From: an uncultured Acidimicrobiaceae bacterium
Lineage (GTDB): Bacteria; Actinomycetota; Acidimicrobiia; Acidimicrobiales; Bog-793
Direction: 5' to 3'
DNA: 64,000 bases
Assembly (NCBI GenBank): GCA_963823945.1
Contig: CAWGNK010000003.1
Span: 5,732-69,731, forward strand
Of this stretch, positions 1 through 64,000 are shown piece after piece. How positions within the stretch are numbered: the first letter of the stretch is position 1; each line of letters begins with the position of its first letter. The translations under genes and the position numbers were made by a program. The notes beneath the pieces are model-generated. The model was given only the letters and a program-made list of their open reading frames with translations. It searched no databases and was not told the origin of the DNA.

Positions 1-190
1 CGAGTGACCCGACACGACGGGCCCCGAACGGCCGGCGCGGGACACCGCCGACCGCCACGAGTGACCCGGACGGCGAGAACGCGCGGCCCACGACCGGCGA
101 CGCGCCCGACGCCGAACCGAACAGCGCCGCCACCACGAACACTGCCAGACCGCTGACCACTCGGACCGACCGACGTGTACCGCTCCGCAC
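1..190 (-). CDS. possible 5' part of a secreted/membrane protein gene running off the left edge (partial)
   Basis: Own minus-strand translation from GTG at 190-188 gives VRSGTRRSVRVVSGLAVFVVAALFGSASGASPVVG. This has a basic stretch, a hydrophobic core and small residues, like a Sec signal peptide. The frame is open to position 1. It is absent from the ORF track (no stop in the window). No clear SD. Confidence 0.3.
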   Translation of the reverse strand, partial: MRSGTRRSVRVVSGLAVFVVAALFGSASGASPVVGRAFSPSGSLVAVGGVPRRPFGARRVGSL

Positions 191-421
191 CGGCGCGCCA
201 CCAGGCGGCGTGGTCGGACGGACGAATCTGGCAGGTAGCGCAGCCGACTTCGACAACGGATCTCCTCGCGTCCTGATCGGACACCGTTCAGGGCCTGAGG
301 CTGCCGACGATACCCGCTCGGACTTCGAACCGGCCCCCGAGCTGTCGGCCCGTCAGGCTCAACTTGACTACCCTTGGTCCCGTCCTCGTGGTCGCTGCGC
401 CGACCCGAGCAGGACACTTCG

Positions 422-510
422 GGAGAGGTGCGAGAGCGGCCGAATCGGACTCACTGCTAATGAGTTGACCTGGGAAACTGGGTCCGAGGGTTCAAATCCC
501 TCCCTCTCCG
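422..510 (+). tRNA. tRNA-Ser (anticodon GCT), class II with long variable arm
   Basis: Acceptor GGAGAGG pairs with CCTCTCC, discriminator G. Anticodon stem ACTCA/TGAGT with loop CTGCTAA. Long variable arm. T-arm GAGGG-TTCAAAT-CCCTC. No encoded CCA. Confidence 0.9.
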
Positions 511-545
511 CGGTTTGGCCTGTATCCCATTTAGTGGACCACGTC

Positions 546-1432
546 TCATGACAACGTGGCCTGGGGTTCGGGTGAGTGTAGGTCTTCGAATTCGCTCGGG
601 GTGAGGTAGCCCAACGCGCTGTGTCGCCGGGCTTGGTTGTAGAAGTGCTCGATGTAATCCGCAATGGCGATGGCGAGCTCGAGCTTGGTCCGCCATCGTT
701 GGCGGTCGAGCAGCTCGACCTGCATCGAGCCCCAGAAGGACTCCATGGGGGCGTTGTCGTAGCAGTCGCCGACGGTGCCCATGGAACTCACGAGGCCGAG
801 GCGCCGGACGTTCTCGGTGAAGGCCCACGAGGTGAACTGGCTGCCGTGGTCCGAGTGGACGATCGTCGAGGGCGACGTCGGTCTCGAGGCGCTGGCCTTG
901 GCGAGGGCGTCGTTCACGAGCGCGGCCTCGCAGCGCCGGTCGATCGCCCAGCCGACCACCCTCCTGGAGTACATGTCCAAGACGACGCAGCAGTAGAGCT
1001 TGCCCTCTTGGGTCTCGTGCTCGGTGATGTCGGTGAGCCACAGCTCGTTGGGCGCTGCGGCGCGGAAGTTGCGCTGGACGAGGTCCTCGCAGGTGGGGGC
1101 GTTCTTCAGGTTCTTCACACCCTTGCGCGGCCCGGGCAGGCCTTTGATGCCCAGCTGGCGCATGATTCTTCTCACGAGCTTGGTGTTGACGATGAGCCCC
1201 TGCTCGATCTCGAGGGCGGCCCGGATGCGCAGGATGCCATAGGTGCCTCGAGAGCGGGCGTGGATGTCCGCGATGGCGTCGGCGAGCAGCAGGCGACGGA
1301 TCTCGCGGTCATTGGGCTTTCTGAACTTGATGTCGTAGTACGTCGAGCGGTCGAGGCCGACGATCTGACAGGCGAAGCGCTCGGAGTAGCCCAGGTTGTT
1401 CAGCCCTCGAACAACCTGGAACTTCCTTTTGG
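546..1432 (-). CDS. IS3 transposase OrfB (DDE/rve integrase core), expressed as an OrfAB fusion by -1 frameshift
   Basis: ORF track 546..1175, plus my translation of the same frame upstream: RKFQVVRGLNNLGYSERFACQIVGLDRSTYYDIKF...LVRRIMRQLG. Contains the motifs LWLTDITE, HSDHGSQFTS and DCYDNAPMESFWGSMQVE. Confidence 0.85.
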
Positions 1433-1708
1433 GTCGACGGCGCCCTCCTCGAAGAGGGCGCTCGCTGCCTTCACCGCTTTGAGCTCGGCTTCGAGCTCCT
1501 TGACGCGTCGCCGGGCTTGGAGGAGTGGATCAGCCTCGAAGCTCTTGGCCCCCGGGTGCCGGCCGGCGTCGATCAACGCCTGGCGCCGCCACTTATAGAG
1601 GGTGGCCTCTGCGACGCCGAGCTCGGTGACGAGGTTCTTCACCGCCTCACCGGCGAGCATCCGCTCGCAGGTCTTGCGCCGAAGTTCGTCGGGATAGTGC
1701 CTTGGCAT
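1400..1708 (-). CDS. IS3 transposase OrfA (HTH DNA-binding part)
   Basis: ORF track 1400..1744. I prefer ATG at 1708 (MPRHYPDELRRKTCERMLAGEAVKNLVTELGVAEATLYKWRRQ) because AGGAG lies 6 nt upstream. Helix-turn-helix followed by a leucine-rich coiled coil is typical of IS3 OrfA. Confidence 0.85.
   Translation of the reverse strand: MPRHYPDELRRKTCERMLAGEAVKNLVTELGVAEATLYKWRRQALIDAGRHPGAKSFEADPLLQARRRVKELEAELKAVKAASALFEEGAVDPKGSSRLFEG
1426..1432 (-). other. candidate programmed -1 ribosomal frameshift site (CCA AAA G) joining OrfA and OrfB
   Basis: In the OrfA frame the sequence reads GAC CCA AAA GGA. Slipping back one base on A AAA G continues into the OrfB frame without a stop. Confidence 0.6.
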
Positions 1709-1816
1709 ATCTGGCTCCTGGTGGACAGGGCCAAATTGTCTCAAGGGTGGTCCACTGTTTGGGGTTTAGGTCAGTTCGATGAACGCAAGTGGCGTGCGCT
1801 GCGGGCCATCGCGGCC

Positions 1817-2536
1817 TCAGCCCTGCTTCGTGCCCGCAACCCACCGCTGTGTCGGGCTCCAACGTGCGTGGAATGGCCAGGGACGCACGCTTGCCGTGAC
1901 ACCCCGTGCGCGCAGGCACTCCGCGACGGCGGAAGGCCCGACCCTCGAACCCCGCCAGGCGCGGTTCATCGTCCGGCGACCCTGGAGGATGTGCACAAGG
2001 TGGCCCGCGAAGCTGAGGGCAACCGCGGTCGCGGAGGTGGAGCGAATCTGCACGGCGAGCTTCCCGCCAACTCGCAGAACGCGCGCGCACTCCTCGAAAT
2101 AGCGCAGCTGTGCGGCCCGAGACGGGACGTGCTGGAAGGTGATGTAGGAGAACACGACGTCGATCTCAGCGTCCCCGACACCCGGCAGCGTGCCGTCCCC
2201 GTCCACCAACTGATAGACGACGTTGGAATGCGCGGAGAGATTGCTCCGGCACCGGCGGAGCATCTCCTCACTGACGTCGACGGCGACAACGCTCCCGAAG
2301 AGCTCGGACAATCGACGCGTCATCCGGCCGACTCCGCACCCGATTTCCAGAACGGTCGCTTCGGACCCGGGAACGATTCCACAGAATCTAAAGAAGGCGT
2401 CGGTCTCGGAGGCGCCCTGGGTGAAGAATTCCTCCGTCTCCTGGACGTGGCCAGTGGCCACGTACCAGGCAGCATCGTGCCTGGCCGCGTCGTCCCAGTA
2501 CGCGCGGGACCCGCTCTGGTGAGTGAACCTGGTCAC
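1817..2536 (-). CDS. class I SAM-dependent methyltransferase
   Basis: 239-aa ORF with GTG start. Motif I VLEIGCGVGRMT, followed by VVAVDVSEEML and an FSYITFQHV-type post-motif. Confidence 0.8.
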   Translation of the reverse strand: MTRFTHQSGSRAYWDDAARHDAAWYVATGHVQETEEFFTQGASETDAFFRFCGIVPGSEATVLEIGCGVGRMTRRLSELFGSVVAVDVSEEMLRRCRSNLSAHSNVVYQLVDGDGTLPGVGDAEIDVVFSYITFQHVPSRAAQLRYFEECARVLRVGGKLAVQIRSTSATAVALSFAGHLVHILQGRRTMNRAWRGSRVGPSAVAECLRARGVTASVRPWPFHARWSPTQRWVAGTKQG

Positions 2537-2579
2537 GTCTGCCCGCTAGCCACGTGGCACTCTCGGCTTGGCTGAAACA

Positions 2580-2786
2580 TCACGGCGATTCCTCGGTGAG
2601 GACGCGATCTAGCGCGACCTCGATTGCGCTGCCGGCGCAGAGGCAGATCGCGGAGGCGAGACCGAATACGCTTCCCGCGGGCTCCGGCCCGGTCTTCGAC
2701 CGCGTGCCGCTGTCGAAGGTGTCGGAACCAGCCACGAAGTCGGAACGTACCAGGTCCGGCTCACGGAGCCTCTCTGCGGGTGCCAT
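2580..2786 (-). CDS. small hypothetical protein (68 aa), possibly co-transcribed with the methyltransferase
   Basis: ORF track. Third-position G/C is about 80% by my codon-by-codon reading. Same strand as the methyltransferase and 43 nt upstream of it. No recognisable motif. Confidence 0.3.
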   Translation of the reverse strand: MAPAERLREPDLVRSDFVAGSDTFDSGTRSKTGPEPAGSVFGLASAICLCAGSAIEVALDRVLTEESP

Positions 2787-2856
2787 GGTCCGGGTAACAT
2801 CCAGGTCTCACGAGGTACTGGGACCGCGCTGCACGTGAGGCGGCCGTAAGTGATCT

Positions 2857-2930
2857 GCGCTCGTAGCTCAATTGGACAGAGCATCTGACTACGGATCAGA
2901 AGGTTGGGGGTTCGAGTCCCTCCGAGCGCG
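2857..2930 (+). tRNA. tRNA-Arg (anticodon ACG)
   Basis: Acceptor GCGCTCG pairs with CGAGCGC, discriminator G. D-arm TAGCTCAATTGGACAGAGC. Anticodon stem TCTGA/TCAGA with loop CTACGGA. T-arm GGGGG-TTCGAGT-CCCTC. No encoded CCA. ORF 2872..3921 spuriously begins inside it. Confidence 0.9.
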
Positions 2931-3057
2931 CAAATGTGATGATCTCCGGTCCAGCACCAAGCGGGAGGTTCGTTGCCAGAACCTCACCCGCGCGCCCGCA
3001 GCCTCTCGAGTCGGGCCATTCGTGACACGGCGGGCCCACCGGGGCCCAAGCCGGCGG

Positions 3058-3921
3058 ATGCTGGCAGGTGCGGTGGCGACGGTACTGACTCTGGCGGGCG
3101 TGCTGTCGAGCAGCTACGCGTTGGGGGCGGTGCCGGCGGCAGCGCGAACGACTGGATGGTGGCATCCGGGCTCCGCACCGATTGAGTGGCAATGGGAGCT
3201 CGATCATCCCCTCCACCTCTCCAGCCCCAAGGACATGGGCGAGGGCGCGACGACGCCTTCGGGCAATCCTGCGGGCAATCCGAAGGTCTACGACATCGAC
3301 GGCTTCCAGAATCCGGCATCGACGGTCGCCGCGCTCCACCGGGCCGGTGACCGCGTCGTCTGCTACATCGAGGTCGGGGCGGCGGAGAACTACCGACCGG
3401 ACTACCACGAGTTCCTGGCCCGGGACCTAGGCAAGAAGGTCCCGGGCTATCCCGCCGAGCGCTACCTCGACATCGACAGCCTCCGCGTCCGCCGGATCAT
3501 CGAGGCTCGCATCGCGATGTGCCACCGCAAGGGCTTCGACGGCGTCGAACCGGACATCGACGACTCGTACTCCGACAACACCGGCTTCACGATTACCGAG
3601 GCGGCGAACGTTGCTTACGACCTCGCCCTGGCCGCGTACGCTCACCGCCTGGGCCTGGCGTGGGGCCAGAAGAACGGCGACAATGATCCGCAGTTCTCTC
3701 GCCTCATCGAACCTCGCGCCGACTTCCTGCTCGACGAACAGTGCTTCCAATACGCCACGTGCGGCATTGTGGCGCCGCCCTACCTCCGTGCCCGCAAGGC
3801 GGTCTTCGAGGTCGAGTACTCGTTGCCGCGATCACGGTTCTGCGCCCAGGCCAACGGCCTCGATCTCAACAGCATGAAGATGAACGTCGCTCTGGAAGGT
3901 GGCCGACAACCCTGCCGGTAG
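3058..3921 (+). CDS. secreted glycoside hydrolase family 114-like (endo-alpha-1,4-polygalactosaminidase-like)
   Basis: ORF 2872..3921 trimmed to ATG 3058 (alternative GTG 3022). Signal peptide MLAGAVATVLTLAGVLSSSYALGA. Then WQWELD, VYDIDGF, VCYIEVGAAENYRPDY and GFDGVEPDIDDSY, which are typical of GH114/TIM-barrel polygalactosaminidases. Confidence 0.7.
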   Translation: MLAGAVATVLTLAGVLSSSYALGAVPAAARTTGWWHPGSAPIEWQWELDHPLHLSSPKDMGEGATTPSGNPAGNPKVYDIDGFQNPASTVAALHRAGDRVVCYIEVGAAENYRPDYHEFLARDLGKKVPGYPAERYLDIDSLRVRRIIEARIAMCHRKGFDGVEPDIDDSYSDNTGFTITEAANVAYDLALAAYAHRLGLAWGQKNGDNDPQFSRLIEPRADFLLDEQCFQYATCGIVAPPYLRARKAVFEVEYSLPRSRFCAQANGLDLNSMKMNVALEGGRQPCR

Positions 3922-4510
3922 GGAGCCAGCTCCGTTGCATGCCGTTGACCGCCGCCAGCTCGGCGATCTGCGTTCCCTGTTTCAGCTGGCGCTCGATCAG
4001 GAAACGTCCCTTGTCCACCGGAGACCCCTTTCGTCGCTGTCTCCGATGTCCTGACACACCAGCGGCGTCGTCGTCTCGTATGTCCTGAAAACGCGCACCT
4101 TCGAGCGCGCTCAAACATGCTGGTAACAGACTCGATGAACTCGAACAGCGCTCTCACCACGTGGGGCTGAATGAGTAGCCGCGCACCAGCACCGACCTGG
4201 GAACAAGGTGGCCACTGAAGGCACCGGCCTGCTTCTGGGACCAGCCCAGGCGGTCTTCCTTGGTGAAGAAGGCAGCTACGCCACGCCCTCCAGCAGGTGG
4301 GCGATCCACAAGTCCTGGTCACAGGTCGATGAGCCGGCGGTCGCAGGAGCCGACCCGACGGTCTGTGTTTGGTGGTCCGCCTCCGGGTGGATGGTCAGGC
4401 GCCGGAAGAAGTTGCCCGCCGGTGAGCCGATCCGCAGGTCCTCGGGCGATGAACGACCCCGATCGCACCTTGTAGCTTGACGATGTCGACCCGAAGAACG
4501 GAGCCAGCTG

Positions 4511-5785
4511 GTGGGAACAAGGCCGAGCAAGAAGCAAGTTCCGCGGGGTGCCCTGGCTGGCCACGACACGGATGCCCATGACGGCCTGAGGTTCCCGAAG
4601 GACTTCATCTGGGGCGCGGCGACGTCCGCGCACCAAATAGAAGGCGGGAACACGAACTCTGACTGGTGGGATTTCGAGCACCAGGCGGGGTCCGGCTGCG
4701 CCGAATCGAGCGGCGACGCCTGCGGCTCCTACTCTCGCTGGCACCAGGACCTCGCGGTCGTCGCGGACCTCGGGCTCACGAGCTACCGGTTCTCTCTCGA
4801 GTGGAGCCGGATCGAGCCGGCCCAGGGAGAGTGGTCTCTGGCGGCACTCGACCACTACCGGCGGATCTGCGCCGGGTGCCGGGAAGTCGGACTAGAACCG
4901 ACCGTGACCTTCCATCACTTCACAAACCCCCGCTGGTTCGCTGCCCAGGGCGGCTGGGAGGCACCGCAGTCGCCTGCGATGTTCGCGCGGTTCTGCGAGA
5001 AGGCGGCGGGATCGTTGGGCGATCTGATCGGCCGCGCCTGCACCGTGAATGAGCCGAGCATGGTGGCACTGATCGGCTACTTGCTCGGTGAATTCCCGCC
5101 GGGTCGCAAGGACGACACCGAAGCCTTCGTCACGGTGACGAAACACCTGGTCGAAGCCCACCGGCAGGCGGTCGAGGCTCTGCGGGCCGGGCCCGGCGTC
5201 TACCCGGTCGGTTTGTCGCTGGCGATGTCAGAGTTTCAGGTGTTGCCGGGCGGCGAGGAACTCGCAGCTCTTGCCCAGGAGATGATGGAGGACATCTACC
5301 TCCGCGAGCTCGGCGGGGACGACTTCGTCGGCGTCCAGAGCTACACGAGGACCTACATCGGCCCACAGGGCCCCGTCGACCCGCCTCCCGGCACCCGCCT
5401 CACCGCGATGGGGTACGAGTACTGGCCCCAGACCGCCGAGGAGGCGATCCGGAGGGCTGCCGCGGTGACCGGCAGGCCGGTGATCGTCACCGAGAACGGC
5501 ATTGCGACGGACGACGACGCCGAGCGCGTCGAGTTCGTCTCGGATGCCCTGCGCGGCGTCCACCGGTGCCTGGAGGACGGGATCGACGTGCGCGGCTACT
5601 TCTACTGGAGCCTGCTCGACAATTTCGAGTGGGCCCGCGGCTTCGAGCCCCATTTCGGGCTGGTTTCGGTCGACCGCTCGACGTTCGCGCGGCGACCCAA
5701 GCCGTCTGCGCGCTGGTTCGGCGAGGTCGCCCGCCGCCGGGAGCTCATCCCGGCCGCGGCGGACGAGCTCGGGCCCGGGGCGTGA
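4511..5785 (+). CDS. GH1 beta-glucosidase
   Basis: 424-aa ORF with GTG start. FIWGAATSAHQIEGG at the N-terminus, acid/base TVNEP and nucleophile IVTENG motifs, and YFYWSLLDNFEW. Confidence 0.9.
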   Translation: MGTRPSKKQVPRGALAGHDTDAHDGLRFPKDFIWGAATSAHQIEGGNTNSDWWDFEHQAGSGCAESSGDACGSYSRWHQDLAVVADLGLTSYRFSLEWSRIEPAQGEWSLAALDHYRRICAGCREVGLEPTVTFHHFTNPRWFAAQGGWEAPQSPAMFARFCEKAAGSLGDLIGRACTVNEPSMVALIGYLLGEFPPGRKDDTEAFVTVTKHLVEAHRQAVEALRAGPGVYPVGLSLAMSEFQVLPGGEELAALAQEMMEDIYLRELGGDDFVGVQSYTRTYIGPQGPVDPPPGTRLTAMGYEYWPQTAEEAIRRAAAVTGRPVIVTENGIATDDDAERVEFVSDALRGVHRCLEDGIDVRGYFYWSLLDNFEWARGFEPHFGLVSVDRSTFARRPKPSARWFGEVARRRELIPAAADELGPGA

Positions 5786-6001
5786 GGGAAGGCCGGGCGA
5801 GGCCCGATCAACCGGGGAGGCGCGAGCCGTGCGAACGCCGGCCGGCGGTCGAGACCTCCCGATCGAACCTGGACACCTCGCCACAAGTCGCGTCCATTCG
5901 TTCCTGGACACGTGATGCTGCCGGTCGGTCCGACTGCGGGCGGTGAGATCCGGGCTCGGCGCAGCCGTGGCACGCGGAAGCCCGGTTCGGGCGACTAGCC
6001 C

Positions 6002-9000
6002 CTAGCTCACAGTGAAGGCGCTGGAGTTGACCGCCGTCGTGACCCCGCTGATCCCGCTCGGCGTGGCTGTGAAGGTGTAGCTGCCCGTGGCAGTGACCAC
6101 GAGGTTGTTGAACGTCGCCACGCCGCTACTCAACGTGATCGTGGTGGTCCCCGAGGTGAAGCTCGTCTGCGGGCAGCCCGACTTGATGGATATGACCACC
6201 GACCCCGTCGCCGTCGTCACGACGTTGCCGTTCGCGTCCTCGACCGACACGGCGACGTTCGGGATGGAGCTGCCATGCGTTCCGGGGCCTGGCGCCGCCG
6301 GGGTGAAGGCGAGCTTGCTCGCCGCGCCGGCGATGATCGAGACGGCCGACGACGCCGGGGCCGACGTCAGCGAGCTGTCACTCGCCGTGAGCGTGTAGGA
6401 GCCGTCCGCCGCCGTCCCGGTGATCTTGCAAGCGGCGAAGGTGGCGACGCCGGCCGAGGCGGTTACCGCAAGGGCCGTGCAGCCGAGGGTGCCCTCGGTG
6501 GTCCCCCCATTGCCGGCCGTGTAGCCGTTGAGGGCAAGGGTCACAACGGTCGTGTTGTTGGTCACGACGTTGCCGTAGGCGTCCTCGACGTAGATCTTGG
6601 GCTGGGTGGCGAAGCTCGTTCCCTCGGTCACCCCGCCGACGGGCTGGACGTCCCAGCCCAGCTTGGTCGCCGTGCCGTAATTGATCGAGACCGATGACGA
6701 CGCCGGGGCCGCCGTCAGCGAGCCGTCGGTCGCCTTCAAGGTGTAGGTGCCGGCCGCCGCCGTGCCGGTGATCTGGCAGCCGGCGAAGGTGGCGACGCCG
6801 GCCACGGCGGTGACCGTGAGCGCCGTGCAGCCGAGGGTGCCCTGGGTGGTCCCCCCGTTGCCGGCCGTGTAGCCGTTGATCGCGAGCGTCACGCTGCTCG
6901 TGTCGCTGGTCACGACGTTGCCGTTGGCGTCCTCGACGTAGATGACCGGCTGGGTGGCGAAGTTCGTTCCCTCGGTCACGCCGCCGACCGGCTGGACGTC
7001 CCAGGCCAGCTTGCTCGCCGTGCCGGCGATGACCGAGACATTCGACGACGCCGGGGCCGCCGTCAGCGTGCCGTCGGTCGCCTTGAGGGTGTAGGTGCCG
7101 GCCGCCGCCGTGCCGGTGATCTTGCAGGCGGCGAAGGTGGCGACGCCGGCCGAGGCGGTGACCGTGAGGGCCGTGCAGCCGAGGGTGCCCGAGGTGGTTC
7201 CCCCGTTGCCGGCCGTGTAGCCGTTGAGGGCGAGGGTCACGCTGCTCGCGTTGTTGGTCACGACGTTGCCGTTGGCGTCCTCGACGTAGACGACCGGCTG
7301 GGTGGCGAAGTTCGTTCCCTCGGTCACGCCGCCGACCGGCTGGACGTCCCAGGCCAGCTTGGTCGCCGTGCCGTAGGTGATGGAGACGGCCGACGACGCC
7401 GGCGCCGCCGTCAGCGAGCCGTCGGTCGCCTTCAAGGTGTAGGTGCCGGCCGCCGCCGTGCCGGTGATCTGGCAGCCGGCGAAGGTGGCGACGCCGGCCG
7501 AGGCGGTGACCGTGAGGGCCGTGCAGCCGAGGCTGCCCTGGTTGGTTCCCCCGTTGCCGGCTGTGTAGCCGTTGATCGCGAGCGTCACGCTGCTCGTGTC
7601 GCTGGTCACGACGTTGCCGTAGGCGTCCTCGACGTAGATGACCGGCTGGGTGGCGAAGTTCGTTCCCTCGGTCACGCCGCCGACCGGCTGGACGTCCCAG
7701 ACCAGCTTGCTCGCCGTGCTGGCGATGACCGAGACATTCGACGACGCCGGGGCCGCCGTCAACGAGCCGTCGGTCGCCTTCAAGGTGTAGGTGCCGGCCC
7801 CCGCCGTCCCGGTGATCTGGCATCCGGCGAAGGTGGCGACGCCGGACGAGGCGGTGACCGTGAGGGCCGTGCAGCCGAGGGTGCCCTGGGTGGTCCCCCC
7901 GTTGCCGGCCGTGTAGCCGTTGATCGCGAGCGTCACGCTGCTCGCGTTGTTGGTCACGACGTTGCCGTTGGCGTCCTCGACGTAGATGACCGGCTGGGTG
8001 GCGAAGTTCGTTCCCTCGGTCACGCCGCCGACCGGCTGGACGTCCCAGGCCAGCTTGGTCGCCGTGCCGTAGGTGATGGAGACGGCTGACGACGCCGGGG
8101 CCGCCGTCAACGAGCCGTCGCTCGCCGTCAGGGTGTAGGTGCCGGCCGCCGCCGTGCCGGTGATCTGGCAGGCGGCGAAGGTGGCGACGCCGGCCGAGGC
8201 GGTGACCGTGAGGGCCGTGCAGCCGAGGGTGCCCTGGTTGGTTCCCCCGTTGCCGGCTGTGTAGCCGCTGATCGCGAGCGTCACGCTGCTCGCGTTGTTG
8301 GTCACGACGTTGCCGTTGGCGTCCTCGACGTAGATCTTGGGCTGGGTGCCAAAGCTCGTTCCCTCGGTCACGCCGCCGACCGGCTGGACGTCCCAGGCCA
8401 GCTTGGTCGCCGTGCCGTAATTGATCGAGACCGATGACGACGCCGGGGCCGCCGTCAGCGAGCCGTCGGTCGCCTTCAAGGTGTAGGTGCCGGCCGCCGC
8501 CGTGCCGGTGATCTGGCAGCCGGCGAAGGTGGCGACGCCGGCCACGGCGGTAACCGTGAGGGCCGTGCAGCCGAGGCTGCCCTGGGTGGTCCCCCCGTTG
8601 CCGGCCGTGTAGCCGTTGATCGCCAGCGTCACGCTGCTCGTGTCGCTGGTCACGACGTTGCCGTTGGCGTCTTCGACGTAGATGACCGGCTGGGTGGCGA
8701 AGTTCGTTCCCTCGGTCACGCCGCCGACCGGCTGGACGTCCCAGGCCAGCTTGCTCGCCGTGCCGGCGATGACCGAGACATTCGACGACGCCGGGGCCGC
8801 CGTCAGCGTGCCGTCGGTCGCCTTGAGGGTGTAGGTGCCGGCCGCCGCCGTGCCGGTGATCTGGCATCCGGCGAAGGTGGCGACGCCGGCCGAGGCGGTG
8901 ACCGTGAGGGCCGTGCAGCCGAGGGTGCCCGAGGTGGTTCCCCCGTTGCCGGCCGTGTAGCCGTTGATCGCCAGGGTCACGCTGCTCGCGTTGTTGGTCA

Positions 9001-12000
9001 CGACGTTGCCGTTGGCGTCCTCGACGTAGACGACCGGCTGGGTGGCGAAGTTCGTTCCCTCGGTCACGCCGCCGACCGGCTGGACGTCCCAGACCAGCTG
9101 GGTCGCCGTGCCGTAGGTGATGGAGACGGCTGACGACGCCGGGGCCGCCGTCAACGAGCCGTCGCTCGCCGTCAGGGTGTAGGTGCCGGCCGCCGCCGTG
9201 CCGGTGATCTGGCAGCCGGCGAAGGTGGCGACACCGGACGCGGCGCTGACCGTGAGGGCCGTGCAGCCGAGGGTGCCCTGGTTGGTTCCCCCGTTGCCGG
9301 CCGTGTAACCGTTGATCGCGAGCGTCACGCTGCTCGTGTCGCTGGTCACGACGTTGCCATAGGCGTCCTCGACGTAGATCTTGGGCTGGGTGGCGAAGTT
9401 CGTTCCCTCGGTCACGCCGCCGACCGGCTGGACATCCCAGACCAGCTTGGTCGCCGTGCTGGCTGTCACGGTGAACGCGCTGGAGTTGACCGCCGTCGTG
9501 ACCCCGCTGATGCCGCTCGGCGTGGCCGTGAAGGTGTAGCTACCCGCCGTGTCGACCACGAGGTTGGTGAAGTTCGCCACGCCGCTGCTCAACGTGATCG
9601 TGCTGGTCCCCGAGGTGAAGCTCGACTGTGGGCCCCCCGACTTGATGGACAGAACGACCGACCCCGTGGCCGCCGTCACGACGTTGCCGTTGGCGTCCTC
9701 GACCGACACCTCGACGTTCGGGATGACGGTGCCCGCCACGCCGGGACCGGGCGTCGCCGGGGTGAAGACAAGCTGGGTCGCCGCGCCGGCGATGACCGAG
9801 ACATTCGACGACGCCGGGGCCGCCGTCAGCGAGCCGTCGGTCGCCGTCAGCGTGTAGGTGCCGGCCGCCGCCGTGCCGGTGATCTTGCAGCCGGCGAAGG
9901 TGGCGACGCCGGCCGAGGCGGTGACCGTGAGGGCCGTGCAGCCGAGGGTGCCCGAGGTGGTTCCCCCGTTGCCGGCCGTGTAGCCGTTGATCGCCAGGGT
10001 CACGCTGCTCGCGTTGTTGGTCACGACGTTGCCGTTGGCGTCCTCGACGTAGACGACCGGCTGGGTGGCGAAGTTCGTTCCCTCGGTCACGCCGCCGACC
10101 GGCTGGACGTCCCAGACCAGCTGGGTCGCCGTGCCGTAGGTGATGGAGACGGCTGACGACGCCGGGGCCGCCGTCAACGAGCCGTCGCTCGCCGTCAGGG
10201 TGTAGGTGCCGGCCGCCGCCGTGCCGGTGATCTGGCAGCCGGCGAAGGTGGCGACACCGGACGCGGCGCTGACCGTGAGGGCCGTGCAGCCGAGGGTGCC
10301 CTGGTTGGTTCCCCCGTTGCCGGCCGTGTAGCCGTTGATCGCGAGCGTCACGCTGCTCGTGTCGCTGGTCACGACGTTGCCATAGGCGTCCTCGACGTAG
10401 ATCTTGGGCTGGGTGGCGAAGTTCGTTCCCTCGGTCACGCCGCCGACCGGCTGGACATCCCAGACCAGCTTGGTCGCCGTGCTGGCTGTCACGGTGAACG
10501 CGCTGGAGTTGACCGCCGTCGTGACCCCGCTGATGCCGCTCGGCGTGGCCGTGAAGGTGTAGCTACCCGCCGTGTCGACCACGAGGTTGGTGAAGTTCGC
10601 CACGCCGCTGCTCAACGTGATCGTGCTGGTCCCCGAGGTGAAGCTCGACTGTGGGCCCCCCGACTTGATGGACAGAACGACCGACCCCGTGGCCGCCGTC
10701 ACGACGTTGCCGTTGGCGTCCTCGACCGACACCTCGACGTTCGGGATGACGGTGCCCGCCACGCCGGGACCGGGCGTCGCCGGGGTGAAGACAAGCTGGG
10801 TCGCCGCGCCGGCGATGACCGAGACATTCGACGACGCCGGGGCCGCCGTCAGCGAGCCGTCGGTCGCAGTGAGCGTGTAGGTGCCGGCCGCCGCCGTCCC
10901 GGTGATCTTGCATCCGGCGAAGGTGGCGACGCCGGCCGAGGCGGTGACCGTGAGGGCCGTGCAGCCGAGGCTGCCCTGGTTGGTTCCCCCGTTGCCGGCC
11001 GTGTAGCCGTTGATCGCCAGGGTCACGCTGCTCGCGTTGTTGGTCACGACGTTGCCGTAGGCGTCCTCGACGTAGACGACCGGCTGGGTGGCGAAGTTCG
11101 TTCCCTCGGTCACGCCGCCGACCGGCTGGACGTCCCAGACCAGCTTGGTCGCCGTGCTGGCTGTCACGGTGAACGCGCTGGAGTTGACCGCCGTCGTGAC
11201 CCCGGCAATCCCGCTCGGCGTCGCAGTGAAGGTGTAGCTGCCCGCCGTGTCGACCACGAGGTTGGGGAACGTCGCCACGCCGCTGCTCAGCGGGATCGTG
11301 AGGGTCCCCGAGGTGAAGCTCGACTGCGGGCTCCCCGACTTGATCGACATGACAACAGACCCCGTGGCCGCCGTCACGACGTTGCCGTATGCATCCTCCA
11401 CCGACACCGCGACGTTCGGGATGGTGCTGCCCGCCGCGACGGGACCCGGACTGGCCGGGGTGAAGGCGAGCTGGGTCGCGGCAGCGGGCGTGACCGAGAT
11501 GCCCGGCTCGCTGCCTGTGATCGTCCCCGTCACCGTGTCGGTCGCGGTCAGGGTTTTCGCGCCACCCGCTACCGTCTTGAACGTCGCGCTGAAGGTGCCA
11601 ATCCCCGAGGTGAGCGTCGCGCTCGGCGGAAGAACGGCGGCCGCGTCATTGCTCGCCGTGATGCCGACCGTTCCCGCGTACCCGGTCGCCGTGTTGCCGT
11701 CGGCGTCGAGCGCCGTCACGGTGAAACTGTGACTCACCCCGGCGACCGTCGAGGTCGGGTAACCAGACACCGCCAACGCCGCCGCCGCTCCCGGCGTGAT
11801 ATTCACGGGGTTGACGTTGCTCGGCGCTGTCACCGTCGGGCTGGTGGCGCTGGAAGCCGTGAGCGTGTAGCCCGTCCCGACCTTGGTGATGGCGCAACCG
11901 GCGAAGCTCGCGACGCCGGCGGATGCCGTCGCCGTCAGGCCGCCCGTGCAGCTGAGCACGCCGCCGGCCGGGTTGTTGTTGATCGCGAGGGTGACCTGGT

Positions 12001-13294
12001 CGCTGCTGTCTGCCAGCACCGTGTTGCCATCGACATCCTGGATCGTCACCGCGATCGCGAAACTTCCCGTCCCGGCGGCCTGGATGTTCGACCCCGAGGC
12101 GGGCTGGGTCGTGAAAACGAGTCCCGCCGGGTTGCCCGCGGTGATGTTGAAGGAATTGGCATTTGTGGGCGCTTTCAGCGTCGGGCTGCTCGAGCTGGAA
12201 GCCGTGAGCGTGTAGCCGGTCCCGGTCTTCGTGATGGCGCAACCGGTGAAGCTCGCCACGCCGGCGGATGCCGTCGCCGTCAGGCCGCCTGTGCAGCTGA
12301 GCACACCGCCGCCCGGGTTGTTGTTGATCGCGAGGGTGACCTGGTCGCTGCTGTCGACAAGCACCGTGTTGCCATAGACGTCTTGGATCGCCACCGCGGC
12401 TGAGAAGCTGCCCGTTCCGGTGGCCTGGACGTTCGCCCCCGAGGCCGGTTGCGTGGAGAACGAGAGCCCGGAAGGGCTGCCCGCGGCGATGCTGAACGTG
12501 GCGCTCGTGGCCGTGGTCAGCGTGCCATCGGTCGCCGTGAGCGTGTAGCCCGTCCCTGCTGTCGTGAGGCTGCAGCCCGAGAAGGTGACGACGCCGTAGA
12601 ACTCGTTCCCCGCACACGTGGCCGACAGGGTTGCCCCGCTCGTCCCCGACCCCGCGGTGACCGTCAGGCTGACAGGGGAAAGGTCGGTCGTGACGATGTT
12701 GCCTGCGGCATCCTCGACGGCGACCACCGGCGGCGGCGAGAGGGCCGAGCCAGCGCTTACGCTACCGGGCTGCCCGATGAAGACCAGCTGCGTCGCCGCG
12801 CCCGGGACCGGGATTGGGTGGGCAAGGGGATCGTCGACGACGACGCTGATCTGGTAGACGGTCCCGTTATAGGTGACCGAGATGATGTCCAGCTGAGCCG
12901 CGTTGGGGACGCACGTCGTGCTGAACGTGGTGCCGTTCCAGTACTCCGCCGTGGAGACCTGCGCCGTGTAGCCACTCGGAAGGCTGAATTGCGACTGTGG
13001 CATCACGGCTCCGGGACAGGTGCCCCAGAACGAGCTCGATTGCTGCTGGAGCCAGGTGGTCGCCTCCTCGGCGGCACTTCTCAGTACGGTGTCGACTGTC
13101 GCCACGCTGCGGTAGTCGGACGAACCCCAGATCGACGTGCTGAACCCGAGCATGAGCGACGTCGACGCCAACCCGAGCACGAGCACCGCGACGATGACCT
13201 CGATGAGCGTGTCGCCGGCTGCCGACCTTCGGGAGGATGCACGGTCGTGTGGGCGAGCCTCACGCTCAACTAGAGGGTGAAGGTGTCGCCTCAT
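6002..13294 (-). CDS. giant type IV pilin-like (class III signal) protein with about 20 tandem Ig-like modules
   Basis: ORF track 6002..13345 (2447 aa). I prefer ATG 13294 (GAAGG lies 10 nt upstream); the alternative is GTG 13345. N-terminus ...RRSAAG|DTLIEVIVAVLVLGLASTSLMLGF has Gly-1, Glu+5 and a hydrophobic helix. Then about 150 aa of unique sequence, followed by 12 modules of WDVQPVGGVTEGT type, 4 of FTPA.PGP type and 4 divergent ones. Each is 100-115 aa with V.VEDA.GN.V and mostly a Cys pair. Confidence 0.85.
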   Translation of the reverse strand: MRRHLHPLVEREARPHDRASSRRSAAGDTLIEVIVAVLVLGLASTSLMLGFSTSIWGSSDYRSVATVDTVLRSAAEEATTWLQQQSSSFWGTCPGAVMPQSQFSLPSGYTAQVSTAEYWNGTTFSTTCVPNAAQLDIISVTYNGTVYQISVVVDDPLAHPIPVPGAATQLVFIGQPGSVSAGSALSPPPVVAVEDAAGNIVTTDLSPVSLTVTAGSGTSGATLSATCAGNEFYGVVTFSGCSLTTAGTGYTLTATDGTLTTATSATFSIAAGSPSGLSFSTQPASGANVQATGTGSFSAAVAIQDVYGNTVLVDSSDQVTLAINNNPGGGVLSCTGGLTATASAGVASFTGCAITKTGTGYTLTASSSSSPTLKAPTNANSFNITAGNPAGLVFTTQPASGSNIQAAGTGSFAIAVTIQDVDGNTVLADSSDQVTLAINNNPAGGVLSCTGGLTATASAGVASFAGCAITKVGTGYTLTASSATSPTVTAPSNVNPVNITPGAAAALAVSGYPTSTVAGVSHSFTVTALDADGNTATGYAGTVGITASNDAAAVLPPSATLTSGIGTFSATFKTVAGGAKTLTATDTVTGTITGSEPGISVTPAAATQLAFTPASPGPVAAGSTIPNVAVSVEDAYGNVVTAATGSVVMSIKSGSPQSSFTSGTLTIPLSSGVATFPNLVVDTAGSYTFTATPSGIAGVTTAVNSSAFTVTASTATKLVWDVQPVGGVTEGTNFATQPVVYVEDAYGNVVTNNASSVTLAINGYTAGNGGTNQGSLGCTALTVTASAGVATFAGCKITGTAAAGTYTLTATDGSLTAAPASSNVSVIAGAATQLVFTPATPGPGVAGTVIPNVEVSVEDANGNVVTAATGSVVLSIKSGGPQSSFTSGTSTITLSSGVANFTNLVVDTAGSYTFTATPSGISGVTTAVNSSAFTVTASTATKLVWDVQPVGGVTEGTNFATQPKIYVEDAYGNVVTSDTSSVTLAINGYTAGNGGTNQGTLGCTALTVSAASGVATFAGCQITGTAAAGTYTLTASDGSLTAAPASSAVSITYGTATQLVWDVQPVGGVTEGTNFATQPVVYVEDANGNVVTNNASSVTLAINGYTAGNGGTTSGTLGCTALTVTASAGVATFAGCKITGTAAAGTYTLTATDGSLTAAPASSNVSVIAGAATQLVFTPATPGPGVAGTVIPNVEVSVEDANGNVVTAATGSVVLSIKSGGPQSSFTSGTSTITLSSGVANFTNLVVDTAGSYTFTATPSGISGVTTAVNSSAFTVTASTATKLVWDVQPVGGVTEGTNFATQPKIYVEDAYGNVVTSDTSSVTLAINGYTAGNGGTNQGTLGCTALTVSAASGVATFAGCQITGTAAAGTYTLTASDGSLTAAPASSAVSITYGTATQLVWDVQPVGGVTEGTNFATQPVVYVEDANGNVVTNNASSVTLAINGYTAGNGGTTSGTLGCTALTVTASAGVATFAGCQITGTAAAGTYTLKATDGTLTAAPASSNVSVIAGTASKLAWDVQPVGGVTEGTNFATQPVIYVEDANGNVVTSDTSSVTLAINGYTAGNGGTTQGSLGCTALTVTAVAGVATFAGCQITGTAAAGTYTLKATDGSLTAAPASSSVSINYGTATKLAWDVQPVGGVTEGTSFGTQPKIYVEDANGNVVTNNASSVTLAISGYTAGNGGTNQGTLGCTALTVTASAGVATFAACQITGTAAAGTYTLTASDGSLTAAPASSAVSITYGTATKLAWDVQPVGGVTEGTNFATQPVIYVEDANGNVVTNNASSVTLAINGYTAGNGGTTQGTLGCTALTVTASSGVATFAGCQITGTAGAGTYTLKATDGSLTAAPASSNVSVIASTASKLVWDVQPVGGVTEGTNFATQPVIYVEDAYGNVVTSDTSSVTLAINGYTAGNGGTNQGSLGCTALTVTASAGVATFAGCQITGTAAAGTYTLKATDGSLTAAPASSAVSITYGTATKLAWDVQPVGGVTEGTNFATQPVVYVEDANGNVVTNNASSVTLALNGYTAGNGGTTSGTLGCTALTVTASAGVATFAACKITGTAAAGTYTLKATDGTLTAAPASSNVSVIAGTASKLAWDVQPVGGVTEGTNFATQPVIYVEDANGNVVTSDTSSVTLAINGYTAGNGGTTQGTLGCTALTVTAVAGVATFAGCQITGTAAAGTYTLKATDGSLTAAPASSSVSINYGTATKLGWDVQPVGGVTEGTSFATQPKIYVEDAYGNVVTNNTTVVTLALNGYTAGNGGTTEGTLGCTALAVTASAGVATFAACKITGTAADGSYTLTASDSSLTSAPASSAVSIIAGAASKLAFTPAAPGPGTHGSSIPNVAVSVEDANGNVVTTATGSVVISIKSGCPQTSFTSGTTTITLSSGVATFNNLVVTATGSYTFTATPSGISGVTTAVNSSAFTVS
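6030..11250 (-). repeat. coding tandem repeats (about 315-345 bp units) of the giant pilin-like gene
   Basis: Periodic protein modules are visible in the translation. Repeated antisense and alternate-frame ORFs in the track (6087, 9549, 10572 and 11247 on the plus strand; 6378..8867 on the minus strand) reflect the same DNA periodicity. Confidence 0.9.
8868..10867 (-). repeat. two near-identical direct copies with 1,023-bp period (8868-9844 and 9891-10867)
   Basis: Line-by-line comparison at offset 1023. The copies are identical except for one mismatch I found (9308 A vs 10331 G, synonymous). Plus-strand ORFs 9549..9857 and 10572..10880 have identical translations. A 341-aa protein block is repeated exactly. 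Confidence 0.9.
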
Positions 13295-13463
13295 GAAACT
13301 CGGCCTTCGGGTGCTGTGGTGACGGGCGGAACAGCCGACCCGCACCCAGAAACGGAAGCGCTGACCATCCGAGGTGTCTCGTCAGACGAAGAATCGTCAT
13401 CGCGGCACTCGACCCCGGCGCAGCCGCGAGCTCCGGGGGCGGATGAGAGGATCGTCGCGCGCG

Positions 13464-14897
13464 TCATGGCAGAAGCACACCCACGAATATCGCCTCGAGC
13501 CCGGCCCCGACCATGTCCACGGTCAGCGTCTTCGGCGACGGCACCTCCAACATGACGGTGCCCGTCTTGTCCGAACTGACCGATGCCGCACACTCGACCG
13601 AGTTCGTGCCGACCCCGGTCAATCCGGCCCCGGGACCCGGGTCGGCGCAGGCGTTGCCGATCTCGGAGGACGGGCTGTCGGGAAGCAGGCTGAACGCCTT
13701 GCCAGAGTCCGTCGTCCAGGTCAGCGACTCGCCGGCGTCCGTGGACTCGGCGTCTCCGGTCACGAGCTCCCAGCCCGTCGCCGCGTTGCCGTTCGAGTCC
13801 GTCAGCTCGATGTTCGTGATGTAGACGTACGAGGTGGAGCCTTCCTCGTTCTGGTAGAGCGCCGGGTTGCCGGCGATACCCGTGTAGAAACCGTTGTTGC
13901 CGAGAAAGGCCTCACTCGTGGGGGGGTCAAAGTAGGTCGGGATGGGGCACGCGGCGACCGCCGGGACGGTCGGTGCCGTCGCCGTCTCGCCGGGGCACAC
14001 GATGACCGAGCCGGTGGCCGGCGTCGTCGTCGTTCTGAGGCAGAACGACAGCGTGTACGGAGTGTTTGCGACGGCCGCCGTCATGTTCTGGCACGTGCCG
14101 TACTGCGCCTGTTGGCCGGCCGTCGCGTTGTTGTACTCGTTGAAGAGGAACTTGGTGAAGTCCACGAAGCACAGAGTCGAGGAGTAGGTGCCCGTCCCGG
14201 GTGTGGTGAATCCACAGCTCGTCGTGGTGGGGGCAGCCACGCCGGAGAGCTGACCCGAGGACGAGCTCGCCCTGGGGACCGCGAACAACGTGTACGGGTA
14301 GGAGCTTCCCGGTTCCGTGACCCCGAGGGTGACGCTCGTCACGCCCACCGCGGAGACCCAGCCGGAAGCCGCGGCGGTGGCCTTGCTGGTCGGGAGGACC
14401 GCAGGGGCTAGTTGACCCGAGGGGATGTCGTTGGAGACGGTGACGGAGGTCGTGGGGGTGGTGGACGCTCCCGCGGCGCAGTAGCGGCGCACCAGTGAGA
14501 AGCCCGTGCCGTTCGCGGTCTCGACGTAGGAAACGACGGACTGGTACTGACCGGTCTGCTGGTTCAGGTTCCATTCCAGCCCCAGCAGCTGGGTCCCCGT
14601 TCCGCACTGCGTCGCGGTGGCGCTCGTGGTGAGGTCGGACGCGCTTTCGACGTCCTGCTCGTAATAAGCGGAAACGGTCTGGGCGTCCGCCGCGTCGGAG
14701 ACCCTGCTCGCGACGTTGTGCTGGAGCGAGAGAAGCGCGAGGAGCGCGAGGGCAAGTCCGCCGACGATGATCGGGACGATCGCGGAGACGATGATCATCT
14801 CGATCAGCGTGAATCCATCCCCGTCCCGCGCGGGAGAAACCGTGGCGCGCCCGCACCGCAAGGCGCGGGCCACCCCTCCAGTCCGACGACCCCTCAC
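13464..14897 (-). CDS. large type IV pilin-like protein (477 aa) with prepilin leader
   Basis: N-terminus MRGRRTGGVARALRCGRATVSPARDGDG|FTLIEMIIVSAIVPIIVGGLALALLALL has the canonical G|FTLIE motif with Glu+5. The rest is Ser/Thr/Gly-rich and predicted extracellular. It lies immediately upstream of the giant gene on the same strand (118-nt gap). Confidence 0.85.
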   Translation of the reverse strand: MRGRRTGGVARALRCGRATVSPARDGDGFTLIEMIIVSAIVPIIVGGLALALLALLSLQHNVASRVSDAADAQTVSAYYEQDVESASDLTTSATATQCGTGTQLLGLEWNLNQQTGQYQSVVSYVETANGTGFSLVRRYCAAGASTTPTTSVTVSNDIPSGQLAPAVLPTSKATAAASGWVSAVGVTSVTLGVTEPGSSYPYTLFAVPRASSSSGQLSGVAAPTTTSCGFTTPGTGTYSSTLCFVDFTKFLFNEYNNATAGQQAQYGTCQNMTAAVANTPYTLSFCLRTTTTPATGSVIVCPGETATAPTVPAVAACPIPTYFDPPTSEAFLGNNGFYTGIAGNPALYQNEEGSTSYVYITNIELTDSNGNAATGWELVTGDAESTDAGESLTWTTDSGKAFSLLPDSPSSEIGNACADPGPGAGLTGVGTNSVECAASVSSDKTGTVMLEVPSPKTLTVDMVGAGLEAIFVGVLLP

Positions 14898-15364
14898 AGT
14901 TCCCTCACCTGATGCCGCTCGAACGACATGGTGGATGGGCCGAATTCTGCGACGACCGACGCGGCAGCCTCCCTGGCGGGGGCGTCGAGGTTGTCATTTC
15001 AGCCGGGTTCGCAAGTTCCTGCGCGCTCTCAGCGGGCTCAGAACCGTAGAACATGGCGGCCGCCTCAAAGGTATAGGTCGAACTTCACGTATTCTCAGCC
15101 GCCGATTCTACCTCGGTGCCACGAATCTCTTCGGCACAATTGGCGCCGCGACCTGGCGGATGATTCATCCTGGTCAGGAGTCGGCGAGACCGAGCCATCT
15201 CTGTCGCACAAACGCGTCATGCCTGTCGGAGTACGGCATGTGCCCTACTGCTCAACGATCGTCGGGATGCTCGAAGGCATTCGTCTGACGGCGCGACGCT
15301 TGACGTAGAGTTCCTCTCGGCGGAGCATTTGTCGAGAGATATTGGTTCCACGAAGGGCAAGGCC

Positions 15365-16873
15365 GTGAGAGGCATGCCAGAAGAGCCGTCGCACGCCAGC
15401 GGGTGTCGGCCTCGAGTCACCGCGCCCGCCCGGGCGGGGGACAAGCGCGGCGAAGCGGGTGCGATCCTCGTCCTGGCGCTCGTCTTTCTGCTCATCACAG
15501 TCATCATCGTCGGTTCCCTCGCCAGCGGGATCACGAACGACCTCAACAACTCCAATACGTTCAAGTCGGTCCGCTCGCTCCAGTACGCGGCGAGAAGCGC
15601 GACCGATCTGGCGATCCAGATGATCCGCTACACCCCCCTGCTGACGACGTCGGAAACCCTGAATGCGAGCCCGCCGAGCTACTGCTGGGGGAACGGCCCG
15701 GTTTCCGAGGTCACCAACATCGACGGCGTGCCCGCGATGGCCGTCTGGTGCAGCACGGCGTGGACGCCAACGAGTGCCGACACCCGGACCGTGACCTTCT
15801 CGACTTGCCCGGTCTCTGGGTCTGAGACGGCAACGCTGTGCGCGTCGCAGCCGCTGCTTCAGGCGGTGGTCTCCTTCGACGACTACCCCGCGGGCGTCAG
15901 CTCGCCGTCGACGGCGGAGTGTGTCGTCTACTGCGGCACGACAATGGCCGTGGACAGCTGGGTGTGGAATCCGGTGGTCCCGACGGTCTCCGCCATAAGC
16001 CCCTCGACGGGGCCGATCACCGGTGGCACGTCGGTGACGATCACCGGGACAGGCTTCGTGACTGGTACAACTGTCAACTTCATCGAGGAATCGGGCGGCA
16101 CCCCGGTCTCCGACAATGTGGTCCTCCCCGCCACGGGCGTGACGGTGAATGGACCGACATCGCTCACGGTCGCCGCGCCCGCCGCGACGGAGGGAACCAC
16201 CTACTTCGTCACCGTCACGACAGCGACGGGAAACAGTGCGTACAGCACCAGTGGCAATGACGTCTTCACCTATTCCCCGGTCGCGCCAACCATCACGGCA
16301 GTGAGTCCCGCTTCGGGGGGGATCGCAGGCGGCAATTCCGTGACGATCTCGGGGACCGGGTTCTACAGCGGCGCAACCGTCGACTTCGTGCAGGAGTCTG
16401 GTGGTTCTCCAGTGGTCGGTGGAGTGACCGCCGGTGCTACCTACGTGTCGGTGTCTGGGTCCACCACGATCACCGCCGTCTCGCCGGCGGTGACCTCGCC
16501 CGGAACCTACTTCGTCACCGTCGCGACGCCCGCGGGCACGACCCCCACCGGAGCCAATGATGTCTTCACCTATTCACTGCTGGTGCCCATCGTTTCCTCC
16601 ATCAGCCCATCGTCGGGCCCGATCGCGGGCGGTACGGCGGTGACGATCAGCGGGACCGGGTTCGTGAGCGGCGACACCGTCAGCTTCACCCCGGAATCCA
16701 ACTACAGCCCTGTCGGCAGCGCGATCGCGGCGACCGGGGTGACGGTCGTCGGGTCCTCCACGATCACGGTCACTTCGCCGGCCGTGGCCTCGACGGGAAC
16801 GTACTTCGTCACCGTCACCACTCCCGGCACGGGTATGAGCAGTTACTTCCCCATCTACACGTACTCGTCCTGA
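15365..16873 (+). CDS. PilX_N-like membrane-anchored protein with three C-terminal IPT/TIG domains
   Basis: ORF 15329..16873; start ambiguous (TTG 15329, GTG 15365, ATG 15374). KRGEAGAILVLALVFLLITVIIVGSLASG resembles the PilX N-terminal anchor. Three units of about 100 aa read ISPS.GPI.GGT.VTI.GTGF...TYFVTV...VFTYS. Confidence 0.8.
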   Translation: MRGMPEEPSHASGCRPRVTAPARAGDKRGEAGAILVLALVFLLITVIIVGSLASGITNDLNNSNTFKSVRSLQYAARSATDLAIQMIRYTPLLTTSETLNASPPSYCWGNGPVSEVTNIDGVPAMAVWCSTAWTPTSADTRTVTFSTCPVSGSETATLCASQPLLQAVVSFDDYPAGVSSPSTAECVVYCGTTMAVDSWVWNPVVPTVSAISPSTGPITGGTSVTITGTGFVTGTTVNFIEESGGTPVSDNVVLPATGVTVNGPTSLTVAAPAATEGTTYFVTVTTATGNSAYSTSGNDVFTYSPVAPTITAVSPASGGIAGGNSVTISGTGFYSGATVDFVQESGGSPVVGGVTAGATYVSVSGSTTITAVSPAVTSPGTYFVTVATPAGTTPTGANDVFTYSLLVPIVSSISPSSGPIAGGTAVTISGTGFVSGDTVSFTPESNYSPVGSAIAATGVTVVGSSTITVTSPAVASTGTYFVTVTTPGTGMSSYFPIYTYSS

Positions 16874-17024
16874 CCTCGCCCCTCCGCGTCGGTCAGTTCC
16901 GGACGGCTGGATGATTCGCCGGTCGGACCGCGCTGGCAAGCGGACCGCGCGTCGAAGGGGCAACCCGGGTCGACCACAGCGCCCGGCGTGCCGACCCCGC
17001 GAATCCGACGGTACCGTTCAGCAC

Positions 17025-17348
17025 ATGTTCGGTCGACCGCGCCTCGTCGAACGGACATGCTCGGCCTGCGGCGCGTCTCGGCTGCTGACTGGCCGACAGG
17101 CGCGACTTTCCGCCCGCCCGCCGCACCTCCGCATGCGGGGAACGGGCCTCTCCATGGGGATTTCGAACACCCGGGCCCCAGGCGAATTCGGCGCGGGCCT
17201 GGACCCGGCCGCCGACACCGAGGCGCTGTTCGCGACACGGGACCTCCTCCGCAACTGCCCCGTTTGCTCGTCTCGGGAGTTCGCGGATCACAGGGTCACG
17301 AGGAATAGGCCGGCCTCGGCCGACGCCTCCCGCGCGCTGTTGCCCTGA
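17025..17348 (+). CDS. possible small zinc-ribbon protein (107 aa)
   Basis: Internal ATG of ORF 16911..17348. Third-position G/C is about 85% by my reading. Two CxxC pairs (CSACG and CPVCS) about 70 aa apart. No SD seen. Confidence 0.35.
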   Translation: MFGRPRLVERTCSACGASRLLTGRQARLSARPPHLRMRGTGLSMGISNTRAPGEFGAGLDPAADTEALFATRDLLRNCPVCSSREFADHRVTRNRPASADASRALLP

Positions 17349-17439
17349 GCGAACGGCCGGCCGAGTCCGAAGTCTCTTGACAGGCGCGGGTCCCACCTCG
17401 GCGCGCCGCCGGTGCCGCGGCGACGCGGGCGTGCGGCCT

Positions 17440-17665
17440 GCTTTCAGGTACACGTCGAGGAACGAGATGAACCGCTGCCGCGCGTCCCGAGCCGAGGGCT
17501 CGTGGTGCCCCTAGGCCATGAACCTGGCCGTTTCGGAGAAGAGAGCGGCAAGACGGTCGTGCGCGCCCTCGTGGTCGTTGAGGAAGTCGTGCCCGGTGTC
17601 GGGAAACTCCTCTATTTCGTGGGACACATCGGCCGCGGCGAGTGCCCGCTCCAGCCGGCTGGCGG
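17440..17665 (-). pseudogene. remnant of the 3' end of a dienelactone-hydrolase-like gene with an in-frame stop
   Basis: Own translation: LERALAAADVSHEIEEFPDTGHDFLNDHEGAHDRLAALFSETARFMA*GHHEPSARDARQRFISFLDVYLK. It resembles the DLH C-terminus (YPGxGHxF ... DAWxRxxxFLxxxL). A TGA lies just upstream, a TAG is internal, and no N-terminal part is present. Confidence 0.35.
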
Positions 17666-17710
17666 CTCACCGGAGCGACCGGTCTCTCGGCCGTCGCAGG
17701 CGACGATCGG

Positions 17711-18706
17711 TCAGAAGGCGTCGTCCGCCCGGGTCGCGAGTGAACGGTAGTGCTGTCGCCAGATCAGCCGATAGAGGCGGACCTTGCGCGGAATGGCGCG
17801 CACACCGGGCAGGAAGGGCACGAGCGCGAGGAGGACGGTGAGCACGACCATGATCGCCCAAACGAGCGCGTCGGCATTCGTCGAGGTGGTGAACGGCGGG
17901 ACCTGATACCAGAGCGTGTACAACCAGAGCCACGATTGACCGGGGAAGTTCCCGGTCTCGTTCATCATCCCCCACTGGGATCCCTGGAGATGCTGCACGG
18001 CGGCGAGGTTCGCCATGTACGTGCCGTCGGCGATGAACAGCAAAGGCTTCGTGTAGTCGGTCCCGTAGAACTGCTTCGAGCTCACGAGCGCGCCGTCGAG
18101 GGCACCACTGCGGGCCATCATCGTCAGCGCACCGATCATCTCGGCGACCGGCCCGTAGCTCCCGGGTCGGATGATCAGCCTCCCGCCGGCGAACCGGGCG
18201 TGCCCGAGCGCGGCGCCGTAGGCATTCGTCCATCCCTGTTCGGTCCTGACCGAAGCACCCGTGTACTGCCTGATCGCCGCGGAAAGGGCCGGGTCGGAGG
18301 GAAGGGTCTTCAGCGGCGCAATGACGTCGTCGAGCGCCGTGTTGATCGGGTGGTGAACACCCATGATGCTCTCGAGCGACAACGGGCCGATCGATTGGCT
18401 CGCTCCCGGGGTGCTGTTGTAGGGGGGCCCGTACGTGGCGGTCGGACTCGTGCCGGCGAGCTCGGTGACGGCGGTGCGCGCGAAGTCGAGCGGCGCGTGT
18501 TGCGACCAGCTCTTGATCGTGACCGGAGGCACGTCGGGCGAGGACAGGACGATCGCCAGCCCGAGGGTGAGGAGCAGCACGACGAGGAACGCGGCGGTGA
18601 ACTCCTTGACGATGTCGTAGGGCACGTACCGGCCGTGCCACTCCTCGACGTCGCGATCGGGCCGGAACCGCCTGGTCCGCCCGGGACGGGTTGGGGGCAC
18701 GCTCAT
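17711..18706 (-). CDS. membrane protein of unknown function, downstream partner of cytochrome b (possible divergent subunit-IV-like part)
   Basis: 331-aa ORF whose start overlaps the cytochrome b stop by 4 nt. One N-terminal TM (FTAAFLVVLLLTLGLAIVL), about 220 aa predicted outside, and C-terminal TMs (SWLWLYTLWYQVPPF, ALVWAIMVVLTVLLALVPFLPG). Confidence 0.75.
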   Translation of the reverse strand: MSVPPTRPGRTRRFRPDRDVEEWHGRYVPYDIVKEFTAAFLVVLLLTLGLAIVLSSPDVPPVTIKSWSQHAPLDFARTAVTELAGTSPTATYGPPYNSTPGASQSIGPLSLESIMGVHHPINTALDDVIAPLKTLPSDPALSAAIRQYTGASVRTEQGWTNAYGAALGHARFAGGRLIIRPGSYGPVAEMIGALTMMARSGALDGALVSSKQFYGTDYTKPLLFIADGTYMANLAAVQHLQGSQWGMMNETGNFPGQSWLWLYTLWYQVPPFTTSTNADALVWAIMVVLTVLLALVPFLPGVRAIPRKVRLYRLIWRQHYRSLATRADDAF

Positions 18707-19410
18707 GGCGCCACCGTCCGGTCGACTCCCAGATCGCCCACCGGGACGACGAGGTCATCCGGGTCCGGTGCGAACGGTGGCACGACTCCGCGCCGACGCA
18801 CGAGGAGGACGTGGACGACGACGAGGAATCCCACGACGAGCGGCAGCAAGAGGATGTGCCACATCAGCATCTGGCCGAAATTGAGAACGTTGAAGTACGC
18901 CCCCGCCCCGGTCGCGTTGATCCCGTCCTTGGCCTGGGTCCCGATCCACTGGGCATCGAAGTTCTGCTGCGACAGATAGCCGGTGAACGCCGCGGCGATC
19001 GAGACGACGAAGGCGAGAACGCCCGTTACCCAGGTCGCGCGGCGGCGCCCCCGCCACGCGGCCATGAAGAACTTCCCCCACAGATGGATGACCATGAAGA
19101 AGAAGAAGAGCTCGACGCTCCACAGGTGCATCGAATTGACGAAGAGGCCAACGCGGGACAGGTGCCACCACGTCGGGCCCTCGATCGCGAGCACCATGCC
19201 GCTGAGGACGACGATCGCCAAGGCCGCGAGCGTGAGGGCGCCGAAGACGTAGATCCACGACGCGACGTAGGCGGGCTGGCGGTCAGGAAGCAGGCGGCCG
19301 GGCGGGAACGCGGAGACGGCCGTGCGCCGCAGCTTCGCGCTCCACTGATTGGCGTCCTCGGGCAGGTCGGCCTGGAGCCCGACGCCCGACTCGTCGGGAT
19401 CGGGCGTCAT
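18703..19410 (-). CDS. cytochrome b N-terminal-domain protein (four-helix, di-haem type)
   Basis: 235 aa. Contains WIYVFGALTLAALAIVVLSGMVLA, HLWSVELFFFFMVIHLWGKFF and MWHILLLPLVVGFLVVVHVLL. The paired His residues on helices B and D are typical of cytochrome b/b6. Confidence 0.8.
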   Translation of the reverse strand: MTPDPDESGVGLQADLPEDANQWSAKLRRTAVSAFPPGRLLPDRQPAYVASWIYVFGALTLAALAIVVLSGMVLAIEGPTWWHLSRVGLFVNSMHLWSVELFFFFMVIHLWGKFFMAAWRGRRRATWVTGVLAFVVSIAAAFTGYLSQQNFDAQWIGTQAKDGINATGAGAYFNVLNFGQMLMWHILLLPLVVGFLVVVHVLLVRRRGVVPPFAPDPDDLVVPVGDLGVDRTVAP

Positions 19411-19598
19411 CTGGCTCCCCCGCTGCGCCGGGGGAACGGCACGAGGACAGCCGCCACGAACACGACGACGATCAAGGCGATGACCACCAGGTTCGCCCAG
19501 GAGATCTGGATGAAGCCCCAGTGCACGTAGCGACCGGGGCCGTTGAGACTGATGATCGCCTGGGCCAACCGCCCCACGACTTCCTGATGGACCGTCAT
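19407..19598 (-). CDS. small membrane protein (63 aa), first gene of the cytochrome b operon
   Basis: ORF track. One TM (WANLVVIALIVVVFVAAVLVPF). A G-rich SD (GGGGGGTGAGG) lies about 6 nt upstream of the ATG. 4-nt overlap with the next gene. Confidence 0.6.
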   Translation of the reverse strand: MTVHQEVVGRLAQAIISLNGPGRYVHWGFIQISWANLVVIALIVVVFVAAVLVPFPRRSGGAR

Positions 19599-20247
19599 GA
19601 TCGCCTCACCCCCCCGGCGACGTTAGCGACCGGTTGATCATCGCGTAACAGCCCTCTCCCATTCCTGCGCGCCCGCTCAGCGGGTGCGCCGACGAGGCCC
19701 CGATCCTCCCCGCGGCGGGCCGGCCGCCGCCCCCGGGAAACGGCCGGGGAGCAAAACTGGGTCCCGGTTCGGCCGGCAATCGACGCCGCCTGTGGACAGC
19801 ACTGTTCATTGTCTGGGGATCGTGTGGGGACGACATGGGTATGGCCTAACAACTCTGTCGACAAACCGTGGATCTCGCGTAACCCCCTTGACGTTTGGCG
19901 GTGACGGGAGCACTATGCACTCACCAAGGACGAGATGTCCCATACGGACGGAACGGAAGTTCCACTCGCAAGAGGGGGGGCGGAAGTTCCGAAAACGGGG
20001 GGCACCGGATCCTCGGTGGGTAGACAGGAAGCAGCGCAAGGACTCCCTCCGGGGAGGCACCGGTACTGCGGGGCCGTCGAGAGGCGGCCTGCCGGTCGAG
20101 GCCGCAAGGCATTCGGCAAGGCGCCCGTCACCACGGGCATTGGTCCCGGGGAGTTCCGACGGCTTCGGCCGGAAGGCTACCCGGGACCGTGCCGCGTCTG
20201 GACCTCGGCCATCCCGCCACCTGGGCTCTCACTAGGGTGATGCCCCA

Positions 20248-21492
20248 ATGGCGGTCGAGGAGAGATCGGAGCGGTACCTTCGCATCCTTCTCCTCCTGCT
20301 TGTCCCTGCCGCGTTCTTCAACGGCTACGACGGCTACCTCCGTGGGCTGCTGGCCTCGCAACTCCAGCACGCCTTCCACGTCAGCACCGGAACACTCGGG
20401 CTCGCCAACATCCCGATCACGGCGGGGTCGTTCGTCGCCTTCTTCGCCATCCGGCTCGCCGACCGCGTCGGGCGCCGGCCGCTCCTGCTCGTCGGGCTGC
20501 TCGGGTACGGAATCTTCACGGGGCTCACCGCCACGAGCTGGAGCGTCTGGTCGTTCGTCCTGTTCCAGTCCCTGGCGGGGGTCTTCGCCGGCACCGAGTT
20601 CGCACTCGCCGCGATCGTCGTGCTCGAGGAGTTCCCCGTTGAGACCAGAGGTCGCGCGCTCAGCAAGCTTCTCCTCGCCGTGCCACTGGGCACCGGGGCG
20701 GCGGTGGCGCTCCTCGGCGTCGGTCTCCTCCACACGCAGCTCGGTTGGCGGTCGTTCTACCTCGTCGGGGTGATCCCGGCACTCGCCATTGGCATCGCGC
20801 GGCGGTACGTGCGTGAAACCGTGGCGTTCACCGAGGCGAAAGGCAGCCGTGCCAAGAGAGAGCGGATGACCGCCGCCCTCGTCGCCCCCTGGCGCCGGCG
20901 CGTGCTCGGGCTGGGCATGGTCAACCTCCTCGAGAAGATCCCCGTCACCGCGGGCGCCGGTTGGTGGGCCTACTACGCCGAGCGCGAGCACCACTTCTCG
21001 ACCACGCTCGTCTCGGTCGATCTCGGGATCGCGGTCGCGCTCGGGACCGTCGGCTACTACGTCTGCGGCCGCCTCATCGACCGATTCGACCGCAAGCCGG
21101 TCGCGACGATCTACTTCCTGGTGGCGTGCGTGAGCGGGGTGGCGCTGTTCCACTCGAGTTCCGAGGCGGGGAACCTCGTCTTCCTCGTCATCGCCGTGTT
21201 CTTCGGCCTCGGCGTCGGGCCGGTCCTGTCAGCCATGTCCGCCGAGTGCTTCCCGACCCGCATCCGGGCCCAGGCGTCGGCAATCGTCGGCAGCGTCTTC
21301 GCCGCCACGGGGCAGGCGACCGGCGTCGCGATCGTCGGGGTCCTCGGCGAGCGCGGAGGGCTGATCGGCAACATCGGCGACACCGTCAGCGTCGTCGCGG
21401 TCCTCTTGCTCGCGGCAGTTCCGGTGCTCTGGTGGTTCGTCCCCGAGACGAAGGGCACAAGACTCGACGCCGTGCCCGACGTGACCGGGTGA
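20248..21492 (+). CDS. MFS transporter
   Basis: 414 aa with 12 predicted hydrophobic segments. MFS signature-like LADRVGRRPLLL between TM2 and TM3. Confidence 0.85.
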   Translation: MAVEERSERYLRILLLLLVPAAFFNGYDGYLRGLLASQLQHAFHVSTGTLGLANIPITAGSFVAFFAIRLADRVGRRPLLLVGLLGYGIFTGLTATSWSVWSFVLFQSLAGVFAGTEFALAAIVVLEEFPVETRGRALSKLLLAVPLGTGAAVALLGVGLLHTQLGWRSFYLVGVIPALAIGIARRYVRETVAFTEAKGSRAKRERMTAALVAPWRRRVLGLGMVNLLEKIPVTAGAGWWAYYAEREHHFSTTLVSVDLGIAVALGTVGYYVCGRLIDRFDRKPVATIYFLVACVSGVALFHSSSEAGNLVFLVIAVFFGLGVGPVLSAMSAECFPTRIRAQASAIVGSVFAATGQATGVAIVGVLGERGGLIGNIGDTVSVVAVLLLAAVPVLWWFVPETKGTRLDAVPDVTG

Positions 21493-21653
21493 CGCACGGC
21501 GGGCCCGGGCGGCCGGGCTCGCCGCGGACTGGCGCGCTTCCCCCGACCTGCCGCGGCCTGGCCGGCGGCGTTCTGATCTGCGGTCCGTACGGCCATACTG
21601 TTCCAAGACAAAAGCGGGGCCGCGGCCCCTCAACCGCCGAGCGGAGGCACGAA

Positions 21654-22472
21654 CTGAAGCCGATCCCGGTCGTATTCCACCTCGGCCCGCTGCAGGTCCA
21701 CACCTACGGCATCGGGCTCGCGCTCACGTTCTGGTTCGGCTACTGGTACCTCGCGAAACGGCTGCGCCACCACGGCTACCCCGACGCCTGGCTCGGGATC
21801 ACAGTCGCCTGGGTGGTCGTCGCGGCGATCGTCGGGGCGCGGGCGGCGCACGTCATCGCCAACCTCGGCTCCTACTCGCACGACCCGGCCGGGATCTTCG
21901 CGATCTGGCACGGCGGCCTCTCGTCGTTCGGAGGGCTGGCCCTCGGGATTCCGGTGGGCTTTGTCTCAGCACACCGCCGCTGTCCTCAACTCCGGCTCGG
22001 TACCGCGGCGGACCTCGTCGCCCCGGTTCTCGCCTGCGCCTGGGCGGTCGGCCGCCTACTCGGTCCACAGTTCGAGGTGGCGGGCGGCGGGAAGCCGACG
22101 TCGGCCTGGTACGGGATGTACTACGCCGGCGAGGTCGGCAAACGCCTCCCCGTACCGTTGTTCCAGGCGGCAGAATGCTTCGCGATCTTCGCCGTCGCGC
22201 TGTGGGTCGAACGCGCCGTGGCACGACGGCGGGGTCCCGTCGGCATGGTGACGGCGGTCGTCGTCGGGCTGTGGGGACTCAGCCGCTTCATCGACGAGTA
22301 CTTCTGGTTGACCCACGACAACGGTACCGACGCGGTCGAGATCGCCTCGCTCGCGCTCTTCGCCATCGGCGTCGCGGCGGCCCTGGCCCTCTGGCGGGCT
22401 GATCACCGGCGCCGATCGAACCCACTTGTCGCTACCGACAGCGAACCGGCAAGATCGGGGACACCAACATGA
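21654..22472 (+). CDS. lgt: prolipoprotein diacylglyceryl transferase
   Basis: C-terminal part of ORF 20961..22472. PVVFHLGPLQVHTYGIGLALTFWFGYWYL aligns with the Lgt N-terminus, and WHGGLSSFGGLALG is present. Start unresolved: no ATG/GTG/TTG lies near the conserved N-terminus. CTG 21654 sits 6 nt after GGAGG (21643-21647). The only canonical option is GTG 21489, which overlaps the MFS stop but crosses a low-GC3 stretch. Confidence 0.8.
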   Translation: MKPIPVVFHLGPLQVHTYGIGLALTFWFGYWYLAKRLRHHGYPDAWLGITVAWVVVAAIVGARAAHVIANLGSYSHDPAGIFAIWHGGLSSFGGLALGIPVGFVSAHRRCPQLRLGTAADLVAPVLACAWAVGRLLGPQFEVAGGGKPTSAWYGMYYAGEVGKRLPVPLFQAAECFAIFAVALWVERAVARRRGPVGMVTAVVVGLWGLSRFIDEYFWLTHDNGTDAVEIASLALFAIGVAAALALWRADHRRRSNPLVATDSEPARSGTPT

Positions 22473-23185
22473 CACGCCTCCAGCCCCGGCCCACACCTGG
22501 AGGGCGCGCCGCCGCCACGCGCCGCCGGGGACCGTGGTCCGTTCTTGCGATCACACTCGCCCTCATCGTCACGACCGCCGGACCGGTCGAGGCGTCGGGT
22601 GGCGGCGCGACGATCCCCCCGTACACCGCGACGGTTTCGGCGGTGACCCGGGCGACTGTCCCCTACTCGTGGCGGCCCGGTTGCCCGGTGGGGCCGAACC
22701 AGCTCCGGCTCATCCGCCTGCGCTACTACGGCTTCGATCACCGGAGCCACATCGGGAGGATCATCGTCAACGCCTCCGTCGTGAACGCCGTCATCGCCGT
22801 CTTCGGGCGCCTCTACGCGGCGCGTTTCCCGATCCGGCGCATGGTTCCCGTGGACGCCTACCACGGCCACGACCCGGCCTCGATGGCGGCGGACAACACG
22901 TCGGGCTTCAACTGCCGTCGGGCGGTGGCACCGGGCCCGCCCCAGTGGTCGGTCCACGCCTACGGCGAGGCGATCGACGTGAACCCGGTCGAGAACCCCT
23001 ACGTCGACGCCGGTGTCGTCATGCCCACCGCCGGGGCGCGGTACCTCGACAGAGCCGACGTCCGGCCCGGCATGGCTGTCCCGGGGGGGACGCTCGTCGA
23101 AGCCTTCGCCGCGGTCGGCTGGTATTGGGGCGGACGCTGGACGGGCTCGCCCGACTACCAACACTTCTCATCGACCGGTGGCTGA
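22469..23185 (+). CDS. secreted peptidase M15 family (VanY/LD-carboxypeptidase-like)
   Basis: 238 aa. The ATG overlaps the lgt stop (ATGA). Arg-rich signal peptide. Zinc-ligand motifs HAYGEAIDVNP and GWYWGGRW...DYQHF. Confidence 0.8.
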   Translation: MTRLQPRPTPGGRAAATRRRGPWSVLAITLALIVTTAGPVEASGGGATIPPYTATVSAVTRATVPYSWRPGCPVGPNQLRLIRLRYYGFDHRSHIGRIIVNASVVNAVIAVFGRLYAARFPIRRMVPVDAYHGHDPASMAADNTSGFNCRRAVAPGPPQWSVHAYGEAIDVNPVENPYVDAGVVMPTAGARYLDRADVRPGMAVPGGTLVEAFAAVGWYWGGRWTGSPDYQHFSSTGG

Positions 23186-23212
23186 GTCCACCGGGACCGC
23201 CGCGACACCACG

Positions 23213-23968
23213 GTGACGCCCGCCGCCGGAATCGGCCACGCGGCAGCGGTTCTCGCCCTCGTCGCGTTGGCGGCGCTCGCCGCCTCAACAGGGGCGGACC
23301 GCGCTGTCGGCGCCGCCGCCACCCGCCGGGCCGCGTCTCCGTGCGGCGCCAACCTCGCCGACGGCCTGCCCGGCACCACGCGCGCCTCGCAACTCGTCGT
23401 CGTCGAGGCGCCGTCGACCTCCTCGACGACGGCGACGGTGACGCTCTGGCACCGGCAGAGAGGGTGCTTCACCCAGGTCGGCGGCCCGTGGCCGGCACTG
23501 CTTGGCCGGCATGGTCTCTCGAGGCACCACCTCGAGGGGGACGGGACGACGCCGATCGGCACCTACGGGATCGGGCCCGAGATGTACGGCGTCGCGCCCG
23601 ATCCCGGGCTGGCATACCCCTACCACCGCCTCGTCTGCGGTGACTGGTGGGACGAGGACCCGACGACGCCGAGCTACAACCGCTTCGTCCACGTACCCTG
23701 CGGCGTCCGGCCGCCGTTCGGCGGCGACAGTGAGGCGCTCTGGACCGAGACGACCGCCTATCGCTACTTCGCCCTGATCGAGTACAACACCGCGCCGATC
23801 GTGCCCGGACGGGGCTCGGCGATCTTCCTCCACGTCTCGACGGGAGGACCGACGGTGGGTTGTGTCAGCCTTGCTGAGCCCGCGCTCGTCCACACGCTGC
23901 GCTGGCTGCGCCCGGCGGAACACCCCCTCGTCGTCATCGGTACGAAGACGACCCTGCGCGACGTCTGA
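23213..23968 (+). CDS. L,D-transpeptidase (YkuD) family protein
   Basis: 251 aa with a signal peptide. Catalytic motif GSAIFLHVSTGGPTVGCVSL (His ... Gly-Cys). Confidence 0.8.
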   Translation: MTPAAGIGHAAAVLALVALAALAASTGADRAVGAAATRRAASPCGANLADGLPGTTRASQLVVVEAPSTSSTTATVTLWHRQRGCFTQVGGPWPALLGRHGLSRHHLEGDGTTPIGTYGIGPEMYGVAPDPGLAYPYHRLVCGDWWDEDPTTPSYNRFVHVPCGVRPPFGGDSEALWTETTAYRYFALIEYNTAPIVPGRGSAIFLHVSTGGPTVGCVSLAEPALVHTLRWLRPAEHPLVVIGTKTTLRDV

Positions 23969-24230
23969 CCCTCCGCGCCGGGCCGGGACTCCGGACACGC
24001 CCCTCCAGCCACGCGGATTCGCCGAGCTCCCTGGGAGTCGGCCAGCCATCGATGTCGAGGGCGTCTCGTCTCGCCGACGCCGCAACCGGTCGCGGGGCGG
24101 GCCCGGGACCGTGTCACGGTGCCGGCGGACGGAAACTTGGGGCCACACCGTGGAGTCACGACTCTCACACCCTGCGGCGGTAGCCTGTCATCGTGCTGGT
24201 ACTTTCCACCGGCGGTATCGAGCGGTCCCC

Positions 24231-26129
24231 ATGAGGCTCCGACGGGGCGACCACTCGAAGGTCCGCCAGCGCTCCGCTCCGGAAGCGGTCGAAGCCGCCC
24301 ACCCGCGCAAGAACGAGGGTGAATCTGGCGCGCTGCCGTGGAGCGACCTCACCCAGCCCTTCTCGACGGCCGGACTGGAGGGGGACGGCCACCTCCAGGG
24401 CGACGGGCTCGGCGAGATCGTCCGCCTCGGCGTGCACGACGTCGCCGACAAGTCGCAGCTCAGGCTCGGGGACCTCCTCATCGGTCGCGGTCTCGTCACC
24501 GAGGCACAGGTCGCCGAGGCGCTCGGCAAGCAGCGCGAGAGCGGCGGTCGCCTCGGGCAGGTCCTCGTCGACATGGGCGTGCTCGGCGAACGGGGGCTCG
24601 TCGACGCGCTCGCCTGGAAGTTCGACATGCCCGAGTGCGACCTGCGCACCCAGATTCCCCAGAAGGACGCGCTCGAGCTCGTGCCCGAGGAGACCGCCCG
24701 GGCCCAACTCGTCCTGCCGGTCGCGCTCAGCGGCGACATCATCTTTATCGCCGTCGCCGAGCCGAGCGAAGACCTCCAGCAGATGCTCGAGGCGCTCACC
24801 CAGCGGGAAGTCCACCTCATGATCGTGCCGGTGAGCGACGTCCGCCAGGCGATCGACTCCAACTACGGCGCGCTCGGCGGTGTGACGAGCCTCGTCGAGG
24901 TCTTCCAGTCGATCGAGGGGGGGCGACGCCGGGGCCAGGAACAGCCGAAGGCCGAGGTCATCGCGGACGACGCCCCCGTCGTCCAGGTCGTCAACCGCAT
25001 CCTCACGCAGGCGCTGCGGGACCGCGCATCTGACGTCCACATCGAGCCCCAGGACAGCTCTGTGCGCGTGCGCTACCGCATCGACGGGGTCATGAAGGAA
25101 ATGCTCATGCTCCCCGCGTCGATGGGCCTCGGTCTCGTGAACCGCATCAAGATCATGGCGGAAATGAACATCGTCGAGAGGCGGCGTCCCCAGGACGGCC
25201 AGTTCACGACGACAGTCGACGACAGGTCGGTCGATGTGCGCGTGTCCACGCTCGCGACGATCTGGGGCGAGAAGTGCGTCATGCGGATCCTCGACAAGAC
25301 GCGGTCGGTTCTGCGCCTTGAGCACCTTGGGATGCCGACGGCTTTGAGCGACAGGTTCTCGGAGATCATTCGCGCCCCCTTCGGCATGGTCGTCTGCGCC
25401 GGGCCGACGGGGAGTGGCAAGACGACGACGCTCTACGCGACTCTGAACGAGCTGAACGACCCGACGCGCAACATCATGACGATCGAGGATCCCGTCGAGT
25501 ACGTGTTCGCCTCGATGAACCAGATCCAGACCAACGAGCAGGCGGGCCTGACCTTCGCGACGGGGCTCAAGTCGATCCTGCGCCAAGACCCGGACGTCAT
25601 CCTCGTCGGCGAGATCCGAGACGTCGAGACTGCCCGCATCGCGGTGCAGTCGGCGATGACGGGCCACTTCGTCCTCTCGTCACTCCACGCGACCGACACC
25701 GTCACGGCGCTGCTCCGCTTCTACGACATGGGCGTCGAGCCGTTCCTCATCGCGGCCTCGGTCGTCGCGGTGCTGAGCCAGCGGCTCGTGCGCCGGATCT
25801 GCCCGGCCTGCAAGACGCGCTGCACGCCGACCCCCGAGGAGCGTGCCTACTACGACGAGTCGGGCGGACCCGAGAAGTCCATCTTCTACCGCGGCGAGGG
25901 GTGCAACTTCTGTGCCCAGACAGGCTTCCAGGACCGCATCGGCGTCTACGAGCTCCTGGAGATCACCACCGCGATCAAGCGCCTGATCATCGAGGCCGGC
26001 ACGCACGACGAGCTCCGCCAAGCAGCGAGAGACCAGGGAATGAAGACCCTGCGACAGGTCGCCATCGAGCTCGTCGCAGAGGACGTCACGACGGTGTCAG
26101 AAGTCATCCGCAGCATCTACACGTTGTAG
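24231..26129 (+). CDS. pilB: type IV pilus assembly ATPase PilB (GspE family) with MshEN-type N-terminal domain
   Basis: ORF 23862..26129 trimmed past the upstream gene. ATG 24231; alternative GTG 24432, 10 codons before the RLGDLL motif. Walker A GPTGSGKTTT, Asp/His boxes, and the tetracysteine CPACK...CNFC. Confidence 0.9.
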   Translation: MRLRRGDHSKVRQRSAPEAVEAAHPRKNEGESGALPWSDLTQPFSTAGLEGDGHLQGDGLGEIVRLGVHDVADKSQLRLGDLLIGRGLVTEAQVAEALGKQRESGGRLGQVLVDMGVLGERGLVDALAWKFDMPECDLRTQIPQKDALELVPEETARAQLVLPVALSGDIIFIAVAEPSEDLQQMLEALTQREVHLMIVPVSDVRQAIDSNYGALGGVTSLVEVFQSIEGGRRRGQEQPKAEVIADDAPVVQVVNRILTQALRDRASDVHIEPQDSSVRVRYRIDGVMKEMLMLPASMGLGLVNRIKIMAEMNIVERRRPQDGQFTTTVDDRSVDVRVSTLATIWGEKCVMRILDKTRSVLRLEHLGMPTALSDRFSEIIRAPFGMVVCAGPTGSGKTTTLYATLNELNDPTRNIMTIEDPVEYVFASMNQIQTNEQAGLTFATGLKSILRQDPDVILVGEIRDVETARIAVQSAMTGHFVLSSLHATDTVTALLRFYDMGVEPFLIAASVVAVLSQRLVRRICPACKTRCTPTPEERAYYDESGGPEKSIFYRGEGCNFCAQTGFQDRIGVYELLEITTAIKRLIIEAGTHDELRQAARDQGMKTLRQVAIELVAEDVTTVSEVIRSIYTL

Positions 26130-26141
26130 CCGGGGTAGCTC

Positions 26142-27350
26142 ATGGCCCGTTTCACATACAAGGCGATCGACAAGTCCGGCAAGACCGTGTCGGGCGTGCT
26201 CGCCGCACCGACAGCTGGCGCCGCCCACCTCATGGTGCTCGCCCGTGGGCTGCAGCCCATTGCCGTCGAGGAGAGGACGAGCGTCCTCCAGTACGAGCTC
26301 ACGAAGAAGAAGGTGCCCCGCGAGGAGGTCATGCACTTTTCGCGCCAGTTGGGCGTCTTCGTGAAGGCTGGCATCCCGATCCTCGACTCGCTCGAGATCA
26401 TCGAGGCCGAGACGACCGACAAGCTGTTCAAGAAGGTTCTCCACGACATGGTCGATGCGCTCGCCGCCGGCGACACGTTCGCCCTCGCGGCCGAGGCGCA
26501 CCCTGAGGCGTTCCCCCCGTACTACGTGGGCATGCTCTCCTCGGCCGAACTCGCCGGCAACCTCGACACCGTTCTCACCCAGCTCGCCGACTACATGGAA
26601 CGGGACGCGGATGCACGCGGCAAGGTCACCGCAGCGATGATCTATCCCGGGGTCGTGCTGGGGATGTCAATCGTCACCTTCGTCGTGCTCGGCGTATTCG
26701 TCATGCCACGGTTCAAGGTGTTCTTCCAGTCGCTCCACGCGAACCTCCCGCTCCCGACGAAGATGCTGCTCGACCTCACGAACTTCATCGAGACGAACTG
26801 GTACTTCCTCTTCGGGGGCATCGCCGCCGTCGTGATCCTCATCGCGATCGCCTTTCGCTCGAAGCAGGGCAGGGCACGCATCGACTCCTGGGTGCTGCGC
26901 ATGCCCGTCATCGGGGATCTCATCCAGCACGTCATGGTCGAGCGCATCTGCCGGATCCTGTCTTCGATGATCCAGGCGGGAGTGTCCCTCCCCGAGGCGA
27001 TGACGGTCACGTCCGAATCCGTGTCGAACGTCGTGTACAAGCATGGACTCGACACCATCCGGGACGAGATGCTCGAGGGGCGCGGCCTTTCGGAGCCCGT
27101 CGCGAGCACGGACCTGTTCCCGAGCGCCGCGCGCCAGATGATGCGCGTCGGCGAGGAGACCGGAACGCTCGACGAGCAGCTCACGGTCGCCGCCACGTAC
27201 TACGCACGCGAGCTCGATTCCAAGATCAAGCGCTTCACTGGCCTCTTCGAACCCGCGATCATCATCGTCATGGGGGTCGTCGTCGGATTCGTCGCCATCG
27301 CCCTCATTTCCGCGATGTACGGCATCTACCGCCAGGTGAAGGTCACGTAG
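26142..27350 (+). CDS. pilC: type IV pilus platform protein PilC (GspF family)
   Basis: 402 aa. Two T2SSF repeats (FSRQLGVFVKAGIPILDSL; ICRILSSMIQAGVSLPEAM) and three TM segments. Confidence 0.9.
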   Translation: MARFTYKAIDKSGKTVSGVLAAPTAGAAHLMVLARGLQPIAVEERTSVLQYELTKKKVPREEVMHFSRQLGVFVKAGIPILDSLEIIEAETTDKLFKKVLHDMVDALAAGDTFALAAEAHPEAFPPYYVGMLSSAELAGNLDTVLTQLADYMERDADARGKVTAAMIYPGVVLGMSIVTFVVLGVFVMPRFKVFFQSLHANLPLPTKMLLDLTNFIETNWYFLFGGIAAVVILIAIAFRSKQGRARIDSWVLRMPVIGDLIQHVMVERICRILSSMIQAGVSLPEAMTVTSESVSNVVYKHGLDTIRDEMLEGRGLSEPVASTDLFPSAARQMMRVGEETGTLDEQLTVAATYYARELDSKIKRFTGLFEPAIIIVMGVVVGFVAIALISAMYGIYRQVKVT

Positions 27351-27735
27351 TTCGCTTCAGCTCTCGCGGACCCTCGCCCCAGCCGGACCCTCCGTGATTG
27401 ACGTCCATTCCAGTCGGCGCAAGGAAGTGTGTCCGGCTTTCGTCTTGCCCCCTAGCCAGCCACCGCATTTTCGCAAATATCGCCTGGCGCGACTAGACGG
27501 CGAGCAGCCCTGGGCGGGAGAGACGCGGGTCGTCCGCGGGTCGCGGCTACCCTGCGTACCTGGCCAAGACGAGACCCGCGACCCCGATGGGGTCAAATGC
27601 GCCCTGGCGGCTGACACATGTTGATCATTGCTCATGCGTCACATGGATCAAAATCCGCCACTTCGCGGATGGCCAGGGCTACTCTTCGTCCGTAGCCCGT
27701 TAGAGCCATCGATCTGAAGAAAGGTACCAGCCATC

Positions 27736-28248
27736 ATGTTCAGCACCTACCGAGAAATGCGCAAGGCCAAGACGGAAGGTCTCGATCAAGAAGGATTCAC
27801 CCTGATTGAACTCCTGATCGTCATCATCATCATGGGCATCCTCGCCGCCGTCGTCGTCTTCGCCCTCGGCGGGGTGACCGGCACGAGCGCGGTCGCCGCG
27901 TGCAACACCGACGTGAAGACCGTCGAAGTCGGCGTCCAGGCGTACTACGCCAACAACAACGCCTACCCGAGCGCGATCACCGGCCTGACGACCGGCGCGA
28001 ACGCCGCCCTCCGGAGCTGGCCGAGCAACAATTCCTACTACTACGTGGGAATTGCGACCTCGGCCACGAACCTCCAGTACATCAACTCGTCCGGTGTCAC
28101 GTCGTACGTGACCACCACCGGTCTCACGGCCGGCCAGGTCTACGTTGACGCCGGCAATCCTCCTGCCTCTCCCGCGACCATCGGCAGCTGGCAGAACTAC
28201 GACTCCTACGTCGTGACCGGCGGCGGCAACGAATGCTCGCTGGCCTAG
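27736..28248 (+). CDS. pilA: type IV major pilin candidate
   Basis: 170 aa. The 20-aa leader ends in G|FTLIELLIVIIIMGILAAVVVFALGG (Glu+5). One Cys near the N-terminal end of the globular part and one 4 residues from the C-terminus. Own 385-bp upstream region and a strong downstream hairpin. Confidence 0.9.
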   Translation: MFSTYREMRKAKTEGLDQEGFTLIELLIVIIIMGILAAVVVFALGGVTGTSAVAACNTDVKTVEVGVQAYYANNNAYPSAITGLTTGANAALRSWPSNNSYYYVGIATSATNLQYINSSGVTSYVTTTGLTAGQVYVDAGNPPASPATIGSWQNYDSYVVTGGGNECSLA

Positions 28249-28280
28249 TCAGCAACACTCTTGATCCCAATTCAGATCGA

Positions 28281-28320
28281 GGACAAAAGGGGTCCGGCTT
28301 CGGCCGGGCCCCTTTTGTCC
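28281..28320 (+). terminator. strong stem-loop downstream of pilA (candidate intrinsic terminator or attenuator before pilT)
   Basis: GGACAAAAGGGGTCCGGC-TTCG-GCCGGGCCCCTTTTGTCC: 18-bp stem (one G-U pair) with a tetraloop, 33 nt after the pilA stop. No U-tract follows, so termination efficiency is uncertain. Confidence 0.6.
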
Positions 28321-28353
28321 TGGCGATGACTCGATGAAGGTGGTCCTAGGCAC

Positions 28354-29424
28354 ATGGTGAACGTCGACACGTCTGCGATTGACGCCTGGCTCGAACTCCT
28401 CTGGGACCACAAGGGCTCGGACCTTCTGCTCTCCGCCGGCTCGCCCCCACGGCTCCGTCTGGACGGCTCGCTCGTCTCGATCCAGGGGGCGTCGGAGCTG
28501 ACGCCGGATGAGGTCAACCGCGTGATCCGTTCCGTGCTCCTCCCCGTGCAGCTCGAGGCATTCACGAAGAACCGGGACTACGACTTCGCGTTCTCGTGGC
28601 AGGGCCGTGCCCGCATGCGCGGCAACGCCTTCAATCAGCGCGGGAGCCCCGCCATGGCGCTGCGCATGATCCCGATGCGGATCCCCAGCTTCGAAGAGCT
28701 GCAGCTGCCCCCGATCATGACCTATCTCGCGAACCTGCCGCGGGGCTTCGTTCTCGTGACGGGTCCGACCGGGTCCGGAAAGTCGACGACGCTCGCGTCG
28801 ATCATCGACTTCATCAACGAGAATCGCGCCGTCCACGTGCTCACGATCGAGGACCCGATCGAGTACCTCCACCACCACAAGCGCGCGCTCGTCAACCAGC
28901 GCGAGGTCGGCGTCGACAGCCCGTCGTTCGAACGCGCGCTGCGCGCCTCGCTGCGCGAGGACCCCGACGTCATGCTCATCGGCGAAATGCGCGACCTCGA
29001 ATCGATCCAGATCGCCCTGACGATGGCCGAGACCGGTCACCTCGTGTTCGGGACGCTCCACACCTATGACGCACCACAGGCGATCGACCGGATCATCGAC
29101 GTGTTCCCCGCCGACAAGAAGGATCTCATCCGTATCCAGCTGGCCGGATCGCTCGGCGCGGTGGTCGCCCAACGCCTCGTCAACCGGGTCGGAGGGGGCC
29201 GGGTCGGGGCTTTCGAAGTGCTCCTCGCCAACAACGCCTGCCGCGCGCTGATCCGTGAGGGAAAGACCTACCAGCTCCGCAATGTGATCGCGACAAACCA
29301 GCGCGAAGGCATGCAGACGCTCGAGATGAGTCTCATCGCGCTGATGAACGCCGGCACGATCACGTATGACTCCGCCGTCGAGACGTCGATGTACCCCAAG
29401 GACCTAGCCCGCGCGGTGACGTAG
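28354..29424 (+). CDS. pilT: twitching-motility/retraction ATPase PilT
   Basis: 356 aa. Walker A GPTGSGKSTT, LREDPDVMLIGEMRD, AETGHLVFGTLHT, and the PilT-type C-terminal region. Confidence 0.9.
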   Translation: MVNVDTSAIDAWLELLWDHKGSDLLLSAGSPPRLRLDGSLVSIQGASELTPDEVNRVIRSVLLPVQLEAFTKNRDYDFAFSWQGRARMRGNAFNQRGSPAMALRMIPMRIPSFEELQLPPIMTYLANLPRGFVLVTGPTGSGKSTTLASIIDFINENRAVHVLTIEDPIEYLHHHKRALVNQREVGVDSPSFERALRASLREDPDVMLIGEMRDLESIQIALTMAETGHLVFGTLHTYDAPQAIDRIIDVFPADKKDLIRIQLAGSLGAVVAQRLVNRVGGGRVGAFEVLLANNACRALIREGKTYQLRNVIATNQREGMQTLEMSLIALMNAGTITYDSAVETSMYPKDLARAVT

Positions 29425-29640
29425 GCAGCCGTACCGGGGAGCGTGTTCGACGCCACGTGGTCTCTGTCCGCCCGCGGCGGCAACCCGCAGGACGATCGTG
29501 CGCCGCCGATTCTCGTCTGAGATCCCGCCGGCCAAGGCTGTCGCCGACGTGTCCGGTGTCGCGGCCGGCCCGTAGGTCACGATGAAGGCGACGCACCGGT
29601 CGCGATTCTCCCCGCGCCGCTCGTCGGTCAGGTCGGCCAT
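29404..29640 (-). CDS. possible small hypothetical protein (78 aa), convergent with pilT
   Basis: ATG 29640 within ORF 29404..29658, with GGAG 5 nt upstream. Third-position G/C is very high for the first roughly 50 codons and then decays. No motif. Overlaps the pilT 3' end by 21 nt. Confidence 0.25.
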   Translation of the reverse strand: MADLTDERRGENRDRCVAFIVTYGPAATPDTSATALAGGISDENRRRTIVLRVAAAGGQRPRGVEHAPRYGCLRHRAG

Positions 29641-29927
29641 GGGTGGCTCCGGGCGCACCGCCCGCGCCGCCTACCCAGTTGCGCGGCGGGTTGGCTGACC
29701 GTCTACCGTCCCGAACATGCGATCCTTCACTCACCCGCCCCGCCATCCCGGCAGGGGGGCCCGACGCGCCAAGCCACCCCCCGCCTGCCATTCCCGTCAA
29801 CGCCGGCCGCTCCAGGGGGCGTGGGAGCCGTTCTGTCGGAGGTGCCGGTGCCGGCCTGCACCGCGTCCGTAACGGGGAAACCGTGGCGGCGACCGATTCC
29901 GAGCCCACTCCGATCCCGGTATGCCCG

Positions 29928-31784
29928 ATGGAGCGAGTAATGGCCAAATCCGACCGGGGCATTCAGCGAGGCGGGCGTCACCCCAGGTGGCACGCGGCGG
30001 CGGTGACGCTCGTCTACGCCGCGCTCGCGGTCGCGGCGTTCCTCCCCGTCGGGCCACTCGACGACAGCCGTATCGTCTCGCGGCTCCCGAGCGACACCAT
30101 GGCCGTCGGATGGTTCCTCGCCTGGCCGGCCTATGCGCTGGCGCACGCCCACAACGTGCTGTTCACGAACTGGCTCGACCATCCGACGGGCGTCAATCTG
30201 CCCGTCAACCAGTCGATGCCGCTGCTCGGCGTGGTCATGGCCCCCGTGACGCTTCTGTTCGGTCCGTTCGCGACGATCAACCTCACCCTGCGGCTCGCCT
30301 TCGTGGCCTCGGCGCTCGCGATGTTCTTCGCCCTGCGACGGTTCTGCGTGCGCGACCTTTCGGCCTTCCTCGGCGGCCTCGTCTACGGGTTCTCGCCGTT
30401 CATCGTCGCCCACAGCGCCGTCAACCAAGACTTCACCTTCGCGCCGCTCCCGCCGTTGATCCTCCTCGCCCTCTACGGACTCGCACACGACGACGACCGC
30501 AAGGTCCTCACGACTGGCCTGCTGCTGGGCCTGGGCATCGCAGCCCAGCTCTATCTCAACCCCGAGATGGCGATGGACACTCTCGTCGTCGCCGGGTTCA
30601 CGGTCGTCATCTGCGGCACCGCCGCGGCGCGGCGGATCGGGAGGGCACGAGTGGTCCGCTTCTTGCGGGGCTGCGGCATCGCCGCCGGCACCGCCTTCGT
30701 GCTTTCGGCGCCATTCCTCTGGTACTACCTCGCCGGGCCGCAGCACCTCCACGGGTCGGTCGTCGCTCCCTCGATCCTCGCCGTGTTCCACACCGACCTC
30801 GCGGGACTCGTGACACCCGGCCGGAACCAGCTGCTCGCCTCGACGAGCGTCAACGCCACCGGCAACGAGTTCATGGCCGGGATGACCAACGAGATCGGGA
30901 CCTATCTCGGCGTCCCTCTCCTCGCCGGCCTCGTCTGGTTCGTCGCGCGCAACTGGCGTAGGGCCGTCGTGTCGGTGAGCGCGGTGACGTTTCTCGTCGC
31001 GCTCGTGCTCTCGCTCGGCCCGCGGCTCAGCTTCGACAACCACGTGCTGCCGATACCGCTCCCGGACCGGGCCCTCGACCTCCTGCCGCTCTTCGGTCGA
31101 CTCGAGAGCGTCCGCTACTTCCTCCTCGTCGATCTGGCAGCGGCGGTGATCCTCGCCGTGGGCATCGACCTCGTGCTGTGCGAGTGGCAGCCCCGCGCCT
31201 TCGTCGCCCGCCACGTGCGGATCGACCGTGCCCGCCTCGCCGGCGGTCTCGTCGTCGCCGCCGTGCTGTTGTTCCCGCTCATCCCGCGCTGGCCGTACCC
31301 GTCGGAACCGACCGACGTGCCGAGCTACTTCACGTCGTCGTCGGTGGACCGCATCACGACCGGGGCCGCCGTCCTCACCTACCCGTACGCCGAGCCGGAC
31401 AACGTCAGCGCCGAGATCTGGCAGCTGGCGGCGGGGCTTCGCTTCCGCCTCGTAGGCGGCTACGCCTACGTCGCCGACAACGGCGGACAGCCCTTCGGCA
31501 ACCCGCCGATCCATCCGGGAACGGTCGTCTCGTTGCTGCGGACCGCCTATGTGGACTACCTTGCACCCCCCCCGGCCGACACGGCGACGTACCGCGCGAT
31601 CCGGGCCGGGCTACGCGAGGCCCGGATCGACGACTTCGTGATGGCGATGCGGGGAGCGCACCCCGGGCTCGTGCGGGCCGAGATGACCGCCGCCCTCGGG
31701 CGGCGGCCGGTGGCCGCCGGCGGCGTCCTCGTCTGGTACGACGTGCCACGGGACCTCGCCGCCTTTCGGCCGGCGCCACGCTAG
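29928..31784 (+). CDS. large polytopic membrane protein, function unknown (GT-C-like topology suspected)
   Basis: ORF 29643..31784 trimmed to ATG 29928 (alternative 29940). About 12 hydrophobic segments in the first roughly 430 aa, then a soluble C-terminal domain of about 190 aa. Located between pilT and pilD. Confidence 0.75.
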   Translation: MERVMAKSDRGIQRGGRHPRWHAAAVTLVYAALAVAAFLPVGPLDDSRIVSRLPSDTMAVGWFLAWPAYALAHAHNVLFTNWLDHPTGVNLPVNQSMPLLGVVMAPVTLLFGPFATINLTLRLAFVASALAMFFALRRFCVRDLSAFLGGLVYGFSPFIVAHSAVNQDFTFAPLPPLILLALYGLAHDDDRKVLTTGLLLGLGIAAQLYLNPEMAMDTLVVAGFTVVICGTAAARRIGRARVVRFLRGCGIAAGTAFVLSAPFLWYYLAGPQHLHGSVVAPSILAVFHTDLAGLVTPGRNQLLASTSVNATGNEFMAGMTNEIGTYLGVPLLAGLVWFVARNWRRAVVSVSAVTFLVALVLSLGPRLSFDNHVLPIPLPDRALDLLPLFGRLESVRYFLLVDLAAAVILAVGIDLVLCEWQPRAFVARHVRIDRARLAGGLVVAAVLLFPLIPRWPYPSEPTDVPSYFTSSSVDRITTGAAVLTYPYAEPDNVSAEIWQLAAGLRFRLVGGYAYVADNGGQPFGNPPIHPGTVVSLLRTAYVDYLAPPPADTATYRAIRAGLREARIDDFVMAMRGAHPGLVRAEMTAALGRRPVAAGGVLVWYDVPRDLAAFRPAPR

Positions 31785-31827
31785 AGGCCTGCGGGCCGCG
31801 CGCGCCCTTGGCCGCGCCGCGCGGCGG

Positions 31828-32601
31828 TCAGCCGACGTGGAAGGGGCGAAGGATCCCCGCACCCGCGAAGACGGCGATCTCGGTGCCGATGGCGAGGAAG
31901 GGACCGAAGGGCACCTGGGTCGTGAGATCGGCGCCTTTCATCACGATCAGGCCGATCCCGACGACGGATCCGACGAGACTGGCGAGCAAGAACCCCACGA
32001 ACACGTAGCCGACGCCGAGCCAGCCGAGCGACACTCCGAGGCAGAAGACGAGCCGCACGTCGCCGAAGCCGAGCCACCGCGGGTTCACGGCGTTGATCGC
32101 GAAAAAGAGGCCGAACCAGGCCGCCCCGGCGCAGGCCGCGATGACGAGGCGCCGCCAGTCCCCCGTCTCACCCGAGGCGAGCGCGAGGAGCGCGCCGACG
32201 AGGATCGTCACGAGGTAGACGATCTGCTTGGGCAGCTTGCGCTGCTCGAGGTCGATCGCCGCCAGCACGAGCAGGCCGGCGGCCAGCACCACGTAGGCCG
32301 GTAGCGGCCAGGCTGACCCGAAGCGCGCGGCCGTCCCGGCGAACAGGCCGGCCGTCGACAGCTCGACGATCGGGTACTGGGCCGAGATCGGCGCCCGGCA
32401 GGTCCGGCACCGCCCGCGGAGCACGAGGTAGGACACCACGGGGATGTTGTCGAGCGCGCCAAGCGTCGTGCCGCAGCTCGGGCAGCGCGAACGGGGCGCC
32501 ACGATCGACTCGCCGCGGGGCACCCGGTAGATCACGACGTTCAGGAACGAGCCGAAGACCAGTCCGAACAGGCCGAGACCGACGACGAGCGCGACGAACA
32601 C
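31828..32601 (-). CDS. pilD: prepilin peptidase (A24 family)
   Basis: 257 aa. N-terminal CPSCG...CRTCR zinc motif. Catalytic Asp contexts AAIDLEQRKLP and GFGDVRLVF. Confidence 0.9.
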   Translation of the reverse strand: MFVALVVGLGLFGLVFGSFLNVVIYRVPRGESIVAPRSRCPSCGTTLGALDNIPVVSYLVLRGRCRTCRAPISAQYPIVELSTAGLFAGTAARFGSAWPLPAYVVLAAGLLVLAAIDLEQRKLPKQIVYLVTILVGALLALASGETGDWRRLVIAACAGAAWFGLFFAINAVNPRWLGFGDVRLVFCLGVSLGWLGVGYVFVGFLLASLVGSVVGIGLIVMKGADLTTQVPFGPFLAIGTEIAVFAGAGILRPFHVG

Positions 32602-32771
32602 GACCGGCTACGCCTCGGGAATCCCGCCGGGTCGCGCCCGGCACCAAAGATCGGACCGCGTTCGCATATGTCACCGAGGCTACGCGCGCCGGGCCCGCGA
32701 AGCGGTGACCGACCCGCGGCGCCTGTTTGCCAATAGTGCGATGTGGGCCGATCGGCCCTATATTCCGGAAC

Positions 32772-34139
32772 ATGCACGGTTGGAACAGTGATGTTGAACG
32801 TCTCGCGGACGATGTTCTCGCCTACACGAAGATGCGCCTGCAACTCGACCCGCTCCCCCTCGACAACACCCGCTCGCTGGCCAAGCTGCAGCGCGAGGCG
32901 GGAGAGACGATCACCGCCGGGGGCCTCGGAGGAGCCGAGGCACTGCGGATCTTCACCGAGGTGCTCGCACCCGCCTGCATCACCGCCAGCCACCCCCGCT
33001 TCCTCGCCTTCATCCCGTGCGCCCCCACGGAGGCCTCGATGCTCTTCGACCTCGTCGTCGGCGCCTCCTCGATGAGCGGGAGCAACTGGCTCGAGGCCGC
33101 CGGCGCCGTCTACGCCGAGAACCAGGCGCTCCGCTGGATCGCGGACCTCGCGGGCTTCCCGGCGGGCGCCGGGGGGACCTTCGTGCAGGGTGGGACCAAC
33201 GCCAACCTCTCCGCGCTCGTCACGGCCCGTCACGCCGTGCGGGAACGGTCGGGCGACGCGCCCGGCGGGTCCCGCCGCTGGGCGATCGCCGTGAGCCCCG
33301 ACGTGCACTCGTCGCTCGGCGAGGCGGCCGAGGTGATGGACATCGACCTCGTCGTCGTCGAGGTCGGCGACGACCGCCGCCTGCGCGGCGACGCCCTCGC
33401 CCGCCGTCTCGACGAGATCGACTCCCGCGGCGAGCAACGGGTCTTCGCCGTCGTCGCCTCGGCCGGGACGACGAACCTCGGCGTCATCGACGACCTCCGC
33501 TCGGTCGGTGCCGTCGCCGCCGAACGCGGGATCTGGTTCCACGTCGACGGTGCCTACGGCGCGGCCGCCCTCGCCGCGCCGAGCGCACGGTCACAGTTCG
33601 TGGGCATCGAGCTCGCCGACTCGTTCATCGTCGACCCGCACAAGTGGTTCTTCGCGCCTTTCGACTGCGCCTCGCTCGTCTACCGCCAGCCCGAGCTCGC
33701 CAAGGCGACCCACGCCCAGCACGCGAGCTACCTCGAGCCGCTCGAGACGACCGAGGACTGGAACCCGTCCGACTACGCGATCCACCTGACGAGGCGGGCC
33801 CGTGGGCTGCCGTTCTGGTTCTCGCTCGCGACCTACGGGACCGACGCCTACTCGCAGGCGATCGAGCGCACGCTCGAGGTGGCCCGCTACACGGCGAAGG
33901 CCGTCCATGACCGCGAGTACCTGCGGCTCGTGCGCGAACCGGACCTGACCGTCGTCTGCTTCACGCGCACCGGCTGGTCTCGCGACGCCTACGACCGCTG
34001 GTCGCAGAAGCTGCGCGACGACGGCGTCGCCTTCGTCACACCGACGACCCATCTCGGTGAGGTGATGGCGCGCGTGGCGATCGTCAACCCGCGAACGAGC
34101 GAGTCCGACATCGACGTGGTCCTCGACTCGCTGGCCTGA
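32772..34139 (+). CDS. PLP-dependent amino-acid decarboxylase (group II)
   Basis: ORF 32727..34139; ATG 32772 preferred. PLP-lysine motif DPHKWFFAPFDC and GGTNANLSAL. Confidence 0.8.
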   Translation: MHGWNSDVERLADDVLAYTKMRLQLDPLPLDNTRSLAKLQREAGETITAGGLGGAEALRIFTEVLAPACITASHPRFLAFIPCAPTEASMLFDLVVGASSMSGSNWLEAAGAVYAENQALRWIADLAGFPAGAGGTFVQGGTNANLSALVTARHAVRERSGDAPGGSRRWAIAVSPDVHSSLGEAAEVMDIDLVVVEVGDDRRLRGDALARRLDEIDSRGEQRVFAVVASAGTTNLGVIDDLRSVGAVAAERGIWFHVDGAYGAAALAAPSARSQFVGIELADSFIVDPHKWFFAPFDCASLVYRQPELAKATHAQHASYLEPLETTEDWNPSDYAIHLTRRARGLPFWFSLATYGTDAYSQAIERTLEVARYTAKAVHDREYLRLVREPDLTVVCFTRTGWSRDAYDRWSQKLRDDGVAFVTPTTHLGEVMARVAIVNPRTSESDIDVVLDSLA

Positions 34140-34206
34140 GCCCGGGCGGAGCCTGCGGGGAATCACCCGCCGGCCGGCGACGAGGGGGACGTGGCGAGCC
34201 GACCGC

Positions 34207-34854
34207 TCAGGCCTCGGGTGGCTCGTCGAGACGGGCACGGACCTCGGGAAGCGTGGCGATGCGGCGCGCGAGGTTCACGGCGTGGTCGCCTAGCCGCTCG
34301 TAGAAGCGGGCGACGAGGGTCACCTCGGTCGTCACCGGGTTCGACATCTCCGAAGTCCCGATCTCGTGGGTGAGCCGGTCGTGGAGGATGTCGAGCTCGG
34401 CGTCGGCCTGTTCGAGCACGTTGACCCGCGCCACCCGGTCGGCATAGGAGTCGGCCGCGGCGCTCCACATCTCGAGGGCGACCTCGCTCATCCGCTGGAC
34501 GAGCCCCCGGCTCACCGGCGTCATCTCGGCCCCGAGGCTGCGGACCGCCCGCTGGGCGATGTGCTCCGCGAGGTCGGCGCTGCGCTCGAGCTCCGGCACG
34601 ATGAGCAGGACGCTCACGAAGTGACGGAGCTCGTCGGTCGAGGTCGAGCCGACCTCGATGAGCTGCCAGATCGTGTCGTCGACCTCGCTCGTCAACTCGT
34701 CGACCGCCCGGTCGGCGTCGACGATCGCCTGCCCGATGGCGGGTTCCAGGTTGAGGAGCGACTCCGTCGCGCCGGCGAGCGCCTCCCGCACGAGCGCGAA
34801 GAGCTGGGCGACGCGCTGGTCGACGAGCGAGGAGGGCTGTGTGAAGTCGGTCAT
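34207..34854 (-). CDS. phoU: phosphate-uptake regulator PhoU
   Basis: 215 aa. Two PhoU repeats with E(R/L)xxD motifs (PELERSADLAEHIAQR; ARFYERLGDHAVNLARR). Confidence 0.85.
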   Translation of the reverse strand: MTDFTQPSSLVDQRVAQLFALVREALAGATESLLNLEPAIGQAIVDADRAVDELTSEVDDTIWQLIEVGSTSTDELRHFVSVLLIVPELERSADLAEHIAQRAVRSLGAEMTPVSRGLVQRMSEVALEMWSAAADSYADRVARVNVLEQADAELDILHDRLTHEIGTSEMSNPVTTEVTLVARFYERLGDHAVNLARRIATLPEVRARLDEPPEA

Positions 34855-34992
34855 GACGCCTCGCCACCCTACCTACCACAGACGGAGAATTCGCGAATCG
34901 TTCGCCTGGTGTTCACCTGGATGTCACCTTCTGGTCAGAAAGCAGCGACATTGTTAACCCTCGATGTCATCCGCGCCGGCGCTGGCGAACCG

Positions 34993-36471
34993 ATGATCGA
35001 TCCCGCACTCGCCGGTCAGGCGGTGGGGCCCGCCACCGTCAGCGACCTCCTCAACGAGGCGCCGCGCAGCAGATTCCACCACCGGGCGGTCATCATCTCC
35101 GGCGCCGGCTTCTTCACCGATGCCTACGACCTCTTCGTCATCAGCACCGTCGCCGCGCTCGTCACGAAGCAGTGGAACCTGTCGACGACCCAGACGAGCT
35201 GGGTGACGGGATCGGCGATACTCGCGGCCTTCATCGGGGCGATCGTGTTCGGCCGCCTCGCCGACATCCTCGGGCGCAAGCGCGTGTACGTCGTCGTCGC
35301 CCTGATCATGATCGTCGGCGCGCTGGCGAGCGCGGCCGCGCCGGGCTTCGTCTGGCTCGTCGTTGCCCGCTTCGTGCTCGGCCTCGGCATCGGCGGCGAC
35401 TACCCCGTCTCGGCGGTGCTCATGAGCGAGTACTCGAACCGGGCGGACCGGGGTCGGTTCGTCGGCCTCGTCTTCTCCATGCAGGCGCTCGGGCTGATCG
35501 TCGGCCCCCTCGTCGCGCTCGTGCTGCTCGCCTCCGGGGTGGGACACGACACCACCTGGCGGCTGCTGCTCGCCCTCGGTGCCGTGCCGGCCGGCGCCGT
35601 CATCTACCTGCGCTCGAGGATGCCCGAATCGCCCCGGTTCCGCGCCCGCGTGCGCGGCGAGTCCGTCGAAGCCGCGGCGGACGCCGCCGCGTTCTCCGGG
35701 GGCACCGTCGTCGCCCCGGGGACGACGCTCGAGGGCACCCGGCGGATCTCGCTGCGCCAGTTCCTCTCCCAGGGCCGGATGCTCACCCTCATCGTGGGCA
35801 CCGCGGGGACCTGGTTCCTTTTCGACTACGCCTACTACGGCAACACCTTGTCGCTGCCAGTGATCCTGAAAGACGTCAGCCCGGGCGCAAGCCTCATCAC
35901 GAAGCTCGTCTGGACGCTCGGCATCTTCGTCGTCTTCGCGCTGCCGGGCTACGCCCTCGCCGTCTCCCGGATGGACCGGATCGGCCACCGGCGGCTCCAG
36001 CACCTCGGTTTCGCCGTCATCGCCGTGGCCTTCCTCGTCCTCGGGGCCGTGCCTGCCCTCACGACGACGGTTGCGCCGTTCCTCGCCGTGTTCGGCCTCA
36101 GCTACTTCTTCATCGAGTTCGGCCCGAACACGACGACATTCGTGCTCCCCTCGGAGGTGTTCCCCGTCTCGATGCGGACGACCGGGCACGGGATCGCCGC
36201 CGGGATCGGCAAGCTCGGCGCCTTCGCCGGGGTCTTCCTCGTGCCCCAGCTCGAGCTGCACATCGGGCTGCGGGGGATGCTCGTCGTGGCGGGCTGTGCC
36301 GCCGCCGCGGGGTTCGCTCTCACCTTCGTGCTGCCTGAGCCGGCCCGCCGCACGCTCGAGGCCGTCTCCGGCGAGGACGAGGACGTACCCGTCAAAGTGC
36401 CGTCAACGGCGTGGTCCGAGGAGGTCGCGCGGCCCCTGACCCCGACGGGGGAGCTCGCCAGCGGGACCTGA
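34993..36471 (+). CDS. MFS inorganic phosphate transporter (Pho84/PHS-like)
   Basis: Part of ORF 34366..36471. ATG 34993 chosen because codons between 34921 and 34956 have low GC3. Motifs GRLADILGRKRVY and GIGGDYPVSAVLMSEYSNRADRG. Divergent from phoU. Confidence 0.8.
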   Translation: MIDPALAGQAVGPATVSDLLNEAPRSRFHHRAVIISGAGFFTDAYDLFVISTVAALVTKQWNLSTTQTSWVTGSAILAAFIGAIVFGRLADILGRKRVYVVVALIMIVGALASAAAPGFVWLVVARFVLGLGIGGDYPVSAVLMSEYSNRADRGRFVGLVFSMQALGLIVGPLVALVLLASGVGHDTTWRLLLALGAVPAGAVIYLRSRMPESPRFRARVRGESVEAAADAAAFSGGTVVAPGTTLEGTRRISLRQFLSQGRMLTLIVGTAGTWFLFDYAYYGNTLSLPVILKDVSPGASLITKLVWTLGIFVVFALPGYALAVSRMDRIGHRRLQHLGFAVIAVAFLVLGAVPALTTTVAPFLAVFGLSYFFIEFGPNTTTFVLPSEVFPVSMRTTGHGIAAGIGKLGAFAGVFLVPQLELHIGLRGMLVVAGCAAAAGFALTFVLPEPARRTLEAVSGEDEDVPVKVPSTAWSEEVARPLTPTGELASGT

Positions 36472-36697
36472 CGCGCCCGACGGGTGGCTCGTCGGCGACC
36501 GCCCGTCAGCCCGACACGACAGTTGCCAGGTCGGCGCCCGCCTTCCCCGCCGCACCCCAGCGGACCGGTAGTGTGCCCTCACCAGTCCTTCCACCGGTCG
36601 GAGCCGTTCGTGTGGCTGGCAGGGCTGTCTCGCAAGGTGTGCTGGGTGCCAGCGTCCGCGGTCCGACCGCGGACGGACCAATCGGACGGGACGATTC

Positions 36698-37546
36698 ATG
36701 GCGGTGCGGGTAGTCACCGACAGCTCCGCGGACCTGCCGCCCTCGATCGCCGCCGAGCTGTCGATCGAGGTCGTCCCGCTGAAGGTGACCTTCGGGGACG
36801 AGGAGTTCACGGACGGGGTGGACCTCACCCCGGCGGCGTTCTGGGACTGCCTGCGGGCCTCGGAGGTGCTCCCTCACACGACGTCGCCCTCGCCGGGTGA
36901 TTTCGGGCGCGCGTTCGCCCGGTTGGACGACGACGGCGCCGACGGCATCATCTGCGTGACGCTCTCCTCCAAGGTCTCCGCCACCCACCAGTCCGCCCGG
37001 GTGGCCGCGGGGAACTTCTCCGGCCGCTGTCCGGTCGCCGTCGTCGACTCATTGTCGGTGTCGGCGGGCCTCGGCAACCTCTGCCGCGCCGCCGCCCGGC
37101 GCGGGGCGGAGGGGGCGGATCTCGCGACCGTGGTGGCCGAGACCGAGCAGCTGCGGCACGCCGCCGCCTTCTACGGCACGCCGGAGACCCTCGAGTACCT
37201 GCGGCGCGGTGGCCGGATCGGGGCCGCCCAGGCCCTGCTCGGCTCGGCCCTGTCCATCCGACCGCTCCTGCAGTTCGACAAGGGGACGGTCGAGGTCGCC
37301 GGGAAGGTCCGCACCCGCCAGCGGTCCTTCGCCTGGATCGTCGACTCCGTCGCCGCCGACTGCCCGGTCGAGAGCCTCACGGCCTTCCACGCCGACGCCG
37401 CCGACCTCGACGTCTTCTTGGAGATGCTCGGGGCCCAGGTGCCCGGCCAGGAGGTCGCCGTCGCGCTGATGGGGCCGGTGATGGGCACCCACCTCGGTCC
37501 GGGCTGCATCGGCGCCACCTACTTCAAGGCGGCCGTCCCGGGCTGA
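36698..37546 (+). CDS. DegV family fatty-acid-binding protein
   Basis: 282 aa. MAVRVVTDSSADLP start, then VVDSLSVSAGLG and the TLEYLRRGGRIG motif. Confidence 0.85.
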   Translation: MAVRVVTDSSADLPPSIAAELSIEVVPLKVTFGDEEFTDGVDLTPAAFWDCLRASEVLPHTTSPSPGDFGRAFARLDDDGADGIICVTLSSKVSATHQSARVAAGNFSGRCPVAVVDSLSVSAGLGNLCRAAARRGAEGADLATVVAETEQLRHAAAFYGTPETLEYLRRGGRIGAAQALLGSALSIRPLLQFDKGTVEVAGKVRTRQRSFAWIVDSVAADCPVESLTAFHADAADLDVFLEMLGAQVPGQEVAVALMGPVMGTHLGPGCIGATYFKAAVPG

Positions 37547-37554
37547 GCGACCCC

Positions 37555-37594
37555 GGCCACGTTGTCATGAGACGTGGTCCACTAAATGGGATAC
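37555..37594 (-). repeat. 40-bp remnant of the OrfB-proximal end of the IS3 element, inverted relative to 522-561
   Basis: The reverse complement of 37555-37594 (GTATCCCATTTAGTGGACCACGTCTCATGACAACGTGGCC) is identical to 522-561. It includes the last codons and stop of the transposase. It lies 8 nt from the CCA end of the adjacent tRNA. Confidence 0.9.
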
Positions 37595-37602
37595 CGGCGA
37601 GT

Positions 37603-37679
37603 TGGTGGGGACGGAGGGGATCGAACCCTCACTGTGGGCGTTTTAAGCGCCCTGCCTCTGCCGGTTGGGCTACGTCCCC
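37603..37679 (-). tRNA. class-I tRNA (74 nt plus encoded CCA) with anticodon loop CTTAAAA (anticodon TAA); isotype uncertain
   Basis: Minus-strand fold: acceptor GGGGACG/CGTCCCC, discriminator A, CCA encoded. D-arm GCCC-AACCGGCAG-AGGC. Anticodon stem GGGCG/CGCCC with loop C-T-TAA-A-A. 5-nt variable loop ACAGT. T-arm GAGGG-TTCGATC-CCCTC. Its first 10 nt overlap the end of the esterase ORF. Confidence 0.7.
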
Positions 37680-39313
37680 GCGTCCGTTCCTCCCTCGGGG
37701 GCGACGAGCGCCACGCCGGGACGCCGGACGCCCTCGATCGGGCCGTCGAAACCGTAGCGGCCGAGGCGCTCCTCCCAGAAGCGCCGCTCGGGCTCGTAGG
37801 GCGCGTCGACGAGCTCCGTCGTGGGGCCGAACCGCATCGTCGCCCGCCGCGCCGTCTCGTAGCGCGGCCAGCTCCCGGTCAGTTCGTTCGACGGGTCGCC
37901 CGAACGGGCGAAGGCGACCCATGACGCCTGCATCTCGTCCGAGAGCCGGAAGGCGTCCGCCCCGGTGCCGGAGAACAGCCCGATGATCGGCTCGTGCAGC
38001 GTGCCGAAGACGAACGGCAGCTCCACGCCGTGGCAGGCGCCGAGGCCGCCGCCCGCGAAGGGCGAGCTCCAGTCGAACAGGTAGGCGTACGTCGCCGGCC
38101 GCCGGCGGCGGTGGGCGTCGGCGAGGCGGAGCTGCGGGACGCGGAAGATCCAGTCGGTCACGATGGCGTCGAGCAGCGCCCGCGGGGTCGCCGGCTCGCC
38201 GCGGCTCTCCCGCGCCGCGGCGTACGCGGCGATCGCCTCGCGGCCGAGCGAATCGTCCGCGATCCCCGCGCCTCGCAGATAGCGGCCGACGAGCACCTCG
38301 AGCTCGGCCTCGGGGAGGTCCCGCCCGGCGAGGACGGCGAACGAGAAGAGCTTGAACTCGTCGCGGTTCGACCCGATGAGGAGGTCGACGCCCGCCGACG
38401 CGCCGCGGGCGATGGCGTCCTCGGGCGGGATGGGTAGGAGACCCCCGTCGACCACCGGCTGGAAAGGCAGCCCGAACCCGTTGTCGACCTCGGCGTTGAC
38501 TGCGACCTGTGCGGCGAGCAGGTCGTCGGCCGGGACGGCGGCGAGAGCCTCGCGGCTCGGCTCGCCGAGACCGAGGACGGCGGCCAGGCGTCGCGCGACG
38601 CGGGCCGCCGGCGGCGGGTCGATCGCCAGCGCGGCGCCGCTCTCGACGATCGCGCGGCCGAACAACCCCCGCGCCGCCGGGGCGGCCAACAGGTCGCAGA
38701 TCGACATCGCGCCCGCCGACTCACCGAAGACCGTGACGTTCGACGGGTCGCCGCCGAAGGCGCCGATGTTGTCACGCACCCAGCGCAGCGCGGCGATCTG
38801 GTCGAGCAGCCCCCAGTTGGCGAACCCGCCGCTCTCGTCGTCGGCGAGCGCCGGGTGGGCGAGGAAGCCGAAAGCGCCGAGCCGATAGTTGAAGGTGACG
38901 ACGACGACGCCGCGGGCGGCCAGCCGGCCCGCCCGGTACATGACCCCCGACCCGCTGCCGTTGGCGAAGGCCCCGCCGTGGACGAAGACCATCACCGGCA
39001 ACGGCCCCCGCACCCCCGCCGGGCACCAGACGTTGCACGCCAGGCAGTTCTCGTCCTGCTCGACTGGATCGCCGGGGAAGTAGCTGCCGATGCCGGAGGG
39101 CGGCTGCGGCGCGACCGGCCCGAACGCCGAGGCGTCGCGCCGGCGCGCCCAGGAGGGCGCCGGCTGCGGCGGCCGGAAACGCAACGGGCCGACCGGCGCC
39201 GCGGCGTACGGGATGCCCCGGAACGACCACACGCCGTCGGCCTCGACCCCGCGCACCGTCCCGGCGCCGATCGTGACGGTTCCCTCGGACAACGCGACCT
39301 CTCCCGGTGGCAC
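37670..39313 (-). CDS. type B carboxylesterase/lipase (para-nitrobenzyl esterase-like)
   Basis: 547 aa with GTG start. Nucleophile elbow FGESAGA, oxyanion region VFVHGGAF and a C-terminal His context. Confidence 0.85.
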
Positions 39314-39418
39314 GGACGGCCTTGCCGGGCGCGACGCTATCGGGTCCGCCGGTCCCTCTCACCTGGTCGTTCGCAACCACCACTTGACTCTTGCTCCCAT
39401 TGTGGCCAAAGTTAATGG

Positions 39419-40660
39419 GTGTTATCGGTGAGGTTGAGGGGGTCGATCGCGCCCCTCCTCGGCGCGGCTGTCCTCGCGGCGGTGTGGAGCTCCCCGGTGG
39501 CGGCATCGCCCGGCGCCCCCGGGGGGCCGACGAACGCCCAGATCCAGGCGGCTCGCGCCCAGGCGGCCCGGCTGACACAGCTGATCTCGGCCGACAACGA
39601 GCGCGAGCAGATCGCCGGCGAGCGCTACGACCAGGCCAACGTCGTGATCGGGCTGGCCAAGAAACGGCTGGCCTCGCTCCACCGCCAGATCCGCCGCGAG
39701 GATGCCAGCATCGCGACCGGCACCCGTCGCGTCCAGCGGGCCGCCGTCGAGGCCTACGTCGAGGGTGGCAGCGGCAGCGGTGGCACGGCGCAGTTCGCCA
39801 GCCTGCTCACCAGCTCGCTCACCAACTCCGAGTCGATCACCACCTACGCCGGGGTCGCGACGACCTCGCTCCACAAAGCCGTCGTCCGCCTCGTCGCCGA
39901 GAGGTCCCGGCTCCTGGCGAACGAGTCGGCGGCCCGCACCCAGGTGAGCGCCGCCCGCAACGCCGCCCGCAGCTCGTCGGCGGCGCGCCTCGAGGCGGCG
40001 GCCGCCGGGCAGTCGACGGCGGCGGCGCTCGACCAGGTCAAGGGGCAGCTCGCCACGCTGATCGAGCAACGTGCCCTGGCCATCGCCCAGCAGAAGGCCG
40101 CCGAGGCCCAGGCGGCCAAGTCGGCCGCGGCCCGCAACGCCTACGCGAAGAGCGCCGAGCAGTACGGCGCCCTGGCGACCCAGTTCGGCGGGGGCGGCGC
40201 CGCGGCGGCCGAGGCGGCCGAGGTCCAGGCGGCGCTCGCCAGCGAGGCCGGCCACCCGCCGCTCGCCCCGGCGGGCCACACGGCGGCGGGTGACCTCGCC
40301 GTCCAGACAGCCGAGAGCTACCTCGGCGTCCCCTATGTCTGGGGCGGCGCCGGTCCCGACGGCTTCGACTGCTCCGGGCTCACGATGGTCGCCTGGGCGG
40401 CGGCGGGCGTCAGCCTGACCCACAGCGCCTGGTACCAGTACCGGGAGACGACGCACGTGCCCCTGTCGGCGATCGAGCCTGGAGACCTGCTCTTCTACAC
40501 GTTCCCGAACGACGGGCCGAATCCGATCACCCACGTCGCGATGTACGTCGGCTCGGGACCGTATGGGACGGAGACCATCATCCAGGCGCCCGAGACCGGC
40601 GAGACCGTGTCGTACTCGCCGATGTACTACTTCGGCTTCGTCGCCGCCGGCCAGCCCTGA
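39419..40660 (+). CDS. secreted NlpC/P60 peptidoglycan endopeptidase with N-terminal coiled coil (RipA-like architecture)
   Basis: 413 aa. Signal peptide, then a long Ala/Gln-rich coiled coil. C-terminal GVPYVWGGAGPDGFDCSGL...HVAMYVG (Cys-His catalytic motifs). Confidence 0.85.
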   Translation: MLSVRLRGSIAPLLGAAVLAAVWSSPVAASPGAPGGPTNAQIQAARAQAARLTQLISADNEREQIAGERYDQANVVIGLAKKRLASLHRQIRREDASIATGTRRVQRAAVEAYVEGGSGSGGTAQFASLLTSSLTNSESITTYAGVATTSLHKAVVRLVAERSRLLANESAARTQVSAARNAARSSSAARLEAAAAGQSTAAALDQVKGQLATLIEQRALAIAQQKAAEAQAAKSAAARNAYAKSAEQYGALATQFGGGGAAAAEAAEVQAALASEAGHPPLAPAGHTAAGDLAVQTAESYLGVPYVWGGAGPDGFDCSGLTMVAWAAAGVSLTHSAWYQYRETTHVPLSAIEPGDLLFYTFPNDGPNPITHVAMYVGSGPYGTETIIQAPETGETVSYSPMYYFGFVAAGQP

Positions 40661-40671
40661 CGGGCGGCGCC

Positions 40672-41289
40672 TCAGGCGCCCGCCGGTTCGATCCAGTCCG
40701 CGCGGTACGCCTGCCGCCGCGCCGCCCAGTCCTCCGCGGTGATGGAGTAGCGGACGTGGTCCTCCCAGACGCCGTCGATCTCGAGGTAGCCGCGGGCGAC
40801 CCCCTCCTCGGCGAGACCGAGCTTCTCGGCCACCCGCCGACTCGGGCGGTTGCGCGGGATGATCGCCACCTGGACGCGGTGCAGGGCGAGCTCGTCGAAG
40901 GCGAACCCGAACACGACGACGCAGGACTCCGGCACGTAGCCCCGGCCGGCGTGCGCCTCGTCGATCCAGTAGCCGAGATAGGCGCTCTGCGCGGCGCCGC
41001 GCTGGATCGAGGAGAGGTTGATCTCGCCGGCGAAGGTCCGCCCGAGGAAGATCCCGTAGCTGTAGGCGGTGCCCAGCTGGCGGTCGCGCTCGCGCATCGA
41101 GCAGCGGGCGGCGAACGAGGCACGGTCCTCGGCGAGGTAGGGCCCGCGGGCGCGCCGCGGCTCCCAGTGGACAAGCCACTCGCGGGCGCGCGTGCGCACC
41201 TCGAACCAGGCGCGATAGTCACCGGCCCGCAGCGGGCGCAGTGTCACACGCCGCCCGGCCAGCTCCAGGCCGAGGTCTCGCCCGCTCAA
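40672..41289 (-). CDS. GNAT N-acetyltransferase (RimJ/RimL-like)
   Basis: 205 aa. Acetyl-CoA motif-A-like IIPRNRPSRRVAEKLG and the overall RimJ pattern. Confidence 0.75.
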   Translation of the reverse strand: MSGRDLGLELAGRRVTLRPLRAGDYRAWFEVRTRAREWLVHWEPRRARGPYLAEDRASFAARCSMRERDRQLGTAYSYGIFLGRTFAGEINLSSIQRGAAQSAYLGYWIDEAHAGRGYVPESCVVVFGFAFDELALHRVQVAIIPRNRPSRRVAEKLGLAEEGVARGYLEIDGVWEDHVRYSITAEDWAARRQAYRADWIEPAGA

Positions 41290-41459
41290 CCCGACCGCCC
41301 GGTGCCACGGCGGTGCCAGGGAGGGCCGAACCCGACGACGACCCGCGAGCTGGTGTTCACGGACTCATCGTGCCAGATCCCCCGGCGATCCTCACCACCT
41401 ACACTCGGCCGGGGTCGGGCCGTCGCGATCGTCGGGACGACGAACCCGGTCGAGTGGCG

Positions 41460-43409
41460 ATGACGAATCAACACAGCATCCGGGACAGCGAGAACGAGCT
41501 CGCCCGCCTCGTCGCCGCGCTCGAGTGGGCGGCCGGCCAGCTCGACGCCTTGGCCGACGCCGACCCGGCGCGGACGCCCGACCACTGGTACGGGCGCGAC
41601 GCCGACGATCTCGGCGCCGACGGGGATTCCGCCCGCCCCGGCGTCGCCTATCCCCTCGACGCCGGCGAGGACCGCCGCGCCTACCACCGCTGGCTCGCAG
41701 AGCGGGGCGAGCCGACCAACATCGGCTCACCGCGGTCCGAGTCGCGCCGCACGCCGGCGACGAGACGACCCCGTTGGGCGACGCCGACGTTCACCGTCGT
41801 CGCGCCGGCGGGCGACGCTTCGGCGGAGCTCGTGGCACGCTGCGTCGGGTCGGTCCTCGCCCAGACCTTCGCCCGCTGGGAACTCGTGGTGGTCGCCGGG
41901 TCCTCCCCCGACACGTCGGGCTACCTCGCCTCGCTGGCGAACGTCGACCACCGCGTCGCCGTGGTCGCCGGCGACCAGGCGACGACAACCGAGGCGGTCA
42001 ACGCCGCGATCGCCGCCGGCCACGGCGAGTTCGCCGCCCTTGTCGGGGCGCGCGACGAACTCGCGCCGGGCGCTCTCGAGAACATCGCCGCGGCGATCGC
42101 CGCGACGGCGGACGCCGACGTCGTCTACACCGACGAGGACCGGGTCGATTCCGCCGGGGAGCGATTCGCGCCGGACCTCAAGCCCGCCTGGTCGCCGGAC
42201 CTCTACCTCGGGTGCGACTACGTCGGCCACCTCGTCGCCGTGCGGCGTGCCCTCGTCGTCGAGCTCGGCGGGCTGCGCGCCGAGTTCGGCACCGCCGCCG
42301 AGTACGACCTCGTGCTGCGGGCGAGCGAGAGGGCGCGCTCGATCGTCCACGTGCCGGGCATCGCCTACCACCGGCGGCAGAGCGCCGCCCGGCGCTCCGG
42401 GAAGGCGGACCCCGGCGGCGAGGCGAAACGGCGGGTGATCGCCGACGCGCTCGACCGCCGGGGAGAACGGGCCGAGATCGAGGCGGGAGGCGTCGCGGGG
42501 CAGTTCAACATCCGCCGGGGCTTTGCCGGACAGCCGCTCGTCAGCACCATCATCCCGTTCCGCGACGAACCCGCCCTGCTCGCGAAATGCGTCTCCACGA
42601 TCCGCAGGGCGCCCGGTTACGACCACCTCGAACTCGTCCTCGTCGACAACGACAGTGAGCTGCCCGAGACCAAGGCGCTCGTCGAGCGGCTCGTGGCCGA
42701 GCCCGGGGTGAGGCTCGTCGAGGCGCCGGGCCCTTTCAACTGGTCGGCGATCAACAACGCCGCCGTGCGGGCGTGCCAGGGCGAGCTCCTTTTGTTCATG
42801 AACAACGACATCGAGGCCGTGAAGCCGCGCTGGCTCGAGCCGCTTGTCGGGCACGCCCTGCGGCGAGAAGTCGGTGCCGTCGGGGCGCGGCTCTTGTACC
42901 CGGACGGGTCGCTCCAGCACGGCGGGGTCGTCTTCGGCCTCGGTGGGCTGGCGGCCCACGTGCTGCGCGGCCTGCCAGGCGACCGGCCCGGCTACGGCGC
43001 GATGGCGACCCAGACCCGGGACTGCTCGGCTGTCACCGGCGCCTGCTTGATGGCGAGACGCGAGGTGTTCGAGGCGGTCGGGGGGTTCGACGAGGAGCTG
43101 ACGGTGTCGTTCAACGACGTCGACTTCTGCCTGAAGCTGCGGGAGGCCGGCTACCTCGTCGTCTACACACCGCTCACCGAGCTGGTCCACCACGAGTCAC
43201 GCTCCCGGGGCCACACCGAGGACTCGGCGGCTCACGAACGGATCCTCGCCCGCTGGGGGCCGGCGATCGCGGCGGGCGACCCCTACCACAACGCGCTGCT
43301 CAGCAAATGGCGAGACTGGTGCCCGATCTCGACGGCACAGGAGGACGAACGATGGACGGACTTTCTGACAACGACCCTCTCGACGCCGCAACCATCGTCG
43401 AGCAGCTGA
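41460..43409 (+). CDS. two-domain family 2 glycosyltransferase
   Basis: ORF 41241..43409 trimmed to ATG 41460. Two GT2 units (FTVVAPAGDA...YTDEDRV and VSTIIPFRDE...LVDNDS...FMNNDIE). DxD-type motifs in both. Confidence 0.8.
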   Translation: MTNQHSIRDSENELARLVAALEWAAGQLDALADADPARTPDHWYGRDADDLGADGDSARPGVAYPLDAGEDRRAYHRWLAERGEPTNIGSPRSESRRTPATRRPRWATPTFTVVAPAGDASAELVARCVGSVLAQTFARWELVVVAGSSPDTSGYLASLANVDHRVAVVAGDQATTTEAVNAAIAAGHGEFAALVGARDELAPGALENIAAAIAATADADVVYTDEDRVDSAGERFAPDLKPAWSPDLYLGCDYVGHLVAVRRALVVELGGLRAEFGTAAEYDLVLRASERARSIVHVPGIAYHRRQSAARRSGKADPGGEAKRRVIADALDRRGERAEIEAGGVAGQFNIRRGFAGQPLVSTIIPFRDEPALLAKCVSTIRRAPGYDHLELVLVDNDSELPETKALVERLVAEPGVRLVEAPGPFNWSAINNAAVRACQGELLLFMNNDIEAVKPRWLEPLVGHALRREVGAVGARLLYPDGSLQHGGVVFGLGGLAAHVLRGLPGDRPGYGAMATQTRDCSAVTGACLMARREVFEAVGGFDEELTVSFNDVDFCLKLREAGYLVVYTPLTELVHHESRSRGHTEDSAAHERILARWGPAIAAGDPYHNALLSKWRDWCPISTAQEDERWTDFLTTTLSTPQPSSSS

Positions 43410-43828
43410 GGTCGCTCGTCGCCGAAGGCCGCCGCGAGTACCCGCGCACCTGGATGCCGCGGGCGAGCTACGAGGATCTCGTCGTCGACGACGGGCGTGA
43501 GCCGATCCACCTCCACGAGAGCATCCACTACCTCCACCGCCACTGGAACATGGCGGACTCGCGTTCGTGTAAGGGGATCGGCTGGGGACCGAAGGCGATC
43601 GTCCAGCGGTTGCTCAGCCGGATCGTCAACGGCGCGATGAGCCACTACTTCGCCGAGGAGCAGATGTTCCGCTCGCATCTCGCCCGGTCGATCGATGCCA
43701 TCGCCTACCGCGTCGACAACCTCAACTACGCCGACCAGCGGGCGCTGCTCGGTGCGGTCCGGGAGGACCTCATCGAACTCGCCCGCCACGTCGAACACCG
43801 GCTCGACACCCGCGAAGTAGACCGCTAG
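43352..43828 (+). CDS. hypothetical protein (158 aa) inside the glycosyltransferase cluster
   Basis: ATG 43352 within ORF 42773..43828, with AGGAGGA 7 nt upstream. Overlaps the GT2 3' end by 58 nt. No recognised motif. Confidence 0.55.
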   Translation: MDGLSDNDPLDAATIVEQLRSLVAEGRREYPRTWMPRASYEDLVVDDGREPIHLHESIHYLHRHWNMADSRSCKGIGWGPKAIVQRLLSRIVNGAMSHYFAEEQMFRSHLARSIDAIAYRVDNLNYADQRALLGAVREDLIELARHVEHRLDTREVDR

Positions 43829-43834
43829 ACCGAG

Positions 43835-45052
43835 GTGACCAACTCCCCGGCCGTGTCGTCGCGAGCCCCCCTGCCTGTCGTCGCGATCGTGACGCGCCAC
43901 TGGGGCCAGGCCGCCAATGAGGCGGCCGCCGCGACACGACTCGTCGCCGGGGCGCTCGCCCGCCACGCCGACGTCGCGGTCGTCCATCTCGTGGAGAACG
44001 CTGGCGCGACCCACCGCGAAAGCGTCTTCGAGATCCACCCCGCCGCCGTTCGCGGGGCGAACCCGCGCCGCTCGGCGCTGCTGCGCGCCGCGCTGAACGG
44101 ACATGCCGACGCTTCTGGCCCACCGCCCGCCGCGGCCGAACTCCTGCACCGGTACGGCGGGGAGGCGCCCGCGGTCCTGGGCACGCTGAAAGAGATCGCC
44201 CCCGACGCCGTCGTGCTGGCCGGGGTCGACCAGCCGTGGGACGTCTCGGCGCTCGGCCGGCCCGGCGACGGGAGCCGGCCCCCGGTCCTCGTGATCCCTT
44301 TCCTCGACGCCGGGCGGCCGGTGCCGGCCGAGATCCTGCGGCTCGTCGAGCACGCCGACCGGATCGGCACGATCCACCCCGACGAGCGCGCGACCCTCGT
44401 CGGGCTCGCACCCGGACGGGAAGGCGACATCGTGCCCATTGACCTGGCGATCGGCGTGAACCGCCACGCCACGGCGGATCCGCTCGTCGGTGTCGCCGCC
44501 TTCGGCGAGTACGTGCTTCTGATCAGGCGCTTCCCGGCGGCGGGACCGCGCCTCGAACGCTCGGTGAACGCCGAGATGCTCCCGGCGATCCTCGACGGCC
44601 TCTCGGTCGCCGAGGTCGACGGTGAGACGTGGCGGATCTGTGACGACCACAACACCGCCGTCCTGCCGGTGAACCCGAGCGGGGTGAACTTCGCCCGGCT
44701 CGTCGCCCGCGCCCGGGCGACGGTCGACGTCCGGCCCCCCGGTCCGGTCGGCACGATGGCCATCGAGTCGATGCTGCTCGGCGTCCCCGCCCTCGTACCC
44801 GACGGGTCGGCCGCCAAGGCGCATGTCGCCGCAGCCAACGGGGGCCTGTGGTACCGGAACATCGGGGAGTTGTTCGACGCCGTGCGCGTCCTCGTGCGCA
44901 CCCCCCTCGGGGCGGTGCTCGCCGGGCAGGGTCGCGCCTACGCGCAGACGAGGCACGGGGACATCGATGACTTCGTCGCCCGCATGGCCGCCCTCGTGCT
45001 CGGTCACCGCCCGGCGGCCCCTCCCCACGGGGAGGCCGGCCGGGGGGCCTAA
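43835..45052 (+). CDS. GT-B fold glycosyltransferase (GT4-like)
   Basis: 405 aa. C-terminal ESMLLGVPALVPDGSAAKAHV...GGLWY resembles the GT1/GT4 EX7E region. Confidence 0.7.
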   Translation: MTNSPAVSSRAPLPVVAIVTRHWGQAANEAAAATRLVAGALARHADVAVVHLVENAGATHRESVFEIHPAAVRGANPRRSALLRAALNGHADASGPPPAAAELLHRYGGEAPAVLGTLKEIAPDAVVLAGVDQPWDVSALGRPGDGSRPPVLVIPFLDAGRPVPAEILRLVEHADRIGTIHPDERATLVGLAPGREGDIVPIDLAIGVNRHATADPLVGVAAFGEYVLLIRRFPAAGPRLERSVNAEMLPAILDGLSVAEVDGETWRICDDHNTAVLPVNPSGVNFARLVARARATVDVRPPGPVGTMAIESMLLGVPALVPDGSAAKAHVAAANGGLWYRNIGELFDAVRVLVRTPLGAVLAGQGRAYAQTRHGDIDDFVARMAALVLGHRPAAPPHGEAGRGA

Positions 45053-45059
45053 TGGGGAT

Positions 45060-46526
45060 CGACCACCTCGCCTGATCAACGGACGAGGCTGGTCAACCGA
45101 GCCACCGACCGGTGAGCACTGCCGGTGCCAGGGCCTCGAGCCCTAGGACTAGATCGTGCCCCGGTCGGTCGGTGAGGTCTCCTTCGACGGCTGGTGGGAT
45201 GTCGTGCCTCGAGCACTGAACCATTAGGAAGCTGCTGGAGCCCTCGGGCTCGACGCTGGTGCCATCGAGGGGAGGACGCAGATGATCTTTGTCGGAGTGG
45301 ACTGGGCCGAGGCCCACCACGACGTGCACGTCGAGGACGCAGAGGGTAGGCGCCTCGGGGGAGGCCGGCTGCCCGAGGGCGTCGAGGGGATCGCCCGTTT
45401 CCACGAGCTCGTCGGTGCGCATGTCGAAGAGCCGCGCGAGGTGATCGTCGGGATCGAGACCGACCGGGGCCTGTTCGTCGCGGCGCTCGTGGCCGCGGGC
45501 TACCTCGTGTTCGCCGTGAACCCGCTGTCGACCTCGCGCTATCGGGACCGCCACGCGAGCTCGGGCGCGAAGTCCGATCCCGGCGACGCCAAGGTGCTGG
45601 CCGACATGGTCCGCACCGACCGGCACAACCACCGCCCCGTCGCCGGTGACTCCGAGGTCGTCGCGGCGGTGAAGGTCCTCGCCCGAGCCCACCAGTCGAT
45701 GATCTGGTCGAGAGGCCGGCAGGCCAACGCGCTGCGCTCGACGCTGCGGGAGTTCTACCCGGCGGCGCTCGTGGCCTTTGACGACCTGGCGAGCGCTGAC
45801 GCCACCGAGGTGCTGGTAGTCGCGCCGACCCCGAGCCTCGGTGCGGCGCTTTCGCTCGCAAGAATCGCCTCGGCACTGCGCCGTGGCGGGCGGCAGCGCC
45901 GGATCGACGAGCGAGCCCGAGAGATCCAGGCGGCACTGCGCGCCCCCCAGCTCGAGGGCTCCGCCCTGGTGGCGAGCGCGATGGGTGCCTCGGTCCAGGC
46001 CTCGGTGGCGGTGATCTCGACGATGAACGCCGAGATCACGAAGCTCGCGCGCCAGCTGGAAGCGGGTTTTGAGCTGCACCCGGCCGCCGGGGTGGTCCGT
46101 TCCCTACCAGGACTGGGGACCATCCTCGGCGCCCGGGTGCTCGGCGAGTTCGGGGATGACCCGGACCGTTACGCCAGTGCCAAGTCTCGCAAGAACTACG
46201 CCGGCACGTCGCCGATCACCCGCGCGTCGGGCACCAAGCGCGTCGTGCTCGCCCGCTACGCCCGCAACATGCGCCTCGCCGACGCGATCTACCTGTGGGC
46301 CTTTGCGAGCCTCACCGCGTCGCCGGGGGCCCGCGCCTTCTACGACGCCCACCGGAAAGCCGGCGACACCCACCATGCGGCGCTGAGGGCCCTCGGCAAC
46401 CGGCTCGTCGGCATCCTCCACGGCTGTCTCGTCAACGGCAGTTTCTACGACGAGCACACCGCCTGGGGCCACCGCGCAGAGAGCCAACTCACCGAGGCCG
46501 CTTGACATCTTCGGGCCGTGGGATAT
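45060..46526 (+). mobile_element. IS110-family insertion sequence (boundaries approximate)
   Basis: A single DEDD-type transposase gene fills the roughly 1.47-kb gap between the GT4 stop (45052) and the ppx-fusion stop (46527). No terminal inverted repeats seen, as usual for IS110. Confidence 0.7.
45282..46505 (+). CDS. IS110-family transposase
   Basis: 407 aa. N-terminal MIFVGVDWAEAHHDV (DEDD_Tnp_IS110 start). C-terminal LRSLPGLGTILGARVLGEFG and YAGTSPITRASG (Transposase_20 region). Confidence 0.9.
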   Translation: MIFVGVDWAEAHHDVHVEDAEGRRLGGGRLPEGVEGIARFHELVGAHVEEPREVIVGIETDRGLFVAALVAAGYLVFAVNPLSTSRYRDRHASSGAKSDPGDAKVLADMVRTDRHNHRPVAGDSEVVAAVKVLARAHQSMIWSRGRQANALRSTLREFYPAALVAFDDLASADATEVLVVAPTPSLGAALSLARIASALRRGGRQRRIDERAREIQAALRAPQLEGSALVASAMGASVQASVAVISTMNAEITKLARQLEAGFELHPAAGVVRSLPGLGTILGARVLGEFGDDPDRYASAKSRKNYAGTSPITRASGTKRVVLARYARNMRLADAIYLWAFASLTASPGARAFYDAHRKAGDTHHAALRALGNRLVGILHGCLVNGSFYDEHTAWGHRAESQLTEAA

Positions 46527-48458
46527 CTAGACCCCGCGCAGTTCGGCGGCGATCCCGTCGAGGATGTCGCGCTCGGAGTGGACGAGGCTCTCGTGGCTGA
46601 GACGGGTCATCAGCTCGGCCAGGACGGCGAGACCACCGACGATGACGTCCGCCCTCCCCGGCTCGATGGCGGGCCGTTCCCGGCGCTGCGCCGCGCTCTC
46701 CGCCGCCAGCCTGCCGAGCCACGCCTCGACCGCGGCCAGCGAGAGCTCGACGAGGTGGACCCGGTCGGAGTCGTAGTGGTCGAGGCCGATCTCGAGGGCG
46801 GCGAGCGTCGAGATCGTGCCGGCGACACCGACCATCCGGCGCGGCACGCCGAGGGCTGGAAGGCGCGTGAGCGCGGCGTCAACCACCCCGCCGACGAAAC
46901 TGCGGGCGGCCGCCAACTCGGCGGCGCCCGGCGGGTCGCTCGCCAGGAAGCGCTCCGTCACCCGCACACAGCCGACGTCGAGCGACACGACCGCCCCCGG
47001 CGCGCCGTTGCCCGTCGCACTCCCGGCGACGAGCTCGGTCGAACCGCCGCCGAGGTCGACGACGAGGAACGGACCCTCGGCGGCGGCGAGCTCGGCCGTC
47101 GCTCCCTTGTAGGAAAGACGCCCCTCGGCCTCGCCGGCGATGAGCTCGGGCCGCACGCCCAGCACCGTCGTCGCGGCGTCGAAGAACACCGCCGAGTTGC
47201 CGGCGTCCCGCGCCGCCGAGGTCGCCGCCGCCCGGACACGCACGACGCCGTGTGCGTCGATGAGCTCGCGGTACTCGGCCAAGGCGGCGAGCGTGCGCTC
47301 GATGCCGGCCGAGGCGAGCTCGCCCGTGCGGTCGACGCCCTCGCCGAGGCGCGTGACGATCATCCGGCGCTCGAGCGTCGTGCCGTCGGCGGCCATCACG
47401 AGCAGGCGGGTCGAGTTCGTCCCGCAGTCGACCGCGGCGACGGCGCCGGCGAGTCGCCCGCCGAGCTCGTCGACGACCCAGCGGCCGACGGGGTCCCCGC
47501 CGCCCGCGAGGTACCAGGCGAGGTGGGCGTGGAGACACTTCACGCCCGTCCGGGTGCCGCCGACCCCGCCTGTCGGGCGCGGGCCGCGGTGCCCGGCCGG
47601 AATCAGCGCGTCGCGCGCCGCGGCGTAGCGGGCGTGTGCCGCGGCGAGCACGGCCGGGTCGACGGCGCGCTCGGCCCGGCGGACGCCACCGTCCGCTTCG
47701 AGCCGGCCGACGAGCTCCCGTTCGGCCCGGCCGACGAGCCAGTAGGTGGTCGGCATCGGTGTGCCGTCGTCGAGGAACGGCGCGTTGGCGATGACGACGG
47801 GGGCGCCGGCCGCATCCCGCACGACGACCCGGAAACCCCCGGCGGGCGGGCGACCCAGCAACTCCGTCACGGCGGCGAGATCGGCGGCCGACGCCTCCCC
47901 GGCGCCCGGACCCCGGTCAGCCGCGCCGGCTGCGCCGGACTGCGCGGGCGGCGGCGACGGCGAACCGCCGGGGAAGTCGAGCGGACAGGTGGTGACGCGG
48001 GCGGTCTGAGCCGAGAGCATCCGGTCGAACCGGCCCTCGAGGGGGAGCAGCGGCCACACCGCCGCCGCCAGCCGGACGAGGCCCGCCGGCCGCCCCCCCA
48101 CGGTGCCGACGACGATCTCTCCTGCCGGCGCCTCCGCGATGCGGCGCCAGCTCGCCGGGTCGGCCCCCGCGCCCCCCGCGGCCAGCGCCTCGCCGAGCGC
48201 CACGAGGAGGGCGTCGGCGCCCGAGCGCTGCGCGTAGTCGACCGCCGCCCGCAGGGCTGCGGCCTCGCTCGGTGTGTCGGCGCGATCGACGAGCACCGTC
48301 ACCTCCGCCGGCAGATGGCTCAGCGACGCCGCCGGGCCCAGCACCACGACGACCTCGCCCAGACCCGCCGCGACAGCGGAGGCCGCGACCCGGCCGAGCG
48401 GCCCGGGGCTCGCGCCACCCGACCCCTCGACGGCGACGACGACGGCGATCGTGCTCAT
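46527..48458 (-). CDS. ppx: fusion protein: N-terminal domain of about 190 aa (weak MobA-like resemblance), DUF501, and Ppx/GppA phosphatase
   Basis: 643 aa. Middle region FLDDGTPMPTTYWLVG...VKCLHAHLAWYLAGG is DUF501-like. C-terminal AAVDCGTNSTRLLV...VVDLGGGSTE...GVAGT matches the Ppx/GppA ASKHA fold. Confidence 0.8.
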   Translation of the reverse strand: MSTIAVVVAVEGSGGASPGPLGRVAASAVAAGLGEVVVVLGPAASLSHLPAEVTVLVDRADTPSEAAALRAAVDYAQRSGADALLVALGEALAAGGAGADPASWRRIAEAPAGEIVVGTVGGRPAGLVRLAAAVWPLLPLEGRFDRMLSAQTARVTTCPLDFPGGSPSPPPAQSGAAGAADRGPGAGEASAADLAAVTELLGRPPAGGFRVVVRDAAGAPVVIANAPFLDDGTPMPTTYWLVGRAERELVGRLEADGGVRRAERAVDPAVLAAAHARYAAARDALIPAGHRGPRPTGGVGGTRTGVKCLHAHLAWYLAGGGDPVGRWVVDELGGRLAGAVAAVDCGTNSTRLLVMAADGTTLERRMIVTRLGEGVDRTGELASAGIERTLAALAEYRELIDAHGVVRVRAAATSAARDAGNSAVFFDAATTVLGVRPELIAGEAEGRLSYKGATAELAAAEGPFLVVDLGGGSTELVAGSATGNGAPGAVVSLDVGCVRVTERFLASDPPGAAELAAARSFVGGVVDAALTRLPALGVPRRMVGVAGTISTLAALEIGLDHYDSDRVHLVELSLAAVEAWLGRLAAESAAQRRERPAIEPGRADVIVGGLAVLAELMTRLSHESLVHSERDILDGIAAELRGV

Positions 48459-48634
48459 CGCCGCAGCTTAGAGGCGCCCCAGTGGCCCAGTCCCTCCCGG
48501 CGGCGAGGCCGCGGCGCGGCGACTCGACGCCGCCAGACGGTCCTTGGCTAACGTCGCGGTGTGCCCCACGACGCCGGAGGTGCCGACCGCGCGAGCGGGG
48601 GCTGCGGCTCGTTCCCCGACCGGCCCGGGCCCGC

Positions 48635-49606
48635 ATGACGGGACGGGCGCGGGGGGCGGTCGTCGGCCCCGTGATGGCGATCCTCGTCGCCACCGCGCTT
48701 CCGGCCGGGGCCGGGACGCCGTCCACGGGGAGCCTCGAGGCGCAGGCGAGCGCCATCGCCGCCACGCTCGCCCGGGACAACAGCCAGCTCGACTCGCTCG
48801 GCGAGCAGTACCTGACAGCGAGGGCCGACTACACGCGGGCCAGCGCCGCCGCCAAGGTCACCTCCGTCGGCGTGTCGCGCATCGAGCGGCACCTCGGCCG
48901 GGACCGCACCGCCATGACCCTGGCCGCGATCGGGGCCTACGTCAACGCCGGGACGACGACGGACCTCGGGAGCCTCCTCGTCGGCAAGCCCAACGAGGCG
49001 ACCGTCGAGCAGACCTACCTCCGCTACGCCGAGGGCAAGCTCGGTTCGGCGATCGCGAGCTACCAGAACGAAGCGGCGCGCCTGCACTCGTCGCTCGCCG
49101 TCGAGACGCACGACGCCGCGGTGGCGAAGGCGGCGCTCGCCCGCACGACCACGGCGCGGATCCAGGTCGTTGGCACGCTGCGACGCGAACAGCAGCTGTA
49201 CGACTCCGTGCAGGGCAGGCTCGCCCGGCTCGTCGCCGCGCAGCTCGCCGCCCAGCAGGCCGCCCAAGCCAAGCAACAGGCCACCGGGCAGGGAGGCGGG
49301 AACCAGACGGGCCCGCCGTCACTGTCGGGGACACAGGGGCTTGGAAAGTCGCCGATCCCGCCAGGCTCGCTCAGCCAGGACTTCGCCGAACTGCGCAACT
49401 GCGAGTCCGGCGGGAACTACCAGACGAACACCGGGAACGGCTACTACGGCGCCTACCAGTTCGCCCTCCAGACGTGGCTCGGGCTCGGCGAGACCGGCCT
49501 GCCGAGCGACGCACCGCCCGGGGTCCAGGACGCGGCCGCCTACCTCCTCTACAAGCGCGACGGCTGGAACCCCTGGCCCGCCTGTTCGGCGCTGCTCGGC
49601 CTCTAG
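48635..49606 (+). CDS. secreted coiled-coil protein with C-terminal Rpf-type transglycosylase-like domain
   Basis: ORF 48272..49606 trimmed to ATG 48635, giving signal peptide MTGRARGAVVGPVMAILVATALPAGAG. C-terminal NCESGGNYQTNTGNGYYGAYQFALQTW...WPAC. Confidence 0.8.
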   Translation: MTGRARGAVVGPVMAILVATALPAGAGTPSTGSLEAQASAIAATLARDNSQLDSLGEQYLTARADYTRASAAAKVTSVGVSRIERHLGRDRTAMTLAAIGAYVNAGTTTDLGSLLVGKPNEATVEQTYLRYAEGKLGSAIASYQNEAARLHSSLAVETHDAAVAKAALARTTTARIQVVGTLRREQQLYDSVQGRLARLVAAQLAAQQAAQAKQQATGQGGGNQTGPPSLSGTQGLGKSPIPPGSLSQDFAELRNCESGGNYQTNTGNGYYGAYQFALQTWLGLGETGLPSDAPPGVQDAAAYLLYKRDGWNPWPACSALLGL

Positions 49607-49683
49607 CGCGCAACCCAGGGCTCGGGGAGCGACCGCGCGAACCTGCGCCCGCGGCGGGGACTAGCGGCGGTGAGCGGTGACGC

Positions 49684-52963
<3,280 letters not shown>

Positions 52964-54005
52964 CTAGCCTCCGCTGGTGAGGCCCGCACCGACCGCCGAC
53001 GGGTTCGGCACGAGATCGACGGGCGGGCCGCTCGGCGGACGCACCTCCCAGGTGCCGCTGACATTCACCCAGGTGCCGTAGGCCGGGTCGACCGAGACTT
53101 GGGCGCGCCCGATGTTCGCGGCCGCCTGTTCTTCCGCCGCCGACAAGCCGGCCGAGACGACGCCGAGCGCCACGTCGAGAAGCGGCGCGACCGGGCGGCG
53201 GGTGACCTCGAGGAGCAACCAGTACTTCCCGAATGGAACCGGACTGGAGAGCTTGCCCAGGGCCAGGTGGGCGACGGACTCACGGAGTGGCTGAATGAGG
53301 GTCGCCGGCGGGATGCAGCCGAGGTAGCCGCCACGCTCCGCCGTCGAGGCGTCGAGCGAGTTCAGCCGGGCCACCTTGGCGAAGCTGACCCCGCCGCTGA
53401 CCGCGATCGCGAGCTGCGCCGCCTTGGCCCGTGACGCGACGACGATCACCCAGGCGCAGTCGAGGATCGCTGAGCCGCGGTGGTTCCGCTCGTAGGCGGT
53501 GACACCCGCCGCCGTCAGCCGGACACCTTCGACGTGGGCGGCGAGCGTGATCTTCGCCGGACTGGTACTGGACGAGGGCGGCGCGATAGGCGGCGACAAG
53601 ACCCGAGAACACCTTCGCCGCCCCGAATCTGCACTTCGAGGCGAGCTCGCGCTGCATTTCCTGCTCGATCTGGTTGCGCGCCAGCTTGGCTGCGAACCGC
53701 CCATCCGGAAGCCCGAGGCGGCCCGCCATGTCGTGGATGGCGTCGGCCTGGATGAGCCGCGTGAGCACGCCGGCCGCGAAGCTGGCGTCGTAGGTTCCCG
53801 GGGCGACGCCGACGACCCCGGACGTCCCGATGAGACAACGGAAACCGGGGTCGCCCGCCACCGAGTCGAGCGCGGCGTCGAGCGTCGACTGCGAAACGGC
53901 GACCCCGCCCACCCGGGCCGCGTCGGGCGTGAACTGAGCGTTGCAGGCGCCGAGCGCCAGGGCCGCGACAAGGGCCAGACAGAGGAGAACGGAGATCCTG
54001 CGCAC
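52964..54005 (-). pseudogene. SurA/PpiC (parvulin)-type lipoprotein gene interrupted by a frameshift near 53555-53575
   Basis: The N-terminal half is in the frame of ORF 53280..54923: GTG 54005, VRRISVLLCLALVAALALGAC lipobox, up to ...AYRAALVQYQ. The C-terminal half is in the frame of ORF 52964..53971: KITLAAHVEGV...ILDCAWVIVVASRAKAAQL...GGYLGCI...PVPFGKYWLLLEV parvulin motifs. The two frames differ by +1. Confidence 0.7.
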
Positions 54006-54049
54006 GCTTTGTCGATCGTACGGGCCGCCCGGGGGGTAAGCCAACCGGA

Positions 54050-57000
54050 TCACGCCCGCTGCGGCGCCGGTGCCCCCACCGGCGCGAGCGCCCCGAGGAG
54101 CGCCACGAGGTCGGTGGCGAGCCTCGAGCCCGCAGCCAGCGGCACGACGAGCTGCGGGGGGTCCTCTTTCAGGATCGCCCGGGGCGCGAGCCGCGCAAGC
54201 CGGACACGTCCCGAGGCGGGCAGGCGGAGGGGCGAGACGCGGGCGACGGCCTCGCCGGGGCGTCCCGGGCCGACGGAGCCGGGCCGCGCGGCGACGACGG
54301 TCACCTCGGTCGCGCCGATCCGCACGCACTCGGCGCGCAGGCGCGCGATCTCGAGGAGCGCCGCCGCCTGGGGCGGCAGCGGGCCGTAGCGGTCGAGCCA
54401 CTCGTCGCCGATGTCGTCCACCTCGGCCTGGTCCCGCACGGCAGCGAGCCGGCGGTAGGCCTCGAGGCGGAGGTCCTCCCGGGTGACGTAGCTCGCCGGC
54501 AGGTGGGCGTCGAGCGGCACGTCGAGGCGGACCTCCACGGGGGGAGGGGCCTCCTCGCCCTTCAGCTCGGCGACAGCCTCGGCGACCATGCGGACGTAGA
54601 GGTCGTAGCCGACCGCCGCGATGTGCCCGGACTGGTCGGTGCCCAGCAGGCTCCCCGCGCCGCGGATCTCGAGGTCGCGCATCGCGATCTTGAAGCCGGA
54701 GCCGAGCTCGGTGTGCTCGCCGATCGTGCGGAGCCGCTCGTAGGCCTGCTCGCTGAGCACGCGGTCGGCGGGATGGAACAGGTAGGCGTAGGCCCGCGAC
54801 GACGAGCGGCCGACCCGCCCGCGCAGCTGGTGCAGCTGCCCGAGACCGAGCAGGTCGGCACGGTCGACGACGAGGGTGTTCACGGCCGGCATGTCGATCC
54901 CGGATTCGATGATCGTCGTGCACACGAGCACGTCGTAACGGCCCTCGGTGAAGTCGACGACGGTCCGCTCGAGGCTGCCCTCGTCCATCTGGCCGTGGGC
55001 GATCGCGATGCGTGCCTCGGGCGCGAGCGCGGCGACGCGCGCCGCGACGGCCTCGATCCCCTCGACGCGGTTGTGCACGAAAAAGACCTGACCCTCCCGC
55101 AGAAGCTCCCGGCGGATCGCCTCGGAGACGGCCCGGTCGTCCTCCTCGCCGACGTAGGTGAGGATCGGCTGGCGTTCAGCCGGGGGCGTGTCGATGACCG
55201 AGAGGTCGCGGATCCCGGTGAGGCCCATCTCGAGGGTGCGCGGGATCGGGTTCGCCGTGAGCGTCAGCACGTCGACGCCGATCGCCAGCTTCTTGATCGC
55301 CTCTTTCTGGTTCACCCCGAAGCGCTGCTCCTCGTCGACGACCAGCAGGCCGAGCTGGCGGAACCGCACGTCGTCGGCCAGCAGCCGGTGGGTCCCGACG
55401 ACCAGGTCGACCGAGCCGTCGGCGAGGCCACGGACGACGGCCGCGGCCTCGGCCGCCGTGAGGAAGCGCGAGAGCATCTCGACCCGCACCGGGTAGGGCG
55501 CGAAGCGGTCGGCGATCGTCTCGTAGTGCTGGCGGGCGAGGATCGTCGTCGGCACGAGCACCGCGACCTGCATCCCGTCCTGGACGGCCTTGAAAGCCGC
55601 GCGCACGGCGACCTCGGTCTTGCCGAACCCGACGTCGCCGCAGACCAGACGGTCCATCGGGACGGGGCGCTCCATGTCCGCCTTCACGTCCGCCACGGCC
55701 CGCAGCTGGTCGGCCGTCTCGGGGTAGGGGAAGGACTGCTCGAGCTCGGCCTGCCAGGGCGAGTCGGGGGCGAAGGCGTGGCCCGGCGAGGCGAGTCGAC
55801 GGCGGTACAGCACGACGAGCTCCTGTGCGACCGCCCGCACCGCCTGGCGGACGCGGGCCCGGCTGCGCTGCCATTCGCTGCCGTTCAGCCGGTTGAGCGA
55901 GGGGTGCTCTCCTCCCGTGTACGGCGTGATCGTGTCGATCTGGTCCGAGGGCACGTAGAGCCGGTCGCCGCCCCGGTACTCGAGCAGGAGGTAGTCGCGT
56001 TCGGTGCCGGCGATGCCGCGGCGCACCATGCCGCCGTAACGGGCGACGCCGTGGACGTGGTGGACGACGTAGCTGCCGACGACGAGGTCGTCGAAGAAGC
56101 CCTCGACGGGACGGGCGCGGGGCCGGGGCACGCGGTGCGGGCGGTGCCGACCCGTGAGGTCGCTCTCGGCGAGCACCGCGACGTGCGGGGCCTGGAGCAC
56201 GAAGCCCCGGTCGAGAGACGCCACGACGACGTGGGTCCCGGGGTGGCGCAGCGCGCGGGCGTGCCCCTCGTCGCCGAGGGGCGTCTCGAAGAGCCGGTCA
56301 ACCGTGACACCGGCTTCGTCAAGGACATCGGAGATCCTGGCGGCGCTCCCGGCCCCCTCGGCGGCGACGACGACGACTCCGGAGCGGGAGAGCTCGCCGA
56401 TGCGGCGGGCGAGTGGCGTCACATCGCCCAGCGCCTGGGGCCAACCCCCGACCACGATCGTCTCGGTGCCCGGCCCCTCGGCGGTCGCGAGCAGCGAGGT
56501 GACACGCGCCGGGGTCGTGGCCAACAGCCGGTCGAAACCGGCGTGCAGCGCCGGGGAGTCCGCCCGGCCGAACTCGGCCGGCGATCCGGCGGAGCGCCAG
56601 GTCTCGGCGAGCGACGCCGCCAGCGCCGACTCCTCGTCGATGATCTCGACGGCGCGGTCACGCATGCGCCGAGGGTCGACGAGCACGATGCGGTCGGCCG
56701 GGCCCAACTGGTCGGTGACGAGGCGTACGTCGGCGTCGAGCCACGGCAGGAAGGACTCGAGGCCGTCGAAGACCTCCCCCTCGGCGATCCGCGCGAACTG
56801 CTCCCGGGCGAACGGTGCGGTCCGGGCGAGCCCGGCGGCGGCGGCCCGGCGCGCCTCGGAGAGTCGGAGCTCCCGGCAGCCGAAGACCTCGACCTCGTCG
56901 AGGTCGCGCACGCTGCGCTGGTCGACGACATCGAAGACGGTGAGCCGTTCGACCGAGTCGCCAAGGCAGTCGACGCGCACTCCGTTGTCTGCTGTCGAGG

Positions 57001-57583
57001 GGAACAGGTCGACGATCCCGCCGCGCACCGCCAACTCGCCGCGGTGCTCGACCTGGTACTCCCGCCGGTAGCCGGCCGCGACGAGATCGGCGACGAGCCC
57101 GACGGGGTCGATCTCGCCGCCCCGGCGGATGACGACCGGCGCCGCGTCGCTGATCGTCGGGGCGAGCCGCTGCAGCAGCGCGCGGACGGACGCCACGACG
57201 AGGAGCGCCCCCGGCGCCTCCCCGCGGCCGGTCGAATCGCCGCGGTGCGCCCGGTCGATCCGCCAGATCGTCCGCAGACGACCCCCCATGGTCTCCGCCG
57301 CGGGCGATATCCGCTCGAACGGCAGGGTCTCCCAGGCGGGTAGCACGGCGACTCTGCCCGGGTCGCAGAAGGCGGCGAGATCGTGCGCGATGCGATCGGC
57401 CTCGACAGCGGTCGGTGTCGCGACGAGCAGGACCGGTGCCGAGCTGAACGAAGCGAGACCGGCGAGCAGGTAGGCGCGGGCGGGATCGGCCACTGCGACA
57501 GCCGAGTCCCCCACCGAGAGCAGTTCGGCGAACGCCGGCTCGGCGCGCAGCGCGCCGACTAGCGGCGATAGCGGTGCGGTCAT
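54050..57583 (-). CDS. mfd: transcription-repair coupling factor
   Basis: 1177 aa. Superfamily-2 helicase motifs ([18 protein letters not shown]), a TRG-type region and a CarD-like domain. Confidence 0.95.
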
Positions 57584-58158
57584 CCCCCGGCGTTCACCAC
57601 GCCCATCGCCACCTCGAGCCCCGAGGAGAAGATGAGCTCCACCGCCTCGGCGGCGCGCTCGACGGCGGCGCCGAGGAGCTCGGACTCGGCGGCCGAGGGC
57701 CGGCGCAGAACGTAGTCGGCACCGGGCATGCGCCCGGGGGGCTTGCCGATGCCGATCCGGACGCGGACGAATTCGAGGGACCCGAGGTGCTGCTCGGCCG
57801 ACTTGAGACCGTTGTGGCCCGCCGTCCCGCCGCCGCGCTTGACCCGCACGAGCCCGACTGGGAGGTCGAGTTCGTCATGGACGACGACGAGCGACGCCGG
57901 GTCGGCGATCGAGAACCGGCGGGTGAGCCCCGCCAGCGCGATGCCGGAATCGTTCATGTAGGTGACCGGGATCGCCAGCGCGAGGCGGCGCCCGTCCGTG
58001 ACGACCTCGGCGGCCCGGGCCGAGGTCCCGCGCTCGGCCCGCAGGACGACGCCGTGGCGCTGCGCGATCAGGGCGACCGCGTCGGCGCCGACGTTGTGGC
58101 GGGTGTGTGCGTACTCGCTTCCGGGGTTGCCCAGTCCGACCGCGAGGAGGTCGGCCGT
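57580..58158 (-). CDS. pth: peptidyl-tRNA hydrolase; 5' end lacks a canonical start codon
   Basis: The ORF track gives only 57580..57957. The same frame continues upstream as ATADLLAVGLGNPGSEYAHTRHNVGADAVALIAQRHG..., the conserved Pth N-terminus. The proposed start is ACG at 58158-58156 with GAGGA 8-12 nt upstream. The stop overlaps the mfd start (ATGA). Confidence 0.8.
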   Translation of the reverse strand, partial: TADLLAVGLGNPGSEYAHTRHNVGADAVALIAQRHGVVLRAERGTSARAAEVVTDGRRLALAIPVTYMNDSGIALAGLTRRFSIADPASLVVVHDELDLPVGLVRVKRGGGTAGHNGLKSAEQHLGSLEFVRVRIGIGKPPGRMPGADYVLRRPSAAESELLGAAVERAAEAVELIFSSGLEVAMGVVNAGG

Positions 58159-58204
58159 CGCGCCGGTCCTCGCCGCGCGGCGCGCCGACCGAGGAGCGTC
58201 GTCG

Positions 58205-58855
58205 TCAGCTCCCGGCGGCTTCGTCGGTCGGGGCTTCGGCTCCGGGCTCAGCCGGGGCGGGGGCGCCCTCTTCCTCGACGGGCTCCTCGACGACCTCGAC
58301 GCGGGCGGCGTGCCCGACGACGACCGGTGACTCCGGATCGAGGTCCAGCGTCACACCTGGCGGGATCACGACCGAAGAGAGCCGGATCGGCTCGCCGATG
58401 TCGAGATCGCTGATGTCGACCTCGAACGACCGCGGGATGTCGGCCGGCTTGGCGTGCACGTCCACGCTGAGCAGCAACTGTTCGACCGTGCCCCCGGCGC
58501 GGCTCACGGCGACCGCCTCACCGACGAGGGTGACAGGAACCTCGGCGGCCACGATCTCGTCTCGGCGCACGACGATGAAATCGACGTGCGCCACCGTCTG
58601 GCGAACCGGGTGGCGCTGGAGCTCGCGGGCCAGTGCGAGGTGGTGCGTCTTGCCGACCGTGAGGTCGATGAGCGCGTTCGCGCCGGCGTCGGTCGACAGC
58701 GCGCCGTGCAGCGCCCGCTCGTCCACGCTCACGGGAATCGGCTTGACGCCGTGACCGTAGACGACACCCGGCACCCGGCCACCGACCCGGAGGCGACGAG
58801 TCGCGGGCGAACCCTTGTCATTGCGGGGTTCTGCGACGAGAGAGATCTCATCCAT
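58205..58855 (-). CDS. rplY: 50S ribosomal protein L25/general stress protein Ctc
   Basis: ATG 58855 (residue M28 of ORF 58205..58936). MDEISLVAEPRNDKGSPATRRLRVGGRVPGVVYGHG is the L25 N-terminus. Acidic Pro/Glu-rich tail. Confidence 0.9.
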   Translation of the reverse strand: MDEISLVAEPRNDKGSPATRRLRVGGRVPGVVYGHGVKPIPVSVDERALHGALSTDAGANALIDLTVGKTHHLALARELQRHPVRQTVAHVDFIVVRRDEIVAAEVPVTLVGEAVAVSRAGGTVEQLLLSVDVHAKPADIPRSFEVDISDLDIGEPIRLSSVVIPPGVTLDLDPESPVVVGHAARVEVVEEPVEEEGAPAPAEPGAEAPTDEAAGS

Positions 58856-59452
58856 GTTGACGCGCTCCTCGGGGCTCGAGCCGGTCGACCGCGGCCGCAT
58901 CTGCGCCAGACCGCCGAAGGCGGCACGACACGGCACTTTCCGTTCCGGAGTCTAGGCGACCAGGACCTGGCCCGGAACTGGCGGTAGCCGGTCCGATCTG
59001 CGGGTCCACAAAAGCGCCTGTCGCTTCCTCTGGTACTTGGTCCTGGCGTACTCATCGACCCAAACGCGCGAGCTCCTGCCCTGACCGTCGGGAGCTCGTT
59101 GCGCCTTGCGGGGACCGCGCCTGCCGGCGTCTCACAGGATGAGGACGTTCAGCTCCTTCGTTGTCCGGGCGGCAGATCACTACCTCTCAAGTTGTCGTGT
59201 GCCAGTTGATTCAGCTCCAGCGCAACACTTCTTGCGGCCCTGCATGAGTCAGCGTGGGCCGCTCGGGCGTTTCACCTGTCAGGCGGCCGGCTCAACCCAG
59301 CAACCTGGCCACCTGGGTGTGGCCCCAGGGGTACTTGGCTATCCGTGCGACTCGCTGGCGCAGCTGGCTCGCCGTTGCCCTGTGCAAGGGCCCGCGGGAA
59401 GCAGCGCCGGCGTCTCCGGGTGGACCCGGCCCGCGGTCCCATGGCGACCGGC

Positions 59453-60424
59453 TCAGGACAGGTTGTTTCCTCCGAAGATGCCGGAGACGGACGTGTCCTC
59501 GAAGACCGCGTCGATCGCCGCCGCGATCAACGGCGCCACAGAGAGCACCTGGATCTTGTCGATCAGGCGCTCCTTGGGCAGAGGAAGCGTGTTCGTCACG
59601 ATGACCCGGCTGATCGTGTCGCCGCTCAGCCGCTCGAGGGCCGGATCGGAGAGCACGGCGTGGGTCGCCATCGCCCAGACGTCGGTCGCGCCCGCATCCC
59701 TCAGGCGCTCGGCGGCACCGAGGATGGTCCCGCCCGTGTCGATGAGGTCGTCGATGATCACGCAGACCCGGCCCTTCACGATGCCGATCACCTCACGGGC
59801 CTCGACGCTGTTCGCCTTGCTCGTCAGATGCCGTTTGTGCACGAAGGCGAGGTCGGCGCCGAGCTGCTGGCTGAACCGCTCGGCGACCTTCACCCGGCCG
59901 GCGTCAGGCGACACGATGGCGAGCTTGCGCGGGTCCTGCTCGGCGAGGTAGCTGCACAGCACCGGCAGCGCGGTGAGGTGGTCGACGGGGAAGTTGAAGA
60001 AGCCCTGGATCTGGCCCGAGTGCAGGTCGACGCTGACGACGCGGTCCGCCCCGGCGGCGGTCAGCAAGTCCGCGATGAGCTTGGCGGTGATCGGCTCGCG
60101 ACCCGTCGACTTGCGGTCCTGGCGGGAGTAGCCGTAGTAGGGGCAGACCGCGGTGATCCGGTGCGCCGAGGCCCGCTTGGCGGCGTCGATCATGATCAGC
60201 TGCTCCATGATCGAGTCGTTCACCGGGTGGCTGTGGGGCTGGATGATGAACACGTCCGAGCCGCGGATCGAGGCGTCGTAGCGGCAGTGGATCTGCCCGT
60301 CGGCGAAGTCGTGCAGGTTCGCCTCGCCGAGCTCGACGCCCAGGTTGTCGGCTATCTCCCGCGCGAGGTCGGGGTGCGACCTCCCGCTGAACAACTCGAG
60401 GCGCCGCCGCGGTACGAGCTCCAT
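59453..60424 (-). CDS. prs: ribose-phosphate pyrophosphokinase
   Basis: 323 aa. LFSGRSHPDLAREIA start, the PRPP-binding loop VIIDDLIDTGGT and the DLHSGQIQGFF motif. Confidence 0.95.
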   Translation of the reverse strand: MELVPRRRLELFSGRSHPDLAREIADNLGVELGEANLHDFADGQIHCRYDASIRGSDVFIIQPHSHPVNDSIMEQLIMIDAAKRASAHRITAVCPYYGYSRQDRKSTGREPITAKLIADLLTAAGADRVVSVDLHSGQIQGFFNFPVDHLTALPVLCSYLAEQDPRKLAIVSPDAGRVKVAERFSQQLGADLAFVHKRHLTSKANSVEAREVIGIVKGRVCVIIDDLIDTGGTILGAAERLRDAGATDVWAMATHAVLSDPALERLSGDTISRVIVTNTLPLPKERLIDKIQVLSVAPLIAAAIDAVFEDTSVSGIFGGNNLS

Positions 60425-60448
60425 CTTGCTCCCCTTCCCGATCGGACC

Positions 60449-61558
60449 CTACTGAGAATCGTCGTCAAACTCGATGCGCGCGAACGGCCCGGTCGTCGAA
60501 CGGGGCTCGACGCGGCTCCCTCTGGCGAGGAAGGCGAACGGCCCCACCACGGCCCCCTCACCGATCGTGGCATTGTGCGCGACCGTCTGGGCGACCCTCG
60601 CTCCGGGCCCGACGGTGCAGTCGACGAGGTGGCAGTCCGGCCCGACCACGGCGCCTGGGCCCACCGAGGTCGCGCCCTCCAGGATGACGCCTGGCAGTAA
60701 CACGACCTCCTCGGCGAGTTCGACGGCGGCGTCGAGGTAGGTGCGGCCGGGGTCGGCCATCGTCACGCCCAGCCGCATCCATCTGTCGTTCAACCGCCCG
60801 CGCAGCACCTTCTCCGCCGCGGCGAGCTGGGCGCGGTCGTTCACCCCCGCCGTCTCGGCGGGGTCGGGGGCCAGGAACGTCGCGACCCGGTAACCCGCGG
60901 CGTCGAGCACGGCGATCGTGTCGGTGAGGTAGTACTCACCCTGCGCGTTGGCGGGCGACAGACGGCGAAGCGTGGGCGCGAGAACACCGTGGCGGAAGCA
61001 GTAGATCGACGTTGCGACCTCGTCGATCTCGAGCTCGCCCTCGCGCGCGTCGGTCTGCTCGACGACACGGGCGACGTTCCCGCTCTTGGAGCGGACGACG
61101 CGCCCGTACCCGGTCGGGTCGCTGATCCTTGCGGTGAGCAGGGTCGCCGCGGCGTCGCTCTCCCGGTGGGTCCGCACGAGCTCGGCCAGCGTCGACGGGC
61201 GCAGCAACGGCGTGTCACCCGGCAGGATCACGAGGTCCCCGTCGGCCAGGTCGGCGCCCTCGTCGAATCCGGTGAGCGCGACCGCGGCGGCATCGCCCGT
61301 CCCGAGCGGCCGGGACTGCTCGACGAACTCAATGGGCAGTTCCGGGGGTGCCTCGGCCTGCACGGCCTTCACCACGTCGACGGAACGGAATCCAACGACG
61401 ACGACGACCTTGCCGATCGGCAGCTCAGCCAGGGCGTCGAGGACGTGGAGCACCATCGGCCGACCGCACAGGCGGTGCAGGGGTTTCGGCGTCGCAGACC
61501 GCATCCGCGTCCCCTCGCCGGCGGCAAGGACAATCGCGGAGAGCGGGCGGGGGGCCAC
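60449..61558 (-). CDS. glmU: GlmU-like N-acetylglucosamine-1-phosphate uridyltransferase with a shortened C-terminal left-handed beta-helix domain
   Basis: GTG 61558 within ORF 60449..62092. LAAGEGTRMRSATPKPLH motif, then hexapeptide repeats that end at ...GPFARIEFDDDSQ*. Only 369 aa. The stop is 24 nt before prs. Confidence 0.8.
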   Translation of the reverse strand: MAPRPLSAIVLAAGEGTRMRSATPKPLHRLCGRPMVLHVLDALAELPIGKVVVVVGFRSVDVVKAVQAEAPPELPIEFVEQSRPLGTGDAAAVALTGFDEGADLADGDLVILPGDTPLLRPSTLAELVRTHRESDAAATLLTARISDPTGYGRVVRSKSGNVARVVEQTDAREGELEIDEVATSIYCFRHGVLAPTLRRLSPANAQGEYYLTDTIAVLDAAGYRVATFLAPDPAETAGVNDRAQLAAAEKVLRGRLNDRWMRLGVTMADPGRTYLDAAVELAEEVVLLPGVILEGATSVGPGAVVGPDCHLVDCTVGPGARVAQTVAHNATIGEGAVVGPFAFLARGSRVEPRSTTGPFARIEFDDDSQ

Positions 61559-61761
61559 GAGCCCATTCTCGCCGAAGGACCGGGGCCGTGCTGCGCTACA
61601 AATGGCGACGTGGATTCGCCGGCTCCCGCGTGCCGCTTCGGGTCGCCGAGCCGCGCCGCCTTTACGCCCGCAATCCGTCGCGCCCGGAACCGCCGGCGTC
61701 GGGCCCGTAACCGCTACCGCGCGACGAGGATCGCGCGACACACCTGGGAGGGTGGAACCCG

Positions 61762-63207
61762 TTGAACAAAGCCGATTTGTCAGGCGTCGCGCCCTTCGTC
61801 GAGCACCACTGGGAGTCCGACGCGCTCGCGGCGCTGTCCGAGTTCGTCGCGATCCCCTGTCTCTCGCCCGACTTCGACCATGAATGGGCGTCGCACGGGC
61901 GGATCGACCAGGCGGCGGAGCTCCTGCGCTCCTGGGCGGCGCGCCGGCAGCTCGCCGGGTGCACGGCCGAGGTCGTGCGGCTCCCGGGCCGCACGCCCTG
62001 CGTCCTCGTCGAGGTCGCCGCGACGCCCGGGGGACCCCCGGAAACGGCGCTCGTCTACGGCCACCTCGACAAGCAGCCCCCCCTCGGTGCATGGCGGGAA
62101 GGTCTCGAGCCGTTCAGGGCCGTGCGGGTCGGCGACCTCCTCTACGGCCGGGGATCCAGCGACGACGGTTACGCCCTCTTCGCGGCGCTCGGCGCCCTCG
62201 AGGCGCTCGAGGCGGCGGGCGTACCGCACGGGCGCGTCCTCGTGCTCATCGAGGCGGCCGAGGAGAGCGGCAGCGCCGACCTGGAGGCCTACCTCGACGC
62301 CCTCGCCGGGCGCATCGGCCCGTTGGCGCTCGTCGTGAGCCTCGATTCGGGCTGCGCGACCTACGACCGGCTGTGGATCACGACCTCGCTGCGCGGCACC
62401 ATCAACGCGATCCTGCAGGTCAGGGTGATGACCGAGGGCATCCACAGCGGAATGGCGGGGGGCGTCGTGCCCTCGTCATTCCGTGTCATGCGCCAGCTGC
62501 TCGACCGCCTCGAGGACGCGACCAACGGCCGCGTCCTCGTGCCGGGATGCGACGTCGAGATCCCGCCGCGGCGGTGGCACGAGATCGAGGAGGTCGCCGC
62601 CGAGTTCGGGGACGCAGCGGCGGGGCAGTTCCCCCTCCTTGAAGGTGTCGAGCTCGAGGGCGACGATGCGGTCGGCCGGCTCGCCCGCCTGACGTGGCGG
62701 GCGGCGCTCGAGGTCACCGGGGCGGCGGGCTTCCCCGCGATCGAGGACGCCGGCAACGTGCTGCGCCCGTCGAGCACGCTCAAGCTCTCCCTGCGGACCC
62801 CGCCGACCGCCGACGCACTCGCGGTGGCGGAGGCGCTGCGGGCCGCACTGACGAGCGATCCCCCTTCGGGTGCCGAAATCTCGGTCCGCATCGAGCAGGC
62901 GTCATCGGGCTGGGACGCACCCGAGCTCCCCACCTGGCTCACGACGGCCATCGGTGACGCGTCCCGCGATTGTTTCGGCAAGGCGCCGCGCTCGTTCGGC
63001 TTGGGCGGGTCGATCCCGTTCGTGACGTCGCTCGCCCGCCGCTACCCGGCGGCTCAGTTCCTCACGACCGGCGTGCTCGGTCCCGGGTCGAACGCGCACG
63101 TCCCCGACGAGTGCCTGCACATCCCGGCGGCCAAGGCCGTGACGTCGTGCACGGCCCACCTCCTCGCCGCCCTCGCGGCACATGGCCGCGGGGCGGCGCG
63201 GGCCTGA
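61762..63207 (+). CDS. M20 family metallopeptidase (dipeptidase/deacylase-like)
   Basis: 481 aa with TTG start. VYGHLDKQPP, GRGSSDDGYALFAAL, EAAEESGS and GGSIPF motifs. Confidence 0.8.
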   Translation: MNKADLSGVAPFVEHHWESDALAALSEFVAIPCLSPDFDHEWASHGRIDQAAELLRSWAARRQLAGCTAEVVRLPGRTPCVLVEVAATPGGPPETALVYGHLDKQPPLGAWREGLEPFRAVRVGDLLYGRGSSDDGYALFAALGALEALEAAGVPHGRVLVLIEAAEESGSADLEAYLDALAGRIGPLALVVSLDSGCATYDRLWITTSLRGTINAILQVRVMTEGIHSGMAGGVVPSSFRVMRQLLDRLEDATNGRVLVPGCDVEIPPRRWHEIEEVAAEFGDAAAGQFPLLEGVELEGDDAVGRLARLTWRAALEVTGAAGFPAIEDAGNVLRPSSTLKLSLRTPPTADALAVAEALRAALTSDPPSGAEISVRIEQASSGWDAPELPTWLTTAIGDASRDCFGKAPRSFGLGGSIPFVTSLARRYPAAQFLTTGVLGPGSNAHVPDECLHIPAAKAVTSCTAHLLAALAAHGRGAARA

Positions 63208-63219
63208 AGGCCGCGCCCC

Positions 63220-64000
63220 CTACGGCCGGGTTGGGCCTTCTCCCGCGCCCGTCCGCTCGAGCGCCGAGATGATCTCGGCGAGGTCGTCGCCGTCAAGGGT
63301 GAGGTCCGCGGCCGCCGACCAGCCGTCGACCTGGGATGGGCTGCGAGCCCCGACGATGGCACCGGAGACCCCCGGCGTCGCGAGCGTCCAGGCCACGGCG
63401 ACGGCCCCCACGGAGGTGCCGTGGCGCGCGGCGATCGGCCCCAACGCCTCGGCGAGGGCAAGATTCCTCTCCAGCTCGGCGCCGGAGAAGTCCGGGCTCT
63501 TGCGACGCCAGTCCTCGGGGGCGAGCGCCGCGGCGCGCGCCGCGCTGAAGGTGCCGGAGAGCAGCCCCGACTGCATCGGGCTGTAGACGATGACACCGGC
63601 GCCGTGCGCGGCGCACCAGGGAATGACATCCGCCCCGGCCCGCCGCTTGATGAGCGAGTACGGCGGCTGGACCGAATCGACGTGACCTAGCGCCTCGGCC
63701 TGCTCGAGGAGCGCGACGCCGTGGTTGGAAAGCCCTGCCGCGGCGATGACGCCTGCCTCGCGCAGCTCACAGAAGACCTCCCAGTACGCCTCGAGCGGGG
63801 TTCCGTCCTCCGCCGGCCAGTGCATCTGGAGAAGGTCGATGCGCTCGACCCGCAGACGGCGCAAGCTCGCCTCGACCTCCCGGCGCACGCTCGCCGGGTC
63901 GCCGAGGCGGCGCGGCAGGGCCATCGGGTCGCGGGGATCCGACACATTGCCGCACTTCGTGAACACGAACGGCCGGTCGGCGGGCGCGAAGCCCTCGAGC
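63220..64000 (-). CDS. aldo/keto reductase, 5' end beyond the right edge (partial)
   Basis: ORF 63220..63966. The same frame stays open to 64000 (LEGFAPADRPFVFTKCGN). Motifs IDLLQMHWP, AAGLSNH, QPPYSL and GAIVGARSPSQV. Confidence 0.85.
   Translation of the reverse strand, partial: LEGFAPADRPFVFTKCGNVSDPRDPMALPRRLGDPASVRREVEASLRRLRVERIDLLQMHWPAEDGTPLEAYWEVFCELREAGVIAAAGLSNHGVALLEQAEALGHVDSVQPPYSLIKRRAGADVIPWCAAHGAGVIVYSPMQSGLLSGTFSAARAAALAPEDWRRKSPDFSGAELERNLALAEALGPIAARHGTSVGAVAVAWTLATPGVSGAIVGARSPSQVDGWSAAADLTLDGDDLAEIISALERTGAGEGPTRP

Follow-up and report, generated by a model that had tools for sequence, protein, structure and literature searches.

A predicted giant modular type IV pilin with twenty Ig-like modules in an uncultured Acidimicrobiaceae bacterium

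Results

The giant gene and the pilus genes of the window

The window analyzed here is the whole stretch of 64,000 nucleotides from an uncultured Acidimicrobiaceae bacterium. Its features of interest, with the evidence for each, are as follows (a vertical bar marks a prepilin cleavage site).

6002..13294 (-), giant modular prepilin gene, predicted precursor of 2,430 aa (open reading frame and start-codon context)
13214..13294 (-), predicted leader peptide of 27 aa, MRRHLHPLVEREARPHDRASSRRSAAG, basic and hydrophilic with Gly(-1) last (translation)
12800..13213 (-), predicted pilin-like module, residues 28-165 (AF2 models, invariant residues, hhalign, family profiles)
6005..12787 (-), array of 20 Ig-like modules, residues ~170-2430 (module map)
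8823..10970 (-), three-module unit of 1,023 bp, FTPA-WDVQ-WDVQ, recently duplicated in tandem (DNA self-comparison)
13464..14897 (-), prepilin-like protein, 477 aa (TIGR02532 20.7 bits against a cutoff of 16.3; translation)
15374..16873 (+), Glu5-less pilin-like protein, 499 aa (TIG 5e-22; translation)
23862..26129 (+), pilB, extension ATPase (T2SSE and MshEN domains)
26142..27350 (+), pilC, platform protein (T2SSF)
27736..28248 (+), pilA, major pilin, ...DQEG|FTLIELLIVIIIMGILAAVVV, ~151 aa mature (N_methyl 28.4 bits against a cutoff of 21.2)
28354..29424 (+), pilT-like retraction ATPase (domain search)
31828..32601 (-), pilD, prepilin peptidase (A24_N_bact, the N-terminal methylase domain, and Peptidase_A24)

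An earlier reading of the sequence alone (the sequence-only reading) had reported a frame at 6002-13345 encoding about 2,430 aa. The open reading frame at 6002..13345 (-) is present and comprises 2,447 codons counted from its first GTG, an alternative start at 13345 that lies upstream of an ATG at 13294. A GAAGG motif is found 9 nt 5' of this ATG and homologues begin MRxP... at the matching position; judged by this context, ATG 13294 is likely the start codon, and a start there gives the 2,430 aa product that had been stated. The GC3 of the frame, 0.93, is what genuine genes of this window (70% GC) usually show. The mature protein has a computed length of 2,403 aa, a mass of ~232 kDa and a pI of ~4.05, contains 28% Ser+Thr and ends in ...NSSAFTVS. 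A scan for promoters and terminators around the gene returned nothing exceeding the shuffled background. An exact-sequence look-up in public assemblies found no match for the giant protein and did find matches for the neighboring 477-aa protein and for pilC. Taken together, the analysis confirmed that the giant gene is real and that its 2,430-residue product has a pilus-subunit-type start followed by 20 Ig-like domains.

The 477-aa gene lies upstream of the giant gene in the same direction, and its product combines the signal ...DGDG|FTLIEMIIV with a large head (~450 aa mature). Divergent from this pair is the gene of the 499-aa protein, which displays a PilX/GspK-like signal (...RGEAG|AILVLALVFLL) and three C-terminal IPT/TIG domains; the N-terminal motif [DE]E.G|A.L[IV]LAL of this TIG protein is conserved in relatives. 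Unrelated genes spanning ~9 kb lie between this pair and pilB, pilC, pilA and pilT, and the pair is on the opposite strand. The pilD gene, which had been placed 18 kb away, was located 18.5 kb from the giant-gene start. A gene call for pilB on an identical contig gives a shorter product of 632 aa. In the part of the window that was examined, ~0.5-34.9 kb, neither a secretin nor ComEA/ComEC or T2SS-specific genes came to light. Peptidase_M15_4 and YkuD genes beside pilB (22403-23968) were considered as parts of the system; these cell-wall enzyme genes were dropped because they are conserved in none of the 79 related loci described below.

The N-terminus carries a class III prepilin signal

The cleavage-site sequence of the giant protein reads SSRRSAAG|DTLIEVIVAVLVLGLASTSLMLGF, with Gly at -1, and the mature protein would begin D-T-L-I-E, in which Glu is residue +5. 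The sequence-only reading had described just such an N-terminus, including the hydrophobic helix, and comparison with relatives bears it out, as all 46 aligned homologues share Gly-1, Asp+1, Leu+3 and Glu+5 without exception. A G[DE][TN]L[IVL]E motif with a leader and a hydrophobic stretch is likewise present in all 79 loci. In a six-frame scan of the whole 64 kb, G-x4-E followed by a hydrophobic stretch matched only four times and three of these matches are pilA, the upstream 477-aa gene and the giant gene; the signal of the giant gene is therefore not due to chance. Asp at +1 is unusual among pilins, where Phe, Met, Leu or Val is typical. Glu+5 is required for pilus assembly and not for membrane anchoring. 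The sole above-threshold hydrophobic segment of the protein spans residues ~24-55, with no hydropathy peak above 1.7 beyond the N-terminus. No LPXTG motif, C-terminal hydrophobic segment or other anchor was found in the protein, in agreement with what had been noted before.

Profile searches gave a more graded picture. The Pfam N_methyl model (PF07963), proposed earlier as a check, scored the giant protein at 16.8-17.6 bits and so under its cutoff of 21.2, and TIGR02532 did not match the protein. Among 25 family members, N_methyl matched 24 at E<=0.1 (best 2.9e-5), TIGR02532 matched 11, NCBIfam gspI (TIGR01707) matched 19, and PilV (TIGR02523) and ComGD matched 15 each. The best E-values for GspI, ComGD and PilV range from 9e-5 to 5e-4 (9e-5 for gspI and 4.7e-4 for PilV), and the giant protein itself reaches 13.5 bits against the curated PilV cutoff of 52.2 bits. 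An hhalign comparison of the pilin module with PilA of the window returned a probability of 82.8% and an E value of 9.4e-6. Some homologues carry source names such as 'pseudopilin PulG' or 'prepilin-type N-terminal cleavage/methylation domain-containing protein'. These results support a class III prepilin reading of the N-terminus, from which we infer processing by PilD and incorporation into a pilus.

A predicted small pilin-like head precedes twenty Ig-like modules

The ~150 aa of unique sequence that had been placed ahead of the modules proved to contain a pilin-like module of ~140 aa (residues 28-165), composed of D-T-L-I-E, a hydrophobic first helix half and a small head at its end with a conserved Cys93-Cys128 pair. 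In two AF2 models (pLDDT 85.3 and 87.3) an N-terminal helix of ~60 residues packs on a three-stranded sheet, so that the module is modeled as a pilin-like lollipop. Modeling of the N-terminal residues, another check proposed earlier, thus delivered the helix and sheet, whereas Foldseek of the pilin module alone against the PDB gave no significant match to a solved pilin (best E 0.29) and none to GspI. A PDB sequence-profile search matched only the N-terminal helix of a Geobacter pilin (E 0.014). Foldseek of a 269-aa model against the PDB returned Ig-domain matches only, and that run is consequently uninformative about the pilin head. Most solved pilins do not include the first half of the helix. 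Because of this truncation, and because a 60-residue helix dominates the comparison, the null Foldseek result was not counted against a pilin fold, which is kept as a predicted one.

The module map gave the same count as the sequence-only reading, namely 12 WDVQ modules (116 aa), 4 FTPA modules (110 aa) and 4 divergent ones, in the order A, B, B, C, FTPA, WDVQ, FTPA, WDVQ x2, FTPA, WDVQ x9, FTPA. The V.VEDA.GN.V-type core, which had been ascribed to every module, is present in 19 of the 20; the Cys pair, described as usual, occurs in 15. Module 1 forms an Ig beta-sandwich in the AF2 model (pLDDT >93), and its Foldseek matches comprise intimin D00-D0, SbsC, Sap and GH2 Ig domains, with a probability of ~1.0 for intimin D00-D0, SbsC and the GH2 Ig domains. 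Both the WDVQ and the FTPA type show homology to module 1 (48% identity and E 8e-19 for WDVQ). The only Pfam model above its cutoff for the modules is PF18565 (Glyco_hydro2_C5, a GH2 C-terminal Ig domain; 36.9 bits against 32), and a Pfam search of the giant protein yielded no Big_1, Big_2, Big_3 or other Big_x match. The earlier impression of Big/invasin-type domains is consequently retained as to the Ig sandwich and its likeness to intimin D00-D0 but not as to the Pfam families; by their predicted structure the modules are generic Ig-like sandwiches outside Pfam Big_1 and Big_2. The protein has no distinct terminal 'head' domain as an obvious ligand-binding part.

At the DNA level the WDVQ units are 86-100% identical and the TRF period of the array is 348 bp. 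The duplicated three-module unit aligns at 99.2% identity over 1,124 bp, with a longest exact repeat of 536 bp. As judged from these DNA repeats, the array is shown to have grown recently by tandem duplication.

A large family with a conserved gene neighborhood

The sequence-only reading had proposed a search for homologues with the same leader and repeats beside pilBCD. An exhaustive profile search recovered 263 representatives of the family at E<=1e-30, and all 79 genomic loci that were fetched derive from Acidimicrobiaceae or Acidimicrobiales MAGs. Directly upstream of the giant gene, a homologue of the 477-aa G|FTLIE prepilin (~450 aa) is encoded in 79 of the 79 loci. A homologue of the Glu5-less TIG protein lies within the fetched flanks in 68, mostly a short way downstream of the giant gene. 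The counts for pilus-machinery genes within 10 kb are 52 loci for pilB, 46 for pilC and 51 for pilT. The usual gene order is pilB-pilC-477-giant-TIG-pilA-pilT...pilD, placing the giant-pilin gene between pilC and pilA in most relatives. In some relatives the same pilin module carries fn3 or Big_3_5 arrays. Members are abundant among the uncultured Acidimicrobiaceae that live in peat and soil, and relatives derive from MFD soil samples. A homologue of 1,775 aa is encoded in a MAG (L076) of Ferrimicrobium, a culturable relative.

Great length is common in this large family and not a singleton. Intact open reading frames of relatives encode a median mature protein of 1,327 aa; of 77 relatives, 46 are longer than 1,000 aa and 20 longer than 2,000 aa, closed long-read chromosomes included. 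The lengths taken from the loci are lower bounds, as frameshifted copies occur in related long-read MAGs. The longest member has 3,546 aa, into which about 30 domains would fit by length, and mature forms of ~245 aa carry one Ig module. Intact homologues on closed chromosomes measure 2,868 aa (OY970351), 2,654 aa (OY970152) and 2,449 aa (OY969891), and among the best 150 representatives of the exhaustive search 49 have at least 1,000 aa. A near-identical pair of 781 aa (L027) and 2,324 aa (L024) was considered as a case of rapid length change and rejected, as L027 is a frameshifted copy.

Discussion

Comparison with known pilins and adhesins

The giant protein fits the definition of a modular pilin sensu Raynaud et al. 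2021, with a pilin module (28-165) followed by 20 Ig-like modules. Modular type IV pilins are known from Streptococcus sanguinis, where PilB bears a vWA module and PilC bears Ig-like and lectin modules (Raynaud et al. 2021, PMC8179133; Shahin et al. 2023, PMC9934059). Such pilins have been argued to be exposed at the tip (PMC8179133), and the modeled S. sanguinis tip complex contains three minor pilins, one without Glu5 and two modular and bulky (PMC9934059). The likeness to the giant pilin is extensive: a monoderm host, a class III signal, a small pilin module with C-terminal domains that are not pilus-specific, an Ig-like module right after the pilin module (as in PilC), and a Glu5-less minor pilin encoded alongside, as in the modeled three-pilin complex. 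In contrast, PilB and PilC are ~50 kDa proteins in which one or two modules are added and the recognizable ligand-binding head is a vWA or lectin domain, while the giant pilin is a headless 232 kDa protein with 20 Ig modules, has Asp at +1 and maintains no detectable sequence homology to them.

The sequence-only reading held that modular pilins are usually far smaller and that this size scale was not known to be described. The record agrees, since the most extreme multi-domain modular pilin of a 2021 InterPro survey has 860 residues (PMC8179133). That protein, from Candidatus Falkowbacteria, carries 12 copies of IPR013211, and pilins with IPR003961 (fn3) were among the frequent architectures of the same survey (PMC8179133). 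It resembles the giant pilin in having a prepilin motif followed by tandem copies of one small domain, and beta-sandwich cargo is thus on record. Members of the giant family reach 2,400-3,546 aa, three to four times that length, their repeats are of a different Ig-like type, and they belong to a conserved minor-pilin trio in Acidimicrobiia type IV pilus operons. Literature searches on giant or multimodular pilins and on Acidimicrobiia type IV pili, for which journal coverage was incomplete, turned up no account of such proteins.

More distant parallels concern other tip components. GspI/PilV occupies the 'I' position in HIJK, the tip complex of T2SS and T4aP. The small head of the giant pilin, predicted as alpha1 plus a three-stranded sheet, resembles it, and the larger pilin and Glu5-less pilin encoded alongside the giant gene recall J and K beside I. 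Known I subunits have ~120-140 aa and no C-terminal extension. The resemblance to them is functional and contextual only, as the matches are weak (9e-5, 4.7e-4), the PilV cutoff of 52.2 bits is not reached and GspI is absent from the Foldseek results. PilY1/PilC tip adhesins of diderm T4aP and CofB/TcpB of T4bP are likewise large and tip-presented via a minor-pilin complex; PilY1 is a non-pilin with a beta-propeller and CofB a pilin of ~500 aa with extra beta-domains, and unlike the giant pilin none of these proteins has a long Ig array. Fibrillar adhesins with Ig stalks (intimin/invasin Big, LPXTG proteins of Gram-positives, the S-layer proteins SbsC and Sap) share the tandem Ig-like stalk and highly similar DNA repeats, but they are anchored through a beta-barrel, LPXTG or SLH, whereas the anchor of the giant pilin would be a prepilin helix, and it has no separate adhesive head domain.

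A probable modular minor pilin and the competing explanations

We consider it probable that the giant gene encodes a modular minor type IV pilin which is processed by PilD, belongs to a tip complex and presents its Ig-domain stalk on a pilus that can be retracted. The sequence-only reading had suggested a pilus-tip or pilus-displayed fiber held by a pilin helix, and the signal, the fold model, the pilC-pilA context and the gene trio all speak for it; because the gene belongs to a conserved minor-pilin trio, a role in the tip complex is the better-founded form of that suggestion. Several observations point the other way, namely the N_methyl score below cutoff, Asp+1, the Foldseek searches with no pilin match, the ~9 kb and strand separation from pilBC-A-T, and the missing head domain.

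Some of these same observations suit a surface fiber that is independent of pili. Here the class III signal, cleaved or uncleaved, would serve as a membrane anchor only, and the Ig stalk would cross the monoderm wall as a fibrillar adhesin or 'hair', with no LPXTG or sortase, and never be polymerized. Consistent with this, the protein has no other anchor, its size, pI and Ser+Thr content (232 kDa, 4.05, 28%) resemble those of fibrillar adhesins, Foldseek returned no pilin fold, and the gene of this window lies outside the pilBC-A-T cluster. Yet Glu+5, an assembly residue rather than an anchoring one, is invariant in the family, and the gene never occurs without a partner prepilin gene, is accompanied by a homologue of the Glu5-less pilin-like protein in 68 of 79 loci and is mostly situated between pilC and pilA. 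This prepilin-pair and pilC/pilA context is hard to reconcile with a fiber that has nothing to do with pili, and we regard such a fiber as unlikely. An assembly artefact, in which the array is expanded, collapsed or chimeric and either the stated length and number of modules are incorrect or the frame is unreal, is suggested by the similarity of the WDVQ units (86-100% identity in DNA), the 1,023-bp unit duplicated at 99.2% with exact repeats up to 536 bp, and frameshifted copies in related long-read MAGs such as L027 when compared with L024. The independent short-read contig L083 argues both ways: it ends inside the array, at window position ~10018, but matches the first ~1,090 codons (~3.3 kb) and flanks at 97.7% identity. 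The 7.3-kb frame is moreover intact with a GC3 of 0.93, and intact giant homologues occur in dozens of species, closed chromosomes among them. The sequence-only reading had itself named collapsed or expanded repeats as a danger. With the frame, contig L083 and the homologues in its support, doubt is limited to the exact repeat copy number; an artefact of any kind is decidedly improbable, and it is very unlikely that the whole giant frame is one. A non-adhesive filament machine would be a T2SS-like pseudopilus or endopilus, or a Com-type DNA-uptake pilus, with the array as a spacer in the periplasm or wall. The best family-level matches are indeed to GspI, ComGD and PilV N-termini, but they are weak (best E 9e-5 to 5e-4) and far short of curated cutoffs. 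The genes occur together with a pilT retraction ATPase and a PilA-type major pilin, secretin, ComEA/ComEC and T2SS-specific genes were not seen in ~0.5-34.9 kb of the window, and a stalk estimated at ~80 nm is far longer than the cell wall is thick, which leaves this machine extremely improbable.

For the modular minor pilin, the steps below are inferred from established type IV pilus biology, except for what was observed in this analysis (sequence signal, family-wide conservation, operon context, predicted folds and recent array growth). The class III signal would place the giant precursor in the membrane, where PilD, encoded 18 kb away, would cleave behind Gly27 and so remove the leader of 27 residues. 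The helix then standing at the N-terminus (D1...E5) would let the small head join two other minor pilins, presumably the products of its conserved neighbors, the G|FTLIE pilin of ~450 aa and the TIG-domain pilin that lacks Glu5. This complex would prime assembly and end at the tip of a PilA pilus driven by PilB/PilC/PilT. Outside the filament core, the 20 disulfide-stabilized Ig modules would form an acidic, Thr/Ser-rich trailing stalk of ~80 nm (estimated at ~4 nm per domain), which may act as a long-reach adhesin or a spacer retractable by PilT. Cleavage by PilD, incorporation into the filament and location at the tip are predicted for the giant protein.

A bolder and unlikely proposal is that these proteins represent a distinct class of pilus or pilin-anchored appendage, which could take one of three forms. 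The minor pilin may root a titin-like tether of Ig (or fn3, Big_3) domains, 50-130 nm long and pulled by PilT as a 'fishing line', whose length may evolve fast through repeat gain and loss. Alternatively, several giant-pilin copies per filament may produce a bottle-brush. Lastly, PilD-processed helices may be a general, pilus-independent anchor of fibrillar adhesins in Acidimicrobiia, in which case the invariant Asp+1 may mark a specialized docking or processing rule.

Significance

Modular pilins, whose known examples bear one or two additional domains, currently serve to explain the acquisition of new functions by simple type IV pili. The giant family indicates that one pilin carrier can hold tandem beta-sandwich domains amounting to 2,400-3,500 residues. 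Proteins of this size raise questions about extraction from the membrane, threading through a Gram-positive wall and retractability. Given its abundance in uncultured peat and soil Acidimicrobiaceae, the family may be a main attachment device of these widespread, little-studied bacteria. Since the prepilin motif of the giant protein scores below the Pfam N_methyl cutoff, signature-based pilin censuses may miss or under-count such proteins. From mature forms of ~245 aa up to the longest member, the family constitutes a natural series of stalk lengths.

The giant pilin gene and its class III signal

The open reading frame on which the sequence-only reading had placed a candidate giant type IV pilin (6002..13345, (-)) is genuine, with 2,447 codons counted from the first GTG and a GC content by codon position (0.55, 0.61 and 0.93 at the first, second and third positions) that is the pattern of true genes in the approximately 70% GC window. 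The most likely start is the ATG at 13294, which has GAAGG 9 nt 5' of it and matches the position at which full-length homologues start with MRxP...; this start gives a precursor of 2,430 aa. Numbered from this ATG, the basic leader (MRRHLHPLVEREARPHDRASSRRSAAG) has 27 residues, and Gly27 is directly followed by DTLIEVIVAVLVLGLASTSLMLGF, which has Glu in position +5 and some 24 mostly hydrophobic residues. Hydropathy windows above 1.7 are confined to this segment, and, as had been stated before, neither an LPXTG-like sorting signal nor a C-terminal hydrophobic segment was found in the protein. The mature form has 2,403 aa (about 232 kDa, pI 4.05, Ser+Thr 28%). When all six frames of the entire window were scanned for Gly-x4-Glu with a hydrophobic stretch behind it, four matches came up, three of which are pilA, the 477-aa prepilin gene just upstream and the giant pilin gene; the signal is therefore no chance product of GC-rich sequence.

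A homologue search with residues 1-269 of the giant pilin matched 178 proteins. The named matches covering the pilin module came from Acidimicrobiales or Actinomycetota metagenome bins, and several homologues carry source names such as 'type II secretory pathway pseudopilin PulG' and 'prepilin-type N-terminal cleavage/methylation domain-containing protein'. An alignment of 46 revealed G27, D28, L30, E32, C93 and two Cys and one Gly of the first Ig module to be invariant; C128, which forms with C93 a Cys pair in the N-terminal unique region, is almost invariant. Based on the sequence and this conservation, we take the class III signal as established. The usual +1 residue of pilins is Phe, Met, Leu or Val; here position +1 (residue 28; window 13213-13211 (-)) is Asp in 46/46 aligned homologues, with Glu in a few paralogues (e.g. 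L024:16447 and P0005).

In a comparison with Pfam N_methyl, a check suggested by the sequence-only reading, the giant pilin itself scores 16.8-17.6 bits, under the 21.2 cutoff; 24 of 25 family members match at E<=0.1 (best E 2.9e-5). The same 25 members gave NCBIfam matches to gspI (19), PilV (15), ComGD (15) and TIGR02532 (11), all of them weak (best E no better than 9e-5) and well under curated cutoffs. A profile-profile comparison of the giant pilin with the PilA of the window gave a match extending over the signal and the N-terminal half of the helix (82.8% probability, E 9.4e-6). AlphaFold2 modelling of residues 1-269 with the family alignment predicted a helix (26-84), three strands within 109-153 and a separate beta-sandwich (mean pLDDT 85.3), and the pilin module modelled alone gave the same lollipop (pLDDT 87.3, pTM 0.67). 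Foldseek found no significant PDB match for this second model (best E 0.29), and the sole match of a PDB sequence-profile search was the helix of a Geobacter pilin (E 0.014). The pilin fold of the head is predicted, unconfirmed by structural comparison.

The Ig-like array

A motif-anchored parse reproduced exactly the 20 modules counted earlier: 12 of the 'WDVQPVGGVTEGT' (WDVQ) type of 116 aa, four of the 'FTPA.PGP' type of 110 aa and four divergent ones. Cys pairs, described previously as usual, occur in 15 of the 20. The first module was modelled as an Ig-like sandwich (pLDDT >93), and here the proposed Foldseek comparison did return relatives, namely intimin D00-D0, the S-layer proteins SbsC and Sap, and GH2 C-terminal Ig domains. 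The WDVQ modules match module 1 (48% identity, E 8e-19) and the FTPA modules are related to the WDVQ modules (E 6e-9), so the entire array is one domain family. The likeness to Big/invasin-type domains noted earlier holds for the Ig-like fold, but not for Pfam Big_1, Big_2 or Big_3, none of which matches the giant pilin; only PF18565 (GH2 C-terminal domain 5) exceeds its cutoff in the modules (36.9 vs 32 bits).

Two further pilin-like genes and the pilus machinery

Pilus-related genes of the window (coordinates, strand, product)
13464..14897 (-): 477-aa prepilin with the canonical signal ...DGDG|FTLIEMIIV, directly upstream of the giant pilin gene on the same strand
15374..16873 (+): TIG protein, 499 aa, divergent from this pair, with ...RGEAG|AILVLALVFLL and three C-terminal IPT/TIG domains
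further along the window: pilB, pilC and pilT
further along the window: pilA, G|FTLIELLIVIIIMGIL, N_methyl 28.4 bits
29643-31784 (+): 713-aa polytopic membrane protein, between pilT and pilD
further along the window: pilD, with both methylase and peptidase domains

The 477-aa prepilin scores 20.7 bits on TIGR02532, over the 16.3 cutoff, and for its head of about 450 aa no Pfam domain and no PDB relative were found. The N-terminus of the TIG protein resembles PilX or GspK in having Gly and a hydrophobic helix without Glu5, and is conserved among relatives as [DE]E.G|A.L[IV]LAL. The TIG protein is itself a modular pilin-like protein and likely the capping subunit. The 713-aa membrane protein, conserved only in the closest locus (L003), has no Pfam match, and NCBIfam links it only faintly (E 0.003) to a putative glycosyltransferase family. 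It may be an enzyme that modifies pilins, which would be relevant given the Ser/Thr content of the giant pilin.

A locus scan with one genome per species yielded 79 loci, every one of them in an Acidimicrobiaceae, Acidimicrobiales or Actinomycetota MAG.

Neighbours of giant pilin homologues in the 79 loci
477-aa prepilin homologue directly upstream: 79/79
TIG protein homologue in the fetched flanks, mostly just downstream: 68/79
pilB within 10 kb: 52/79
pilC within 10 kb: 46/79
pilT within 10 kb: 51/79
pilA within 10 kb: 30/79
pilD within 10 kb: 13/79

The co-occurrence of this architecture with pilBCD, which had been put forward as a check, is seen in many loci for pilB and pilC and in fewer for pilD. 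The commonest gene order in relatives is pilB-pilC-477-giant-TIG-pilA-pilT...pilD. In the window the minor-pilin pair is inverted and lies about 9 kb from pilBC-A-T, with cytochrome b, MFS transporter, M15 peptidase and YkuD genes between; compared with the canonical order, the window is a rearranged version of the relatives' pilus operon. Tip-located priming complexes are known as HIJK in T2SS and T4aP and, in S. sanguinis, as PilABC, a set of three that includes two bulky modular pilins (PMC9934059; PMC10191384). The Acidimicrobiia trio, a set of minor-pilin genes flanked by the genes of the platform protein and the major pilin, with one member devoid of Glu5, matches the descriptions of these complexes.

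Repeat expansion and size across the family

TRF reported a period of 348 bp in the giant pilin gene (nine copies, 90% identity). The WDVQ units share 86-100% DNA identity, a 1,023-bp unit made up of three modules occurs as a tandem duplicate (99.2% over 1,124 bp, window ~8823-10970) and the longest exact repeat is 536 bp, indicating that the array grew recently by unequal recombination. Such near-identical repeats are beyond the resolution of short-read assemblers. An independent short-read contig from another sample (L083, ERZ27256877) encodes an identical 477-aa protein and aligns collinearly with window 18855..10018 (97.7% identity) before breaking off within the array at about codon 1,090; this independently confirms the gene's first 3.3 kb together with the flanking sequence, and the module number past that codon depends on the window's own assembly. 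The window pilC is also present on contigs of 0.2-1 Mb and on the record 'contig_133633'.

From the 79 loci, 77 G|DTLIE ORFs of at least 200 aa were read, with mature lengths of 242 to 3,546 aa (median 1,327 aa); 46 are longer than 1,000 aa and 20 are longer than 2,000 aa. These lengths are lower bounds, since the 'short' 781-aa L027 copy is a frameshifted 2,324-aa gene. This ORF (L027:10088-12433) shares 99.9% identity with residues 1-790 of the L024 protein (2,324 aa), and beyond it the repeats go on in another frame, which reflects either an erroneous frameshift in a long-read MAG or a real pseudogene or phase variant. Copies on closed chromosomes have 2,868 aa (OY970351), 2,654 aa (OY970152) and 2,449 aa (OY969891). 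When 1.84 billion cluster representatives were searched exhaustively with an HMM of the pilin module, 3,146 matched at E<=1e-3, of which 1,505 reached E<=1e-10 and 263 reached E<=1e-30. Among the best 150, the module begins by about residue 50 with a single exception, 49 have at least 1,000 aa and the longest has 3,240 aa. None of six giant representatives is named in any source. Giant size is a trait of the family. The shortest intact forms (about 245 aa mature, one Ig module, TIG gene directly after) belong to another Actinomycetota lineage (L022, L023, L025, L031) and may be the ancestral state. The same pilin module also carries other cargo: an fn3 repeat array in the 3,546-aa protein (L026:10049-20689), 13 Big_3_5 domains (L071:10055-16993), or Big_3_5 with an odd DUF2851-like stretch (L044:10079-18685).

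A probable pilus-displayed modular pilin

A 2021 InterPro survey of modular pilins comprised over 1,200 proteins of 264 different architectures, with fn3-bearing pilins among the frequent types and a most extreme multi-domain member of 860 residues and 12 repeats (PMC8179133). The present family fits the established definition of modular pilins and would work as they do. It differs from those surveyed in being about three to four times longer in residues than that extreme, in a conserved pilin module of its own that has Asp at +1, in being fixed within a three-gene minor-pilin cassette and in its confinement to Acidimicrobiia-like actinobacteria. In literature searches, neither giant pilins nor T4P in Acidimicrobiia were found to have been described, in agreement with the earlier remark that this size scale was not known to be described.

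Two other explanations of the gene were weighed. The protein might form a membrane-anchored fibre independent of any pilus, or its size might reflect an error in repeat copy number, to which the near-identical units would be prone. Both are less likely than display on a pilus, given that the operon context is conserved and that many giant homologues are intact.

For the pilus-displayed protein, established T4P biology (PMC10191384) suggests the following course. The precursor would be inserted into the membrane by SRP/Sec and cut by PilD after Gly27, and its helix would dock with the other two minor pilins; the complex would prime PilA polymerisation by PilB and PilC and thereby come to lie at the tip, and PilT would retract the pilus carrying it. 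The source bacterium belongs to the monoderm actinobacteria, the part of the window that was examined (about 0.5-34.9 kb) showed no secretin gene, and a string of domains ~2-3 nm wide would have the wall alone to cross. At ~4 nm per Ig domain, the stalk of 20 modules is estimated at ~80 nm. Since the protein lacks a distinct head domain, the repeats themselves may do the binding, or the array may serve as a spacer; here the model is at its weakest.

Other genes around the loci

An IS-type rve integrase gene (546-1529 (-)) lies 4.5 kb from the giant pilin gene. GH114 and GH1 glycoside hydrolase genes (2872-5785 (+)) are situated just downstream of it on the opposite strand, and a GH1 homologue was found in none of the 79 related loci. 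The Peptidase_M15_4 and YkuD L,D-transpeptidase genes (22403-23968 (+), directly 5' of pilB) were considered as wall-remodelling partners and rejected, with homologues in 0/79 loci. Second G|[DE]TL[IV]E prepilin genes occur within 10 kb of the first at L024:16447, L027:20272, L046:20877 and L056:2143, that of L046 being preceded by a second 477-aa prepilin homologue; some genomes thus carry more than one copy of the minor-pilin cassette.

Follow-up and report, generated by a model that had tools for sequence, protein, structure and literature searches.

Three neighbouring genes in a 64-kb stretch of DNA from an uncultured soil actinobacterium (hereafter the window) encode large pilin-like proteins, and on computational evidence we consider it likely that they are modular minor pilins of the type IV pili (T4P) of the host, which would form a PilD-processed priming complex at the pilus tip. 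Together, the three proteins most probably form an adhesive structure at the pilus tip. We further propose, tentatively, that the whole priming complex is modular and that one filament subunit, of 2,400 to 3,200 residues, is a pilin-anchored, periscope-like fibrillar adhesin.

The positions of the three ORFs within 6002-16873 agree with those given in an earlier note on this DNA, and all three are real genes; their GC3 of 0.84-0.93 indicates true coding sequence. The bimodular pilin gene (13464..14897, minus strand) encodes 477 aa as a maximal ORF and 469 aa according to the gene caller. The giant modular pilin gene (6002..13345, minus strand) starts 118 nt downstream of it; the maximal ORF comprises 2,447 aa, but translation probably begins with the ATG at 13294 (codon 18). 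The third gene (15374..16873, plus strand) encodes a pilin-like protein that lacks Glu5 and carries three TIG domains, hereafter the TIG protein. Depending on the choice of start, its length is 499 aa (gene call, from the likely start ATG 15374) to 514 aa (maximal ORF, from 15329). The lower-GC intergenic region of 430 bp reported previously was recovered at 14898-15328 (431 bp, GC 0.61 compared with 0.70 for the window). The entire divergent intergenic region extends to the likely start of the TIG gene (14898..15373, GC 0.605-0.61) and presumably contains the promoters of both transcription units; no Rfam family was matched and no sigma-70-like consensus was found in it. The glycosidases reported on the flank are present as GH114 and GH1.

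The three proteins are modular pilins in the sense of Raynaud et al. 2021 (PMC8179133), in that each combines an N-terminal pilin module with domains that are not specific to T4P. The grafted modules are a CshA_NR2-like domain in the 477-aa protein, 20 Ig-like domains in the giant and three TIG domains in the TIG protein. Each sequence begins with a type IV pilin signal, for which a leader ending in Gly and about 20 hydrophobic residues with Glu at +5 are characteristic; the TIG protein has the Gly and the hydrophobic stretch, with Leu at +5. In hhalign comparisons, the class III (prepilin) signals at the three N-termini fall into the same register: the pilin module of the giant aligns with the family of the 477-aa protein at a probability of 91.5 and with the TIG-gene family at 89, and the Gly of the TIG family falls on the signal Gly of the giant. 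In the AF2 models of the 477-aa and TIG proteins, an N-terminal helix of 55 and 59 residues, respectively, is followed by an antiparallel beta-sheet. When these two models were compared with the PDB by Foldseek, no solved pilin was matched significantly (best E-values 4.9e-3 and 0.9, probability at most 0.28), with ComZ and EpsI among the weak matches only. In a profile search of the PDB, solved pilins were matched over the N-terminal helix only.

In the 477-aa protein, the N-terminus reads DGDG↓FTLIEM (arrow, proposed cut), with Gly28 at 14814-14816, and the class III signal and pilin module occupy 14265..14816 (minus strand). With 20.7 bits, the protein exceeds the TIGR02532 cut-off of 16.3. 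Gly-1 (G28) and Glu5 (E33) of the motif G↓FTLIE are invariant in 71/71 homologues, 42 of which also match N_methyl. There are more than 518 homologues; among the 120 matches listed, the length is 406-558 aa, and where a name is given it is Acidimicrobiales or prepilin. In the AF2 model (pLDDT 80.7), residues 31-85 form a helix and residues 88-206 a beta-sheet; a linker of low confidence (212-225) and an all-beta region (227-475) follow. This last region corresponds to a CshA_NR2-like beta-sandwich (residues 225-477; 13467..14225, minus strand). When scanned alone, the isolated domain matches PF18651 with an E-value of 3e-6 and 28.0 bits against a gathering score of 24, over profile positions 29-195 of 196; the Pfam scan of the full-length protein gave no PF18651 match. 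CshA_NR2 was also matched at E<=0.01 in 35 of the 71 homologues. The protein ends after this domain with no further Pfam domain, and the GEVED partner domain is therefore absent. An Ig fold had been attributed to the extracellular domains of each of the three proteins; for the 477-aa protein this is not supported, its module being the CshA_NR2-like beta-sandwich and not a recognised Ig domain.

The N-terminus of the giant reads SAAG↓DTLIEV, with Gly44 at 13214-13216. Its leader, class III signal and small pilin module, the latter of about 140 aa with two conserved Cys, lie at 12800..13294 (minus strand). An Asp at +1 is unusual for a prepilin; in the giant, the G, D, L and E of the motif are invariant in 34/34 aligned orthologues, in the form G↓DTL(I/V)E, and a looser pattern is present in 67 orthologues. 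PF07963 reaches 14 bits in the Pfam scan, under the cut-off of 21.2, and the pilin module is N-terminal in 274 cluster representatives (E<=1e-10). The signal was overlooked by automatic annotation: the gene call for the identical public contig places the start at codon 54, so that the motif is missing from the predicted protein. One orthologue is labelled 'trimeric autotransporter adhesin' (JGI). Repeat and profile analysis resolved the stalk (6005..12799, minus strand) into 20 Ig-like domains, including fourteen units of 116 aa with a Cys pair and four of 109 aa. In its DNA, TRF detects 9.1 copies of a 348-bp unit (90% identity), and there is a 1,023-bp tandem duplication that is 99.3% identical. 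Glyco_hydro2_C5 sums to 96.7 bits over the whole giant, and single stalk units score under threshold against GH2_C5, Invasin_D3 and Big_1. The orthologues range from 344 to 3,205 aa, and their stalks differ in make-up (Ig-like, MBG_2 or CarboxypepD_reg).

The TIG protein carries a degenerate class III-like signal and a pilin-like module (15458..15973, plus strand), delimited by alignment, hhalign and the AF2 model. Its anchor reads GEAG↓AILVLALVFLL..., with Leu where Glu5 would be; in all aligned members of the family, position 5 is Leu or another hydrophobic residue, and in lacking Glu5 the protein resembles the K-type minor pilins. The module contains six conserved Cys, and the model of this N-terminal domain (pLDDT 78.9), of which 83 homologues were found, shows the 59-residue helix and a four-stranded sheet. 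The three IPT/TIG domains reported earlier were confirmed by PF01833 (15974..16870, plus strand; E 5e-22, 3 stretches, 78.1 bits against a gathering score of 20.9). The number of TIG domains in orthologues varies from none to several, and counted from the anchor these proteins measure 145-644 aa. The proposed PilX_N-like nature of the anchor did not hold: PF14341 does not match the protein of the window at E<=0.1 or E<=1, and it matches 6 of 43 homologues at E 0.01-1, all under the cut-off. The TIG protein likewise matched neither GspK or other NCBIfam profiles nor TIGR02532 or PF07963.

The comparison covered 78 related loci, each from an Acidimicrobiales MAG and some on long contigs or complete chromosomes. 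The common gene order is the 477-aa pilin gene, the giant gene and the TIG gene, and the three travel together, as had been suggested, wherever the flank permits a test. The homologue of the giant lies directly downstream of that of the 477-aa protein in 75 of 77 loci, and all 63 loci with enough flank contain a homologue of the TIG gene (61 + 2). The suggested association with pil genes is also borne out, since 32 of the 78 loci adjoin or sit inside a group of pilB, pilC, pilA, pilT or pilD (within 10 kb). In the other 46, no machinery gene lies within 10 kb, although the giant gene takes up the larger part of the downstream flank. The operon arrangement pilB-pilC-cassette-pilA-pilT is found in seven loci (L022-L025, L050, L062, L080), and some MAGs contain two or three cassettes. 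On this comparison of gene order, the three genes form a conserved cassette of the Acidimicrobiales pilus gene cluster.

In the window, the T4P machinery occupies 23862..29424 on the plus strand, its pilB beginning 7 kb from the cassette. It comprises pilB (23862-26129, Pfam T2SSE/MshEN), pilC (26142-27350, T2SSF), pilA for the major pilin (27736-28248, N_methyl) and pilT (28354-29424, also by Pfam), with NCBIfam in agreement; pilD for the prepilin peptidase follows on the minus strand (31828..32601, A24_N_bact, E 1.8e-36, and Peptidase_A24). The divergent layout at a distance of 7 kb from pilB is confined to the window and its nearest relatives (L001-L003) and is a rearrangement in these closest relatives. 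Therefore, the descriptions of the module as separate from the pil machinery and as accessory are not supported; in relatives the cassette often lies inside pilB-pilC-[cassette]-pilA-pilT. Beyond the three cassette genes and pilA, no further pilin-motif gene was found in the 64-kb window. No homologue of PilM, PilN or PilO was recognised in it, and no PilY1-like protein was seen among the window genes tested. The idea that a large pilin-like trio takes the place of the usual small minor-pilin set is thus supported: the genes travel together, are linked to pil genes and are the only pilin-motif genes of the window besides pilA. The trio may also replace PilY1 and prime the pilus, as was suggested earlier.

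It could be argued that the three proteins are not part of a long pilus and act as surface adhesins anchored in the manner of pilins, which PilD processes but which remain either membrane-bound or on a very short pseudopilus. In that case the pilin helix would do no more than anchor the protein, and the stalk would cross the cell wall as in an ordinary fibrillar adhesin. The giant is indeed built in this manner, with an anchor and a repeat stalk of variable length; the JGI label of one orthologue is that of an adhesin, some cassettes have no machinery gene within 10 kb, and several copies may occur in one MAG. However, two of the three proteins have an invariant Glu5, a residue that matters for filament assembly and not for membrane anchoring, and the cassette is frequently located between pilC and pilA. 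Moreover, all three genes, including the Glu5-less one, are strictly co-conserved, and such a trio is the hallmark of priming complexes (PMC9934059). We therefore regard retention of the proteins at the membrane as unlikely.

A different view, already disfavoured, is that these are ordinary secreted or signal-anchored surface proteins whose pilin-like motifs arose by chance, with no link to T4P. The N_methyl profile of Pfam is under threshold for the giant and absent for the TIG protein, and the models lack a significant match to a solved pilin, as this view would have it. Nevertheless, the Gly-1 and Glu5 motifs are invariant in tens of orthologues at 35-60% identity, the profiles of the three N-termini align in register, and the genes are linked to pilB, pilC, pilA, pilT and pilD, which makes a chance resemblance very improbable. 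Even less credible is that the giant gene is decaying or arose through an assembly error, its length stemming from misassembled tandem repeats. The stalk repeats are 90-99% identical, a short-read contig from the same organism (L001) ends inside the array, and frameshifts interrupt some orthologues. Against this, the 7.3-kb ORF is uninterrupted and has a GC3 of 0.93, dozens of independent MAGs contain orthologues of 1,000-3,205 aa, some of them on long contigs or complete chromosomes, and independent protein clusters reach 2,351 aa.

If the three proteins are modular minor pilins, each would be inserted into the membrane in a Sec-dependent manner and then cut by PilD after the conserved Gly. 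The Glu5-less TIG protein would act as a cap (K-like or PilA-like), and contacts between the alpha1 helices would unite it with the other two in a staggered complex on the PilC platform. By priming the PilB-driven polymerisation of PilA, the trio would come to lie at the pilus tip, where it could display the binding module together with a stalk whose length is in the tens of nanometres. Retraction driven by PilT would draw the cell towards the bound target. To our knowledge, a pilin of 2,400 aa at a pilus tip is without precedent, and it would need to cross the cell wall. Such bulky tip cargo may be feasible because the host is a monoderm without an outer-membrane secretin, and the stalk length may be evolvable because the stalk DNA repeats are highly similar.

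According to the literature, PilA, PilB and PilC of the monoderm Streptococcus sanguinis, one Glu5-less and two modular minor pilins, form a predicted tip complex that also primes assembly (PMC9934059, PMC8179133). The cassette resembles this system in its monoderm host, in encoding three minor pilins together and in linkage to T4P, in the single Glu5-less member and in the grafted adhesion modules. It differs in that all three proteins are modular, including the Glu5-less one, in that one subunit is about five times larger and has a fibrillar stalk of very variable length, and in the modules themselves (CshA_NR2-like, 20 Ig-like and three TIG domains compared with vWA and a ConA-like lectin); no sequence similarity was detected past the N-terminal helix. 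In diderms, GspH/I/J/K and FimU-PilVWX with PilY1 (T2SS and T4aP) prime the filament and present an effector at the tip, with a cap that lacks Glu5 (PMC9934059). These are also operon-encoded minor-pilin sets with a Glu5-less cap subunit; however, the cassette has three genes and not four, its adhesive parts are fused to the pilins, and the model of the TIG protein is without the GspK-type alpha-domain, and the PilX_N and GspK profiles are unmatched. CofB (T4b) and Thermus ComZ are large minor pilins with an extra beta-rich domain and a proposed tip location (PMC8179133). They share with the cassette proteins a beta-rich domain behind the pilin module, but they are single large subunits of ~500 aa, and no significant sequence or structure similarity to the cassette proteins was found. 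The Foldseek match between ComZ (6qvi) and the TIG-protein model is weak and not significant (E 1.9, probability 0.09).

The cassette also resembles the CshA-type fibrillar adhesins, since the profile of the NR2 ligand-binding beta-sandwich scores above its gathering threshold and a repeat stalk is encoded next door. In the cassette, however, a type IV pilin takes the place of the sortase motif as anchor, binding domain and stalk belong to two separate polypeptides, and GEVED, the otherwise invariable partner of CshA_NR2 (PMC10952558), is absent. The S. gordonii CshA sequence was not retrieved in a profile search of the PDB. Periscope proteins are surface proteins of variable length, and the giant is similar to them in that long tandem arrays of near-identical DNA repeats encode its stalk domains and in its wide length range. 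In contrast to periscope proteins, the variation of 344-3,205 aa was seen between species, not strains, and the anchor is a pilin.

Modular minor pilins have recently been put forward to explain new functions of simple type IV filaments, and the multi-domain extreme in the 2021 survey was an 860-residue protein with 12 repeats (PMC8179133). The present case stands apart in that an entire cassette is modular and is conserved throughout an order of uncultured bacteria from soil and peat, with one subunit that is far larger, at 2,400-3,200 residues. If the proposal is true, these would be the largest pilins known, the tip complex would tolerate cargo of more than 250 kDa, and the pilus would be an extendable and retractable carrier of a stalk of ~70-100 nm and of separate binding modules. 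The cassette bridges pili and fibrillar adhesins, two classes that are usually kept apart. No anchor is known for half of the predicted fibrillar adhesins (PMC8286594), and a type IV pilin anchor may explain some of them. The cassette also provides testable targets for the attachment of the abundant Acidimicrobiales of peatlands to surfaces or polymers.

The 477-aa protein, the giant and the TIG protein encoded by three neighbouring genes, referred to here as the cassette, are in our view likely to form a PilD-processed, tip-located priming complex of modular minor pilins, a reading that draws on sequence analysis of MAGs and on analogy with known systems. The 477-aa ORF (13464-14897, minus strand) is followed after 118 nt by the 2,447-aa ORF of the giant (6002-13345, minus strand), and the TIG protein of 499 to 514 aa is encoded on the plus strand (15329 or 15374 to 16873). 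The GC content of the window is 70%, and GC at the third codon position (GC3) distinguishes genuine genes from spurious ORFs. The two transcription units are separated by 431-476 bp, depending on the start codon chosen, with a GC content of 0.61, which bears out the lower-GC region of approximately 430 bp described by the earlier note between the divergent genes. In this stretch, no riboswitch or other known RNA was detected, and scans for the sigma-70 and terminator consensus sequences returned nothing above chance.

Pilin motifs occur in the window only in the cassette trio and in pilA. At the class III (prepilin) cleavage site, ...RDGDG precedes FTLIEMIIVSAIV in the 477-aa protein, ...RRSAAG precedes DTLIEVIVAVLVL in the giant, ...KRGEAG precedes AILVLALVFLLITV in the TIG protein, and ...LDQEG precedes FTLIELLIVIII in PilA, which is encoded further along the window. 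The 477-aa protein scores above the cut-off of TIGR02532, and Gly-1, the residue before the cleavage site, and Glu5, the fifth mature residue, are invariant in its family (71/71 sequences). The giant scores under the cut-off of Pfam N_methyl, and its Asp at +1 is unusual. A motif recurs in its orthologues, (S/R)E(A)G before the cleavage site and DTL(I/V)E after it, and none of the 34 aligned orthologues deviates at the G, D, L or E. Because of this recurrence and invariance, the automatic gene call on the identical public contig, which places the start of the giant at codon 54, past the prepilin motif, is almost certainly wrong. In profile-profile alignments (probabilities 91.5 and 89), the leader, the Gly and the N-terminal pilin helix (alpha1) line up across the three families, with a Leu in the TIG family at the position where the 477-aa and giant families have Glu5.

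Behind these signals, each protein carries additional modules. The AlphaFold model of the 477-aa protein, built on a 71-sequence alignment (mean pLDDT 80.7), starts with a 55-residue helix (31-85), continues with a beta-sheet (88-206) and, after a linker of low confidence (212-225), ends in an all-beta domain (227-477). The isolated C-terminal domain matches CshA_NR2 (PF18651) with 28.0 bits at a gathering score of 24, and the match is seen in 35 of the 71 homologues; the protein thus passes the profile test for this domain of CshA-type adhesins, but without the usual GEVED partner (PMC10952558). In the giant, 20 Ig-like domains come after a pilin module of approximately 140 residues that contains two conserved Cys, and the repeat array includes nine 348-bp units with 90% identity among them. 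Against GH2_C5, the full-length giant reaches 96.7 bits, and single units show a below-threshold resemblance to GH2_C5, Invasin_D3 and Big_1. A 1,023-bp tandem duplication (8763-10808, codons 847-1528) covers three Ig-like domains, and its two copies are identical at 1016/1023 nt (99.3%), which indicates that the array expanded very recently or is still recombining, and leaves the number of assembled repeats in the giant uncertain. A short-read contig from the same organism ends within this array.

In the TIG protein, an N-domain of approximately 170 residues with six conserved Cys precedes three TIG domains (E 5e-22), as the earlier note had read them. The model of the N-domain (pLDDT 78.9) contains a 59-residue helix and a four-stranded sheet. 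The PilX_N-like anchor formerly proposed for it was not recovered: the PilX_N profile is not matched, so that the protein fails the profile test for the PilX_N/GspK family, and PilX_N, TadE and DUF7875, all below threshold, were discarded as assignments for the N-domain. In PDB sequence profile searches with the three families, solved pilins (geopilin, MshA) were matched over the N-terminal helix alone, with the globular parts unmatched. Because Foldseek searches of the PDB with the AF2 models of the 477-aa protein and of the TIG protein N-domain returned nothing at E<=0.001, we assign no H, I, J or K equivalence.

The family of the 477-aa protein has more than 518 members, and those with names are all labelled Acidimicrobiales or prepilin-like. 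A scan that took one genome from each species yielded 122 relatives, and the 78 loci examined all come from peat and soil MAGs labelled Acidimicrobiaceae, Acidimicrobiales or Actinomycetota. The three genes do travel together in the related loci. In 75 of the 77 testable loci, the homologue of the giant N-module begins -200 to +400 bp from where the 477-aa homologue ends. The TIG-gene homologue follows downstream in the same orientation in 61 loci, is inverted upstream only in L002 and L003, the nearest relatives of the window, and is absent only where the contig stops too early. A small pilin gene after the TIG gene was rejected as a fourth member, being present in only 8/37 loci. Genes of the type IV pilus (T4P) machinery lie within 10 kb of the cassette in 32/78 loci, and several loci have the order pilB-pilC-[477]-[giant]-[TIG]-pilA-pilT...pilD, one of them on a 5.49-Mb contig with cassette products of 531, 1,469 and 208 aa. 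The middle protein varies in mature length between 344 and 3,205 aa, and the giant N-module stands at the start of 274 cluster representatives, which are 150-2,351 aa long. The stalk of the middle protein can instead be built of MBG_2 (six stretches in the orthologue at L055:11320-19599) or CarboxypepD_reg, which accompanies Ig-like domains at L041:11140-21066; the 2,361-aa orthologue of locus L075 has no Pfam match. The number of TIG domains in the TIG-gene orthologues varies as well, from none to several. Some MAGs contain two or three paralogous cassettes (L002+L019, L003+L027, L044+L077+L078), and the second cassette of the two nearest relatives has a short middle gene of approximately 345 aa; therefore, the genome of the window may also carry a second cassette elsewhere.

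Because the cassette order is conserved and linked to the machinery in relatives, in several within the pil operon, we read the layout of the window, with its divergent TIG gene and its cassette 7 kb from pilB, as a local rearrangement, and the module no longer appears accessory, as had been suggested. To the left of the GH114 and GH1 genes and the cassette, two tRNA genes surround an IS-type integrase (rve) and a methyltransferase (422-510, 546-1175, 2857-2930). The GH114 ORF start (2872) overlaps a tRNA, so its true start must lie further downstream. This region resembles a hot spot for insertions, in keeping with the local rearrangement of the cassette. On the other side, 16874-17710 contains no ORF with coding-type GC3; approximately 270 nt of it (17444-17710) are 77% identical in DNA to L003, with best translated matches that change frame, and the stretch is either a decayed gene or conserved non-coding sequence. 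A 331-aa gene of unknown function follows (17711-18706). Further away, an IS110-family transposase gene (45282-46505, plus strand) contains an antisense match to the Rfam sRNA Ms_AS-4 (46103-46184, minus strand).

Directly upstream of pilB, an M15 D-Ala-D-Ala carboxypeptidase-like gene and a YkuD L,D-transpeptidase gene (22469-23968, plus strand), an arrangement shared by L003, may serve to remodel the cell wall for the pilus. Between pilT and pilD, a 713-aa polytopic membrane protein (29643-31784, plus strand) is encoded, which is conserved next to these genes in loci L006 and L018. Searches of Pfam and the PDB gave no match to it, and its sole match is a weak one to an NCBIfam 'putative glycosyltransferase' family; as a polytopic protein lacking Pfam and PDB matches, it was rejected as a PilM/N/O fusion, and the window yielded no recognisable homologue of PilM, PilN or PilO. 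The 713-aa protein may be a GT-C-type pilin glycosyltransferase in the manner of TfpW/PilO.

Modular pilins are established: a 2021 survey counted over 1,200 of them, in 264 architectures, with a multi-domain extreme of 860 residues and 12 repeats (PMC8179133). The closest system to the cassette is S. sanguinis PilABC, from which it differs in having modules on all three subunits, modules of other kinds, and one subunit that is several times larger. Pilin anchors are not listed in surveys of fibrillar adhesins (PMC8286594), and our literature search on type IV pili of Acidimicrobiia found no paper.

The main rival to a priming complex is that the pilin helices serve only to hold adhesins at the cell surface, whether or not a short pseudopilus is formed, which we regard as unlikely. 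That the pilin-like motifs are a chance resemblance is very improbable, and that the giant gene is an artefact even more so, because the motifs are invariant, the 7.3-kb ORF is unbroken with high GC3, and long orthologues are numerous.

Beyond the signals, modules and machinery linkage established for the trio, the mechanism of the proposed priming complex is modelled on HIJK complexes and S. sanguinis PilABC (PMC9934059). PilD (31828-32601) would cut after the conserved Gly of each cassette protein, and the Glu5-less TIG protein, which probably functions like a K-type cap, would cap a staggered complex with the 477-aa protein and the giant. This three-protein complex would nucleate the assembly of PilA driven by PilB and would be carried at the pilus tip. 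There, it would display the CshA_NR2-like binding domain of the 477-aa protein, the three TIG domains and the long Ig-like stalk of the giant on a filament that PilT would retract.

Follow-up and report, generated by a model that had tools for sequence, protein, structure and literature searches.

A PilT-bearing type IV pilus gene cluster without PilM, PilN and PilO in an uncultured member of the Acidimicrobiia

The pil locus and its pilin-like genes

We analysed a window of 64,000 nucleotides from the 2.18-Mb draft genome of an uncultured soil bacterium of the Acidimicrobiaceae. Positions 24231-32601 of the window encode PilB, PilC, PilA, PilT, a polytopic protein of 618 aa and a divergent PilD, all intact, and Pfam and NCBIfam profile searches bore out every gene name that a first-pass annotation had assigned there. 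The parts of the pilus machine itself are as follows.

24231-26129 (+): pilB, extension ATPase, 632 aa; T2SSE (E 9e-126) and MshEN domains (Pfam)
26142-27350 (+): pilC, platform protein, 402 aa; two T2SSF domains (Pfam), of the divergent System B type described below
27605-27735 (+): putative pilA promoter and 5' UTR, with a small hairpin (GGGCTAC...GTAGCCC) and Shine-Dalgarno GAAGAAAGG
27736-28248 (+): pilA, major prepilin, 170 aa; N_methyl and TIGR02532 matches
28280-28321 (+): stem-loop between pilA and pilT, with a 19-bp stem and a UUCG loop
28354-29424 (+): pilT, retraction ATPase, 356 aa; TIGR01420 at 448 bits against a cut-off of 319
31828-32601 (-): pilD, bifunctional prepilin peptidase/N-methyltransferase, 257 aa; A24_N_bact (E 1.8e-36) and Peptidase_A24

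The gene set retains its catalytic motifs. PilB, whose start codon is inferred within an open frame beginning at 23862, carries an N-terminal MshEN-type c-di-GMP-binding domain (Pfam) and intact Walker A (GPTGSGKTT), Walker B (VILVGEIRD), His box and tetra-Cys (CPAC...CNFC) motifs. It scores 540 bits with TIGR02538 and matches NF053729 over residues 78-128, and its closest PDB matches are Thermus PilF, Geobacter PilB and Myxococcus PilB. Both PilB and PilC fall under the NCBIfam equivalog cut-offs; PilC does so for every model (GspF 325, Myxococcus PilC 284, ComGB 143), with Myxococcus PilC as its best PDB relative. PilT, closest in the PDB to the Aquifex, Pseudomonas and Geobacter proteins, has an intact Walker A, Asp box, Walker B and His box, carries the AIRNLIRE motif as ACRALIRE, and is apparently catalytically competent. 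PilD keeps its Cys motifs and the GFGD Asp. By tblastn, PilB, PilC, PilT and PilD each occur once in the genome, which showed no other T2SSE ATPase.

PilA has a 19-aa leader and the motif G|FTLIELL, which is type IVa-style in its G-1, F+1 and E+5, ahead of a Ser/Thr-rich globular part; there are four PilA paralogues in the genome. The gene had been credited with an upstream region of its own, and alignment with five relatives agrees, as conservation in the 385-nt pilC-pilA spacer is limited to the last ~130 nt before the ATG. The hairpin noted 3' of pilA is also real, with a stem that we measured at 19 bp instead of 18. Its folding energy of -47.2 kcal/mol (z = -6.5) was not reached by any of 200 shuffled sequences, and between pilA and pilT it probably serves as an intrinsic terminator or attenuator.

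Further upstream, the window contains three more pilin-like genes of the same system, which the first-pass annotation did not mention.

6002-13345 (-): giant pilin-like protein, 2447 aa; read from the sequence, it has the N-terminus of a prepilin and repeats of Ig-like type
13464-14897 (-): minor-pilin-like protein, 477 aa; motif G|FTLIEM and a TIGR02532 match
15329-16873 (+): third cassette member, 514 aa; IPT/TIG repeats (Pfam TIG, E 5e-22)

In our own reading, which is not a tool result, the N-terminus of the 514-aa protein resembles a TM segment in the style of PilX/GspK. This cassette corresponds to the three-gene set that accompanies pilB-pilC in related loci, the System B loci introduced below: homologues of the 477-aa protein are placed between pilC and pilA/pilT, homologues of the N-terminal part of the 2447-aa protein are found in related pil loci, and 45 of 88 System B loci had a called homologue of the 514-aa protein.

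Absence of PilM, PilN and PilO in the genome and its relatives

The first-pass annotation saw no pilM, pilN, pilO or pilQ in the window, and the same is true of the whole genome. Across its 2.18 Mb, the Pfam models PilM_2, PilN, PilO and Secretin (PF00263) gave no match, with the PilN and PilO models exceeding their cut-offs in just 2 of 14 control genomes; T2SSL (PF05134) and T2SSM (PF04612) were equally without a match, so GspL and GspM are missing too. We also built lineage-specific HMMs for PilM, PilN, PilO and a PilP-like protein from 18 pilMNO operons of Acidimicrobiia. In the genome these recovered no PilM, PilN or PilO, only two MreB homologues, one FtsB/DivIC-like protein and one FtsL-like protein, the latter two through matches confined to a TM-plus-coiled-coil segment. 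A conventional pilMNO operon elsewhere in the genome, for which the earlier annotation had allowed, was thus not found.

Acidimicrobiia hold two different PilT-bearing pilus systems. Other members of the class have a canonical one, System A, with the order pilB-pilT-pilC-pilA-pilD-pilM-pilN-pilO and a PilP-like gene, adjoining aroC. Judged by sequence comparison, the cluster studied here is a distinct, conserved Acidimicrobiia lineage, which we name System B and which comprises pilB-pilC, three minor-pilin-like genes, pilA, pilT and pilD. Its composition is conserved across more than 70 loci. Among 74 System B loci (PilC 45-92% identical), searched over at most 10 kb of flank per side and on some short contigs, the PilM, PilN and PilO HMMs found nothing; as a positive control, they did pick up PilM in two loci of other phyla. 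The only families common to System B neighbourhoods are pilB, pilC, pilT, pilD, pilA and the three pilin-like genes, and compact operons (for example L032 and L035) consist of pilB-pilC, three pilin-like genes, pilA and pilT with no spare ORF. The next most frequent neighbour families, namely a DUF429 gene 3' of pilT (46 of 88 loci), the glycosyltransferase family F6 and a coiled-coil protein gene upstream of pilB in family f3, were not found in the source genome.

Whole genomes gave a concordant picture. B-type PilC occurs in 26 of 151 genomes of the class, and 15 of these, including the closed G014, G067 and G095, have no PilM. Another 16 System B genomes include 11 without PilM, the nearest relatives and two closed chromosomes among them; in the remaining five, pilM lies outside the fetched System B locus (~300 kb away in G157). 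At least 26 carriers are therefore without any PilM, five of them closed (G014, G067, G095, G155 and G156), in a set of carriers that are nearly all uncultured MAGs. About 40% of carrier genomes also hold System A with PilMNO, which could in principle be shared with System B in those genomes. The draft state of our assembly (14 contigs, 92.5% complete) would fit pilMNO being missing through incompleteness alone, but this explanation is contradicted by the same absence in the five closed genomes and the nearest relatives; thus the absence does not represent an assembly gap, and we give the explanation almost no weight.

PilB, PilC and PilT have been co-inherited as one lineage apart from the PilMNO-bearing System A. 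In trees drawn on a limited reference set, which did not include ComG, MSH or Tad, System B is monophyletic (SH-aLRT 100 for PilC, 100 for PilB and 91 for PilT), and each of its three clades is separate from System A and not nested in it. Within that reference set, the PilB, PilC and PilT trees do not put the gene set into any described subtype of the same gene content. In the PilC tree, System A groups with GspF and HofC, and System B branches outside them. The two PilC types are only ~31% identical, with that of System B scoring 100-180 bits lower on T4aP PilC models; both are equally distant from ComGB, but the System B protein is clearly further from T4aP and T2SS models. Type IVb pili (R64/TCP/BFP) also differ: very long branches set the IncI2 PilQ and PilR apart, and PilB is ~28% identical to plasmid T4b ATPases (tblastn).

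Two neighbouring candidates for an alignment role

Two reading frames beside pilT had been suggested as alignment components in place of PilMNO, and both fail.

29404-29658 (-): antisense ORF, 84 codons, not a gene
29928-31784 (+): GT-C-fold membrane glycosyltransferase, 618 aa, predicted with AF2 and Foldseek

The antisense ORF has no Pfam or NCBIfam match and no tblastn match in 78 related loci, the closest included. We reject it as a substitute, as it has no protein-level match even where the flanking genes are 75-90% identical.

The AF2 model of the 618-aa protein (pLDDT 91, pTM 0.92) combines a polytopic N-terminal module with an extracytoplasmic domain, the arrangement of the GT-C fold. 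All 19 of its Foldseek PDB matches at E <= 0.001 are GT-C enzymes, with probability 1.0, and include AglB, DPY19, STT3, ArnT and PglB; the mycobacterial arabinofuranosyltransferases AftD and AftA are among the closest folds. Among its homologues, DUF6311 (PF19830) is present in some and GT87 (PF09594) in one, and D56 is conserved in at least 90% of 57 homologues. Of 151 genomes of the class, just 6 encode the protein; the source genome has four more paralogues of it, and its linkage to pil genes is limited to the closest relatives and a single family-f4 genome. Its GT-C fold, its paralogues and this patchy linkage lead us to reject it as a PilMNO substitute. As modelled, it is a lineage-specific accessory gene product and not a part of the machine. 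Most likely it would use a polyprenyl-phosphate sugar donor to glycosylate pilin, or some other substrate in the envelope, outside the cytoplasm; because the four paralogues lie elsewhere in the genome, pilin may not be the substrate.

Group IV pilins of Pseudomonas aeruginosa offer a parallel: the gene next to that of the pilin encodes TfpW, which is also a large polytopic glycosyltransferase of GT-C type, and the likeness lies in enzyme type and gene placement. Additionally, a second and unrelated GT-C family, F6, which among PDB entries matches PIG-M, ALG6 and PimE best, adjoins pilA in 30 other System B loci.

A candidate minimal retractile pilus

The first-pass annotation took monoderm T4aP normally to include PilMNO, a premise that matches reviews (PMC6916266, PMC10191384) as well as System A. 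PilMNO is essential in every T4aP tested, including that of the monoderm S. sanguinis, and the PilM-PilN-PilO subcomplex has been termed 'specific of Tfpa' (PMC6916266). System B shares with the monoderm T4aP of Streptococcus sanguinis (pil locus) and Clostridium perfringens/difficile, and with System A, the proteins PilB, PilC, PilT and a bifunctional PilD, a T4a-style long-leader pilin, modular minor pilins and the lack of a secretin. It differs from them in having no PilM, PilN or PilO (nor the PilP-like protein of System A), and in its gene order, pilB-pilC...pilA-pilT as against pilB-pilT-pilC. Of the defining features of T4aP, it has PilB/PilC, PilT and a prepilin with PilD, and does not have the PilM-PilN-PilO subcomplex.

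Com pili assemble from ATPase and platform only (PMC10191384), and the Firmicutes Com pilus (ComGA, ComGB, ComGC-GG, ComC) resembles System B in this, in having no PilMNO or secretin, and in the operon order ATPase, platform, pilins. The T2SS has a similar order (E-F-pseudopilins), and its GspI/J/K are similar in number to the three-part minor-pilin set. Such comG-like organization, together with a PilC whose best-scoring model is GspF, would suit a short pseudopilus, not a surface pilus, that takes up DNA or secretes protein across the wall and that PilT just resets. We consider this quite improbable, as the ComGA and ComGB models remain under cut-off (NF041000, 257 against 300; NF041012, 143 against 240) and do no better than for System A, while GspE and GspF scores are likewise under cut-offs and GspL, GspM, GspC and secretin are all absent. 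Moreover, System B has PilT, which Com pili and the T2SS do not; its host is monoderm, unlike that of the T2SS; and its PilB is full-length with MshEN, unlike that of Com, and closest to T4aP PilB/PilF. The 2447-aa Ig-repeat pilin-like protein and the four PilA paralogues also point to an exposed adhesive fibre.

An alignment subcomplex might instead exist, formed by unrelated or highly diverged proteins encoded elsewhere, much as TcpR/TcpD replace PilMNOP in T4bP; equivalent structures are built from non-homologous proteins in T4bP and T4cP (PMC10191384). Because PilN and PilO are short, poorly conserved and fast-evolving, which fits the poor showing of their Pfam models in the control genomes, a very divergent or non-homologous substitute could lie outside the ±10-kb neighbourhoods, and sublineages do have conserved neighbours of their own (DUF429, the coiled-coil protein). 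We nevertheless think a hidden subcomplex unlikely. Beyond the pil genes and the three pilin-like genes no family is common to System B neighbourhoods, the DUF429, F6 and coiled-coil families are absent from the source genome, and the compact operons have no space for extra genes. An actin-like PilM fold should additionally have been detectable, yet only MreB turned up.

We therefore favour, with a probability of about 0.65, the reading that the cluster encodes a complete, retractile T4aP-like pilus machine of a single-membrane cell that would work without PilM-PilN-PilO and, for that reason, would be a natural minimal version of the type IV pilus. Two parts of this reading are inferred: the cell does make pili and retract them, and PilMNO has no non-homologous stand-in. 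Of the two options in the first-pass annotation, a reduced apparatus thus stands, in that the PilMNO-less set is a conserved lineage trait, and an alignment role for its named candidates does not. From what is known of the protein families, PilD would remove the PilA leader of 19 residues by cutting after Gly-1, and would methylate Phe+1. The 477-, 2447- and 514-aa proteins would form a priming complex that finally resides at the pilus tip, and a PilB hexamer would turn the PilC platform so that pilins are added, probably gated by c-di-GMP through MshEN. PilT would then take the place of PilB on PilC and remove pilins, and the fibre would therefore retract. By analogy with Com pili, the assembly complex in the cytoplasmic membrane would be ATPase and platform alone.

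If this reading is right, System B would be the smallest retractile type IV pilus machine known, with T4aP-type PilB/PilC/PilD and a bona fide PilT. Why extra membrane proteins exist when Com pili do without them is a question posed by PMC10191384, and System B offers a direct test of whether PilMNO is mechanistically required or merely stabilising, as well as a compact gene set for reconstitution. It is also a data point on the order in which PilT and PilMNO were gained in type IV filament evolution. Current evolutionary models (summarised in PMC10191384 from Denise et al. 2019) postulate a stage at which a bacterial type IV filament had PilT but still lacked PilMNO, and System B could tentatively be seen as a surviving branch of that stage; if so, it would fall before, or at the base of, the Com/T4aP split. 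The position of its PilB, PilC and PilT clades outside the System A clade is consistent with this rather unlikely scenario, and fast evolution after loss of PilMNO would lead to the same tree pattern. The two PilT-bearing systems in Acidimicrobiia also correct the view that Actinomycetota are a phylum of Tad and sortase pili.

Gene content of the cluster and the search for PilMNO

We find that the pil cluster at 24231-32601 encodes a type IV pilus (T4P)-like set with PilT and without pilMNO, as the first-pass annotation had observed, and that searches of the whole genome for the missing genes are also empty. The genome is a draft of 2.18 Mb in 14 contigs (~70% G+C, 92.5% complete), and its nearest relatives are Acidimicrobiales/Acidimicrobiaceae MAGs from bog and soil samples, judging by record titles. 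Every earlier gene call in the cluster proved correct against Pfam and NCBIfam. The closest solved structures are T4aP PilB/PilF for PilB, Myxococcus PilC for PilC, and the PilT of Aquifex, Pseudomonas and Geobacter for PilT.

Features of the pilus system in the window
6002-13345 (-), pilin-like gene of the same system, further upstream of pilB
13464-14897 (-), pilin-like gene of the same system, further upstream of pilB
15329-16873 (+), pilin-like gene of the same system, further upstream of pilB
24231-26129 (+), pilB: T2SSE and an MshEN-type c-di-GMP domain; Walker A, Walker B, His box and tetra-Cys motif intact
26142-27350 (+), pilC: two T2SSF domains
27736-28248 (+), pilA: prepilin, ...DQEG/FTLIELL
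3' of pilA: stem-loop of 19 bp, -47 kcal/mol, z = -6.5
28354-29424 (+), pilT: TIGR01420 at 448 bits (cut-off 319); Walker A, Asp box, Walker B and His box intact
29404-29658 (-), 84-codon ORF
29928-31784 (+), 618-aa polytopic protein
31828-32601 (-), pilD, opposite strand: methyltransferase and peptidase domains both present; Cys and Asp motifs kept

The spacer 5' of pilA is 385 nt long, with only its last ~130 nt kept in relatives. A sigma-70-type promoter scan of the region upstream of pilA found nothing, and the WhiG/FliA-type promoter TAAA-N15/16-GCCGATAA, reported for Rubrobacter pil genes (PMC8325347), has no match in the window. Downstream of pilD lie genes unrelated to pili, encoding a PLP decarboxylase, PhoU, an MFS transporter, DegV and an esterase.

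Pfam models for PilM_2, PilN, PilO, Secretin, T2SSL and T2SSM had no match in the whole genome and did match in control genomes. Because PilN and PilO are poorly conserved, we built lineage-specific HMMs, with the canonical Acidimicrobiia operon L048 as seed and 18 operons from the class in the iterations. They were run with speed filters off on the full set of 22,681 stop-to-stop ORFs in this genome. The PilM HMM matched two MreB homologues only. Matches to the PilN and PilO HMMs were limited to an FtsB/DivIC-like protein and an FtsL-like protein (contig C14:113051-113572), which share only a TM helix and a coiled coil with the models; the window's single ORF touching these HMMs (49687-51294, minus strand) is a false positive, an FtsB/DivIC-like septation protein at ~49684-50139 (-).

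By tblastn, the genome holds one PilB, one PilC, one PilT and one PilD and no further T2SSE-family ATPase, and thus gives no sign of a Tad system. Against this single set stand four PilA-type pilin genes, the three beyond the window (C5:366957-367466, C5:119468-119977 and C14:170515-170922) being 98%, 74% and 50% identical to the window PilA. A second minor-pilin cassette lies at C10:55991-60371 (48% identity for the 477-aa type, 53% for the 514-aa type). In this organism, a single motor may build alternative kinds of fibre and tip.

Two cluster types in the Acidimicrobiia

Among 151 genomes drawn evenly from the class, 50 encode PilM. Around it the gene order is pilB-pilT-pilC-pilA-pilD-pilM-pilN-pilO, a PilP-like gene and aroC, with PilM and PilN fused in some loci; this cluster type, System A, is a conventional monoderm T4aP. 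The window belongs to a second type, System B, which comprises pilB-pilC, three pilin-like genes (homologues of the 477-, 2447- and 514-aa proteins), at least one pilA, pilT and usually a divergent pilD. These genes fill compact System B operons, such as L032 and L035, leaving no spare ORF. The window PilC is ~31% identical to System A PilC and 45-92% identical to System B PilC.

The PilM, PilN, PilO and PilP-like HMMs had no match in any of 74 System B loci taken from public genomes, each with at most 10 kb to either side and some on much shorter contigs; as a positive control, the same HMMs picked up PilM in two distant loci that the scan had returned from other phyla. Of the 151 class genomes, 26 have a B-type PilC, and 15 of these 26 lack PilM, including three closed, single-contig genomes of family f3 (G014, G067 and G095) that carry System B alone. 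A further 16 System B genomes were reached via their loci: 11 are without PilM, among them the window's four nearest relatives and two closed chromosomes, and in the remaining five pilM lies outside the fetched System B locus (~300 kb away in G157). GspL and GspM are absent from ten genomes that carry System B only, where a single sub-threshold T2SSM match falls ~2 Mb from the pil locus. Given this pattern across loci and single-contig genomes, the lack of PilMNO is a stable property of System B and not an assembly gap.

A tally of genomes with PilT and without PilM gives 41 of 151, but includes genomes of family f11 that have an orphan PilT-like gene but lack PilC, and we prefer the PilC-based tally. 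Such f11 genomes (G001, G007, G023 and others) number 14, all with the PilT-like gene (E ~1e-105) and neither PilC nor PilM. Small genomes of family f24 (G030, G044, G104 and G144; locus L046) encode PilT and a very divergent PilC (25-26% identity, E ~1e-43) without PilM, and may carry a third PilM-less filament type.

Neighbouring genes as candidate substitutes

Two products of the cluster had been put forward as unrecognized replacements for PilMNO, and neither survives closer analysis. The 84-codon ORF matches no family, and tblastn found no counterpart in the related loci; thus we treat it as spurious and reject it as a minor component of the machine. Pfam gives no match for the 618-aa polytopic protein itself, and its homologues include many with DUF6311 and one with GT87. 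Its AlphaFold model (pLDDT 91, pTM 0.92, from a 57-sequence alignment) returned 19 Foldseek matches in the PDB at E <= 0.001, all of them GT-C enzymes (AftD, AglB, DPY19, STT3, AftA, ArnT and PglB), and the next weaker matches were Pmt enzymes, also GT-C; a PDB sequence search with the profile of this protein found nothing. Four further paralogues are present in the genome, and the family occurs in 6 of the 151 class genomes, one of which lacks PilT. Only the three closest relatives have the gene between pilT and pilD, and in one genome of family f4 it stands beside a second pilT copy. This patchy distribution, paralogy and rare linkage to pil genes indicate an accessory enzyme, and together with the predicted GT-C fold they lead us to reject a role as an alignment component.

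A different polytopic family, F6 (~460 aa, no Pfam matches), sits beside pilA in 30 other System B loci (for example L097:12348-13733, L090:11822-13213 and L067:17820-19358). Its model (pLDDT 78) shows a GT-C fold like that of PIG-M, ALG6 and PimE, an hhalign comparison with the window GT-C protein was not significant (probability 9%), and structure prediction places the two in different GT-C classes. This looks like convergent recruitment of predicted GT-C enzymes to pilin genes. Two unrelated GT-C enzymes in the same neighbourhood suggest glycosylation of the pilin or of the envelope crossed by the pilus, and the Ser/Thr-rich PilA fits pilin glycosylation without proving it.

We clustered every likely gene in 88 System B neighbourhoods; many of these are truncated, which lowers the counts. 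Widely shared families were limited to the ATPases, in 87 loci, PilC in 80, pilin-like proteins in 67, the 514-aa type in 45 and PilD in 31. Next came DUF429 (46), F6 (30) and response regulators (27). The DUF429 protein (240 aa, PF04250 E 9e-25) lies directly 3' of pilT in its 46 loci (L072:13124-13846, L108:13151-13873 and L099:17380-18084, for example). In family f3, a ~440-aa coiled-coil protein with no specific family match is encoded directly upstream of pilB in the same orientation (L027:14860-16185, L028:14999-16291 and L029:3224-4558). Profile searches found none of the DUF429, F6 and coiled-coil proteins in the window's genome; thus, none is a universal PilMNO substitute. Two other neighbour families, F9 and F10, were rejected in this role, as they too are absent from that genome.

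Ancestry, meaning and surroundings of System B

Maximum likelihood trees (LG+C20, SH-aLRT) were built for System A, System B and four references: an Arthrobacter plasmid T4P with PilM, E. coli HofB/HofC, Cupriavidus GspE/GspF and IncI2 PilQ/PilR. System B was monophyletic for PilC (support 100, stem 1.28), PilB (100) and PilT (91), and was not nested inside System A in any of the three. The clade in the PilT tree indicates that PilT has long been inherited together with the rest of System B and was not added recently. Relative to System A PilC, System B PilC scores 100-180 bits lower on the NCBIfam Thermus and Myxococcus PilC models and ~55-85 bits lower on the GspF model, whereas scores on the ComGB model are about equal (133-143 versus 147-149 bits). 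The sole outgroup sits on a very long branch, and the four references include no ComG (ComGA, ComGB), MSH or Tad sequences; thus, these trees do not separate loss of PilMNO from primary absence. A bolder possibility, to which we give a low probability, is that System B represents a stage in the evolution of type IV filaments at which PilT was already present and PilMNO were not yet.

A 400-kb Arthrobacter plasmid (L139, NZ_CP104273.1:47331-66467) has a T4P cluster in which pilM, PilB, PilT, PilC, an A24 peptidase and a prepilin are annotated; after these come more T2SS/T4P-family ATPase and T2SSF genes that may form a second set.

The best-supported reading of these sequences is that System B encodes a retractile pilus machine whose membrane assembly complex would consist of PilB/PilT and PilC, with other T4aP features kept; its function, its retraction and the lack of a non-homologous substitute are what we infer from the genomes. 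The suggestion of a reduced T4P apparatus is thereby supported, as the PilMNO-less set is kept across System B loci and B-only genomes. System B resembles Com pili in having an assembly complex cut to ATPase and platform. PilMNO have been called 'specific of Tfpa' and are essential in S. sanguinis, and reviews ask whether they do more than stabilise the complex of ATPase and platform (PMC6916266, PMC10191384). System B looks like a natural case of dispensable PilMNO, and should be of real interest to pilus specialists. We found no description of a PilMNO-less, PilT-bearing system of this type in the searchable literature, and many actinobacterial systems were left 'generic' by Denise et al. 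(PMC6668835).

Directly upstream of the window's pilB, 21600-23968 encodes Lgt, an M15 D-Ala-D-Ala carboxypeptidase-like protein and a YkuD L,D-transpeptidase. This position is kept in the closest relatives with long enough contigs (L059-L061, L063, L064, L114 and L117; the comparison is partial for L062, whose contig ends at M15), and the arrangement was not found in more distant System B loci. These neighbours may be linked to how the pilus passes through the wall. In the closest relatives (L117:16331-21204, L114 and L061), the minor-pilin cassette lies directly beyond pilD, whereas in the window (6002-16873) it lies ~7 kb upstream of pilB, past cytochrome b, MFS, Lgt, M15 and YkuD genes, with the 514-aa gene inverted. 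This displacement and inversion point to a recent rearrangement.
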